NCBI GenBank assembly: GCA_032718475.1
Contig: JAUCBJ010009135.1
Span: forward strand, 62,001-126,000
DNA length: 64,000 nucleotides
Reading direction: 5' to 3'
Source of the DNA: Nemertoderma westbladi
Lineage: Eukaryota > Animalia > Xenacoelomorpha
The notes beneath the pieces were generated by a model. That model ran no database searches and was not told where the DNA came from. It saw only the letters and a program-made list of their open reading frames with translations. Both the position numbers and the translations under genes were made by a program. Below, one piece after another: positions 1 through 64,000 of this stretch. Numbering within the stretch: the stretch's first letter is position 1; the number at the start of each line of letters is the position of its first letter.

Positions 1-685
1 CTTGTTAAACACTGCAGGCAGGAGCAGGAGCTAGGAGCAATTTGGCTTAAATGTTGCTTTGTAAAACTACTTTGGCAGTGTGCTATGCATGTATCTAAGC
101 TGGCTTGAATCGACATTCATCAAATCCACTCGCGATTTGGGGTGAAGATAATAATAATAATCACTTCCCCATGTGACGAACATGAACTGCTAAGGGAAGG
201 TCAGTATAATAGGAGGCCCTACGGGCAAATAGGAAGGCGGTGTCCATCGTCCACTCACAAAGTGGCTCTGAGCTCGTACCCAACGGCAGGTACATAGCAG
301 ACCCCCCAAGTATAAGACGCAGAACCACGCCCGTCGTGCATGGAAGACAGGTCCCGAAGTATAAAAGGCAGACAAAAAGGCTTGTTTGACAGACCGCATT
401 ATACGCACCGCTTCCGTATAGCGAAAAATATCCAGATTGGGGTCTGGATATTTTTCGCTATGGAGAGCACTCACACAACAATTCCTTTATTATTATTAAT
501 TCATAGCCTGGGCCTGGCATACGGGGTTACAGTGGTTTCAACAACACTGTATAGTTATTATTTGGGATATGGTTGCCATTACTGGCAGAGCACGGAACGT
601 TGAATGTTGTTGTACTTTCCTTTGAGTGATTAATTAAAAAGGCCAAAATATGATATCCCATTCCATAGCAAATAAATTATTCATC

Positions 686-798
686 CGTCCTGGTAGCTCA
701 GTTGTCTTAGGACACAAACACACACACACGGCTGATGTCCGGATGTTTGAAACCTAGGTACCGGGTTCGAGCCCCAATAGAGTCGGTTGATATTTTTT
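686..798 (+). mobile_element. tRNA-derived SINE head or tRNA pseudogene with Pol III A and B boxes
   Basis: TAGCTCAGTTG (A box, 694-704) and GGTTCGAGCCC (B box, 764-774), separated by a CA-microsatellite-containing insert and followed by a T-run at ~793-798; no convincing cloverleaf. Confidence 0.5.
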
Positions 799-1117
799 GA
801 TATGGAAAGCGCTGTCATATTATTCTACTGAATTATTTCATTATATATATGAAATTGGGATCCCACACTGACTAACCCCGAGCAACTCTGTAGACTATGG
901 GGGGAAGTGGGTACAAATACATATAATATTAAACAAACAAATAATATTAAAGATAATATAACAGCACGATAAATTATACCGATCTCATTATATACTGTAC
1001 CAGCACTTACAGTAATATACATGTTGATAATGTGGTAATTAGTAATATATAATATAATAGTAATGCACATTGTACTTACTGTAAACAACTGTACTCATTT
1101 CAAAGTTAACCAACCAC

Positions 1118-4100
1118 TAACGTATATTAGGTATCTTTGAGCTTTACTCCTGCCTTCCGTACTGTATTGACGTATTTTAGGTATCTTTGAGCTTTACTCC
1201 TGCCTTCCGTACTGTATTGACGTATTTTAGGTAGCCTTGAGCTTTACTCCTGCCTTCCGTGCTGTATTGACGTATTTTAGGTAGCATTGAGCTTTACTCC
1301 TGCCTTCCGTACTGTATTGACGTATTTTAGGTAGCCTTGAGCTTTACTCCTGCCTTCCGTGCTGTATTAACGTATTTTAGGTAGCATTGAGCTTTACTCC
1401 TGTCTTCCGTACTGTATTGACGTATTTTAGGTAGCCTTGAGCTTTACTCCTGCCTTCCGTACTGTATTGACGTATTTTAGGTAGCCTTGAGCTTTACTCC
1501 TGCCTTCCGTACTGTATTAACGTATTTTAGGTAGCCTTGAGCTTTACTCCTGCCTTCCGTACTGTATTGACGTATTTTAGGTAGCCTTGAGCTTTACTCC
1601 TGCCTTCCGTGCTGTATTGACGTATTTTAGGTAGCATTGAGCTTTACTCCTGCCTTCCGTACTGTATTGACGTATTTTAGGTAGCCTTGAGCTTTACTCC
1701 TGCCTTCCGTACTGTATTGACGTATTTTAGGTAGCCTTGAGCTTTACTCCTGCCTTCCGTACTGTATTGACGTATTTTAGGTAGCCTTGAGCTTTACTCC
1801 TGCCTTCCGTACTGTATTAACGCATTTTAGGTAGCCTTGAGCTTTACTCCTGCCTTCCGTACTGTATTGACGCATTTTAGGTAGCCTTGAGCTTTACTCC
1901 TGCCTTCCGTACTGTATTGACGTATTTTAGGTAGCCTTGAGCTTTACTCCTGCCTTCCGTACTGTATTGACGTATTTTAGGTAGCCTTGAGCTTTACTCC
2001 TGCCTTCCGTACTGTATTGACGTATTTTAGGTAGCCTTGAGCTTTACTCCTGCCTTCCGTACTGTATTGACGTATTTTAGGTAGCCTTGAGCTTTACTCC
2101 TGCCTTCCGTACTGTATTGACGCATTTTAGGTAGGCTTGAGCTTTACTCCTGCCTTCCGTACTGTATTGACGTATTTTAGGTAGCCTTGAGCTTTACTCC
2201 TGTCTTCCGTACTGTATTGACGTATTTTAGGTAGCCTTGAGCTTTACTCCTGCCTTCCGTACTGTATTGACGTATTTTAGGTAGCCTTGAGCTTTACTCC
2301 TGCCTTCCGTACTGTATTGACGTATTTTAGGTAGCCTTGAGCTTTACTCCTGCCTTCCGTACTGTATTGACGTATTTTAGGTAGCCTTGAGCTTTACTCC
2401 TGCCTTCCGTACTGTATTGACGTATATTAGGTATCTTTGAGCTTTACTCCTGCCTTCCGTGCTGTATTAACGTATATTAGGTAGCCTTGAGCTTTACTCC
2501 TGCCTTCCGTACTGTATTGACGTATTTTAGGTAGCCTTGAGCTTTACTCCTGCCTTCCGTACTGTATTGACGTATTTTAGGTAGCCTTGAGCTTTACTCC
2601 TGCCTTCCGTGCTGTATTGACGTATTTTAGGTAGCCTTGAGCTTTACTCCTGCCTTCCGTACTGTATTGACGTATTTTAGGTAGCCTTGAGCTTTACTCC
2701 TGCCTTCCGTACTGTATTAACGTATTTTAGGTATCTTTGAGCTTTACTCCTGCCTTCCGTGCTGTATTGACGTATTTTAGGTAGCCTTGAGCTTTACTCC
2801 TGCCTTCCGTACTGTATTGACGTATTTTAGGTAGCCTTGAGCTTTACTCCTGCCTTCCGTACTGTATTGACGTATTTTAGGTAGCCTTGAGCTTTACTCC
2901 TGCCTTCCGTACTGTATTGACGTATTTTAGGTAGCCTTGAGCTTTACTCCTGCCTTCCGTACTGTATTGACGTATTTTAGGTAGCCTTGAGCTTTACTCC
3001 TGCCTTCCGTACTGTATTGACGTATTTTAGGTAGCCTTGAGCTTTACTCCTGCCTTCCGTACTGTATTGACGTATTTTAGGTAGCCTTGAGCTTTACTCC
3101 TGCCTTCCGTACTGTATTGACGTATTTTAGGTAGCCTTGAGCTTTACTCCTGCCTTCCGTACTGTATTGACGTATTTTAGGTAGCCTTGAGCTTTACTCC
3201 TGCCTTCCGTACTGTATTGACGTATTTTAGGTAGCCTTGAGCTTTACTCCTGCCTTCCGTACTGTATTGACGCATTTTAGGTAGCCTTGAGCTTTACTCC
3301 TGCCTTCCGTACTGTATTGACGTATTTTAGGTAGCCTTGAGCTTTACTCCTGCCTTCCGTACTGTATTGACGCATTTTAGGTAGCCTTGAGCTTTACTCC
3401 TGCCTTCCGTGCTGTATTGACGTATATTAGGTATCTTTGAGCTTTACTCCTGCCTTCCGTACTGTATTAACGCATTTTAGGTAGCCTTGAGCTTTACTCC
3501 TGCCTTCCGTACTGTATTGACGTATATTAGGTATCTTTGAGCTTTACTCCTGCCTTCCGTACTGTATTGACGCATTTTAGGTAGCCTTGAGCTTTACTCC
3601 TGCCTTCCGTACTGTATTGACGTATTTTAGGTATCTTTGAGCTTTACTCCTGCCTTCCGTACTGTATTGACGTATTTTAGGTAGCTTTGAGCTTTACTCC
3701 TGCCTTCCGTACTGTATTGACGCATTTTAGGTAGCCTTGAGCTTTACTCCTGCCTTCCGTGCTGTATTGACGTATTTTAGGTAGCCTTGAGCTTTACTCC
3801 TGCCTTCCGTACTGTATTGACGCATTTTAGGTAGCCTTGAGCTTTACTCCTGCCTTCCGTACTGTATTGACGCATTTTAGGTAGCCTTGAGCTTTACTCC
3901 TGCCTTCCGTACTGTATTGACGTATTTTAGGTAGCCTTGAGCTTTACTCCTGCCTTCCGTACTGTATTGACGTATTTTAGGTATCTTTGAGCTTTACTCC
4001 TGCCTTCCGTACTGTATTGACGCATTTTAGGTAGCCTTGAGCTTTACTCCTGCCTTCCGTACTGTATTGACGTATTTTAGGTAGCCTTGAGCTTTACTCC

Positions 4101-7100
4101 TGCCTTCCGTACTGTATTGACGCATTTTAGGTAGCCTTGAGCTTTACTCCTGCCTTCCGTGCTGTATTGACGTATTTTAGGTAGCCTTGAGCTTTACTCC
4201 TGCCTTCCGTGCTGTATTGACGTATTTTAGGTAGCCTTGAGCTTTACTCCTGCCTTCCGTGCTGTATTGACGTATTTTAGGTAGCCTTGAGCTTTACTCC
4301 TGCCTTCCGTGCTGTATTGACGCATTTTAGGTAGCCTTGAGCTTTACTCCTGCCTTCCGTACTGTATTGACGCATTTTAGGTAGCCTTGAGCTTTACTCC
4401 TGCCTTCCGTACTGTATTGACGTATTTTAGGTAGCCTTGAGCTTTACTCCTGCCTTCCGTACTGTATTGACGTATTTTAGGTAGCCTTGAGCTTTACTCC
4501 TGCCTTCCGTGCTGTATTGACGTATTTTAGGTAGCCTTGAGCTTTACTCCTGCCTTCCGTGCTGTATTGACGCATTTTAGGTAGCCTTGAGCTTTACTCC
4601 TGCCTTCCGTGCTGTATTGACGTATTTTAGGTAGCCTTGAGCTTTACTCCTGCCTTCCGTACTGTATTGACGTATTTTAGGTAGCCTTGAGCTTTACTCC
4701 TGCCTTCCGTACTGTATTGACGCATTTTAGGTAGCCTTGAGCTTTACTCCTGCCTTCCGTGCTGTATTGACGTATTTTAGGTAGCCTTGAGCTTTACTCC
4801 TGCCTTCCGTACTGTATTGACGCATTTTAGGTAGCCTTGAGCTTTACTCCTGCCTTCCGTACTGTATTGACGTATTTTAGGTAGCCTTGAGCTTTACTCC
4901 TGCCTTCCGTGCTGTATTGACGCATTTTAGGTAGCCTTGAGCTTTACTCCTGCCTTCCGTACTGTATTGACGTATTTTAGGTAGCCTTGAGCTTTACTCC
5001 TGCCTTCCGTACTGTATTGACGCATTTTAGGTAGCCTTGAGCTTTACTCCTGCCTTCCGTGCTGTATTGACGTATTTTAGGTAGCCTTGAGCTTTACTCC
5101 TGCCTTCCGTACTGTATTGACGCATTTTAGGTAGCCTTGAGCTTTACTCCTGCCTTCCGTACTGTATTGACGTATTTTAGGTAGCCTTGAGCTTTACTCC
5201 TGCCTTCCGTACTGTATTGACGCATTTTAGGTAGCCTTGAGCTTTACTCCTGCCTTCCGTACTGTATTGACGTATTTTAGGTAGCCTTGAGCTTTACTCC
5301 TGCCTTCCGTACTGTATTGACGTATTTTAGGTAGCCTTGAGCTTTACTCCTGCCTTCCGTGCTGTATTGACGCATTTTAGGTAGCCTTGAGCTTTACTCC
5401 TGCCTTCCGTACTGTATTGACGTATTTTAGGTAGCCTTGAGCTTTACTCCTGCCTTCCGTACTGTATTGACGCATTTTAGGTAGCCTTGAGCTTTACTCC
5501 TGCCTTCCGTGCTGTATTGACGTATTTTAGGTAGCCTTGAGCTTTACTCCTGCCTTCCGTACTGTATTGACGTATTTTAGGTAGCCTTGAGCTTTACTCC
5601 TGCCTTCCGTACTGTATTAACGTATTTTAGGTAGCCTTGAGCTTTACTCCTGCCTTCCGTGCTGTATTGACGTATTTTAGGTAGCCTTGAGCTTTACTCC
5701 TGCCTTCCGTACTGTATTGACGTATTTTAGGTAGCCTTGAGCTTTACTCCTGCCTTCCGTACTGTATTGACGTATTTTAGGTAGCCTTGAGCTTTACTCC
5801 TGCCTTCCGTACTGTATTGACGTATTTTAGGTAGCCTTGAGCTTTACTCCTGCCTTCCGTACTGTATTGACGTATTTTAGGTAGCCTTGAGCTTTACTCC
5901 TGCCTTCCGTACTGTATTGACGCATTTTAGGTAGCCTTGAGCTTTACTCCTGCCTTCCGTACTGTATTGACGCATTTTAGGTAGCCTTGAGCTTTACTCC
6001 TGCCTTCCGTACTGTATTGACGCATTTTAGGTAGCCTTGAGCTTTACTCCTGCCTTCCGTACTGTATTGACGCATTTTAGGTAGCCTTGAGCTTTACTCC
6101 TGCCTTCCGTACTGTATTGACGTATTTTAGGTAGCCTTGAGCTTTACTCCTGCCTTCCGTACTGTATTGACGTATTTTAGGTAGCCTTGAGCTTTACTCC
6201 TGCCTTCCGTGCTGTATTGACGTATTTTAGGTAGCCTTGAGCTTTACTCCTGCCTTCCGTACTGTATTGACGTATTTTAGGTAGCCTTGAGCTTTACTCC
6301 TGCCTTCCGTGACTGTATTGACGTATTTTAGGTAGCCTTGAGCTTTACTCCTGCCTTCCGTACTGTATTAACGTATTTTAGGTAGCCTTGAGCTTTACTC
6401 CTGCCTTCCGTACTGTATTGACGTATTTTAGGTAGCCTTGAGCTTTACTCCTGCCTTCCGTACTGTATTGACGTATTTTAGGTAGCCTTGAGCTTTACTC
6501 CTGCCTTCCGTACTGTATTGACGTATTTTAGGTAGCCTTGAGCTTTACTCCTGCCTTCCGTAGCTGTATTGACGTATTTTAGGTAGCCTTGAGCTTTACT
6601 CCTGCCTTCCGTACTGTATTGACGCATTTTAGGTAGCCTTGAGCTTTACTCCTGCCTTCCGTGCTGTATTGACGTATTTTAGGTAGCCTTGAGCTTTACT
6701 CCTGCCTTCCGTACTGTATTAACGTATTTTAGGTAGCCTTGAGCTTTACTCCTGCCTTCCGTGCTGTATTGACGCATTTTAGGTAGCCTTGAGCTTTACT
6801 CCTGCCTTCCGTACTGTATTGACGTATTTTAGGTAGCCTTGAGCTTTACTCCTGCCTTCCGTACTGTATTGACGCATTTTAGGTAGCCTTGAGCTTTACT
6901 CCTGCCTTCCGTGCTGTATTGACGTATTTTAGGTAGCCTTGAGCTTTACTCCTGCCTTCCGTACTGTATTGACGTATTTTAGGTAGCCTTGAGCTTTACT
7001 CCTGCCTTCCGTACTGTATTGACGTATTTTAGGTAGCCTTGAGCTTTACTCCTGCCTTCCGTACTGTATTGACGTATTTTAGGTAGCCTTGAGCTTTACT

Positions 7101-7831
7101 CCTGCCTTCCGTACTGTATTGACGTATTTTAGGTAGCCTTGAGCTTTACTCCTGCCTTCCGTACTGTATTGACGTCATTTTAGGTAGCCTTGAGCTTTAC
7201 TCCTGCCTTCCGTACTGTATTGACGCATTTTAGGTAGCCTTGAGCTTTACTCCTGCCTTCCGTACTGTATTGACGTATTTTAGGTAGCCTTGAGCTTTAC
7301 TCCTGCCTTCCGTACTGTATTGACGCATTTTAGGTAGCCTTGAGCTTTACTCCTGCCTTCCGTACTGTATTGACGTATTTTAGGTAGCCTTGAGCTTTAC
7401 TCCTGCCTTCCGTACTGTATTGACGTATTTTAGGTAGCCTTGAGCTTTACTCCTGCCTTCCGTACTGTATTGACGTATTTTAGGTAGCCTTGAGCTTTAC
7501 TCCTGCCTTCCGTACTGTATTGACGTATTTTAGGTAGCCTTGAGCTTTACTCCTGCCTTCCGTACTGTATTGACGTATTTTAGGTAGCCTTGAGCTTTAC
7601 TCCTGCCTTCCGTACTGTATTAACGCATTTTAGGTAGCCTTGAGCTTTACTCCTGCCTTCCGTACTGTATTAACGTATTTTAGGTAGCCTTGAGCTTTAC
7701 TCCTGCCTTCCGTACTGTATTGACGCATTTTAGGTAGCCTTGAGCTTTACTCCTGCCTTCCGTACTGTATTAACGCATTTTAGGTAGCCTTGAGCTTTAC
7801 TCCTGCCTTCCGTACTGTATTGAAGCATTTT
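1118..7831. repeat. 50-bp tandem satellite, ~134 copies
   Basis: Unit gacgtattttaggtagccttgagctttactcctgccttccgtactgtatt repeated head-to-tail with few recurrent variants (cgt/cgc, act/gct, gcc/tct). Confidence 0.99.
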
Positions 7832-8146
7832 AATAATTAGTGCGAGGCTGTATATTTATTGTAACTATACACTTAGAATAATTAATAACCCCGCTTGCAG
7901 TTTGCACTTAGCTCTCATACTTGCATCCACTACCAACTAATTGCGGCTGTTATATGGCGTAGTAACTACAGTATGTAAGCAAAGGTTTACTGATTATAAT
8001 GCAGTATATACGTAATATTGCAATTCAATTAATTAATTGTAAAATAATTTGAAACAAAATTAAAGCTTTGGTGACTAAAACTGTAATACAGTGCCGGTAA
8101 AGAAAGAATTTTTATTAAATTTAATGGCAATTTGATTAATTAAATA

Positions 8147-9421
8147 ATGGGTTTGATTAAAGCAAGTCTTTATGTGGCTATTATTGCGTTGCTGGCCAAT
8201 GTATTACCCGTTCTGTGGAAATTATACACAGCAAAACCACTCCGGGTGCACGTTGATGGGGCGGTTGAGGAATCCTTTAGAGAAGTTGAGTCGATATTCC
8301 GTGGATTTTTCGAGGAAGGTCGAGTTATCGGAGGGGCGTCTTTCTCGGTGTACCATCGGGGTAGATTGGTGGTGGACCTGTGGGGCGGCTACACTGACGA
8401 GATATCACCATGGCGACGCGACACTCTGGGCCTATTCTTTAGTTCTACTAAAAGTACCGCGGCTATTTGCGCCAATATGCTAATCTATCGAGGCCATATG
8501 AAACCTGATGACTTAGTAACGAAATACTGGCCGGAGTTCGGTAATAACGGTAAAGGCAACGTCACTGTGCGAATGTTATTGAACCATCAGGCAGGGTTAT
8601 CCCACACCGAGTCACCAATTACAGAGGAAATGATACTGGAAGAAAGCGGACACTCATTGGACATACTGTTAGCCAATCAGCGACCAGTATCGGAACCCGG
8701 TGGACCTGCGGTTTACCACGCAATCACCTATGCGTGGGTGGTAAATGGGTTAATCCGACGGGTGGACCCACAAGGAAGAGACATCGTTCGTTTCCTTCGT
8801 GAGGAGATAACGGAACCGATGGGAGTTGAGTTCCATATCGGGTTACCGCTCAACGAATCCTACCGATCCGTACGGCTCTATGACTACATCTCCACGAAGG
8901 ATCAACTCTATATGCTACGAACTCTGCTAACCGATGCCAACGCCAGGAATTTCATGATGAAACTATTCAGTGGTGAGTTCGCTAATACCAGTAAAAACAT
9001 ACCGGGGATTATAATGGGGGCTCCAAACTCTCCATATTCCCGCCGTCTTCCAATCGGTTCCATGTATGGGTTCACCACGACCCGGGATTTTGCCCGCATT
9101 ATGGACCGTTTAGCCAACCCTGGAACCGATCCACTGCTTCCTAAGAGTTACAGCGACGGTATATTCGCGCAGGGTGCGCCTGGGTTTAGTGGTCGTTTCT
9201 TCGCTTTGGGTTTTTTGAGTAAACCGCGTCCCCTTTCGGACCATGGACCAGAGTTGCTGGGACACCCCGGTTATGGAGGTCAGGAAGCTTACTTCGACAC
9301 GACAGAGGGCATTGGGTATGCCTACACCCAGAACTCCTTGTATAAGATTGCCATGCCCAACATAGAAGCTCCTTTGTTGAAGAAGCTACTAGAGGCCACG
9401 TACGGGGCCTTGCGAAAGTGA
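8147..9421 (+). CDS. Serine beta-lactamase-fold hydrolase (LACTB/lact-2-like, penicillin-binding-protein family) with N-terminal signal anchor; intronless
   Basis: 424-aa ORF with catalytic SxxK (FSSTK), LLNHQAGL, catalytic Tyr (AVYHA), GHPGYGGQ, VVDLWGG and YWPEFG motifs typical of the family; hydrophobic N-terminus; A at -3 and G at +4 of the ATG. Confidence 0.93.
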   Translation: MGLIKASLYVAIIALLANVLPVLWKLYTAKPLRVHVDGAVEESFREVESIFRGFFEEGRVIGGASFSVYHRGRLVVDLWGGYTDEISPWRRDTLGLFFSSTKSTAAICANMLIYRGHMKPDDLVTKYWPEFGNNGKGNVTVRMLLNHQAGLSHTESPITEEMILEESGHSLDILLANQRPVSEPGGPAVYHAITYAWVVNGLIRRVDPQGRDIVRFLREEITEPMGVEFHIGLPLNESYRSVRLYDYISTKDQLYMLRTLLTDANARNFMMKLFSGEFANTSKNIPGIIMGAPNSPYSRRLPIGSMYGFTTTRDFARIMDRLANPGTDPLLPKSYSDGIFAQGAPGFSGRFFALGFLSKPRPLSDHGPELLGHPGYGGQEAYFDTTEGIGYAYTQNSLYKIAMPNIEAPLLKKLLEATYGALRK

Positions 9422-10587
9422 GATGGCGTTGAAATTTTATTAAAATTGGCTACCGTATTAGGTGTTACTCTGTTTAATCTTCCCTGGATATCTTTATCTT
9501 CTGAACCTCCCCATTAGTGCCCATGTCTCTCTCAGGATCTCTAGATTAGTTTTTAGGAATGTATCGCACTATTATCTTATAAGTGCTCGATTATAAGTAT
9601 TCATGAAATTAGTAGTTATTTTTATTCATATAGTGCTTATTTATTAATTCCTATGTAGCCCTTCTCATGCGAGCCTACGTTCATTCCTGCAACTACATAC
9701 ACGTGTAACTTTTTAATTTCTAACTTTTTAATATTTAAATTGGTAACATAGGCTGATAATAATTTATAATTATTATTAAATATTATAAATTTATATTATA
9801 ATTGGTGTTTATTGTTAATTTTCGCATATTGACACTGAAACTGGCTAAGATTATTTTTTATAATTGTGACGGGATCCGAGTTGGCGCGGGATCCCGCCGG
9901 TGAATGTGTGTCGTGTTTAGTACGCGTCACCGCGCTGTAGGTATCAAGACTGAAAGACCGTAGGCCGATATACATACCGTACAATCGAATTGTTGCTTTA
10001 TCGTTGTTAATAATAGCTGATATATATAAGTACTGGTAGATAACAGCACAATCAGTATGTACTGTACTGGATACCCGGCTGTGATTCGTAAATCACTCTG
10101 TCCCCCATTTTCTCGGTAGGTGGCGTGCAGCGGATAACAATAATTACAAATAAATGTTATATATAGATATATAGGCAGCGATTTTTTATGTCCTTTTATT
10201 TGACTTTTTTTGTCCTCCTTTTTTTACGAATTGTGCATAATGACTTTTGTTGTCCCTTTAATGACTTTTGTTGTCATTTAATGAATTTTTATGTATGTAT
10301 TTCTTCAAACTGTCAGACTGATGATTTCTGGACTGTCAGACAGTTGATTTCAACATGCCTATTACAAAACATTCAAAATTTGTTGATTTCTGGTCTGTCG
10401 GACAGTTGGTTTCACTATGACTGTATGCCTGTGCCAAAACAGTCAAAATTCCATGATTTATAGACTATGAGATAGATTTCCATATGCGCCTGTGGTAAAA
10501 GACTCTAAATTTAATAGTTTGTGGTTGTTGTCGATAATCGATTACCACATGACGTAGGAAAACACTCTTTTTTATAGCCAAAAGCAA

Positions 10588-11709
10588 TTACCAATTGATG
10601 GAAAGGAGCAGGTTAAGGCCGGATTTTCTAACCAAAACAATAAACAGTCACTTTACCAAATGAAGGAAAGGAGCAGGTTACAGAGGCTAGCCTTTCTAAC
10701 CAAAACAATAAACGGTCATTTTACCAAATCAGGGAAAGGAGCAGGTTACAGAGGCGGGATTTTCTAACCAAAACAATAACCAATCACTTTACCAAATGAA
10801 GGAAAGAGTAGGTTACAGAGGCTAGCCTTTCTAACCAAAACAATAAACGGTCATTTTACCAAATCAGGGAAAGGAGCAGGTTACAGAGGCGGGATTTTCT
10901 AACCAAAACAATAAACGGTCATTTTACAAAATCAGGGAAAGGAGCAGGTTACAGAGGCGGGATTTTCTAACCAAAACAATAAACAATCACTTTACCAAAT
11001 GAAGGAAAGGAACAGGTTACATAGATGGTTTTTTCTAACCAAAACAATAAACGATAACATTACCTAATGAAGGAAAGGAGCAGGTTACATAGATGGTCTT
11101 TTCTAACCAAAACAATAAAAGATAACATTACCAATTGAGAGAAAGGAGCAGGTTACAGAGGCGGGATTTCCTAACCAAAACAATAAACGATCACTTAACT
11201 AATTGAGGGAAAGGAGCACGTTACAGAGGCGGGATTTTCTAACCAAAACAATAAAAGATCATTTAACTAATTGAGGGAAAGGGGCAGGTTACAGAGGCGG
11301 GATTTTCTAACCAAAACCATAAACAGTCGCTTTACAAAATGAAGGAAAGGAGCAGGTTACAGAGGCGGGATTTTCTAACCAAAACAATAAAAGATCATTT
11401 AACTAATTGAGGGAAAGGGGCAGGTTACAGAGGCGGGATTTTCTAACCAAAACCATAAACAGTCGCTTTACAAAATGAAGGAAAGGAGCAGGTTACAGAG
11501 GCGGGCCTTTCTAACCAAAACAATAAACGGTCACTTTACCAAATCAGGGAAAGGAGCAGGTTACAGAGGCGGGATTTTCTAACCAAAACAATAAAAGATC
11601 ATTTAACTAATTGAAGGAAAGGAGTGGGTTACAGAGGCGGGATTTTCTAACCAAAACAATAAACAGTCACTTTACTATATGAAGGAAAGGAGCAGGTTAC
11701 AGAGGCGGT
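10588..11709. repeat. 68-bp tandem minisatellite, ~16 diverged copies
   Basis: Unit ...aaggagcaggttacagaggcgggattttctaaccaaaacaataaa...; same family as 36877-37612. Confidence 0.95.
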
Positions 11710-12055
11710 TTATATATATATATATAAATGTTGTACAGTATATGTCGAAGGACCAACTTCTATTTTTTCTATCTATGTTTCACTTGTATCAGTTATATGC
11801 ACGCATTTATAGGAGAAAGACCAATCTTTCTTCTTGATTCTTCGGTTATCAAGTTGACTAAAAAGGCAATTTTACTGAGTAATAATTATTTACCAACGAG
11901 TAATTAATCTTCTTCGGTCTTTATACATAAATTTTTAGCTAGTTTTAATTAAATATTACAGGAATTTTAAGGTAAGCCGGATTTTACGAGGTTCTAATTA
12001 ACCATACCGCCTCTTCAAGAAGATAAGCAACTCAGAACAACCCGAATTAATTGCC

Positions 12056-12390
12056 TGTGGGGCGAGCCACGAAGTTTACTTCGAATATGGGTACCATTAA
12101 CGAGTTGTCTGTCGACGTCGTCGTCTGTCGCCGTTTAATTTATGAGGATGAAATTAAAGCAAACTTGGTACGTATGTAGTCCGTCAAAAGATTATAAAGA
12201 ATCTAAAGTTTGGTAATAAATGAGACAATCTGTGAGTCGGTATCGGTAGTTTCAGACTTTTGTCGGTACCGGCAGTTTCAGACTTTTGATTAAAACCGAA
12301 ATCAGTAAGGCATTCATTTATGATATTATACTAAACTTGGTACGTATGCAGTCTCGTGCTGCGCGAAGCACGTGTGATACGTGCAGTAGA
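12056..12390 (-). mobile_element. Non-autonomous dispersed element (Helentron/HINE-like), homologous to 62960-63170
   Basis: 12056-12220 is the diverged reverse complement of ~62960-63170 (ggggcgagcc...atatgggtaccattaacgagttgtctgtcg..., internal GTC microsatellite, ttggtacgtatgtagtccg); short hairpin cgtgctgcgcgaagcacg near 12355-12372. Family assignment is inference. Confidence 0.55.
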
Positions 12391-12836
12391 AATCTGCATT
12401 GAATTAAAGGTTAACAAAGTTATTTCATGTTATATTATATAAATAACAACATATTAAATCTACCTCAGCACAATATTAATTAATATATAGTGTCATATAA
12501 TACTCATAAATTACAACATCTAATTATTAAAATATAAATTGCCTATCGTTATGATTGATAATATTAAGGCAATAAATGTAAACTGTTTCTAAATTAATTT
12601 AAAATTTATGTTTTTTATTTGATATAGAGGAGTTCAAATCCCAAAACTGCTTAGAGATCTCGTTTAGTTCTCGAGTTACCCCCACCCCCCCCCCCCCCCC
12701 CTAAATATATTTCTAGTTGTAAAATATTAATACTAATACTACTAGTAATACTAATAGTACTAATATCTAAACAATTTCAATATTTCCTCTTCCATTGAGG
12801 CGCTCGAGGAGGTTCCTTATTAAGTTAATATTCTAG

Positions 12837-12924
12837 TGAGTTGTGGCGGTGCAATTTTGTCGATATGCCGGCACAGAATTCTTAAAAATGCAGCTGCAGT
12901 GCAGCATGCCGATCCTAGTAGTAG
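12837..12924 (+). mobile_element. ~88-bp insertion with TAG-repeat tail and 11-bp flanking direct repeat
   Basis: Near-identical to 62257-62333; flanked by taatattctag at 12826-12836 and 12925-12935. Confidence 0.75.
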
Positions 12925-13026
12925 TAATATTCTAGAAGCATCTTTATGGTCGTCTATTTTATTTATCATGGCGATTTCCATTTCATTAAAGCTTAAGAAT
13001 AGATCAGGTGATCAGTCATACATACC

Positions 13027-16000
13027 CTAGACCATTGAAGTCCTTCTCTCTTTTATAGGAAGATTACTCACTATCACAAGCTCATCTGTTCGAATTATTG
13101 ATTTATCCCTTGCTTTTGCTTCGAGTTTTGCTACAAACTTCGAGGGAGCTTTGGTTACAATAATAGAGTCTGACGATGCCGTTTTGGATAAGCCCATTCT
13201 ATTCCATTTTAACTCTCTTTCTCGGATATTTGTTGGTTTGCCGTTTTCATCAAAGAATGAAACTTTAACATTATTCGGTTTATCTTCGTAGGTTGCAGAT
13301 AGCGATAGTTCTGTTGGTGATTTCCAAGAGTATTCAATGGTAACTGCCTTATTGCGAGTTGTCATTTCCTTTTCTATACAATTCATACTTATTTTGTCAT
13401 CGGATACTGTGTAACATCTCAAATAGTATGTGGTTGATGGCTTCAGATTATCAATAGAGTATTTATCTTTGATTTCCCACCCCCTTGACCTTTCTTTTAT
13501 ATAATCAAGATATCGGTAAGAATAAGTTAGCAAATCCATATGATATCCTGAGAAAGTCGTTTTAGGTCCTTCTACCCAAACTTCAACCGAGGTTACTCCA
13601 GCTTCAAAGCGTAAAGACACAGGAGGTTCAGGTATCATAGTTACTTGACGGTCACATGATTGCCTGTTTTTGATCCTGAAATAATCATCATTAATTGTTA
13701 GAAGCGGTAATGATATGGCTGATATAATATATCCTGTGCCTGGAATGTTGTCAGTTAGAGTGTGCACACATTCTGATTGCTGTAAAACTTTGGTAATTGA
13801 ATCACCTGTAACTGTGTTCTTTACAATCAATTCAAATTCGTTTGAATTATTGGCTGGTTCCCATGATAATCCAATATCTCTTGAATTCTCTACTTCACAT
13901 TCAAGGTTTCTTGGTGGACCAGGAGAACGAACAACATTAATAAATGTTGGGGGATCACTATCAGTTTCAAGAACACCTTTCAAGGTGGAAGACATTACGG
14001 ATTTTACATAGAAACGCATAATTATCACAGAAAAATCAATCGAAATCTCTATGGATGTTTCTGTTGTATTCATTGTAAAATTAACATTATCAAATGGGGG
14101 TTCTGATTGAGCAATTTTATAATAATTAACTTCACAGTTTGGTTTATCCCAATTTAGAAGTAATTTACCACGAGGCAGCTCCTGGATAGCTAAACCAGAT
14201 GGGTTTAATGGTTTAGCAATAAATTGATGGATTATATTCTTACTGAATTTATCAACAACTTTGTTGTATGCGCGTATATTTATAGAGTATGTATGTGATG
14301 GTTGAGTTACAAGTGAGATATGATCACTTTCAATATCAGTAATATTTTCTACTATGGAATTGTTCGTGAGGCAATTGATTTCAGCTGTATGGATTATAGA
14401 TAATGATACTTGAGATTCGCACTTCTTTCTGGGTTGTTTCCATGAAATTACTGCCATTTGATTATCATCATTATTGTAGAATTCATCTACAACAAAATCG
14501 TATGGACTTTGTACTTCTCGCACAATTATTTGCCCCTCTGTATAGGCAATTTCATCTCCATTACTATTCCCAAATCTAACCTCATATACAGTTTCATAGT
14601 CATCGAAGTAACTTTCAAGATTTCTGGTTTCACATCCATTAGTTGCAATAGGTACAGGGCTTATAGTTTTCCATTCCAACTCCCCCTGAGAACGGTACTG
14701 TAATATGTATTCAACAACTGCCCATGTCGATTTTTTCCATTTTGCAAACACTTTTCCATCTACTTCTATAATTTCAAAATTATCAGGTTGACCGGGCTTT
14801 GTAATAAATTCAAGTGTTACCGCTCTGCCTTTTACATCATTTTCACCGACAGGAACTAATTTAGCTGTATATTTAGTACCTGGTTGAAGGTTTGTTAATG
14901 AATATGACTTACAAGGGAATATGATATATTCGTTGGTTCTCTCGTCAATGATTTCTATATTTACACCTTTGTAATACCCAGTATTATATTCCCATTGAAT
15001 GACACAAGATTCCTTGGTAAGGTCACAGACATAAACATTATCTACAGGAGCAGGCGGAAGGGTAAGCATCTTATTAACATGCTGCCCTTCTTTCATATTA
15101 TCTTCTGCATGCCTAGCCAAGCACGAAACACCAACCTTATAACAGTAACCAGGTTCAATTTGTGATAAATTTATTCTGCATTTATTTTCTGTATCTTCCA
15201 GTTGAAGAGTTTGTGACAGTGGTTCTTCATGAAGCTTACTAACATAGACATTAAAGTGGGAATAATATGAATTCCGATCATTTGGCTTCCGCCATTCTAA
15301 CTCAATTACTTTTGATGCAATAAATCTGAGTTGTAGCTCTTTAGGGATTGGTGGTTCTTCGATAAACTCAAAGTCACAATAATTTTTCTTTACATATGTT
15401 TTTCCAGTTATGCTATTAGTTCTATATACCGTCTCAACTCGATATATTGATAGAATTCCACGTGCGGCGTCATTGTAAGTAAATGTTGTTGTATCACTGG
15501 ATAACCTTGAAGCTGTAGAAATTATTTGTAAATTTTTACCCTTAGATCCATGATAGATATTATAGTACGATATTTGACAATATGGAGTTATCCACTTTAA
15601 ATTTGTTTTTAATCTTTCATTAGTTGAACTAAATTTTAAATCTTTTACAGGCAGTGGTGAAGACAAGGCTATATGTTCTAAACCTTGACTGATTGCCCCT
15701 GATGAACTCACAGAAAACACTACCAGCTTGTATAATGTTGATGGTATAACATTTAATTCATATGTTGGATCTGATGTAATTATGTTTTCTGATATTTTCT
15801 GATATTCTTTCCCATTTATATGTAATCTGAAAACATTGATGCTGTAATGATCACATAATCCCTTAGTTGGTTTCTCCCAGGTAAATGTTATACTTTTATT
15901 TTCAGGTTGTGACGAAATATTAGTCATCTCAGATATATTACAAGGTGGATCAGGGTTGCAATCAACATGCATGATATCCGAATATTCTATATTACCATAT

Positions 16001-19000
16001 TGAGACTGTGCTCCTACACTTATATCATAAGAGCTACCAGGTGTCAAATTCTTATACAATTCTAAATTATGGATTCTTGTTGGAGAAATTTCTCTTTTAT
16101 TTTCTGTACCATCTTCTGATATATATTTAAATATGTAGTTTTTAACTTTCCATTTTTGTTGTTTCAACTTGAGAATATTCTTTTCAATTCTTATTATTGG
16201 AGCAGATGCATTGGTATTAAATTCAACATTATTACTTTTGTCACTTTCTTTGTTATATTCTCCAACTGTCGTCATGTATAATATATACTGAGTTCCTGGA
16301 GATAAATCTTCTATTATAAAATATTTAGAGTTCACATTATCAATATTTATATTAATTAATTTAATATTTTGTGATTCTTTTTCTTTAAAATATATATAAA
16401 CTCCAAGAACCATTGAATCGCTATACTCCCACGATATTCTACATGATGTTGCTGAGATATTATCAACAATGATGTTTAAAGGACATATTGATTTCACATA
16501 GAAGGTTCCAACATCTGAATGTTCACTTTCAACTTGGTCGATTCCTTTGTATTTTACAATGCTTGTAACATACCACTTGTATATTAGTCCTGGTCTTAGA
16601 TCACTTAAGAGATGCTGTCTTGAAAGCCATCGTTTTTCTGCCCAAATCACAACCAAAGGAAATAATTCTGATGAATTTCCTTGTTGGAAGTAAACAGCTT
16701 GATGAGTAAACTTACCCTTTGGAAAATACCAGTTTAAACTAAAACTATTTGATTTACTAATTGCCATGTTTTTATCAACTGTTGGTGCACAAGGTCTAGT
16801 TGCAAAATCTCCCAGATTATGGATAGTCGACTTTTTGTTTTCTTGTTTATATTCATAGATTGCTAATATTGAAATTGTGTAAACTGTTCCAGGAACTAAA
16901 TCTGTAATATGATAGTTCTTTAACTTACTATCAATATAATATTCTAAACTTTCTTCTTCTCTATTGCCAGTTCTTTTAGTTTTATCATATTTTTCATAGA
17001 TTGAAATTTGGTATCTGGTTACTTTACATGGGGCATCACCAATTATCACATACACTGCTGTAGTTGTTGTATCAGCAACTGAAACCCAATCAGGACATGT
17101 TGGTGATGTAAGTAGCCTTATTTCTTGTGGAATACTGCTGATGTCAAATTCGTCAATGTAGGATGCTACATTAATACAATAACATGTTGATGGTTTACTG
17201 GGAAATACATATTTACATTCACTAATAACTTTATCTAGGGCAATGTCTTGTAAACCATCTATTAATACTTCATAAAATTTTATTATGAAAGATATAATTT
17301 TAGGGTTTGAAGCCCAAGATACAGAAATATTATTGCAATCTTCATATATTTTGATGTCAGATGGAGGTGGTGGTGGGTACTTGAACTCCACTGGTGAAGA
17401 GCAGGCTACAATTCTTTTCTGCAGAGCCTCACAACATACTCTTATGTAGTAAATTTTTCCCATCTCTAAAAATTGCTCTAAGCCACTTGCTGTATTATTT
17501 TTATACAATAAAATATTGTCTGGGACCATTTGCCAAAATGTTTCTTTCTCAATTTCTTCTATAAATGGTTCTGTTTTTTCTAGTTTTATATATTTATCAT
17601 AGTTTATATATTCAATATAGAGTTTATTTGGCTCCCAATCCATTTGATTCCACATGACACATACTTCTCCATTATGGAAACTGCCTATTGAAACTAAAGT
17701 TGGTGGTTCTGGCATCATGATGACTGGAATTTTCATGGGATCACTATGTTTTGAAGAGGCTCCTTTTGTTCGTATTGCGACATCATATTGCATGCCTGGA
17801 ATTAAATTGTCAACTTTATATTCACATAAATCTTTTTCAACAGGGATAATTCGATTAAACTCTTTCTGTACAAATCGATTTTCTGTAATTTGTATTTCGA
17901 ATCCGGAATTGTTTCCTGTGGGTAACAGCCATTGTAATACAAAAGATCGTGATTCAATCACCGATGGCAATGGAGACGTAGGATAATTTGGTTTTGTTTC
18001 TAAGACATATGGAGGTGAAGGATTGCTTACAAACTTCTCAATATCATGGCATTTTACTCCATAAATAGTTATGTTATATAAATATCCTGCTTCTAATTCT
18101 TTTAGTTCATGAGAATATATATTTTCACACAACTCATACTTCATGGTTTTATTTTTTTCAGTATTCATTATACTTACAATCTGATGGTCTAGAATTGAAC
18201 TATCCGGAATGTTCCATGATAGAATGTGATAAGGGTCTTCATCTGTAATTGTTATGTTAGTAGGAGGTAATGGACATGTAGATATGGAAATGCTTGATGA
18301 TGCTTTACCTTGGTAATAATTGCCCTGAGTATCAAACATATCTAATATACTATAAATAGTATATGTGTATGTCATTCCTGGTTTTAGATTGGTAACATTT
18401 TCTGTATTTTCTAAGAAATAGTCTGAGTTGATTACATTATCATCTTTTATGCACTGTGATCTGTATTTTATCGTATTTAAAGGGGAAGTATTCCAACGAA
18501 TTACTACAGATTCATGCGTATTACTCTCCTGGGTTACATGTTGAGGTCTCATAGGATTTGACATAAAGCGCAGTCTTGTTGGAATGCTTTCTATGTTCAA
18601 ATTTGTATTAATTGTTGAAATCGAAACAATATATATTGTAGATTCTTTAGGTTCAAATATATAACTATTTGCATCTATATTTTCCTGATACACTACTTTC
18701 GACTCAGAGATTTCCATTAATGATATTATAAATGAGTCAAAAGCTCCTAAATGAGGTATTGACCAACAAATGTTACAGAGCTGTTTTAAATTATTTGAAT
18801 AGTGATAAACATAAATATGTGGAGGGGCTAGTGGAATGTGGATAAATTCAACTGGTTCTGAATAAGCTAATTGATATGGCTGAACACTACCTTGAGCAAC
18901 TAGCCGTATATTGCCAAATATTCCAGGCAGCAGTAAGTGGTTTACTATGACTTTGCATGCTCTAAAATCAATATTATCCAACAATGTTTCCCATGTTCCT

Positions 19001-22000
19001 TCACATACTTGTGATGAAGGTGAAAATCTCAACTCAATTATGTATGATTTCACATTCCAATCTGGTTTGGTCCATTCAACAGCAACATGATTTTCATTAT
19101 TATTTATCCATACATTTTCTATTGGTTCTGGAAATGTGCAAAAATAAACAGGTTGTGTATTATCACTTTGTATACCGTGTTCAACAAATGAGGACAATGT
19201 TGCAGAATACTCTTGTCCAGGTTTAAGTATATTAGGGACTTCCAAATATGTTTGACCAGAGCAACTTTCTACCATATAAATGATTTTATCAATATGCATA
19301 ATTGTAATCCTATTGAGGATATGCCTTCCTCTGGGCAATGTCCATGAAATGCTACATGAGCGCGGGTTTATATTTGTAATTGTAACATCAGTAGGATATA
19401 ATGGTATAGTTGTGAATGAAACTGGCTCTGAAGGAACACTGGAACTATTACCAATATCATCATATTCAATCTCACAAACCACAGATGCAGTATATTTAAA
19501 CCCAGGAGATAGCTGGAAAATATTATATTCTGTGGCATTGGATGGCACATCAATCAATATGTGGTGTTCTGGAAATTTAACATTTACTTTTTCAAGTTTT
19601 ACCTTCTGAAAAGTACATTTCTGCTGTTGGTCCCACTTTAAAGTGTAGCAGTGGGGTGTAATTAATACCTTAAGGTTACTAGGTGACTTTGGTCGTGTTA
19701 TGCATATGATTTGAATCGAATTTTCAGATGTCAAATTGTAATGATAATTTAATTTTTCGCAGAACGCTTTTGTGATGCAAACAGCTTTAATCCGGATTAT
19801 ATAAGGTATTCCGGATTCTAGGTTTGGAATTAGCTGATTGGTTGTAACATTCGATAAATTTCCTTCTAAAGTTTCCCATTTTAATTCATTTTCTGCAAAA
19901 TGTTTCAGTTTTGCATATTGTATAACTGTATCACTTACATATGAGCTTGGGTTTCTCCAATAAATTTCAAGCGAAGAAGATGATGTTCCTGATGTGGTAG
20001 CTTCTTGAACATGGGATGGTTCTGAAAGGGCATATATATAAGTACTTTCACTTTTTAGCTTAATATTGCTACTATGCCATGTATAGGTGGAAATTTCTAA
20101 CTTATATATTTGTGAGGGTTTACAATAAATATTATAGACATTTTTCAAGTACTCGTGTCTACTTTCTATTTCTGTAAATTCATCAGGCTTGTTTGGGTTT
20201 GCAGTAAACAATTTCAATTCATAACCATCAATATATCCTTTTGTTTGGGGAGTCCATGCAAATTTAAAACAATGACAATTATTCATCTTTGTTGCTTCTT
20301 TATCACTATATTTTTGTACGGCTATATCAATTACAGGGCACGGGTTATAAATTAGTTTGTAAAAACTGCTCGGTGCTTCAATGCCATTGATGGATTTTGT
20401 GATAAACTGCATGAAATATATATCACCAGGATGGAGTTTTTCTAAAGAGAATGAGGCTTCATTATTGGTTTCATATACATTTATATCTATATCTGTCGCA
20501 GCACTCTCTGTAAATTCATTAACCCAAGGCGCATACTTTGCGATATATTCTTTTACATCCCAATCTAGTATTTTCCAACTAATTGTTCCAATATTTTTAT
20601 CATAATCAATTCCAAAGTGTATATTACTAGCTGGTTCTGGTAGTGTAATGAAATTTTCTCTTTCACTTTCATCACTCACTAAATCTGACATTCCTATTGT
20701 TTGAATATATGTGATATACATTGTTCCTGGTTTCAAAATTGAATCATCCATATTAAACATATTGGAGTAAGTCTCTTCATTACAAAGTATGGAATTGTTA
20801 CAGAGTATCGTCACTAAAAACTTTTTACTATGCCCATCTGGTTTGTCCCATGAGATTAAACCAGATCGAGGAGAGGGAGTATGAATTGTGGGTTTGTCAG
20901 GTGGAACTGGTTGAACTGTAAGTGTATACCATGTTTTATCACTTATAGCATTTCCATATTCATAATAATCTGCAACACAACTAATATTGATATTGTAGTC
21001 ATTGCCTGGTTCCAGATTAGTTAGCACAAAGGCAGAATCTTCTTTTGGTATTTTAATATCAGGCAGCCAAATACCACTATCTATTTTACTATAACAAAGA
21101 AGCTGAAAATCATGTTTTGATTGTGTTGGTATAGTCCATTTTATGGTATATTCATACCTGTTTGAATTATTACCACTTATATTGAACAGAGGGAGAGGTT
21201 TAGTTACAGCAAAAGCATTTGTGCTAGAATCTAGTATGGCTTCTGTGGTAATGTAACAAGATGTAATATTTATTTTATACAAACATCCAGGAGATAAGCG
21301 TTCAAAGAGATGAGAAGTGATAACTTCATCGATGGTTGACTCTTGTACATTTTCTCCATTAACTTCATCAATATTAATTTTAAAGTAACTTATTGGACAT
21401 AATGGTCTCTGCCACTTGACTTCCATAGAATTTGTTGATATGTTTTCAAATACGATATCAGTTGGTGGAAGAGGCTTTGATGTAACTGATATTTTAACTG
21501 GATTTATACAAAACAAGTTCACCAAACTGTTACAAGATAAAATATTCATAAAATATGTAGTAGATGGTAGACATGCAAATTTGTGATTTGTTTCTCCTAT
21601 TACAATTCTATCTAATTCAGTGGCAATTGTTTCATCATCAGATAATTTTGATAATTCAATACAGAAATTCATATTATCATATATTCCTTTACTAGGTCTA
21701 TCCCAAGTAAGATTTATTTCGCGAATTAAATTGGCATCTACCTCTACTGCATTACAATTTCTCACAGGCAATGGAGGATATTTTAGTTCTCTGATTGTTG
21801 AAAAGGCAATATCTCCATTTGTTGCAAACGCGCCTAATCGGATAAGGTATATGTCTCCAGGTACCAGTTCATCAATACTGAAAATATATGTGACATCATT
21901 TATCATATTTGTTGATGATAATTGCATGTCACCCCATATAGGACCACATTCCAATTCTGACAAACTTTCATATTTATATTTTCTTAATATTTGACTATCA

Positions 22001-25000
22001 AAGGTAATGTTGTTAATAGTGCCATTTGATTTTGTCATGTAAGATATGATATATTTGTCTACTTCCCAATCCACAGATTCAACTTCAATTTTAATTCGGC
22101 CATCATCATTTATTAATATTGAAAATTCCTCAATTGGTTCTGGTGGTGTAAATATTTCCAATTTATCACTATAATCACTCATCAATGATTTAAATACTGA
22201 CCTTACCATCACTTCATACCTTGTACCAGGAAGAACTTTCACCAGCATATTACTATCAAGAGCTTCCAATTCTCTGATATCATTTTCTGATGTCATTTGT
22301 ACTTTATACTTATCACATTTTCCCTCTGGGATCGTCCAATTAAGTTGAACCTCTCTTGGATCATTTGTAGAGATTTCTGGAATCATTGGAATTGCTGGTG
22401 TTGTGTCGAACTTGAAGAAAATTGATTTATCACTGACTTGTTCACCAAAGTCATACTTTGCATCATATGTATGGGAAACCTCATAGGAAATTCCTGGAGT
22501 CAAGTCTGTGACTTTCTTTTCATTTATACATGCAGATTCAATTGTAATTTCTCTTTCTGAATTGTCAGCAATGTCACTTTTAATAATATATAATTTTTGT
22601 CCAGTAACATAACTATTCTCCAAGGGTATGTTTCTCCATTGAATTTTATAAGTTTTATATTCTTCATTAAACCCATAAATTTCTTCAAGTTTCATTGGTT
22701 GTGCTATAAATTCTTTATTAGATTCATCAAATTTCGGAATAGCTTCTTCATTTCTCTGATAAACTGTTCTTATCCTAATGGAATAAGCAAATCCTGGCCT
22801 CAGGTTATCTATTATGTATGAAAGATCATTGTATCGCGGTTCCTTTACTATCCATTCTTCCATGTTACAATGTGAGTGATATCTACAATAAGCAATTTCA
22901 TAATAGCTCACATTACATAATGGTTTTTTCCAAGAAATGCCCATTGTATTCATTGATATATTGTCAATCTCAATACCCAATGCTTTTGCTGGGCTAGTCG
23001 TAAATTCATCTTCAATGGGCTCACTTTCTAAATTAAAATCATCATTGCAGCTAAATAATTTAATTTTGTATATGGTTGATGGTTCAGGTACAAATGTATA
23101 TTTTGTATTAAATAATTTCCTGACCCTGTTATCTTGCCAGATATTATCATTGTTAATATCAATCATTATTCTCAATCTATAACTTTTACATATACCTTGT
23201 TCAGGCTTTTCCCACGTAACTGCCACCTGCTTGCCATCTGTGGCATTTGTGTCACAGCTAACACCAAGGGAAGACATTATAGTCTTTGTTTCTTCTGTTA
23301 TCGTTAAGATCCGTGGTGGCAGAGGAGGATACTCATATAATATGTTATCGCTTAATGCAGATAAGCCGGATCCTGATTTTACTTGAAGCATTAATTTATA
23401 TATGTTCCCAGGCACCAGAAGCTCATTAATATTTTGTATACTTTTGTTATCATGCGAAAACTTTGCTGACTCCAAAGTTTGCCAAGATATTTCATCCCTG
23501 CCATCTACCACAGAATCATCCGCATTCACATCCATTTCAAATATAGATTCCTGTTTATGGAATTTCAGTTTATATTTGTTTGGACTCCAGTCTAAGTCAT
23601 CCCAGACTAGATCTTTATTGGGTAAAACCTTAAGACCTTTTGGTGCCTCAGGGTTTGTGGTAAATTTGCAATGGGTTACATTTTGACTACATTTATCAGC
23701 TGGTCCAATAGTTTGCACTGACACAATGTATTCAGTTCCAGGTAGAAGATTGGTTAAATATGATTCAAAGTTACATTCACAAACCTCATAATCTATTTTT
23801 CTAGCAATATTTGGTGGGTCAATATTTTTCATGAGTGTTACATTAAAACTTGTATAATTACCCTGCAACTCAGACCAACTCCACAAAGCTGTTGCTGATC
23901 TTGCTCTAATTGACTCTGATGGAATTTCTATACAGCGTGGGGCCTCTGGAAAAACAGAGAACTGGTGGACATCCGATTTGTCACTGTAAACTTCCGGCAG
24001 ACCATCATGTGCAGCTACACGTTTACACCAAACCTTATACTCATATCCAGGTTCCACATCAAGAGTTACAATATTTTCATTACTGGGAATTGATACTGGA
24101 ACTCTGTGTTCCAATTCATCAATTCTTTGCAAATAACAAAGTTGTTTAGAGCAGAAATAATTAGACTCTGACCAAGAAATTGTGTGTTTTGAAGTCGAGC
24201 AATTATCACCATATGAATTCAATTCCTCTGGTTTTTCTGGGAAAGTTGAAAATACCAACATTTCCGAATTTTCACTGTTATATATTTTTTTGTTATAATC
24301 TTTGTTCACAATTTTGGCATATACAAATGCTTCATATTGATAACCAGGCAACAGCTTGGTTAGTAAATATGAATTATTGCCAAGACAGTCTTCTATATTA
24401 TATTTCTTATTATTTATTTTCTCAGTGTATGTGACAATGTAGTGAACTTCTTCACCTGACTCTGAGTTTTCCCAAACAAGTTCAACATTTTCTGAAGTTA
24501 ATGAGCCTTCAACAATATTCAATTTTACTGGCCTTTGGGGACAAGTAAAACAGTTAATTTCCTCAATTGAGCTTTTCACATATTCATTAACAATATCCAT
24601 TTCTCTGTTCACTTCATTCTCAATTATAGTTTCTGTCCAGATTCTTATTACATATTTTGTACCTGGCTTTAATTGTTTAAATTGGTGACTACTTGTTGTA
24701 CTATCCAAAAATTCATCTGGTTGTTTGTCAAATTTCACAGATTTCTGATGGTTTTTAACTTGAGCAGCGCCATTCTCAGTTTTCTCCCCAATTCGCAGAC
24801 CAAACCGAGAAATAAAAGTATCTTCAGGAATATCCCAAGTAATAGAAATATCATTAGCAGCTGCACTAAATGTTGGTTCCCTTACAGGTTCTGGTAACAC
24901 TGTATAGTGTAGGGATATAGGGATACTAGAAACAGAATCTCTAATATCAATGTAAGCCTGAGCCTCCAGTGTAAATGTGTATGAGTATCCTCTCTGTAAA

Positions 25001-27396
25001 CCATTTACTGTATATTCTTCAACATTCCCAATGTCACCAAGGACACCTGTAGGCATATTACCTTTCAATCCTTTATTAACTGGTTTGCAGTTCAAAATAT
25101 ATCCCTTAGTTAATATTGAGGTTGATTTCTTCCATGTCAATATTAATGAAACTCCCTCAATTCTGCTACTGAAATCAGAAGGTTTTGCTGGCCGAGTCCA
25201 ATGAATGGCCATTGTCGGATCAGACTGAACATTTCCATTTACAGCAACGACGAAGATAGCATACCATTGTCCCTCTTCCAGTGAGCCATCTGCACCAACT
25301 TTAAATAGCTTTCCATCTAAATTATCACTTGTGGGTTCGCTATTAACTTCTTGAAGTGTATGCTGGCAACGCTTTAAACAAATATCCAGTGTTGGAGGAA
25401 TTTTACGACTAATTATCTCATGTGAAAGAGATTTAGCTAGAATGTGATACACTTCATAATGAGTAACTGATGATGATAAATCCCACTGAACGTCAATTGT
25501 TGAAACGTCATGATCACAAATTCTTACATTTTCAGGAGGTGGAAGACGCTTTGTCATAAATGTACCTTTAAGTGCTTCAACATTTGGCTTTGTTGAGAGA
25601 TTCTTACCACTGCAAGCTGTCAATTTAAAATTATATTTTCGTTTGGGGTCAAGGTTTTGAACTTTATAGGAAGTTTGTCCTTTATTTAAAACTATATTTT
25701 CAAGCTGGAGATTGGTTGAAGATTGGTGATGAAGTTGCGACTTACGAAGCTGATGTGGTGATGATTGACTGGTCCCTTGTCTCTGAAGAATGCGCCTCTT
25801 AGTAGGGGATGTTTGTAATGCAGGATTATGAGTCTTACTAGACTGCTGAGTATTCGTTTGAATTTGATTAATTTGAGTTGAGTGGCTATGTTCTTGCTGG
25901 GAACATTCTAACATATAATGTGTAAATTCCCCTCTGTTTGGAGGACACCACTTTAAATCAATAAAGTTTGATCCAATTGTATCTGCTTCCATACCAATTG
26001 GCTGATATGCATAAGTATGTTCAGAAAGAGAAATACAAGCCATTGAAGTTCCATTGAGAATGGAAGACACTGAGATAGTGTATTCCTTACCAGGTTCTAA
26101 ACCTTCAAATGAAGCTGTATATTCATCACTTGCATCTATTCTGCGGAATGAGTTGTGGCTATCAGGAGGTGTTAAGCTTACTTCATAAGATGTAAGCTTT
26201 GCTGATGTTTTGTTTGTTGATTTATGTATTAAAGCTGCCTCCCATTTAACAATTATTTTTTCTTCTGTCATTTTTTCTGATAAAAATATAACATTCTGAG
26301 GAGTCCATAGAGCCTGGAACTCATCATTAAGAAGTGTGAAAATCTTCAATGATGCTGGAATTCCACAAGATTGAGCAACTAAGTCAAGAAGAAATAGTAT
26401 ATCTTGGCCCTGGGTGTCATCCACATTTTCAATATAAGTGTAATCCGTTTTGCAGATTCGCATTTGTAGCAAGCTTTTGTGTAAATGTGAACGAGCTTTG
26501 GAAAAGGTTAAAATGGACCAATCATCACTGCAAGATATACCAAATTTTTTGTACACAGCTAATTGTCGAGAAAATGGTCGGAGATGTAATGCAAAACACC
26601 AAAATAATGAGTATAAGTTACAGAGGAAGTGAATCACAAGGATAAGACACAAGATTATACTTACGTAGTGGTAAAATTTGAGCTGTGTGCTGGAGCATGC
26701 GAATTGTAGATTGGTTGCACTTGGTGTTGATGCAAATGGGTTCAATGGTATGGTGCACAATGCATCGTTATCAATAGTAGTTTGATCGGCAGCAATCCAA
26801 ATATTAAATCCAAAGATAGAAGATCCAAATATGATTTCAAATACACTTTTCCACACATATGCTCGGTAAATTTTACTGCTCCTCTTTAAGGATTCACTCA
26901 TTTCTTTGCACTGTCTTTCCTTCACAAACACATCTCCAGCCCTGCCTTCTTCCAATGAATTTAGTCTTCGGGTTGAATCTGCATCAGTACAGTTTAGTGA
27001 TGGTTCTACAATTAAGTTATAAAATAATTCTAGTTTATTTCGGATAGAAGACCTCTTTAAACTAAATTTATCTACGATGAGTAGAAAAAGAGATTCAATT
27101 ATCATTATGTATGGAAGATATTGTGTAACAAAATTCAATAAGTCATTTTTGCATTTCCCCTTTGCATAATCCAATATACCATCGCTAATTTCAATGTTTA
27201 TGTCATCTAAGTGTTCACCCGAAGGAACGCATTGCATGTCATCTGATGCAAAAAATTTACCTGCAAGCGCAATTAATGAGACAATAAAGAGACCTTTATT
27301 TGCGAAATCCTCTATTGTGTCATGTGTTGCTGTGAAGATCTTGGTGTGAGGACTCTCTTCCCATAATGAATGCGCCAATTCCTCAACAGTTGTCAT
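13027..27396 (-). CDS. Giant LRRC8/pannexin-like 4-TM channel domain fused to ~43 fibronectin type III domains (4789 aa, single coding exon)
   Basis: Uninterrupted 14.4-kb ORF with CACCATG Kozak context. aa 1-350 align by eye with the LRRC8A pore domain (DDMQCVP~DKMICLP; DYAKGKC~NYVDAVC; QYLPYIMII..KLELF~KYFPYLVLL..KLEHF; IYRAYVWK~VYRLYMRQ; QDILFLLDLVAQ~NDFAFMLHLIDQ). From aa ~365, repeated FN3 signatures (P..P.NL, .SW..P, Y.I.Y, L.PG..Y.I.V). Confidence 0.93.
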   Translation of the reverse strand: MTTVEELAHSLWEESPHTKIFTATHDTIEDFANKGLFIVSLIALAGKFFASDDMQCVPSGEHLDDINIEISDGILDYAKGKCKNDLLNFVTQYLPYIMIIESLFLLIVDKFSLKRSSIRNKLELFYNLIVEPSLNCTDADSTRRLNSLEEGRAGDVFVKERQCKEMSESLKRSSKIYRAYVWKSVFEIIFGSSIFGFNIWIAADQTTIDNDALCTIPLNPFASTPSATNLQFACSSTQLKFYHYVSIILCLILVIHFLCNLYSLFWCFALHLRPFSRQLAVYKKFGISCSDDWSILTFSKARSHLHKSLLQMRICKTDYTYIENVDDTQGQDILFLLDLVAQSCGIPASLKIFTLLNDEFQALWTPQNVIFLSEKMTEEKIIVKWEAALIHKSTNKTSAKLTSYEVSLTPPDSHNSFRRIDASDEYTASFEGLEPGKEYTISVSSILNGTSMACISLSEHTYAYQPIGMEADTIGSNFIDLKWCPPNRGEFTHYMLECSQQEHSHSTQINQIQTNTQQSSKTHNPALQTSPTKRRILQRQGTSQSSPHQLRKSQLHHQSSTNLQLENIVLNKGQTSYKVQNLDPKRKYNFKLTACSGKNLSTKPNVEALKGTFMTKRLPPPENVRICDHDVSTIDVQWDLSSSVTHYEVYHILAKSLSHEIISRKIPPTLDICLKRCQHTLQEVNSEPTSDNLDGKLFKVGADGSLEEGQWYAIFVVAVNGNVQSDPTMAIHWTRPAKPSDFSSRIEGVSLILTWKKSTSILTKGYILNCKPVNKGLKGNMPTGVLGDIGNVEEYTVNGLQRGYSYTFTLEAQAYIDIRDSVSSIPISLHYTVLPEPVREPTFSAAANDISITWDIPEDTFISRFGLRIGEKTENGAAQVKNHQKSVKFDKQPDEFLDSTTSSHQFKQLKPGTKYVIRIWTETIIENEVNREMDIVNEYVKSSIEEINCFTCPQRPVKLNIVEGSLTSENVELVWENSESGEEVHYIVTYTEKINNKKYNIEDCLGNNSYLLTKLLPGYQYEAFVYAKIVNKDYNKKIYNSENSEMLVFSTFPEKPEELNSYGDNCSTSKHTISWSESNYFCSKQLCYLQRIDELEHRVPVSIPSNENIVTLDVEPGYEYKVWCKRVAAHDGLPEVYSDKSDVHQFSVFPEAPRCIEIPSESIRARSATALWSWSELQGNYTSFNVTLMKNIDPPNIARKIDYEVCECNFESYLTNLLPGTEYIVSVQTIGPADKCSQNVTHCKFTTNPEAPKGLKVLPNKDLVWDDLDWSPNKYKLKFHKQESIFEMDVNADDSVVDGRDEISWQTLESAKFSHDNKSIQNINELLVPGNIYKLMLQVKSGSGLSALSDNILYEYPPLPPRILTITEETKTIMSSLGVSCDTNATDGKQVAVTWEKPEQGICKSYRLRIMIDINNDNIWQDNRVRKLFNTKYTFVPEPSTIYKIKLFSCNDDFNLESEPIEDEFTTSPAKALGIEIDNISMNTMGISWKKPLCNVSYYEIAYCRYHSHCNMEEWIVKEPRYNDLSYIIDNLRPGFAYSIRIRTVYQRNEEAIPKFDESNKEFIAQPMKLEEIYGFNEEYKTYKIQWRNIPLENSYVTGQKLYIIKSDIADNSEREITIESACINEKKVTDLTPGISYEVSHTYDAKYDFGEQVSDKSIFFKFDTTPAIPMIPEISTNDPREVQLNWTIPEGKCDKYKVQMTSENDIRELEALDSNMLVKVLPGTRYEVMVRSVFKSLMSDYSDKLEIFTPPEPIEEFSILINDDGRIKIEVESVDWEVDKYIISYMTKSNGTINNITFDSQILRKYKYESLSELECGPIWGDMQLSSTNMINDVTYIFSIDELVPGDIYLIRLGAFATNGDIAFSTIRELKYPPLPVRNCNAVEVDANLIREINLTWDRPSKGIYDNMNFCIELSKLSDDETIATELDRIVIGETNHKFACLPSTTYFMNILSCNSLVNLFCINPVKISVTSKPLPPTDIVFENISTNSMEVKWQRPLCPISYFKINIDEVNGENVQESTIDEVITSHLFERLSPGCLYKINITSCYITTEAILDSSTNAFAVTKPLPLFNISGNNSNRYEYTIKWTIPTQSKHDFQLLCYSKIDSGIWLPDIKIPKEDSAFVLTNLEPGNDYNINISCVADYYEYGNAISDKTWYTLTVQPVPPDKPTIHTPSPRSGLISWDKPDGHSKKFLVTILCNNSILCNEETYSNMFNMDDSILKPGTMYITYIQTIGMSDLVSDESERENFITLPEPASNIHFGIDYDKNIGTISWKILDWDVKEYIAKYAPWVNEFTESAATDIDINVYETNNEASFSLEKLHPGDIYFMQFITKSINGIEAPSSFYKLIYNPCPVIDIAVQKYSDKEATKMNNCHCFKFAWTPQTKGYIDGYELKLFTANPNKPDEFTEIESRHEYLKNVYNIYCKPSQIYKLEISTYTWHSSNIKLKSESTYIYALSEPSHVQEATTSGTSSSSLEIYWRNPSSYVSDTVIQYAKLKHFAENELKWETLEGNLSNVTTNQLIPNLESGIPYIIRIKAVCITKAFCEKLNYHYNLTSENSIQIICITRPKSPSNLKVLITPHCYTLKWDQQQKCTFQKVKLEKVNVKFPEHHILIDVPSNATEYNIFQLSPGFKYTASVVCEIEYDDIGNSSSVPSEPVSFTTIPLYPTDVTITNINPRSCSISWTLPRGRHILNRITIMHIDKIIYMVESCSGQTYLEVPNILKPGQEYSATLSSFVEHGIQSDNTQPVYFCTFPEPIENVWINNNENHVAVEWTKPDWNVKSYIIELRFSPSSQVCEGTWETLLDNIDFRACKVIVNHLLLPGIFGNIRLVAQGSVQPYQLAYSEPVEFIHIPLAPPHIYVYHYSNNLKQLCNICWSIPHLGAFDSFIISLMEISESKVVYQENIDANSYIFEPKESTIYIVSISTINTNLNIESIPTRLRFMSNPMRPQHVTQESNTHESVVIRWNTSPLNTIKYRSQCIKDDNVINSDYFLENTENVTNLKPGMTYTYTIYSILDMFDTQGNYYQGKASSSISISTCPLPPTNITITDEDPYHILSWNIPDSSILDHQIVSIMNTEKNKTMKYELCENIYSHELKELEAGYLYNITIYGVKCHDIEKFVSNPSPPYVLETKPNYPTSPLPSVIESRSFVLQWLLPTGNNSGFEIQITENRFVQKEFNRIIPVEKDLCEYKVDNLIPGMQYDVAIRTKGASSKHSDPMKIPVIMMPEPPTLVSIGSFHNGEVCVMWNQMDWEPNKLYIEYINYDKYIKLEKTEPFIEEIEKETFWQMVPDNILLYKNNTASGLEQFLEMGKIYYIRVCCEALQKRIVACSSPVEFKYPPPPPSDIKIYEDCNNISVSWASNPKIISFIIKFYEVLIDGLQDIALDKVISECKYVFPSKPSTCYCINVASYIDEFDISSIPQEIRLLTSPTCPDWVSVADTTTTAVYVIIGDAPCKVTRYQISIYEKYDKTKRTGNREEESLEYYIDSKLKNYHITDLVPGTVYTISILAIYEYKQENKKSTIHNLGDFATRPCAPTVDKNMAISKSNSFSLNWYFPKGKFTHQAVYFQQGNSSELFPLVVIWAEKRWLSRQHLLSDLRPGLIYKWYVTSIVKYKGIDQVESEHSDVGTFYVKSICPLNIIVDNISATSCRISWEYSDSMVLGVYIYFKEKESQNIKLININIDNVNSKYFIIEDLSPGTQYILYMTTVGEYNKESDKSNNVEFNTNASAPIIRIEKNILKLKQQKWKVKNYIFKYISEDGTENKREISPTRIHNLELYKNLTPGSSYDISVGAQSQYGNIEYSDIMHVDCNPDPPCNISEMTNISSQPENKSITFTWEKPTKGLCDHYSINVFRLHINGKEYQKISENIITSDPTYELNVIPSTLYKLVVFSVSSSGAISQGLEHIALSSPLPVKDLKFSSTNERLKTNLKWITPYCQISYYNIYHGSKGKNLQIISTASRLSSDTTTFTYNDAARGILSIYRVETVYRTNSITGKTYVKKNYCDFEFIEEPPIPKELQLRFIASKVIELEWRKPNDRNSYYSHFNVYVSKLHEEPLSQTLQLEDTENKCRINLSQIEPGYCYKVGVSCLARHAEDNMKEGQHVNKMLTLPPAPVDNVYVCDLTKESCVIQWEYNTGYYKGVNIEIIDERTNEYIIFPCKSYSLTNLQPGTKYTAKLVPVGENDVKGRAVTLEFITKPGQPDNFEIIEVDGKVFAKWKKSTWAVVEYILQYRSQGELEWKTISPVPIATNGCETRNLESYFDDYETVYEVRFGNSNGDEIAYTEGQIIVREVQSPYDFVVDEFYNNDDNQMAVISWKQPRKKCESQVSLSIIHTAEINCLTNNSIVENITDIESDHISLVTQPSHTYSINIRAYNKVVDKFSKNIIHQFIAKPLNPSGLAIQELPRGKLLLNWDKPNCEVNYYKIAQSEPPFDNVNFTMNTTETSIEISIDFSVIIMRFYVKSVMSSTLKGVLETDSDPPTFINVVRSPGPPRNLECEVENSRDIGLSWEPANNSNEFELIVKNTVTGDSITKVLQQSECVHTLTDNIPGTGYIISAISLPLLTINDDYFRIKNRQSCDRQVTMIPEPPVSLRFEAGVTSVEVWVEGPKTTFSGYHMDLLTYSYRYLDYIKERSRGWEIKDKYSIDNLKPSTTYYLRCYTVSDDKISMNCIEKEMTTRNKAVTIEYSWKSPTELSLSATYEDKPNNVKVSFFDENGKPTNIRERELKWNRMGLSKTASSDSIIVTKAPSKFVAKLEAKARDKSIIRTDELVIVSNLPIKERRTSMV

Positions 27397-27959
27397 GGTG
27401 AATGGAATGGGTCGTCAATGTTAGAGATTTGCTGAACTGCTCAAAATTCACCTGCAACGTATAAAGGTATCTGAACTAAATATTTACTTTCGATTTAATG
27501 AATCAACTCATAGGTAAACGATTATGCTTGGGTAGAGAAATGTATTTACAACTTAGTAACATGATTAATCAGTTGGTATTGTTGGTTCATATGATGTAAA
27601 TACCGTCTGCCCAGCAACATTGCTATATTTGTCACATGTTGTAATTTAAGCATATTTTTAAACACTACATCAAACGATCAAGAATATTCATAGAATTTTC
27701 AAACGGTATTGAAATTATGGATATTGTAACTATGTGAAATATACCAGACTTTCTGCTGTTATATTTCACTTTGAAGTTTACCCCCATATGAATAAGGTTT
27801 TTACTAAAACCCAGGCTAAAGAAGGGGTGAATCTAACCAAAACAATAAACGACTTGGAATTGTGACTGGTTATAAGCTTTGCGGGTTATTGTAAACTACT
27901 ACTATAATCGGCTTGCTCTGCATTGAAGCTGTACATTGAGATGCTATGATGTCTTAACA

Positions 27960-28200
27960 CAAAATATATTTGCCATACCATACCACTATATGCAATCCAC
28001 AATTGGCATGCCTCAAGGTAGCTGCATTAAGAAGGCTATGCCGACTTATCGACGAAATTGCTACGCCACAACTCCCTATATGTCTTTCTTGATAATCAGC
28101 ATCTTCAATCTTAAGAATGTCATAATGTTTTATTCAATATTGTTCCCACAAGGCAAACCAAAAAATTGCTTCAACTTTCGCAAGTGTCAATTTATGGCAT
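27960..28200 (-). mobile_element. Diverged copy of the dispersed element family related to 12837-12924, 62257-62333 and 32330-32460
   Basis: Reverse complement reads gggagttgtggcgtagcaatttcgtcgataagtcggcatagccttcttaatgcagct...catgccaattgtggattgca, matching both the short inserts and 32360-32450. Confidence 0.6.
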
Positions 28201-28380
28201 TCATTTGACATAACCAATTTTTGTAAAGAGTACGTGGTTGTGTCCTTTAGAACCCCAGTATTTGCCAGGTACCCATTACAGGTGGGTGGGCTGAAGCTAG
28301 TTCCTTAAAGTTTAACCTTGCTTTTCATTGATCCGTTCCTTGGGTTGGAAATCTATCCACCTTATCATCCCGAACGGGTT

Positions 28381-31300
28381 ATAGATAGATTTATTTATAC
28401 ATTATGTAAAAACAATAACAAATACACCAAACAATGTACCGGTATAAAGGTATTGTCCAACATAACATATAGGATTACCCCTAGAGCTTTGCAGCTTATT
28501 TCCAAGGGGGTCCTTTATGTTACTTGGTTACAAATACAATATTACACTACGCTAACCTAAAACCAATATAAAACGTAATTACACTATGTACATGTACAAC
28601 TTTACAGAGAGCGTGACAATGTCCGACTCAACGATAAAGATGTAATGTACAGAACAATTTATTATAAAACGTAATTACAGTATAAACAGTAAATAATTAA
28701 TAAACTAATAACTTACTTTATGACTATTGTACCTATTTTTACATTTTTACATTTAACTGCAGATTTAAAAGAATGTTGATTATTTAGGTTTTTAATTTCA
28801 TTAGGCAGAGCGTTCCAATTTTTAATGCGGTTAAAAAAGAAAGTATCAGATTCAAAGGATTTACAATTCGGGAGGTAGAAGTTTGAAGCACTAGCTCTGG
28901 TACTGTAAGAGTGTGTATCGCGTACCCTGTTGAATTTTTGTTTTAGGTAATTGGGACATTTACCATTATACACTTTATGCACATGGTTAAGGCGTAGCTG
29001 CTTAACTCTACTATCTAAGTTAAGTAGTCCAGATTCAGATAAGTCATCTGGAGTTAGGTGGTGCCTAGGTTTGTAGTCTTTAATAAATCGTACTACTTTA
29101 TTCTGAGCTACTTGTAATTTACATTTAAGCTGTTTGGTTAAGCCTTCATACCAAGAAGAGCATGCATAGTCCATGTGACACTGTATTAACGAAGAGCAAA
29201 GTAACTTGCGGGAGTCGGTGTTTAAACTATTTTTATTTCTGTATAGAAACCTAAGCCTACTGTTAACTTTCGAAAAAATATTTTTCACTGTACTTTCTCC
29301 TGACAAGCAGTTATCCAATGTGGCGCCTAAATATTTAACTTCCTTTTTATTTTCAATCTTATGTCCATTACTAGTGACTTCGAACTTAGTTACCTTCTTT
29401 AACTTTCTTTTGGAACCAAACAAAATACTTTCATTCTTACCGTAGTGAATGGATAGCTTATTATCAACCAACCACTCATTACAGGATTCTAGAACTGCAC
29501 TTAACTTTTGGGAAATATGGATAGGATCTTTATGAGAGAAAATAAGAGCACTGTCGTCGGCATATAAAATGAGTTTAAAATCGGGATCTATACTACTTAT
29601 CATATCATTTACATAGCATACAAAAAGCAGAGGACCTAATATACTACCTTGCGGTACACCACAGGTAATCTCTTGTACAGTAGACTGCGATTTGCTAATG
29701 ACTACAGTTTGACCTCTGTCTGACAGGTAGGACTTGAACCAGTCTATAGAACCTACACCCATCAGGCCTAACTTACCAAGCAGAATTTCATGATCTACAG
29801 TATAGAAAGCCTTTTGTAGGTCCAACATTACCATACCAGTATATAAACCCTTTGCGTTATTACATCTAATTGTATCAGTTAAGTTAATACGGCAGGTGTC
29901 TGTAGAATATGATTTACGAAAACTGAAGTTTATTGATCAGATTTAGCCTACTAAGATGTGCCTCCAGCTGTAGAAAAACAGAACGTTCTAGAATTTTAGA
30001 TACAATACTTAAGATACTAACAGGTCTGTAATTACAGGGTTCTACTTTACTATTCTTTTTATACAGAGGAACAACCTTAGCTAATTTCAGTTCGTCTGTT
30101 ACTACATTATCTACGATAGAGTAATTAATAATAAAAGTAATAGGCACTTTAAGTACTTCAGCACCATCCTTAAGAAAACGGGCAGGTATTAGGTCTAGAC
30201 CGGTACTTTTTGAGGCTGATAGGCTAAGTAGATTTTTAAAAACGAAATCCTCAGAAACGGGTTTTAAAAATAACTTTTCTGAATTTTGTAACTTTTCTAA
30301 ATAAAAATTATTTAGAGTTTCGGACCCTATACTATATTTATTACTTGATAACGGTAACTTCTTAACTAAATTTGAGGCAACATTAGTAAAATAATTATTA
30401 AATAAATTACTAACTAGAGTATGATCATGAATCAGCTCACCGTTATCTTGCAGAACAATATTCGATTTAGATTTAAGGTTTTTATAACCTAAAGATTTTA
30501 GGGTAGACCATAGACTTTTAGGATTATCTTTATTCTCACTTATTTTGTTGTACAAATATTCAGATTTAGCTTTTTTTATTTCCCGTTGGACAAGGTTTCT
30601 ATATTTGCAGTAATTAATATAATCAGCTAAAACACAGTATTTCCTAAATTTATACAAATAGTTATCTCTTTCTCTGATATTACTAAGAATACCCGAGGTC
30701 ATCCAGGGCTCAGTGCGTTGTTTAAGACTAATTTCTTTAATTGGTGCTACAGTATTAAGTGCCTTTAGAAATATATCTTTAAAAACAGTGTACGCAAGGT
30801 TAATGTCAGCGGCCTTAAAACAGGGTTCCCAGTCAGAATTAACTAACAAACTTAAAAAGCGTCCCTTGCTGTAATTTTTCATAGACCTAACAGTTACTGT
30901 TTTATGATCCCCGAAAAAAAGATTTTTGGGTCTTTCTTGTGCAGAAAACTATAAAATGATCGCTTAGACCTATAGGTAAAACCCCAGATTGAGAAATAAT
31001 ATCGGTATTATTCCAAAGGATGTGATCTAGTAAAGTAGAAGTTTTACTGGTAGTTCTGGTAGAATCTCGAATAATTTGTTTTAAATCAAAAAATTTAAAA
31101 TACTTTGGTACTGTTTACAGATGGGGGATGCTTTGTGATGGTAACAGATATTAAAATCACCTAAGAAATATATTTTACAGTCTGACCTAAGATTACATAA
31201 AATTGTATTTTCAAAATTTTGCAAAAAATCTGATTGTTTAGGGGGCCGATATAAAGTACCGATTAAAATAGGTTTAGTTTTAGGAAGTAAAAGTTCCACC

Positions 31301-31512
31301 AGTAAAACTTCGTCACAAGTCTCTAAATCTTCCCTACGATTAAAAGCTAAATCACATCGAATGTAAGTACAGACACCACCACCGTGTCTGTCCCTATCCC
31401 TACGTAAACCCACGTAATTATCAATATAAATTTCTCCATCAGAAACGCTATCATCGAGCCAAGTTTCAGAGATTGTTAAAACTGCTGGGTTGGATTTATT
31501 GATTAAAATAAT
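28381..31512 (-). mobile_element. 5'-truncated, disrupted CR1/L2-group LINE (APE endonuclease + reverse transcriptase)
   Basis: Fragments 31081-31413 (ISETWL just upstream, RDRHGGGV, YRPP, LGDFN), 29914-30882 (STGLD.IP, NYRPVSIL) and 28713-29834 ([27 protein letters not shown]); frameshifts between fragments; 3' end with AATAAA and TCTA microsatellite tail at ~28381-28396. Confidence 0.93.
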
Positions 31513-32229
31513 TGGTTAAGTTTTTGGTGAATAATTTAACCTCAAATCATCGTCGATTCATTACTGTACTGCACTGTAACAGAAGGATGTACTGACAGGG
31601 ATATTACTACACGTGTTGCTATGGTGACCAATGAGATTTTAAATACTTGGTGTGGTTCTGTGGTTGTCTTCAACAGGCCCAAATATATGGGTGACCTCAG
31701 TTTGTGTTCGCACATGCGCTGCTACACTTCCCGCTCTACCAGGCCCCCTCCACGAGCCAATGGATGCAGTTCTTCGCGGATCTCTAACGCTTTCAAGATG
31801 TGGAAAGGCTTAACTTCAAAACCTATGGACTTCAGGTATTGGATGGTTGCGAAACAAGCGGCTATACAGGCTGCCACCACAATAATTGCACAATTGTGAT
31901 TCTGCAGACATTAATTAACTTCTTCGTGAGGTCTACCTAATGCGGAATAAGGAATAGTGTCTACTTTCAAATATCGGTATCAAATATTAAAAGTGCGGTA
32001 TCATGTAAAAATAAGTGCTGTATCAAGTAAATGCCGGATTATGTTAAAATAAATGCTGTACCAAATGAGTACTGTATATTCTTATTTGGTATTTTTCTCA
32101 TTTAGTTATGAAGAAATAATCACACTGGGACTTACTGCTGTAACTGGTACTACTGTACTACTGCTTCTACTGGTACTACTGCTGCCTGTACTACTGGTGT
32201 GGACTTACTGCTGCTACTAAACTGTACTA

Positions 32230-32460
32230 CGACGAATGGAAATGAGGTCCTTCCAGGCTTCCTGATTCTCAACCCCGTGGTTGTCGCAATTTTGATTCTC
32301 CCAGAGTAGACTTGTGTAACAACCAAACAGCCTTGAAGATGAGGACAATTTCGAAAAAGTTATGGGAGTTAGGGAGTAGTGGTGTAATTCAGGCATAGCA
32401 TTCTAAATGCACGCTGCATTATGACATGCCAATTGTGGACTGCATGGAGTGGTTAATCAG
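32230..32460 (+). mobile_element. Diverged dispersed element copy
   Basis: tggaaatgaggtccttccaggcttcctgattctc matches the tandem unit at 63308-63795; 32360-32450 matches the reverse complement of 27985-28080. Confidence 0.6.
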
Positions 32461-32717
32461 TCGGTTTCAGGGTGTCTGCAGGTCCAATTTCCTGATGGTA
32501 TCAATTTTTAATAGAGCTACCCATGCCTTTGCTTTCCTAACTTATCATATAAACCGGTAGGCCAATACCAGTGGTTGCATCGTAATAAGTTAACTAGTTA
32601 CCAAATAATGTCAATAAGTTAAATGTTCGAGGTCTTACCTGACGGGAAGAACAAAAAGTGATGTTAGTGAACGAACGAAAAATCCAATTCCACCAATTCA
32701 AAAAGGTTCTATTATTG

Positions 32718-33034
32718 TCATTAGGTCCTAATAACGTGTTAGAGATACGCCCAAAAAACAGGTTAGTAAAATACACATAGTTTATTTAAGAGTATGAGTA
32801 ATATGTATTTTATTAATTCGATTGTTATGACAAAAGGCGATAACGAAATAGTACTCATGTATGCGTTTAGGTTAGGTATAATGTACAGTACAGTACACAA
32901 TTACAAAACCTAAAATTTTAAAGTCCAACATTAACCGAAATTATTGTAGTGGGATTATACGTTATGACAGAAGGCAATAACGAATCGTACATGTGCATAT
33001 CTCTTATTGATAACACGTTATTAGGACCTAATGA
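32718..33034. mobile_element. MITE-like element with perfect 24-bp inverted repeats
   Basis: tcattaggtcctaataacgtgtta (32718-32741) is the exact reverse complement of taacacgttattaggacctaatga (33011-33034); internal direct repeats ttatgaca.aaggc.ataacgaa. Confidence 0.7.
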
Positions 33035-33077
33035 TATAGAGTCATTGCGTGATCCAATTTAATTATGAATAGAGATG

Positions 33078-35565
33078 GCACCTATGTGTTACCTTGCAGT
33101 GCGACAGCCAGGATTTAGAAGACGGGTAGAGTATGTGCACCAATGTGTTACCTTGCAGTACAACAGTCAGGATTTAGAAGATGGGTAGAGTACATGCACC
33201 AATGTGTTACCTTGCAGTACGACAGCCAGGATTTAGAAGACGGGTAGAGTATGTGCACCAATGTGTTACCTTGCAGTACGACAGCCAGGATTTAGAAGAC
33301 GGGTAGAGTATGTGCACCAATGTGTTACCTTGCAGTACAACAGTCAGGATTTAGAAGATGGGTAGAGTACATGCACCAATGTGTTACCTTGCAGTGCGAC
33401 AGCCAGGATTTAGAAGACGGGTAGAGTATGTGCACCAATGTGTTACCTTGCAGTGCGACAGCCAGGATTTAGAAGACGGGTAGAGTACGTGCACCAATGT
33501 GTTACCTTGCAGTGCGACAGCCAGGATTTAGAAGACGGGTAGAGTACGTGCACCAATGTGTTACCTTGCAGTACGACAGCCAGGATTTAGAAGACGGGTA
33601 GAGTACGTGCACCAATGTGTTACCTTGCAGTGCGACAGTCAGGATTTAGAAGACGGGTAGAGTACGTGCACCAATGTGTTACCTTGCAGTGCGACAGCCA
33701 GGATTTAGAAGACGGGTAGAGTATGTGCACCAATGTGTTACCTTGCAGTGCGACAGCCAGGATTTAGAAGACGGGTAGAGTATGTGCACCAATGTGTTAC
33801 CTTGCAGTGCGACAGCCAGAATTTAGAAGACGGGTAGTAGAGTACGTGCACCTATGTGTTACCTTGCAGTGCAACAGCCAGGATTTAGAAGACGGGTAGA
33901 GTACGTGCACCAATGTGTTACCTTGCAGTGCGACAGCCAGGATTTAGAAGACGGGTAGAGTACGTGCACCAATGTGTTACCTTGCAGTACGACAGCCAGG
34001 ATTTAGAAGACGGGTAGAGTACGTGCACCAATGTGTTACCTTGCAGTGCGACAGCCAGGATTTAGAAGACGGGTAGAGTACGTGCACCAATGTGTTACCT
34101 TGCAGTGCGACAGCCAGGATTTAGAAGACGGGTAGAGTACGTGCACCAATGTGTTACCTTGCAGTGCGACAGTCAGGATTTAGAAGACGGGTAGAGTACG
34201 TGCACCAATGTGTTACCTTGCAGTGCGACAGCCAGGATTTAGAAGACGGGTAGAGTACGTGCACCAATGTGTTACCTTGCAGTGCGACAGCCAGGATTTA
34301 GAAGACGGGTAGAGTACGTGCACCAATGTGTTACCTTGCAGTACGACAGCCAGGATTTAGAAGACGGGTAGAGTACGTGCACCAATGTGTTACCTTGCAG
34401 TGCGACAGCCAGGATTTAGAAGACGGGTAGAGTATGTGCACCAATGTGTTACCTTGCAGTGCGACAGCCAGGATTTAGAAGACGGGTAGAGTATGTGCAC
34501 CAATGTGTTACCTTGCAGTGCAACAGCCAGGATTTAGAAGACGGGTATAGAACGTGCACCAATGTGTTACCTTGCAGTACGACAGCCAGGATTTAGAAGA
34601 CGGGTAGAGTACGTGCACCTATGTGTTACCTTGCAGTGCAACAGCCAGGATTTAGAAGACGGGTATAGAACGTGCACCAATGTGTTACCTTGCAGTACGA
34701 CAGCCAGGATTTAGAAGACGGGTAGAGTATGTGCACCAATGTGTTACCTTGCAGTGCGACAGCCAGGATTTAGAAGACGGGTAGAGTATGTGCACCAATG
34801 TGTTACCTTGCAGTGCAACAGCCAGGATTTAGAAGACGGGTAGTAGAGTACGTGCACCTATGTGTTACCTTGCAGTGCAACAGCCAGGATTTAGAAGACG
34901 GGTATAGAACGTGCACCAATGTGTTACCTTGCAGTACGACAGCCAGGATTTAGAAGACGGGTATAGAACGTGCACCTATGTGTTACCTTGCAGTACGACA
35001 GCCAGGATTTAGAAGACGGGTATAGAACGTGCACCTATGTGTTACCTTGCAGTGCAACACCCAGGATTTAGAAGACGGGTATAGAACGTGCACCTATGTG
35101 TTGCCTTGCAGTACGACAGTCAGGATTTAGAAGACGGGCAGAGTACTTGCACCTATGTGTTACCTTGCAGTGCAACAGCCAGGATTTAGAAGACGGGTAG
35201 AGTACGTGCACCAATGTGTTACCTTGCAGTGCGACAGCCAGGATTTAGAAGACGGGTAGAGTATGTGCACCAATGTGTTACCTTGCAGTACGACAGCCAG
35301 GATTTAGAAGACGGGTAGAGTATGTGAACCAATGTGTTACCTTGCAGTACGACAGCCAGGATTTAGAAGACGGGTAGAGTACGTGCACCAATGTGTTACC
35401 TTGCAGTACGACAGTCAGGATTTAGAAGACGGGTAGAGTATGTGAACCAATGTGTTACCTTGCAGTACGACAGCCAGGATTTAGAAGACGGGTAGAGTAC
35501 GTGCACCAATGTGTTACCTTGCAGTACGACAGTCAGGATTTAGAAGACGGGTATAGAACGTGTAC
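33078..35565. repeat. 59-bp tandem minisatellite, ~42 copies
   Basis: Unit atgtgttaccttgcagtgcgacagccaggatttagaagacgggtagagtacgtgcacca. Confidence 0.98.
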
Positions 35566-35579
35566 TTCTTTTCCAATAT

Positions 35580-35687
35580 ACTATATAACATTGCAATACC
35601 AGCAACAATTTCTTCTGGTATTCCTTAAGCTCTTAGGATATTCAGCATTTAATCTTTATGGATGGGGTCGAATTCTTTCTCGATTCC
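35580..35687 (-). pseudogene. Short decayed LINE reverse transcriptase fragment (RTE-like)
   Basis: Minus strand translates EKEFDPIHKD*MLNILRA*GIPEEIVAGIAMLY, resembling the KAFDSIHR..M..ILRAYGIP..IV..I..LY segment of RTE-type RTs, with two stops. Confidence 0.65.
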
Positions 35688-36876
35688 AAGCCCCCCCCCC
35701 CCCCCTCCTCCCTCCAACATTACAAATCCCAAATACAGCGTGGTATATAAATTTCCTTGGGTATTCCCCTGGATACTGGTGATACTACTAATAACTAATA
35801 CTACTTTAAACTATTAACCCACTCTATACAATAAATGAAGCAGTCAATACTTTTGGAACAAATGATTACGATCCTTGTGAAGAAATTGTTAATAAAATAG
35901 AATAAATAAATAGAAAGATAATAAATATAGTTGACCTTAAATTAAAGACAGTGTGTAATTTCTCGGTATGGGAACTATAATTAATTTATTTAGAAATTAA
36001 TATTTAAAAAATAATATATTCAATAATTTACTAACTTAATAAATTTAATTACAAGACGGTGTCCCACTTCCCTTGGTTGCGCATTTAAAGCCTTATTAGT
36101 CCATTTGTTAATATTTGTTGCATTAAGTAACATCGTGTAATTCCATTTGTTGCTGATTATATATATAATATATATATGTAATTATATCGGCATTATAAAA
36201 TTCATCCACTGAGAGAAAGCCGCTCCAATATTAGAGAACAACAATTCCACAGGGTTAGGAATTGGAGATATTATTTAATTTATATTGTATTACGCGATAT
36301 TTCGACAGGAAGAATATTCACTCGTCATGAACCCAACATTTTGAAACCTTTGTTTAATTCCCTCAATGCGCGTTTGCTGTAGTTGGGTGATGTGATACGT
36401 TTTTAACGCTGAGATATTTTGGTTGTGAATTGTTTTAGGTATCGGAGATATTTCATTTATAATTAGGGCCTATTAGTGTGAGAGGAAGTAATTTTAGATT
36501 ATACTGTACAATGTTATATAAGTATATATAAGTAACGAAATAATCAATTTGGAAACCTACCGATCAGCTGACTGCCGTTACCTAATTGGTTGCTTTCAAA
36601 TTGCCCATTGCTGTACATACTGAATCTAATGGGGTGTGAGAGGCGAAAATGCCCCCCCCCCCCCCGCATATTTTGACCGCGGTGGCAAAATCCGCTTGAG
36701 GGCTAGCAGATTTTGAATGCCATAGGATCAAATATGCAAGCAGATATTGTCCATTTGCGCTGATTTTGTCCCCCTTGAATCTAATCTAAACTACCTAACT
36801 GATAAATATCCTACCCACAAAAATAACTACAGTATCGAAGGTTGGTAATATTGATTGATCATCGGATAATTGAGTT

Positions 36877-37612
36877 ACCAATTGAGGGAAATTTAACAGA
36901 GACAGGCTTTTCTAACCAAAACAATAAACGAAATTGTTACCAATTGAGGGAAACGAACTGGTTACAGAGGCAGGCTTTTCTAACCAAAACAATAAACGAA
37001 ATTGTTACCAATTGAGGGAAACGAACTGGTTACAGAGGCAGGCTTTTCTAACCAAAACAATAAACGAAATTGTTACCAATTGAGGGAAACGAACTGGTTA
37101 CAGAGGCAGGCTTTTCTAACCAAAACAATAAACGAAATTGTTACCAATTGAGGGAAACGAACTGGTTACAGAGGCAGGCTTTTCTAACCAAAACAATAAA
37201 CGAAATTGTTACCAATTGAGGGAAAGGAACAGGTTACAGAGGCAGGCTTTTCTAACCAAAACAATAAACGAAATTGTTACCAATTGAGGGAAACGAACTG
37301 GTTACAGAGGCAGCCTTTTCTAACCAAAACAATAAACGAAATTGTTACCGATTCAGGGAAACGAACTGGTTACAGAGGCAGGCTTTTCTAACCAAAACAA
37401 TAAACGAAATTGTTACCAATTGAGGGAAACGAACTGGTTACAGAGGCAGGCTTTTCTAACCAAAACAATAAACGAAATTGTTACTAATTGAGCGAAAGGA
37501 ACAGGTTACAGAGGCAACCTTTTCTAACCAAAACAATAAGCTGTATTGTTACCAATTGAGGGAAACGAACTGGTTACAGATTCAGGCCTTTCTAGCAAAA
37601 ACAATAAACGAT
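36877..37612. repeat. 68-bp tandem minisatellite, ~11 copies
   Basis: Unit accaattgagggaaacgaactggttacagaggcaggcttttctaaccaaaacaataaacgaaattgtt; same family and orientation as 10588-11709. Confidence 0.96.
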
Positions 37613-37757
37613 ATTTTTACCGCCTTCATTTCCTGTAGTACTATATTGGTTTTGTAGTGATTGGTATTGCTATTGTTATATTATTATTACAATATTGGTA
37701 TTGTCTGATAGTATAATCTGATGATACTGCTGTACTGTGCAGATTTCGCTTTTGATA

Positions 37758-40329
37758 GCACTGTTACTAGGACTGTTGTAGTAGGCCCTACATACATAGG
37801 ATGCACTGTTACTAGGACTGTTGTAGTAGGCCCTACATACATAGAATGCACTGTTACTAGGACTGTTGTAGTAGGCCCTACATACATAGAATGCACTGTT
37901 ACTAGGACTGTTGTAGTAGGCCCTACATACATAGAATGCACTGTTACTAGGACTGTTGTAGTAGGCCCTACATACATAGAATGCACTGTTACTAGGACTG
38001 TTGTAGTAGGCCCTACATACATAGAATGCACTGTTACTAGGACTGTTGTAGTAGGCCCTACATACATAGAATGCACTGTTACTAGGACTGTTGTAGTAGG
38101 CCCTACATACATAGAATGCACTGTTACTAGGACTGTTGTAGTAGGCCCTACATACATAGAATGCACTGTTGCTAGGACTGTTGTAGTAGGCCCTACATAC
38201 ATAGGATGCACTGTTACTAGGACTGTTGTAGTAGGCCCTACATACATAGGATGCACTGTTACTAGGACTGTTGTAGTAGGCCCTACATACATAGAATGCA
38301 CTGTTACTAGGACTGTTGTAGTAGGCCCTACATACATAGAATGCACTGTTACTAGGACTGTTGTAGTAGGCCCTACATACATAGAATGCACTGTTACTAG
38401 GACTGTTGTAGTAGGCCCTACATACATAGAATGCACTGTTACTAGGACTGTTGTAGTAGGCCCTACATACATAGAATGCACTGTTACTAGGACTGTTGTA
38501 GTAGGCCCTACATACATAGAATGCACTGTTACTAGGACTGTTGTAGTAGGCCCTACATACATAGAATGCACTGTTACTAGGACTGTTGTAGTAGGCCCTA
38601 CATACATAGAATGCACTGTTACTAGGACTGTTGTAGTAGGCCCTACATACATAGAATGCACTGTTACTAGGACTGTTGTAGTAGGCCCTACATACATAGA
38701 ATGCACTGTTACTAGGACTGTTGTAGTAGGCCCTACATACATAGAATGCACTGTTACTAGGACTGTTGTAGTAGGCCCTACATACATAGAATGCACTGTT
38801 ACTAGGACTGTTGTAGTAGGCCCTACATACATAGAATGCACTGTTACTAGGACTGTTGTAGTAGGCCCTACATACATAGAATGCACTGTTACTAGGACTG
38901 TTGTAGTAGGCCCTACATACATAGAATGCACTGTTACTAGGACTGTTGTAGTAGGCCCTACATACATAGGATGCACTGTTACTAGGACTGTTGTAGTAGG
39001 CCCTACATACATAGAATGCACTGTTACTAGGACTGTTGTAGTAGGCCCTACATACATAGGATGCACTGTTACTAGGACTGTTGTAGTAGGCCCTACATAC
39101 ATAGAATGCACTGTTACTAGGACTGTTGTAGTAGGCCCTACATACATAGAATGCACTGTTACTAGGACTGTTGTAGTAGGCCCTACATACATAGGATGCA
39201 CTGTTACTAGGACTGTTGTAGTAGGCCCTACATACATAGGATGCACTGTTACTAGGACTGTTGTAGTAGGCCCTACATACATAGAATGCACTGTTACTAG
39301 GACTGTTGTAGTAGGCCCTACATACATAGAATGCACTGTTACTAGGACTGTTGTAGTAGGCCCTACATACATAGGATGCACTGTTACTAGGACTGTTGTA
39401 GTAGGCCCTACATACATAGGATGCACTGTTACTAGGACTGTTGTAGTAGGCCCTACATACATAGAATGCACTGTTACTAGGACTGTTGTAGTAGGCCCTA
39501 CATACATAGAATGCACTGTTACTAGGACTGTTGTAGTAGGCCCTACATACATAGAATGCACTGTTACTAGGACTGTTGTAGTAGGCCCTACATACATAGG
39601 ATGCACTGTTACTAGGACTGTTGTAGTAGGCCCTACATACATAGAATGCACTGTTACTAGGACTGTTGTAGTAGGCCCTACATACATAGAATGCACTGTT
39701 ACTAGGACTGTTGTAGTAGGCCCTACATACATAGAATGCACTGTTACTAGGACTGTTGTAGTAGGCCCTACATACATAGAATGCACTGTTACTAGGACTG
39801 TTGTAGTAGGCCCTACATACATAGAATGCACTGTTACTAGGACTGTTGTAGTAGGCCCTACATACATAGAATGCACTGTTACTAGGACTGTTGTAGTAGG
39901 CCCTACATACATAGAATGCACTGTTACTAGGACTGTTGTAGTAGGCCCTACATACATAGAATGCACTGTTACTAGGACTGTTGTAGTAGGCCCTACATAC
40001 ATAGAATGCACTGTTACTAGGACTGTTGTAGTAGGCCCTACATACATAGAATGCACTGTTACTAGGACTGTTGTAGTAGGCCCTACATACATAGAATGCA
40101 CTGTTACTAGGACTGTTGTAGTAGGCCCTACATACATAGAATGCACTGTTACTAGGACTGTTGTAGTAGGCCCTACATACATAGGATGCACTGTTACTAG
40201 GACTGTTGTAGTAGGCCCTACATACATAGAATGCACTGTTACTAGGACTGTTGTAGTAGGCCCTACATACATAGAATGCACTGTTACTAGGACTGTTGTA
40301 GTAGGCCCTACATACATAGAATGCACTGC
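37758..40329. repeat. 45-bp tandem satellite, ~57 near-identical copies
   Basis: Unit atgcactgttactaggactgttgtagtaggccctacatacatag(a/g); essentially one variable position. Confidence 0.99.
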
Positions 40330-40427
40330 ACAACACATTTTATAATTCTTTGTTCAATTTGTTCGGAAGATTTATTAGCAAGGGTATTTATTATTCTGAA
40401 CACCAAATATACCAAATGTGTACCAAA

Positions 40428-40583
40428 AGTGTACCAAATATTAATTCACTTAAAATTATTCTGAACACTAGTGTACCAAATATTAATTCACTTAAAATTA
40501 TTCTGAACACTAGTGTACCAAATATCAATTCACTTAAAATTATTCTGAACACTAGTGTACCAAATATCAATTCACTTAAAATT
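40428..40583. repeat. 42-bp tandem repeat, ~4 copies
   Basis: agtgtaccaaatattaattcacttaaaattattctgaacact repeated. Confidence 0.9.
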
Positions 40584-43500
40584 AGAGGAGAACTAGCATT
40601 TTTCATGAAAAGGGTCATTTTTTGACAATTTCCAAAATAGGGGATGGGGGGGGGGGGGTGCTTTAATGGTATCCTAATCGTACAGTATGTTATGTTGGAT
40701 AATTCCTATATACATTTTTTGGTGTATTTGTTATTGTTTTTACGTAAAACATTATATACACACGCGCAGAACAATTACCATAGCAACGTTCGATGTAAAT
40801 GCACAGAAAACTAACCATAACATAGGATTTTTTTAACTCATGTCTTTATTTTAACAAAACTTACCCTCTGACTGTGTCAGAAAACACCCACTTAAATTCA
40901 TCTTCAGAAAGTTTAATGTTTACAGTTAAACATTGCAGTTATCTACGCATGGTTTTTACTTGCCAATACAATTAATTAAAATTTCAATGAGAACTGTAAT
41001 TATACAGTCCGCAATTCACACAGTTTAACATATAAACAAATTGCGATACTTATTATAGTATGAGAATAACTAAACTAATGTATCAATAAAATTATTATTA
41101 TTATGAAATTGTTCTATATTCCACCGATTATATAGGAAAACAAGGCGGAACTTATCGTAGAACTTTGACCCAAACGTAAGTTGCTTTAGCGCCATGAGAA
41201 AATGTGGGCTAAGCCCGGCTATAATATGTATAACCTGTAATACAACAGTAAACAGAAAAATCCACCGATTGTAATGCTATTCTATAGACCGGTAATGACA
41301 AATACCTATAAATAGCACTGCTATTGACGCAAAACTGTAGTGCGGTTGTTGCTAAGAGCAATGATATCGGGTATATAAGTTTAATATTGTTTGTCACCTT
41401 TTCAACAAAACAATAGCTCATAGTACAGGGTACTTTTATTGTGTGGGGAGAACCGATTACAGATGTGTATTAATTATTACAATCGGGTTAATATTATAGA
41501 GTCTTACTTATCTGATGTGCGATGGTGGTAAATGTAAAAGATAAGAAGAAGTGTTTGAATGCAGAGGGAGTGTTGAGCAATTCAGAGAATTTAAATCGGT
41601 AGGTTAATAATATTATTCCAGTTGTGATGAAGAAGAGAGGTTCATTTATCCTGTACTACTGTATTAGCACTGTGGTGGTTGGAAGAGAGGTTCATTTATC
41701 CTGTACTACTGTATTAGCAATGTGGTGGTTGGAAGAGAGGTTCATTTATCCTGTACTACTGTATTAGCACTGTGGTGGTTGGAAGAGAGGTTCATTTATC
41801 CTGTACTACTGTATTAGCATTGTGGGGGTTGGAAGAGAGGTTCATTTATCCTGTACTACTGTATTAGCATTGTGGGGGTTGGAAGAGAGGTTCATTTATC
41901 CTGTACTACTGTATTAGCATTGTGGGGGTTGGAAGATAATTTATTCATCCTGTGCTACTGTATTAGCACTGTGGTGGTTGGAAGAGAGGTTCATTTATCC
42001 GCTGTACTACTGTATTAGCACTGTGGGGGTTGGAAGAGAGGTTCGTTCATTTATCCTGTACTACTGTATTAGCACTGTGGTGGTTGGAAGAGAGGTTCAT
42101 TTATCCTGTACTACTGTATTAGCACTGTGGTGGTTGGAAGAGAGGTTCATTTATCCCGTACTACTGTATTAGCATTGTGGTGGTTGGAAGAGAGGTTCAT
42201 TTATCCGCTGTACTACTGTATTAGCACTGTGATGGTTGGAAGAGAGGTTCATTTATCCTGTACTACTGTATTAACACTGTGGTGGTTGGAAGAGAGGTTC
42301 ATTTATCCTGTACTACTGTATTAGCACTGTGGTGGTTGGAAGAGAGGTTAATTTATCCTGTACTACTGTATTAGCACTGTGGTGGTTGGAAGAGAGGTTC
42401 ATTCATCCTGTACAACTGTATTAGCACTGTGGTGGTTGGAAGAGAGGTTCATTTATCCTGTACTACTGTATTAGCACTGTGGTGGTTGGAAGAGAGGTTC
42501 ATTTATCCTGTACTACTGTATTAGCACTGTGGTGGTTGGAAGAGAGGTTCATTCATCCTGTACTACTGTATTAGCACTGTGGTGGTTGGAAGAGAGGTTC
42601 ATTTATCCTGTACTACTGTATTAGCACTGTGGTGGTTGGAAGAGAGGTTCATTTATCCTGTACTACTGTATTAGCACTGTGGTGGTTGGAAGAGAGGTTC
42701 ATTCATCCTGTACAACTGTATTAGCACTGTGGTGGTTGGAAGAGAGATTCATTTATCCTGTACTACTGTATTAGCACTGTGGTGGTTGGAAGAGAGGTTC
42801 ATTTATCCTGTACTACTGTATTAGCACTGTGGTGGTTGGAAGAGAGGTTCATTTATCCTGTACTACTGTATTAGCACTGTGGTGGTTGGAAGAGAGGTTC
42901 ATTTATCCTGTACTAATGTATTAGCACTGTGGTGGTTGGGTAGCACACTCTGGTGGTTGGAAGAGAGGTTCATTTATCCTGTACTACTGTATTAGCACTG
43001 TGGTGGTTGGAAGAGAGGTTCATTCATCCTGTACAACTGTATTAGCACTGTGGTGGTTGGAAGAGAGGTTCATTTATCATGTACTACTGTATTAGCACTG
43101 TGGTGGTTGGAAGAGAGGTTCATTTATCCTGTACTACTGTATTAGCACTGTGGTGGTTGGAAGAGAGGTTCATTTATCCTGTACTACTGTATTAGCACTG
43201 TGGTGGTTGGAAGAGAGGTTCATTTATCCTGTACTAATGTATTAGCACTGTGGTGGTTGGGTAGCACACTGTGGTGGTTGGAAGAGAGGTTCATTTATCC
43301 TGTACTACTGTATTAGCACTGTGGTGGTGGGAAGAGAGGTTCATTTATCCTGTACTACTGTATTAGCATTGTGGTGGTTGGAAGAGAGGTTCATTCATCC
43401 TGTACTACTGTATTAGCATTGTGGTGGTTGGAAGAGAGGTTCATTTATCCTGTACTACTGTATTAGCACCGTGGTGGTTGGAAGAGAGGTTCATTTATCC

Positions 43501-46500
43501 TGTACTACTGTATTAGCACACTGTGGTGGTTGGAAGAGAGGTTCATTTATCCCGTACTACTGTATTAGCATTGTGGTGGTTGGAAGAGAGGTTCATTTAT
43601 CCTGTACTACTGTATTAGCATTGTGGTGGTTGGAAGAGAGGTTCATTTATCCTGTACTACTGTATTAGCATTGTGGTGGTTGGAAGAGAGGTTCATTCAT
43701 CCTGTACTACTGTATTAGCATTGTGGTGGTTGTAAGAGAGGTTCATTCATCCTGTACTGTATTAGCACTGTGGTGGTTGGAAGAGAGGTTCATTTATCCT
43801 GTACTACTGTATTAGCATTGTGGTGGTTGGAAGAGAGGTTCATTTATCCTGTACTACTGTATTAGCACTGTGGTGGTTGGAAGAGAGGTTCATTTATCCT
43901 GTACTACTGTATTAGCACTGTGGTGGTTTGAAGAGAGGTTCATTCATCCTGTACTACTGTATTAGCACTGTGGTGGTTGGAAGAGAGGTTCATTTATCCT
44001 GTACTACTGTATTAACACTGTGGTGGTTGGAAGAGAGGTTCATTTATCCTGTACTACTGTATTAGCACTGTGGTGGTTGGAAGAGAGGTTCATTTATCCT
44101 GTACTACTGTATTAGCACTGTGGTGGTTGGAAGAGAGGTTCATTTATCCTGTACTACTGTATTAGCACTGTGGTGGTTGGAAGAGAGGTTCATTCATCCT
44201 GTACAACTGTATTAGCACTGTGGTGGTTGGAAGAGAGATTCATTTATCCTGTACTACTGTATTAGCACTGTGGTGGTTGGAAGAGAGGTTCATTTATCCT
44301 GTACTACTGTATTAGCACTGTGGTGGTTGGAAGAGAGGTTCATTTATCCTGTACTACTGTATTAGCACTGTGGTGGTTGGAAGAGAGGTTCATTTATCCT
44401 GTACTAATGTATTAGCACTGTGGTGGTTGGGTAGCACACTCTGGTGGTTGGAAGAGAGGTTCATTTATCCTGTACTACTGTATTAGCACTGTGGTGGTTG
44501 GAAGAGAGGTTCATTCATCCTGTACAACTGTATTAGCACTGTGGTGGTTGGAAGAGAGGTTCATTTATCCTGTACTACTGTATTAGCACTGTGGTGGTTG
44601 GAAGAGAGGTTCATTTATCCTGTACTACTGTATTAGCACTGTGGTGGTTGGAAGAGAGGTTCATTTATCCTGTACTACTGTATTAGCACTGTGGTGGTTG
44701 GAAGAGAGGTTCATTTATCCTGTACTAATGTATTAGCACTGTGGTGGTTGGGTAGCACACTGTGGTGGTTGGAAGAGAGGTTCATTTATCCTGTACTACT
44801 GTATTAGCACTGTGGTGGTGGGAAGAGAGGTTCATTTATCCTGTACTACTGTATTAGCATTGTGGTGGTTGGAAGAGAGGTTCATTCATCCTGTACTACT
44901 GTATTAGCATTGTGGTGGTTGGAAGAGAGGTTCATTTATCCTGTACTACTGTATTAGCACCGTGGTGGTTGGAAGAGAGGTTCATATATCCTGTACTACT
45001 GTATTAGCACACTGTGGTGGTTGGAAGAGAGGTTCATTTATCCCGTACTACTGTATTAGCATTGTGGTGGTTGGAAGAGAGGTTCATTTATCCTGTACTA
45101 CTGTATTAGCATTGTGGTGGTTGGAAGAGAGGTTCATTTATCCTGTACTACTGTATTAGCATTGTGGTGGTTGGAAGAGAGGTTCATTCATCCTGTACTA
45201 CTGTATTAGCATTGTGGTGGTTGTAAGAGAGGTTCATTCATCCTGTACTGTATTAGCACTGTGGTGGTTGGAAGAGAGGTTCATTTATCCTGTACTACTG
45301 TATTAGCATTGTGGTGGTTGGAAGAGAGGTTCATTTATCCTGTACTACTGTATTAGCACTGTGGTGGTTGGAAGAGAGGTTCATTTATCCTGTACTACTG
45401 TATTAGCACTGTGGTGGTTGGAAGAGAGGTTCATTTATCCTGTACTAATGTATTAGCACTGTGGTGGTTGGGTAGCACACTCTGGTGGTTGGAAGAGAGG
45501 TTCATTTATCCTGTACTACTGTATTAGCACTGTGGTGGTTGGAAGAGAGGTTCATTCATCCTGTACAACTGTATTAGCACTGTGGTGGTTGGAAGAGAGG
45601 TTCATTTATCCTGTACTACTGTATTAGCACTGTGGTGGTTGGAAGAGAGGTTCATTTATCCTGTACTACTGTATTAGCACTGTGGTGGTTGGAAGAGAGG
45701 TTCATTTATCCTGTACTACTGTATTAGCACTGTGGTGGTTGGAAGAGAGGTTCATTTATCCTGTACTAATGTATTAGCACTGTGGTGGTTGGGTAGCACA
45801 CTGTGGTGGTTGGAAGAGAGGTTCATTTATCCTGTACTACTGTATTAGCACTGTGGTGGTGGGAAGAGAGGTTCATTTATCCTGTACTACTGTATTAGCA
45901 TTGTGGTGGTTGGAAGAGAGGTTCATTCATCCTGTACTACTGTATTAGCATTGTGGTGGTTGGAAGAGAGGTTCATTTATCCTGTACTACTGTATTAGCA
46001 CCGTGGTGGTTGGAAGAGAGGTTCATATATCCTGTACTACTGTATTAGCACACTGTGGTGGTTGGAAGAGAGGTTCATTTATCCCGTACTACTGTATTAG
46101 CATTGTGGTGGTTGGAAGAGAGGTTCATTTATCCTGTACTACTGTATTAGCATTGTGGTGGTTGGAAGAGAGGTTCATTTATCCTGTACTACTGTATTAG
46201 CATTGTGGTGGTTGGAAGAGAGGTTCATTCATCCTGTACTACTGTATTAGCATTGTGGTGGTTGTAAGAGAGGTTCATTCATCCTGTACTGTATTAGCAC
46301 TGTGGTGGTTGGAAGAGAGGTTCATTTATCCTGTACTACTGTATTAGCATTGTGGTGGTTGGAAGAGAGGTTCATTTATCCTGTACTACTGTATTAGCAC
46401 TGTGGTGGTTGGAAGAGAGGTTCATTTATCCTGTACTACTGTATTAGCACTGTGGTGGTTTGAAGAGAGGTTCATTCATCCTGTACTACTGTATTAGCAC

Positions 46501-49500
46501 TGTGGTGGTTGGAAGAGAGGTTCATTTATCCTGTACTACTGTATTAGCACTGTGGTGGTTGGAAGAGAGGTTCATTCATCCTGTACTACTGTATTAGCAC
46601 TGTGGTGGTTGGAAGAGAGGTTCATTTATCCTGTACTACTGTATTAGCACTGTGGTGGTTGGAAGAGAGGTTCATTTATCCTGTACTACTGTATTAGCAC
46701 TGTGGTGGTTGGAAGAGAGGTTCATTTATCCTGTACTACTGTATTAGCACTGTGGTGGTTGAAGAGAGGTTCATTTATCCTGTACTACTGTATTAGCACT
46801 GTGGTGGTTGGAAGAGAGGTTAATTTATCCTGTACTACTGTATTAGCACTGTGGTGGTTGGAAGAGAGGTTAATTTATCCTGTACTACTGTATTAGCACT
46901 GTGGTGGTTGGAAGAGAGGTTCATTTATCCTGTACTACTGTATTAACACTGTGGTGGTTGGAAGAGAGGTTCATTTATCCTGTACTACTGTATTAGCACT
47001 GTGGTGGTTGGAAGAGAGGTTCATTTATCCTGTACTACTGTATTAGCACTATGGTGGTTGGAAGAGAGGTTAATTTATCCTGTACTACTATATTAGCACT
47101 GTGGTGGTTGGAAGAGAGGTTAATTTACCCTGTACTACTGTATTAGCACTGTGGTGGTTGGAAGAGAGGTTCATTTATCCTGTACTACTGTATTAACACT
47201 GTGGTGGTTGGAAGAGAGGTTCATTTATCCTGTACTACTGTATTAGCACTGTGGTGGTTGGAAGAGAGGTTCATTTATCCTGTACTACTGTATTAGCACT
47301 GTGGTGGTTGGAAGAGAGGTTCATTTATCCTGTACTACTGTATTAGCACGGTGGTGGTTGGAAGAGAGGTTCATTTATCCTGTACTACTGTATTAGCACT
47401 GTGGTGGTTGTAAGAGAGGTTCATTCATCCTGTACTACTGTATTAGCACTGTGGTGGTTTGAAGAGAGGTTCATTTATCCTGTACTACTGTATTAGCACT
47501 GTGGTGGTTGTAAGAGAGGTTCATTTATCCTGTACTACTGTATTAGCACTGTGGTGGTTGGAAGAGAGGTTCATTTATCCTGTACTACTGTATTAGCACT
47601 GTGGTGGTTGGAAGAGAGGTTCATTTATCCTGTACTACTGTATTAGCACTGTGGTGGTTGGAAGAGAGGTTCATTTATCCTGTACTACTGTATTAGCACT
47701 GTGGTGGTTGGAAGAGAGGTTCATTTATCCTGTACTACTGTATTAACACTGTGGTCGTTGGAAGAGAGGTTCATTTATCCTGTACTGTATTAACACTGTG
47801 GTGGTTTGAAGAGAGGTTCTTTTATCCTGTACTACTGTATTAGCACTGTGGTGGTTGGAAGAGAGGTTCATTTATCCTGTACTACTGTATTAACACTGTG
47901 GTGGTTGGAAGAGAGGTTCATTTATCCTGTACTACTGTATTAGCACTGTGGTGGTTGGAAGAGAGGTTCATTTATCCCGTACTACTGTATTAGCACTGTG
48001 GTGGTTGGAAGAGAGGTTCATTCATCCTGTACTACTGTAGCACTGTGGTGGTTGGAAGAGAGGTTCATTTATCCTGTACTACTGTATTAGCACTGTGGTG
48101 GTTGGAAGAGAGGTTAATTTATCCTGTACTACTGTATTAGCACTGTGGTGGTTGGAAGAGAGGTTCATTCATCCTGTACTACTGTAGCACTGTGGTGGTT
48201 GGAAGAGAGGTTCCTTTATCCTGTACTACTGTATTAGCACTGTGGTGGTTGGAAGAGAGGTTCATTTATCCTGTACTACTGTATTAGCACTGTGGTGGTT
48301 GGAAGAGAGGTTCATTTATCCTGTACTACTGTATTAGCACTGTGGTGGTTGGAAGAGAGGTTCATTTATCCTGTACTACTGTATTAGCACTGTGGTGGTT
48401 GGAAGAGAGGTTAATTTATCCTGTACTACTGTATTAGCACTGTGGTGGTTGGAAGAGAGGTTAATTTATCCTGTACTACTGTATTAGCACTGTGGTGGTT
48501 GGAAGAGAGGTTCATTTATCCTGTACTACTGTATTAACACTGTGGTGGTTGGAAGAGAGGTTCATTTATCCTGTACTACTGTATTAGCACTGTGGTGGTT
48601 GGAAGAGAGGTTCATTTATCCTGTACTACTGTATTAGCACTATGGTGGTTGGAAGAGAGGTTAATTTATCCTGTACTACTATATTAGCACTGTGGTGGTT
48701 GGAAGAGAGGTTAATTTACCCTGTACTACTGTATTAGCACTGTGGTGGTTGGAAGAGAGGTTCATTTATCCTGTACTACTGTATTAACACTGTGGTGGTT
48801 GGAAGAGAGGTTCATTTATCCTGTACTACTGTATTAGCACTGTGGTGGTTGGAAGAGAGGTTCATTTATCCTGTACTACTGTATTAGCACTGTGGTGGTT
48901 GGAAGAGAGGTTCATTTATCCTGTACTACTGTATTAGCACGGTGGTGGTTGGAAGAGAGGTTCATTTATCCTGTACTACTGTATTAGCACTGTGGTGGTT
49001 GTAAGAGAGGTTCATTCATCCTGTACTACTGTATTAGCACTGTGGTGGTTTGAAGAGAGGTTCATTTATCCTGTACTACTGTATTAGCACTGTGGTGGTT
49101 GTAAGAGAGGTTCATTTATCCTGTACTACTGTATTAGCACTGTGGTGGTTGGAAGAGAGGTTCATTTATCCTGTACTACTGTATTAGCACTGTGGTGGTT
49201 GGAAGAGAGGTTCATTTATCCTGTACTACTGTATTAGCACTGTGGTGGTTGGAAGAGAGGTTCATTTATCCTGTACTACTGTATTAGCACTGTGGTGGTT
49301 GGAAGAGAGGTTCATTTATCCTGTACTACTGTATTAACACTGTGGTCGTTGGAAGAGAGGTTCATTTATCCTGTACTGTATTAACACTGTGGTGGTTTGA
49401 AGAGAGGTTCTTTTATCCTGTACTACTGTATTAGCACTGTGGTGGTTGGAAGAGAGGTTCATTTATCCTGTACTACTGTATTAACACTGTGGTGGTTGGA

Positions 49501-52500
49501 AGAGAGGTTCATTTATCCTGTACTACTGTATTAGCACTGTGGTGGTTGGAAGAGAGGTTCATTTATCCCGTACTACTGTATTAGCACTGTGGTGGTTGGA
49601 AGAGAGGTTCATTCATCCTGTACTACTGTAGCACTGTGGTGGTTGGAAGAGAGGTTCATTTATCCTGTACTACTGTATTAGCACTGTGGTGGTTGGAAGA
49701 GAGGTTAATTTATCCTGTACTACTGTATTAGCACTGTGGTGGTTGGAAGAGAGGTTCATTCATCCTGTACAACTGTATTAGCACTGTGGTGGTTGGAAGA
49801 GAGGTTCATTTATCCCGTACTACTGTATTAGCACTGTGGTGGTTGGAAGAGAGGTTCATTCATCCTGTACTACTGTAAGCACTGTGGTGGTTGGAAGAGA
49901 GGTTCCTTTATCCTGTACTACTGTATTAGCACTGTGGTGGTTGGAAGAGAGGTTCATTTATCCTGTACTACTGTATTAGCACTGTGGTGGTTGGAAGAGA
50001 GGTTCATTTATCCTGTACTACTGTATTAGCACTGTGGTGGTTGGAAGAGAGGTTCATTTATCCTGTACTACTGTATTAGCACTGTGGTGGTTGGAAGAGA
50101 GGTTCATTTATCCTGTACTACTGTATTAGCACTGTGGTGGTTGGAAGAGAGGTTCATTTATCCTGTACTACTGTATTAGCACTGTGGTGGTTGGAAGAGA
50201 GGTTCATTTATCCTGTACTACTGTATTAGCACTGTGGTGGTTGGAAGAGAGGTTCATTTATCCTGTACTACTGTATTAGCACTGTGGTGGTTGGAAGAGA
50301 GGTTCATTTATCCTGTACTACTGTATTAGCACTGTGGTGGTTGGAAGAGAGGTTCATTTATCCCGTACTACTGTATTAGCACTGTGGTGGTTGGAAGAGA
50401 GGTTAATTTATCCGCTGTACTACTGTATTAGCACTGTGGTGGTTGGAAGAGAGGTTCATTTATCCTGTACTACTGTATTATCACTGTGGTGGTTGGAAGA
50501 GAGGTTCATTTATCCTGTACTACTACTGTATTAGCACTGTGGTGGTTGGAAGAGAGGTTTATTTATCCGCTGTACTACTGTATTAGCACTGTGGTGGTTG
50601 GAAGAGAGGTTCATTTATCCTGTACTACTGTATTAGCACTGTGGTGGTTGGAAGAGAGGTTCATTTATCCTGTACTACTGTATTAGCACTGTGGTGGTTG
50701 GAAGAGAGGTTCATTTATCCTGTACTACTGTATTAGCACTGTGGTGGTTGGAAGAGAGGTTCATTTATCCTGTACTACTGTATTAGCACTGTGGTGGTTG
50801 GAAGAGAGGTTCATTCATCCTGTACTACTGTATTAGCACTGTGGTGGTTGGAAGAGAGGTTCATTTATCCTGTACTACTGTATTAGCACTGTGGTGGTTG
50901 GAAGAGAGGTTCATTTATCCTGTACTACTGTATTAGCACGGTGGTGGTTGGAAGAGAGGTTCATTTATCCTGTACTACTGTATTAGCACTGTGGTGGTTG
51001 GAAGAGAGGTTCATTCATCCTGTACTACTGTACTGTATTAGCACTGTGGTGGTTGGAAGAGAGGTTCATTTATCCTGTACTACTGTATTAGCACGGTGGT
51101 GGTTGGAAGAGAGGTTCATTTATCCTGTACTACTGTATTAGCACTGTGGTGGTTGGAAGAGAGGTTCATTCATCCTGTACTACTGTATTAGCACTGTGGT
51201 GGTTGGAAGAGAGGTTCATTTATCCTGTACTACTGTATTAGCACTGTGGTGGTTGGAAGAGAGGTTCATTTATCCTGTACTACTGTATTAGCACTGTGGT
51301 GGTTGGAAGAGAGGTTCATTCATCCTGTACTACTGTATTAGCACTGTGGTGGTTGGAAGAGAGGTTCATTTATCCTGTACTACTGTATTAGCACTGTGGT
51401 GGTTGGAAGAGAGGTTCATTTATCCTGTACTACTGTATTAGCACTGTGGTGGTTGGAAGAGAGGTTCATTCATCCTGTACTACTGTATTAGCACTGTGGT
51501 GGTTGGAAGAGAGGTTCATTTATCCTGTACTACTGTATTAGCACTGTGGTGGTTGGAAGAGAGGTTAATTTATCCTGTACTACTGTATTAGCACTGTGGT
51601 GGTTGGAAGAGAGGTTAATTTATCCTGTACTACTGTATTAGCACTGTGGTGGTTGGAAGAGAGGTTCATTTATCCTGTACTACTGTATTAGCACTGTGGT
51701 GGTTGGAAGAGAGGTTCATTTATCCTGTACTACTGTATTAGCACTGTGGTGGTTGGAAGAGAGGTTAATTTATCCTGTACTACTGTATTAGCACTGTGGT
51801 GGTTGGAAGAGAGGTTCATTTATCCTGTACTACTGTATTAGCACTGTGGTGGTTGGAAGAGAGGTTCATTTATCCTGTACTACTGTATTAGCACTGTGGT
51901 GGTTGGAAGAGAGGTTCATTATCCTGTACTACTGTATTAGCACTGTGGTGGTTGGAAGAGAGGTTCATTTATCCTGTACTACTGTATTAGCACTGTGGTG
52001 GTTGGAAGAGAGGTTCATTTATCCTGTACTACTGTATTAGCACTGTGGTGGTTGGAAGAGAGGTTAATTTATCCTGTACTACTGTATTAGCACTGTGGTG
52101 GTTGGAAGAGAGGTTCATTTATCCTGTACTACTGTATTAGCACTGTGGTGGTTGGAAGAGAGGTTCATTTATCCTGTACTACTGTATTAGCACTGTGGTG
52201 GTTGGAAGAGAGGTTCATTTATCCTGTACTACTGTATTAGCACTGTGGTGGTTGGAAGAGAGGTTCATTTATCCTGTACTACTGTATTAGCACTGTGGTG
52301 GTTGGAAGAGAGGTTCATTTATCCTGTACTACTGTATTAGCACTGTGGTGGTTGGAAGAGAGGTTCATTTATCCTGTACTACTGTATTAGCACTGTGGTG
52401 GTTGGAAGAGAGGTTCATTTATCCTGTACTACTGTATTAGCACTGTGGTGGTTGGAAGAGAGGTTCATTTATCCTGTACTACTGTATTAGCACTGTGGTG

Positions 52501-55500
52501 GTTGGAAGAGAGGTTCATTTATCCTGTACTACTGTATTAGCACTGTGGTGGTTGGAAGAGAGGTTCATTTATCCTGTACTACTGTATTAGCACTGTGGTG
52601 GTTGGAAGAGAGGTTCATTCATCCTGTACTACTGTATTAGCACTGTGGTGGTTGGAAGAGAGGTTCATTTATCCTGTACTACTGTATTAGCACTGTGGTG
52701 GTTGGAAGAGAGGTTCATTTATCCTGTACTACTGTATTAGCACGGTGGTGGTTGGAAGAGAGGTTCATTTATCCTGTACTACTGTATTAGCACTGTGGTG
52801 GTTGGAAGAGAGGTTCATTCATCCTGTACTACTGTATTAGCACTGTGGTGGTTGGAAGAGAGGTTCATTTATCCTGTACTACTGTATTAGCACTGTGGTG
52901 GTTGGAAGAGAGGTTCATTTATCCTGTACTACTGTATTAGCACGGTGGTGGTTGGAAGAGAGGTTCATTTATCCTGTACTACTGTATTAGCACTGTGGTG
53001 GTTGGAAGAGAGGTTCATTCATCCTGTACTACTGTACTGTATTAGCACTGTGGTGGTTGGAAGAGAGGTTCATTTATCCTGTACTACTGTATTAGCACGG
53101 TGGTGGTTGGAAGAGAGGTTCATTTATCCTGTACTACTGTATTAGCACTGTGGTGGTTGGAAGAGAGGTTCATTCATCCTGTACTACTGTATTAGCACTG
53201 TGGTGGTTGGAAGAGAGGTTCATTTATCCTGTACTACTGTATTAGCACTGTGGTGGTTGGAAGAGAGGTTCATTTATCCTGTACTACTGTATTAGCACTG
53301 TGGTGGTTGGAAGAGAGGTTCATTCATCCTGTACTACTGTATTAGCACTGTGGTGGTTGGAAGAGAGGTTCATTTATCCTGTACTACTGTATTAGCACTG
53401 TGGTGGTTGGAAGAGAGGTTCATTTATCCTGTACTACTGTATTAGCACTGTGGTGGTTGGAAGAGAGGTTCATTCATCCTGTACTACTGTATTAGCACTG
53501 TGGTGGTTGGAAGAGAGGTTCATTTATCCTGTACTACTGTATTAGCACTGTGGTGGTTGGAAGAGAGGTTCATTTATCCTGTACTACTGTATTAGCACTG
53601 TGGTGGTTGGAAGAGAGGTTCATTTATCCTGTACTACTGTATTAGCACTGTGGTGGTTGGAAGAGAGGTTCATTCATCCTGTACTACTGTATTAGCACTG
53701 TGGTGGTTGGAAGAGAGGTTCATTTATCCTGTACTACTGTATTAGCACTGTGGTGGTTGGAAGAGAGGTTCATTTATCCTGTACTACTGTATTAGCACTG
53801 TGGTGGTTGGAAGAGAGGTTCATTTATCCTGTACTACTGTATTAGCACTGTGGTGGTTGGAAGAGAGGTTCATTTATCCTGTACTACTGTATTAGCACTG
53901 TGGTGGTTGGAAGAGAGGTTCATTTATCCTGTACTACTGTATTAGCACTGTGGTGGTTGGAAGAGAGGTTCATTTATCCTGTACTACTGTATTAGCACTG
54001 TGGTGGTTGGAAGAGAGGTTCATTTATCCTGTACTACTGTATTAGCACTGTGGTGGTTGGAAGAGAGGTTAATTTATCCTGTACTACTGTATTAGCACTG
54101 TGGTGGTTGGAAGAGAGGTTCATTTATCCTGTACTACTGTATTAGCACTGTGGTGGTTGGAAGAGAGGTTCATTTATCCTGTACTACTGTATTAGCACTG
54201 TGGTGGTTGGAAGAGAGGTTAATTTATCCTGTACTACTGTATTAGCACTGTGGTGGTTGGAAGAGAGGTTAATTTATCCTGTACTACTGTATTAGCACTG
54301 TGGTGGTTGGAAGAGAGGTTCATTTATCCTGTACTACTGTATTAGCACTGTGGTGGTTGGAAGAGAGGTTCATTTATCCTGTACTACTGTATTAGCACTG
54401 TGGTGGTTGGAAGAGAGGTTAATTTATCCTGTACTACTGTATTAGCACTGTGGTGGTTGGAAGAGAGGTTCATTTATCCTGTACTACTGTATTAGCACTG
54501 TGGTGGTTGGAAGAGAGGTTCATTTATCCGCTGTACTACTGTATTAGCACTGTGATGGTTGGAAGAGAGGTTCATTTATCCTGTACTACTGTATTAGCAC
54601 TGTGGTGGTTGGAAGAGAGGTTCATTTATCCTGTACTACTGTATTAGCACTGTGGTGGTTGGAAGAGAGGTTCATTTATCCTGTACTACTGTATTAACAC
54701 TGTGGTGGTTGGAAGAGAGGTTCATTTATCCTGTACTACTGTATTAACACTGTGGTGGTTGGAAGAGAGGTTCATTTATCCTGTACTTACTGTATTAGCA
54801 CTGTGGTGGTTGGAAGAGAGGTTCATTTATCCTGTACTACTGTATTAGCACTGTGGTGGTTGGAAGAGAGGTTCATTTATCCTGTACTACTGTATTAACA
54901 CTGTGGTGGTTGGAAGAGAGGTGCATTTATCCTGTACTACTGTATTAGCACGGTGGTGGTTGGAAGAGAGGTTCATTTATCCTGTACTACTGTATTAGCA
55001 CTGTGGTGGTTGGAAGAGAGGTTCATTCATCCTGTACTACTGTATTAGCACTGTGGTGGTTGGAAGAGAGGTTCATTTATCCTGTACTACTGTATTAGCA
55101 CTGTGGTGGTTGGAAGAGAGGTTCATTTATCCTGTACTACTGTATTAGCACTGTGGTGGTTTGAAGAGAGGTTCATTCATCCTGTACTACTGTATTAGCA
55201 CTGTGGTGGTTGGAAGAGAGGTTCATTTATCCTGTACTACTGTATTAGCACTGTGGTGGTTGGAAGAGAGGTTCATTTATCCTGTACTACTGTATTAGCA
55301 CTGTGGTGGTTGGAAGAGAGGTTCATTCATCCTGTACTACTGTATTAGCACTGTGGTGGTTGGAAGAGAGGTTCATTTATCCTGTACTACTGTATTAGCA
55401 CTGTGGTGGTTGGAAGAGAGGTTCATTTATCCTGTACTACTGTATTAGCACTGTGGTGGTTGGAAGAGAGGTTCATTTATCCTGTACTACTGTATTAGCA

Positions 55501-58500
55501 CTGTGGTGGTTGGAAGAGAGGTTCATTCATCCTGTACTACTGCATTAGCACTGTGGTGGTTGGAAGAGAGGTTCATTTATCCTGTACTACTGTATTAGCA
55601 CTGTGGTGGTTGGAAAAGAGGTTCATTTATCCTGTACTACTGTATTAGCACTGTGGTGGTTGGAAGAGAGGTTCATTTATCCTGTACTACTGTATTAGCA
55701 CTGTGGTGGTTGGAAGAGAGGTTCATTTATCCTGTACTACTGTATTAGCACTGTGGTGGTTGGAAGAGAGGTTAATTTATCCTGTACTACTGTATTAGCA
55801 CTGTGGTGGTTGGAAGAGAGGTTCATTTATCCTGTACTACTGTATTAGCACTGTGGTGGTTGGAAGAGAGGTTAATTTATCCTGTACTACTGTATTAGCA
55901 CTGTGGTGGTTGGAAGAGAGGTTAATTTATCCTGTACTACTGTATTAGCACTGTGGTGGTTGGAAGAGAGGTTCATTTATCCTGTACTACTGTATTAGCA
56001 CTGTGGTGGTTGGAAGAGAGGTTCATTTATCCTGTACTACTGTATTAGCACTGTGGTGGTTGGAAGAGAGGTTAATTTATCCTGTACTACTGTATTAGCA
56101 CTGTGGTGGTTGGAAGAGAGGTTCATTTATCCTGTACTACTGTATTAGCACTGTGGTGGTTGGAAGAGAGGTTCATTTATCCGCTGTACTACTGTATTAG
56201 CACTGTGATGGTTGGAAGAGAGGTTCATTTATCCTGTACTACTGTATTAGCACTGTGGTGGTTGGAAGAGAGGTTCATTTATCCTGTACTACTGTATTAG
56301 CACTGTGGTGGTTGGAAGAGAGGTTCATTTATCCTGTACTACTGTATTAACACTGTGGTGGTTGGAAGAGAGGTTCATTTATCCTGTACTACTGTATTAA
56401 CACTGTGGTGGTTGGAAGAGAGGTTCATTTATCCTGTACTTACTGTATTAGCACTGTGGTGGTTGGAAGAGAGGTTCATTTATCCTGTACTACTGTATTA
56501 GCACTGTGGTGGTTGGAAGAGAGGTTCATTTATCCTGTACTACTGTATTAACACTGTGGTGGTTGGAAGAGAGGTGCATTTATCCTGTACTACTGTATTA
56601 GCACTGTGGTGGTTGGAAGAGAGGTTCATTTATCCTGTACTACTGTATTAGCACTGTGGTGGTTGGAAGAGAGGTTCATTTATCCTGTACTACTGTATTA
56701 GCACTGTGGTGGTTGGAAGAGAGGTTCATTTATCCTGTGCTACTGTATTAGCACTTTGGTGGTTGGAAGAGAGGTTCATTTATCCTGTACTACTGTATTA
56801 GCACTGTGGTGGTTGGAAGAGAGGTTCATTTATCCTGTACTACTGTATTAGCACTGTGGTGGTTGGAAGAGAGGTTCATTCATCCTGTACAACTGTATTA
56901 GCACTGTGGTGGTTGGAAGAGAGGTTCATTTATCCTGTGCTACTGTATTAGCACTGTGGTGGTTGGAAGAGAGGTTCATTTATCCTGTACTACTGTATTA
57001 GCACTGTGGTGGTTGGAAGAGAGGTTCATTTATCCTGTACTACGTATTAACACTGTGGTGGTTGGAAGAGAGGTTCATTTATCCTGTAGTACTGTATTAG
57101 CACTGTGGTGGTTGGAAGAGAGGTTCATTTATCCTGTACTACTGTATTAGCACTGTGGTGGTTGGAAGAGAGGTTCATTTATCCTGTACTACTGTATTAG
57201 CACTGTGGTGGTTGGAAGAGAGGTTCATTTATCCTGTACTACAGTACGTATTAGCACTGTGGTGGTTGGAAGAGAGGTTCATTTATCCTGTACTACTGTA
57301 TTAGCACTGTGGTGGTTGGAAGAGAGGTTCATTTATCCTGTACTACTGTATTAGCACTGTGGTGGTTGGAAGAGAGGTTCATTTATCCTGTACTACTGTA
57401 TTAGCACTGTGGTGGTTGGAAGAGAGGTTAATTTATCCTGTACTACTGTATTAGCACTGTGGTGGTTGGAAGAGAGGTTAATTTATCCTGTACTACTGTA
57501 TTAGCACTGTGGTGGTTGGAAGAGAGGTTCATTTATCCTGTACTACTGTATTAGCACTGTGGTGGTTGGAAGAGAGGTTCATTTATCCTGTACTACTGTA
57601 TTAGCACTGTGGTGGTTGGAAGAGAGGTTAATTTATCCTGTACTACTGTATTAGCACTGTGGTGGTTGGAAGAGAGGTTCATTTATCCTGTACTACTGTA
57701 TTAGCACTGTGGTGGTTGGAAGAGAGGTTCATTTATCCGCTGTACTACTGTATTAGCACTGTGATGGTTGGAAGAGAGGTTCATTTATCCTGTACTACTG
57801 TATTAGCACTGTGGTGGTTGGAAGAGAGGTTCATTTATCCTGTACTACTGTATTAGCACTGTGGTGGTTGGAAGAGAGGTTCATTTATCCTGTACTACTG
57901 TATTAACACTGTGGTGGTTGGAAGAGAGGTTCATTTATCCTGTACTACTGTATTAACACTGTGGTGGTTGGAAGAGAGGTTCATTTATCCTGTACTACTG
58001 TATTAGCACTGTGGTGGTTGGAAGAGAGGTTCATTTATCCTGTACTACTGTATTAGCACTGTGGTGGTTGGAAGAGAGGTTCATTTATCCTGTACTACTG
58101 TATTAACACTGTGGTGGTTGGAAGAGAGGTGCATTTATCCTGTACTACTGTATTAGCAATGTGGTGGTTGGAAGAGAGGTTCATTTATCCTGTACTACTG
58201 TATTAGCACTGTGGTGGTTGGAAGAGAGGTTCATTTATCCTGTACTACTGTATTAGCACTGTGGTGGTTGGAAGAGAGGTTCATTTATCCTGTGCTACTG
58301 TATTAGCACTTTGGTGGTTGGAAGAGAGGTTCATTTATCCTGTACTACTGTATTAGCACTGTGGTGGTTGGAAGAGAGGTTCATTTATCCTGTACTACTG
58401 TATTAGCACTGTGGTGGTTGGAAGAGAGGTTCATTCATCCTGTACAACTGTATTAGCACTGTGGTGGTTGGAAGAGAGGTTCATTTATCCTGTGCTACTG

Positions 58501-61393
58501 TATTAGCACTGTGGTGGTTGGAAGAGAGGTTCATTTATCCGCTGTACTGCTGTATTAGCACTGTGGTGGTTGGAAGAGAGGTTCATTTATCCTGTACTAC
58601 TGTATTAGCACGGTGGTGGTTGGAAGAGAGGTTCATTTATCCTGTAGTACTGTATTAGCACTGTGGTGGTTGGAAGAGAGGTTCATTTATCCTGTACTAC
58701 TGTATTAGCACTGTGGTGGTTGGAAGAGAGGTTCATTTATCCTGTACTACTGTATTAGCACTGTGGTGGTTGGAAGAGAGGTTCATTTATCCTGTACTAC
58801 TGTATTAACACTGTGGTGGTTGGAAGAGAGGTTCATTTATCCTGTACTACTGTATTAGCACTGTGGTGGTTGGAAGAGAGGTTCATTTATCCTGTACTAC
58901 TGTATTAGCACTGTGGTGGTTGGAAGAGAGGTTCATTTATCCTGTACTACTGTATTAGCACTGTGGTGGTTGGAAGAGAGGTTCATTTATCCTGTACTAC
59001 TGTATTAGCACTGTGGTGGTTGGAAGAGAGGTTCATTTATCCTGTACTACTGTATTAGCACTGTGGTGGTTGGAAGAGAGGTTCATTTATCCTGTACTAC
59101 TGTATTAGCACTGTGGTGGTTGGAAGAGAGGTTCATTTATCCTGTACTACTGTATTAGCACTGTGGTGGTTGGAAGAGAGGTTCATTTATCCTGTACTAC
59201 TGTATTAGCACTGTGGTGGTTGGAAGAGAGGTTCATTTATCCTGTACTACTGTATTAGCACTGTGGTGGTTGGAAGAGAGGTTCATTTATCCTGTACTAC
59301 TGTATTAGCACTGTGGTGGTTGGAAGAGAGGTTCATTTATCCTGTACTACTGTATTAGCACTGTGGTGGTTGGAAGAGAGGTTCATTTATCCTGTACTAC
59401 TGTATTAGCACTGTGGTGGTTGGAAGAGAGGTTCATTTATCCTGTACTACTGTATTAGCACTGTGGTGGTTGGAAGAGAGGTTCATTTATCCTGTACTAC
59501 TGTATTAGCACTGTGGTGGTTGGAAGAGAGGTTCATTTATCCTGTACTACTGTATTAGCACTGTGGTGGTTGGAAGAGAGGTTCATTTATCCTGTACTAC
59601 TGTATTAGCACTGTGGTGGTTGGAAGAGAGGTTCATTTATCCTGTACTACTGTATTAGCACTGTGGTGGTTGGAAGAGAGGTTCATTTATCCTGTACTAC
59701 TGTATTAGCACTGTGGTGGTTGGAAGAGAGGTTCATTTATCCTGTACTACTGTATTAGCACTGTGGTGGTTGGAAGAGAGGTTCATTTATCCTGTACTAC
59801 TGTATTAGCACTGTGGTGGTTGGAAGAGAGGTTCATTTATCCTGTACTACTGTATTAGCACTGTGGTGGTTGGAAGAGAGGTTCATTTATCCTGTACTAC
59901 TGTATTAGCACTGTGGTGGTTGGAAGAGAGGTTCATTTATCCTGTACTACTGTATTAGCACTGTGGTGGTTGGAAGAGAGGTTCATTCATCCTGTACTAC
60001 TGTATTAGCACTGTGGTGGTTGGAAGAGAGGTTCATTTATCCTGTACTACTGTATTAGCACTGTGGTGGTTGGAAGAGAGGTTCATTTATCCTGTACTAC
60101 TGTATTAGCACTGTGGTGGTTGGAAGAGAGGTTCATTTATCCTGTACTACTGTATTAGCACTGTGGTGGTTGGAAGAGAGGTTCATTTATCCTGTACTAC
60201 TGTATTAGCACTGTGGTGGTTGGAAGAGAGGTTCATTTATCCTGTACTACTGTATTAGCACTGTGGTGGTTGGAAGAGAGGTTCATTTATCCTGTACTAC
60301 TGTATTAGCACTGTGGTGGTTGGAAGAGAGGTTCATTTATCCTGTACTACTGTATTAGCACTGTGGTGGTTGGAAGAGAGGTTCATTTATCCTGTACTAC
60401 TGTATTAGCACTGTGGTGGTTGGAAGAGAGGTTCATTTATCCTGTACTACTGTATTAGCACTGTGGTGGTTGGAAGAGAGGTTCATTTATCCTGTACTAC
60501 TGTATTAGCACTGTGGTGGTTGGAAGAGAGGTTCATTTATCCTGTACTACTGTATTAGCACTGTGGTGGTTGGAAGAGAGGTTCATTTATCCTGTACTAC
60601 TGTATTAGCACTGTGGTGGTTGGAAGAGAGGTTCATTTATCCTGTACTACTGTATTAGCACTGTGGTGGTTGGAAGAGAGGTTCATTTATCCTGTACTAC
60701 TGTATTAGCACTGTGGTGGTTGGAAGAGAGGTTCATTTATCCTGTACTACTGTATTAGCACTGTGGTGGTTGGAAGAGAGGTTAATTTATCCTGTACTAC
60801 TGTATTAGCACTGTGGTGGTTGGAAGAGAGGTTCATTTATCCTGTACTACTGTATTAGCACTGTGGTGGTTGGAAGAGAGGTTAATTTATCCTGTACTAC
60901 TGTATTAGCACTGTGGTGGTTGGAAGAGAGGTTCATTTATCCTGTACTACTGTATTAGCACTGTGGTGGTTGGAAGAGAGGTTCATTTATCCTGTACTAC
61001 TGTATTAGCACTGTGGTGGTTGGAAGAGAGGTTCATTTATCCTGTACTACTGTATTAGCACTGTGGTGGTTGGAAGAGAGGTTCATTTATCCTGTACTAC
61101 TGTATTAGCACTGTGGTGGTTGGAAGAGAGGTTCATTTATCCTGTACTACTGTATTAGCACTGTGGTGGTTGGAAGAGAGGTTCATTTATCCTGTACTAC
61201 TGTATTAGCACTGTGGTGGTTGGAAGAGAGGTTCATTTATCCTGTACTACTGTATTAGCACTGTGGTGGTTGGAAGAGAGGTTCATTTATCCTGTACTAC
61301 TGTATTAGCACTGTGGTGGTTGGAAGAGAGGTTCATTTATCCTGTACTACTGTATTAGCACTGTGGTGGTTGGAAGAGAGGTTCATTTATCCT

Positions 61394-61493
61394 NNNNNNN
61401 NNNNNNNNNNNNNNNNNNNNNNNNNNNNNNNNNNNNNNNNNNNNNNNNNNNNNNNNNNNNNNNNNNNNNNNNNNNNNNNNNNNNNNNNNNNNN
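61394..61493. other. Assembly gap (100 N)
   Basis: Run of N inside the satellite; true array length is unknown. Confidence 0.99.
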
Positions 61494-62256
61494 TACTGTA
61501 TTAGCACTGTGGTGGTTGGAAGAGAGGTTCATTTATCCTGTACTACTGTATTAGCACTGTGATAGTTGGAAGAGAGGTTCATTTATCCTGTACTACTGTA
61601 TTAGCACTGTGGTGGTTGGAAGAAAGGTTCATTTATACTGTACTACTGTATTAACACTGGTGGTTGGAAGAGAGGTTCATTTATCCTGTACTACTGTATT
61701 AACACTGTGGTGGTTGGAAGAGAGGTTCATTTATCCTGTACTACTGTATTAGCACTGTGGTGGTTGGAAGAGAGGTTCATTTATCCCGTACTACTGTATT
61801 AGCACTGTGGTGGTTGGAAGAGAGGTTCATTTATCCTGTACTACTGTATTAGCACTGTGATAGTTGGAAGAGAGGTTCATTTATCCTGTACTACTGTATT
61901 AGCACTGTGATAGTTGGAAGAGAGGTTCATTTATCCTGTACTACTGTATTAGCACTGTGGTGGTTGGAAGAGAGGTTCATTTATCCTGTACTACTGTATT
62001 AGCACTGTGGTGCTTGGAAGAGAGGTTAATTTATCCTGTACTACTGTATTAGCACTGTGGTGGTTGGAAGAGAGGTTCATTTATCCTGTACTACTGTATT
62101 AGCACTGTGGTGGTTGGAAGAGAGGTTCATTTATCCTGTACTACTGTATTAGCACTGTGGTGCTTGGAAGAGAGGTTAATTTATCCTGTACTACTGTATT
62201 AGCACTGTGGTTGTTGGAAGAGAGGTTCATTTATCCTATACTACTGTATTAGCACT

Positions 62257-62333
62257 GGCGGTGCAATTTTGTCGATAAGCCGGCACAGCATTCTTAAAAA
62301 TGCAGCTGCAATGCAGCATGCCGATCATAGTAG
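62257..62333 (+). mobile_element. Short insertion in the satellite, copy of 12837-12924
   Basis: ggcggtgcaattttgtcgataagccggcacagcattcttaaaaatgcagctgcaatgcagcatgccgatcatagtag, flanked by tactgtattagcactg on both sides. Confidence 0.75.
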
Positions 62334-62366
62334 TACTGTATTAGCACTGTGGTGGTTGGAGGAGAG

Positions 62367-62947
62367 GCAACGAGGCACAAGAGGAGGACGAGTATTGTGG
62401 GTAAGACTTTTGACTAACGGCAGACAACTCGTTAATGGTACCCATATGCTAAAGGCATTGCTCACTTCATGCTGCGCGAAGACCCCACGAACGTTTAATC
62501 ATATCATGTACGTACACCGATGATTTGGTGCTAATTTTACCATCTACAGTACAAAAGGTATGCAATTTTTGTTGAACAGATGTACTATATTCGGTAACAG
62601 CATCGATGTTTCGATGTCGTTATTTAATGCTAAAAAAAGTGCAACACTAATAGTCCGATCGCGTACTCAGTCAAAATGGGCATTTCCTAATTTTAAAATC
62701 AGTAACATGATTATTCCAGTAAAAGAGGCAATTAAATATCTTGGGCATATTATTACTGACACTATCAGATGACAAAGATATAGTAGACAATGTAGAAAGC
62801 TCTATTCGCAAGGTAATACAAGTTCGTGGGGTCTTCGCGCAGCACAAAGTGAGCAAAGCCTTTAGCATATGGGCACCATTAACGAGTTGTCTGCCGTTAG
62901 TCAGAAGTCTTCAACACAATACTCGTCCTCCCCTTGTGCCTCGTTGC
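62367..62947. mobile_element. Foldback structure: ~125-bp inverted repeats enclosing a decayed LINE RT fragment
   Basis: 62367-62492 is the near reverse complement of 62822-62947; the interior translates (with frameshifts) NHIMY..DDLVLILPS...FNAKKS...IKYLGHIITDT..DDKDI, typical of a non-LTR RT C-terminal part. Confidence 0.75.
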
Positions 62948-62959
62948 GTTCGTTCGTTT

Positions 62960-63170
62960 TTAACGAAACTTCAGATTCTTTCTAAACTTTTGCCGGACTA
63001 CATACGTACCAGGTTTCGTTTAATTTCATCAAGGAATAACCGAGTTATTAGCGTTCAAAAATTTACGACGACGACAGACGACGATGACAGACGATGACGA
63101 CGACGACAGACAACTCGCCAATGGCACCCATATGCTAAGGCTTCGCTCACTTTCTGGCTCGCCCCACAGT
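62960..63170 (+). mobile_element. Non-autonomous dispersed element with GAC microsatellite (HINE-like)
   Basis: Homologous to the reverse complement of 12056-12220; (gac)n tract followed by cagacaactcg...catatgctaaggcttcgctcac...ggctcgcccca. Confidence 0.55.
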
Positions 63171-63307
63171 AGGTAATGCGACATAGGCCCACCATATGCC
63201 ACCCGATCTGCGATCCACTATGCGCCGGTTTTATAGTAGGTACCTTCCACTAGTAGGTAGTAGGTGATGGGGCATGAATGTAAAATAACATTACAATCTA
63301 TAACACT

Positions 63308-63795
63308 ACTACTGTACTACTACTAGGTCGAGTGTGCTCGGACAGTGGAAATGAGATCCTTCCAGGCGTCCCGATTCTACTACTGTACTACTACTAGGTC
63401 GAGCGAGCTCGGACAGTGGAAATGAGATCCTTCCAGGCGTCCCGATTCTACTACTGTACTACTACTAGGTCGAGCGAGCTCGGACAGTGGAAATGAGATC
63501 CTTCCAGGCTTCCCGATTCTCCAACTACTACTAGGTCGAGCGAACTCGGACAGTGGAAATGAGATCCTTCCAGGCTTCCCGATTCTCCAATTACTACTAC
63601 TAGGTCGAGCGAACTCGGACAGTGGAAATGAGATCCTTCCAGGCGTCCCGATTCTACTACTGTACTACTACTAGGTCGAGCGAGCTCGGACAGTGGAAAT
63701 GAGATCCTTCCAGGCTTCCCGATTCTCCAACTACTACTAGGTCGAGCGAACTCGGACAGTGGAAATGAGATCCTTCCTGGCTTCCCGATTCTCCA
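63308..63795. repeat. ~62-68-bp tandem repeat, ~8 copies, inside a dispersed element
   Basis: Unit tactactaggtcgagcgagctcggacagtggaaatgagatccttccaggcttcccgattct; single related copy at 32236-32270; followed at 63903-63927 by a (caga)/(cgga) microsatellite and ctcgcccca. Confidence 0.9.
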
Positions 63796-64000
63796 TAGTT
63801 GTCGAAATTTCGTTCCTCTCAAGGTCAGTATCTACTACTTACCTTTTAAATTTGGTTTAATTCCGAGACAGCGATGCCGAGAAATTCGCGTTCAAACATT
63901 TACCAGACAGACAGACGGACGGACGGACGCACCATTTGCCCAATATAAACCGTATAACAAGGCTCGCGTCTCGCCCCACTATACACTTAGCCAAAGCGAG

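Follow-up and report, generated by a model that had tools for sequence, protein, structure and literature searches.

The closest described systems are the channel proteins LRRC8A-E (SWELL1; VRAC; PDB 7XZH, 6G8Z), chains of about 810 amino acids in which a Pannexin_like pore with four transmembrane (TM) helices and four loop cysteines is continued by linker helices after TM4 and, right behind the pore, by a folded domain of leucine-rich repeats (LRR), beginning at residue 413 of LRRC8A according to one review (PMC9399500). Reviews report LRRC8 from chordates and from Nematostella (PMC9399500) and describe its cytosolic domain as required for trafficking, with a mobility tied to gating (PMC9399500; PMC12182595), and in one model as a mechanosensor (PMC12182595). 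Whether LRRC8 senses swelling by ionic strength, by a force acting on that domain or by the two together is debated there (PMC12182595).

Pannexins 1-3 and innexins share the large-pore four-TM fold. They are not known to have a folded C-terminal array. Long FN3 tandems arranged in super-repeats occur in the A-band part of titin and in related FN3/Ig filaments inside cells, the titin periods being 7 and 11, and NOMPC/TRPN joins a channel of an unrelated pore type to a long cytosolic array of unrelated repeats, for which tethering has been shown in NOMPC.

An earlier note on the locus described here had read it as an LRRC8A-like pore followed by a titin-like FN3 filament, an architecture thought to be undescribed. 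The literature searched, in which subscription journals were thinly covered, yielded no description of a Pannexin_like+FN3 fusion, and the one paper that contains both names has them in unrelated table rows (PMC9573974); however, unnamed proteins combining this pore with FN3 domains exist in copepod proteomes.

An intact gene in a single coding exon

The window (the whole 64-kb stretch of DNA that was analysed) is animal-like and satellite-rich, with a broken LINE, and carries on its minus strand a giant open reading frame (ORF) at 13027-27396, which runs from ATG to TAG through 4789 codons, has an intron-free coding region and encodes a protein of 548 kDa, close to the roughly 540 kDa estimated earlier. 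At the window's composition, a stop-free frame of this length has a chance probability of about 1e-167. The features of the locus are as follows.

12955..12975 (approximate), minus strand: likely polyadenylation signal AATAAA, judged from sequence, about 60 bases past the stop
13027..27396, minus strand: whole gene, a single coding exon for an LRRC8-type pore, 43 FN3 domains and a 107-aa end
13030..13350, minus strand: C-terminal 107 aa, net charge +6, matching none of five repeat-class profiles
13351..24540, minus strand: FN3 domains 6-43 (aa 953-4682), a five-domain super-repeat of about 7.6 units
24541..25542, minus strand: FN3 domains 3-5 (aa 619-952), outside the demonstrated super-repeat
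25543..26304, minus strand: FN3 domains 1-2 (aa 365-618), common to the copepod family by profile and blastp matches
26305..27396, minus strand: pore domain (aa 1-364), from PF12534, a predicted model, Foldseek and VIA-align
27452..27475, minus strand: tract rich in pyrimidines that terminates in CAG 55 bases ahead of the ATG, judged from sequence to be the likely acceptor site for an intron in the 5' UTR

Taken together, the acceptor-like tract and the AATAAA would give the pattern expected of one coding exon plus a 5' UTR intron. Support for the gene at the DNA level comes from contigs of three public runs, representing two samples and two studies, one run being perhaps related to the source of the window. 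These contigs jointly tile the ORF, adjacent contigs sharing 30 bases only and no single record covering the whole gene, and the three listed indels all lie outside it. The contigs of run X5 cover scattered pieces of the ORF only. No RNA run was listed for the sequence, which is uninformative as to expression. Contigs of all three runs break near the pore/FN3 junction (26239-26352), which, with the short overlap of neighbours, would speak for a misassembly or for two genes only apparently joined. Against this, all three runs have a 114-base contig that bridges position 26304, the pore/FN3 boundary, its X1 and X3 versions being identical to the window, and a 7571-base contig covers most of the FN3 array in two runs. 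Relatives align through the junction (see below), indicating that it is ancestral and not an accident of assembly, and among 22 family loci in metagenomes, which include both single-exon and multi-exon genes, L002, L003 and L004 have pore and FN3 in single ORFs, L002 and L003 being single-exon. We regard an artefact as highly improbable.

Two peculiarities of the contigs are recorded here. The X2 version of 26239-26352 bears seven substitutions within 41 bases, five of them residue-changing and none creating a stop; it might be a paralogous copy, an allele that has diverged, or the product of gene conversion. In three runs, the depth of a 36-base contig inside FN3 domain 3 (25456-25491) is 1.6-1.9 times that of the adjacent contig, and the stretch is possibly common to another locus.

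Sequence variants were classed for 54 sites, comprising the 40 best-supported of 145 listed and the 14 of 16 in a second listing that fall in the ORF. Synonymous changes account for 22 of the 54, against an expected 21%, the other 32 being residue-changing with no stops; this set is selected and uncorrected for transition bias, and hence serves as supporting evidence only. All four classed variants in aa 1-348 are synonymous. In the FN3 rod, residue changes make up 26 of the 40 variants listed, with a pN/pS of about 0.5, a constraint weaker than that on the pore. We conclude that the ORF is an intact animal gene.

Elsewhere in the window, an intron-free ORF of 425 codons on the plus strand (8144-9421) encodes a protein of the beta-lactamase/esterase fold (Pfam E 8e-50), matched best among solved structures by carboxylesterases (E 2e-37); its N-terminus is hydrophobic and it contains the motif S-x-x-K. 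A LINE-type reverse transcriptase in two frames lies at 28713-30948 on the same (minus) strand as the giant ORF, some 1.3 kb upstream of it. Satellite arrays occupy 1120-7832, 33078-35562, 37758-40328 and 41632-62257, with units of 50, 59, 45 and 50 bases respectively, and three ORFs at 37676-40353, each about 880 codons long, read through the 45-base array.

The pore domain and the FN3 array

Profile, fold and homologues support the identification of aa 1-364 as an LRRC8-type pore domain, made up of a helix at the N-terminus, four long hydrophobic helices, one loop with C56/C82, another with C214/C234, and linker helices after TM4. A comparison with the Pannexin_like and Innexin profiles, which the earlier note had proposed, gave a Pannexin_like (PF12534) match of 42.1 bits for aa 1-379, above the cut-off of 25 (the whole-protein query scored 19.2, under the same cut-off), and no match to the Innexin Pfam family with either query. 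Hydropathy peaks at aa 31-49, 90-108, 185-203 and 247-265 coincide with the four long helices of a structure model of aa 1-469, obtained from a 58-row alignment with a mean pLDDT of 84.9, in which these helices are followed by short helices and then by the beta sandwich of FN3 domain 1. Foldseek matched the model to LRRC8A (E 8e-11), and VIA-align laid aa 4-364 over LRRC8A 3-401 with Z 20.3, rmsd 3.8 over 296 residues and 15% identity, compared to a best Z of 14.8 against pannexins. In searches of solved structures the N-terminal domain found LRRC8C and LRRC8A on top, and a profile of 18 family sequences reached LRRC8C/A with E values between 1e-27 and 1e-25, its pannexin matches being no stronger than 1e-4. 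The four hydrophobic segments and LRRC8A-like pore first read from the letters are thus borne out. So are the four loop cysteines, which are conserved in the non-gap rows of alignment A1 (C56 28/32, C82 35/36, C214 57/57, C234 53/55). The almost invariant E165 and Y180 are also kept. No second copy of the pore was found inside the window.

Four TM helices with both termini inside are predicted. A signal peptide had been judged absent, in agreement with hydropathy and with an N-terminus that aligns with LRRC8A from residue 4. The accompanying claim that no further TM segment exists holds for the strong peaks, of which there are four, but two weaker ones occur at aa 332-350, in a helix aligning with the LRRC8 post-TM4 linker, and at aa 2816-2834, inside FN3 domain 24. 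Since FN3 domain 1 begins at aa 365, approximately where the repeats of LRRC8A start (413), the array is placed on the cytosolic side by homology, and this position, already proposed in the earlier note, is predicted by profile, fold and homologues alike. An extracellular array was rejected, given the predicted four-TM fold together with a linker that aligns with the cytosolic linker of LRRC8.

Directly behind the pore, an iterated self-profile found 45 stretches that make up 43 FN3 domains (aa 365-4682), two of them split by inserts, which matches the earlier count of about 43 and represents 92% of the protein. Domain 2 contains, near aa 500-570, a basic insert rich in Gln, Ser and His. From domain 6 to 43 the best partner lies at a multiple of five for 31 of 38 domains, and the mean score of this super-repeat (52.5, against 38.1 +/- 1.1) was reached by none of 5000 permutations. 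Mean identity at lag 5 is 26% and self-similarity at the DNA level is absent, from which the super-repeat copies appear to be old. A single-sequence model of domains 12-16 had a pLDDT of 31.7 and was discarded. FN3 domains are 3.5-4.4 nm long, giving 43 of them a contour of 150-190 nm, in line with the order of 150 nm supposed earlier.

As had been claimed, leucine-rich repeats are absent: the protein contains no Pfam LRR family and no match to LxxLxLxxN. It is therefore not an LRRC8, from which it also differs in having 43 FN3 domains and 4789 residues. The description 'titin-like' is apt for the super-repeat layout, and for an intracellular position by prediction, but not for the sequence type, as the protein contains no instance of the titin FN3 signature W..P..DG[GS] or of DGG and no Pfam Ig or kinase domain, and its period is five. 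Among solved structures, one five-domain unit matched fibronectin best (E 2e-14), ahead of tenascin-R (1e-6) and titin (3e-6). Identity as a pannexin, innexin or titin was rejected on the weaker pannexin matches, the missing Innexin match, and the absence of the titin signature, Ig and kinase domains. No partner-binding motif was found in the rod, and Pfam and the repeat-class profiles recognised no anchor domain at the C-terminus. The tail has 48 N-glycosylation sequons where chance gives 47.9 +/- 6.1, an uninformative number.

Relatives and the wider family

A full HMMER scan with aa 1-369 returned 72 hits, of which the strongest had E 4e-28 and was about 31% identical. Of these pore homologues, many of which are fragments, 17 have fn3 and 12 have fn3 with Pannexin_like, and an LRR family is listed for none (one family of P0030 was not displayed). 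Thirty clusters were looked up, and the four among them that carry names are all copepod (Tigriopus, Caligus and two Eurytemora), with no annotated function. The copepod proteins, among them QQP57419.1 (Caligus), XP_023335450.1 (Eurytemora) and TCALIF_00641 (Tigriopus), are about 800-940 aa long (complete members 900-937 aa) and consist of the same pore, joined at the same junction to about five FN3 domains; some of the genes are single-exon. A Caligus sequence from a Trinity transcript assembly (P0084) aligns with aa 1-619, across the junction, at blastp E 4e-45. Copepod tail profile H1 scores 30.8 bits on domain 1 of the window's protein and 5.4 on the next best, and H2 scores 36.3 bits on domain 2 and 17.5 on the next; copepod domains 1 and 2 are orthologous to domains 1 and 2 here. 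Derivation of the super-repeat by multiplication of the copepod five-domain tail is unsupported, as the profiles of copepod domains 3-5 (H3-H5) have no one-to-one mapping onto its classes.

A tree was made from 43 of 58 aligned pore domains, 15 having been dropped for coverage below 55%; it includes no vertebrate LRRC8 or pannexin rows and is thus unrooted for the family. It contains a clade of 26 rows, to which the multi-FN3 copepod proteins belong, and one of 16 rows in which the chains stop after roughly one FN3-like domain, and the window's pore, at most 31% identical to any relative, falls between the two and outside the copepod clade, on a long branch (1.15). The 16-row clade (P0017, P0020, P0021, P0061 and others, with Eurytemora LOC111709704) forms another LRRC8-like pore group, likewise unnamed, and several of its members have an LRRC8-like PWWD motif.

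Word-index protein searches with aa 1-470 found no match at E <= 0.001 among proteins of 2633-8381 aa or of 30-2632 aa, nor did one with alignment A2 among proteins of 843-2405 aa; the latter two ranges contain known relatives that were missed, so these blanks are weak and compatible with other giants. Metagenome contigs contained no close relative of the window's protein, viral contigs no family member, the 7-10 kb of DNA downstream of L003, L005 and L007 no further FN3 frames, and the ESM Atlas no usable match to aa 1-499. With P0107 the Atlas gave nematode clusters combining ion-channel domain PF07885 with fn3 at a sub-threshold score of 0.76, a lead hinting that other channel types bear FN3 domains too.

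On this sequence comparison, pore plus FN3 defines a wider unnamed family present in public copepod proteomes, of which the window's protein is a giant variant. The fusion is not unique; the giant size, with a five-domain super-repeat across domains 6-43, was seen nowhere else in the searches made. That the giant form was found in one organism only, in a region full of tandem repeats and with a rod under weaker constraint, would fit an ordinary family member whose tail was lengthened by neutral tandem duplication and whose 38 extra domains do little. The repeats are old, yet 11 kb has stayed without stops or frameshifts and class-specific motifs are kept, and we consider neutral growth improbable.

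How the protein might work

The reading that we prefer, at about an even chance, is that six or seven such subunits build a large-pore channel for anions and osmolytes, whose FN3 tail, predicted to be cytosolic, would tether or position it and tune its gating. By analogy with LRRC8 biology, the pore domain would oligomerise six- or seven-fold in a non-junctional manner, anions and small organic solutes would pass, and the rod might be present on some subunits only, if these mix with short paralogs. FN3 domains 1-2, conserved in the multi-FN3 relatives, would stand in for the LRR gating module and exert allosteric control. Successive duplications of a block of five domains would have added the 38 distal ones, whose anatomy suggests a rod of about 150-190 nm; binding sites every 20 nm or so along it could engage a periodic partner, for instance a filament of the cytoskeleton or another membrane. 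Against this reading stand the low identity to LRRC8A in the structural alignment (15%), the weaker constraint on the rod and the lack of any partner-binding motif in it, and trafficking might be difficult for a ring built from six or seven chains of 548 kDa.

The pore might instead merely oligomerise, as a non-conducting anchor that fixes a bundle of FN3 rods to the membrane as a spacer or scaffold. Its long branch and low identity to relatives would agree with this, as would a protein that is so largely FN3; retention of the loop cysteines, E165, Y180 and the N-terminal helix, and the synonymous nature of all listed pore variants, speak against it, although a structural role could explain these as well. 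We think this alternative unlikely, and favour the conducting, FN3-tuned channel.

As a further alternative, in line with the earlier note, the rod could be anchored to the cytoskeleton and open the pore directly upon stretch or swelling. It begins where the LRR domain, the proposed mechanosensor of LRRC8, begins; the super-repeat suggests a periodic partner; and tether gating through the ankyrin repeats of NOMPC provides a precedent, tethering being a proposal here. However, short family members have no rod and the C-terminus has no recognisable anchor domain, which makes direct force gating less likely, and FN3 domains strung together by short linkers have the mechanics of a semi-rigid rod, not of a coiled spring. 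It is a rather doubtful reading. Since the copepod relatives have about five FN3 domains, a long tether is unnecessary for the family's basic role. The earlier interpretation is supported as to pore type, replacement of the LRR and a cytosolic array, and is weakened as to a 150-nm tether being the family's core mechanism, because most members have no such filament.

The LRRC8-type pore could, in the broadest and rather unlikely view, be an old animal module with interchangeable cytosolic tails that in this lineage became a tether-gated member of the LRRC8/pannexin superfamily, a large-pore channel opened by force along an FN3 filament of 150-190 nm whose five-domain repeat acts as a ruler. With the pore kept, LRR swapped for FN3, and tails that range from about one FN3 domain through about five to 43, the family offers ready-made chimeras. 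The series of tail lengths could test what is required of the cytosolic module, and the giant form could test tether gating of LRRC8-type channels.
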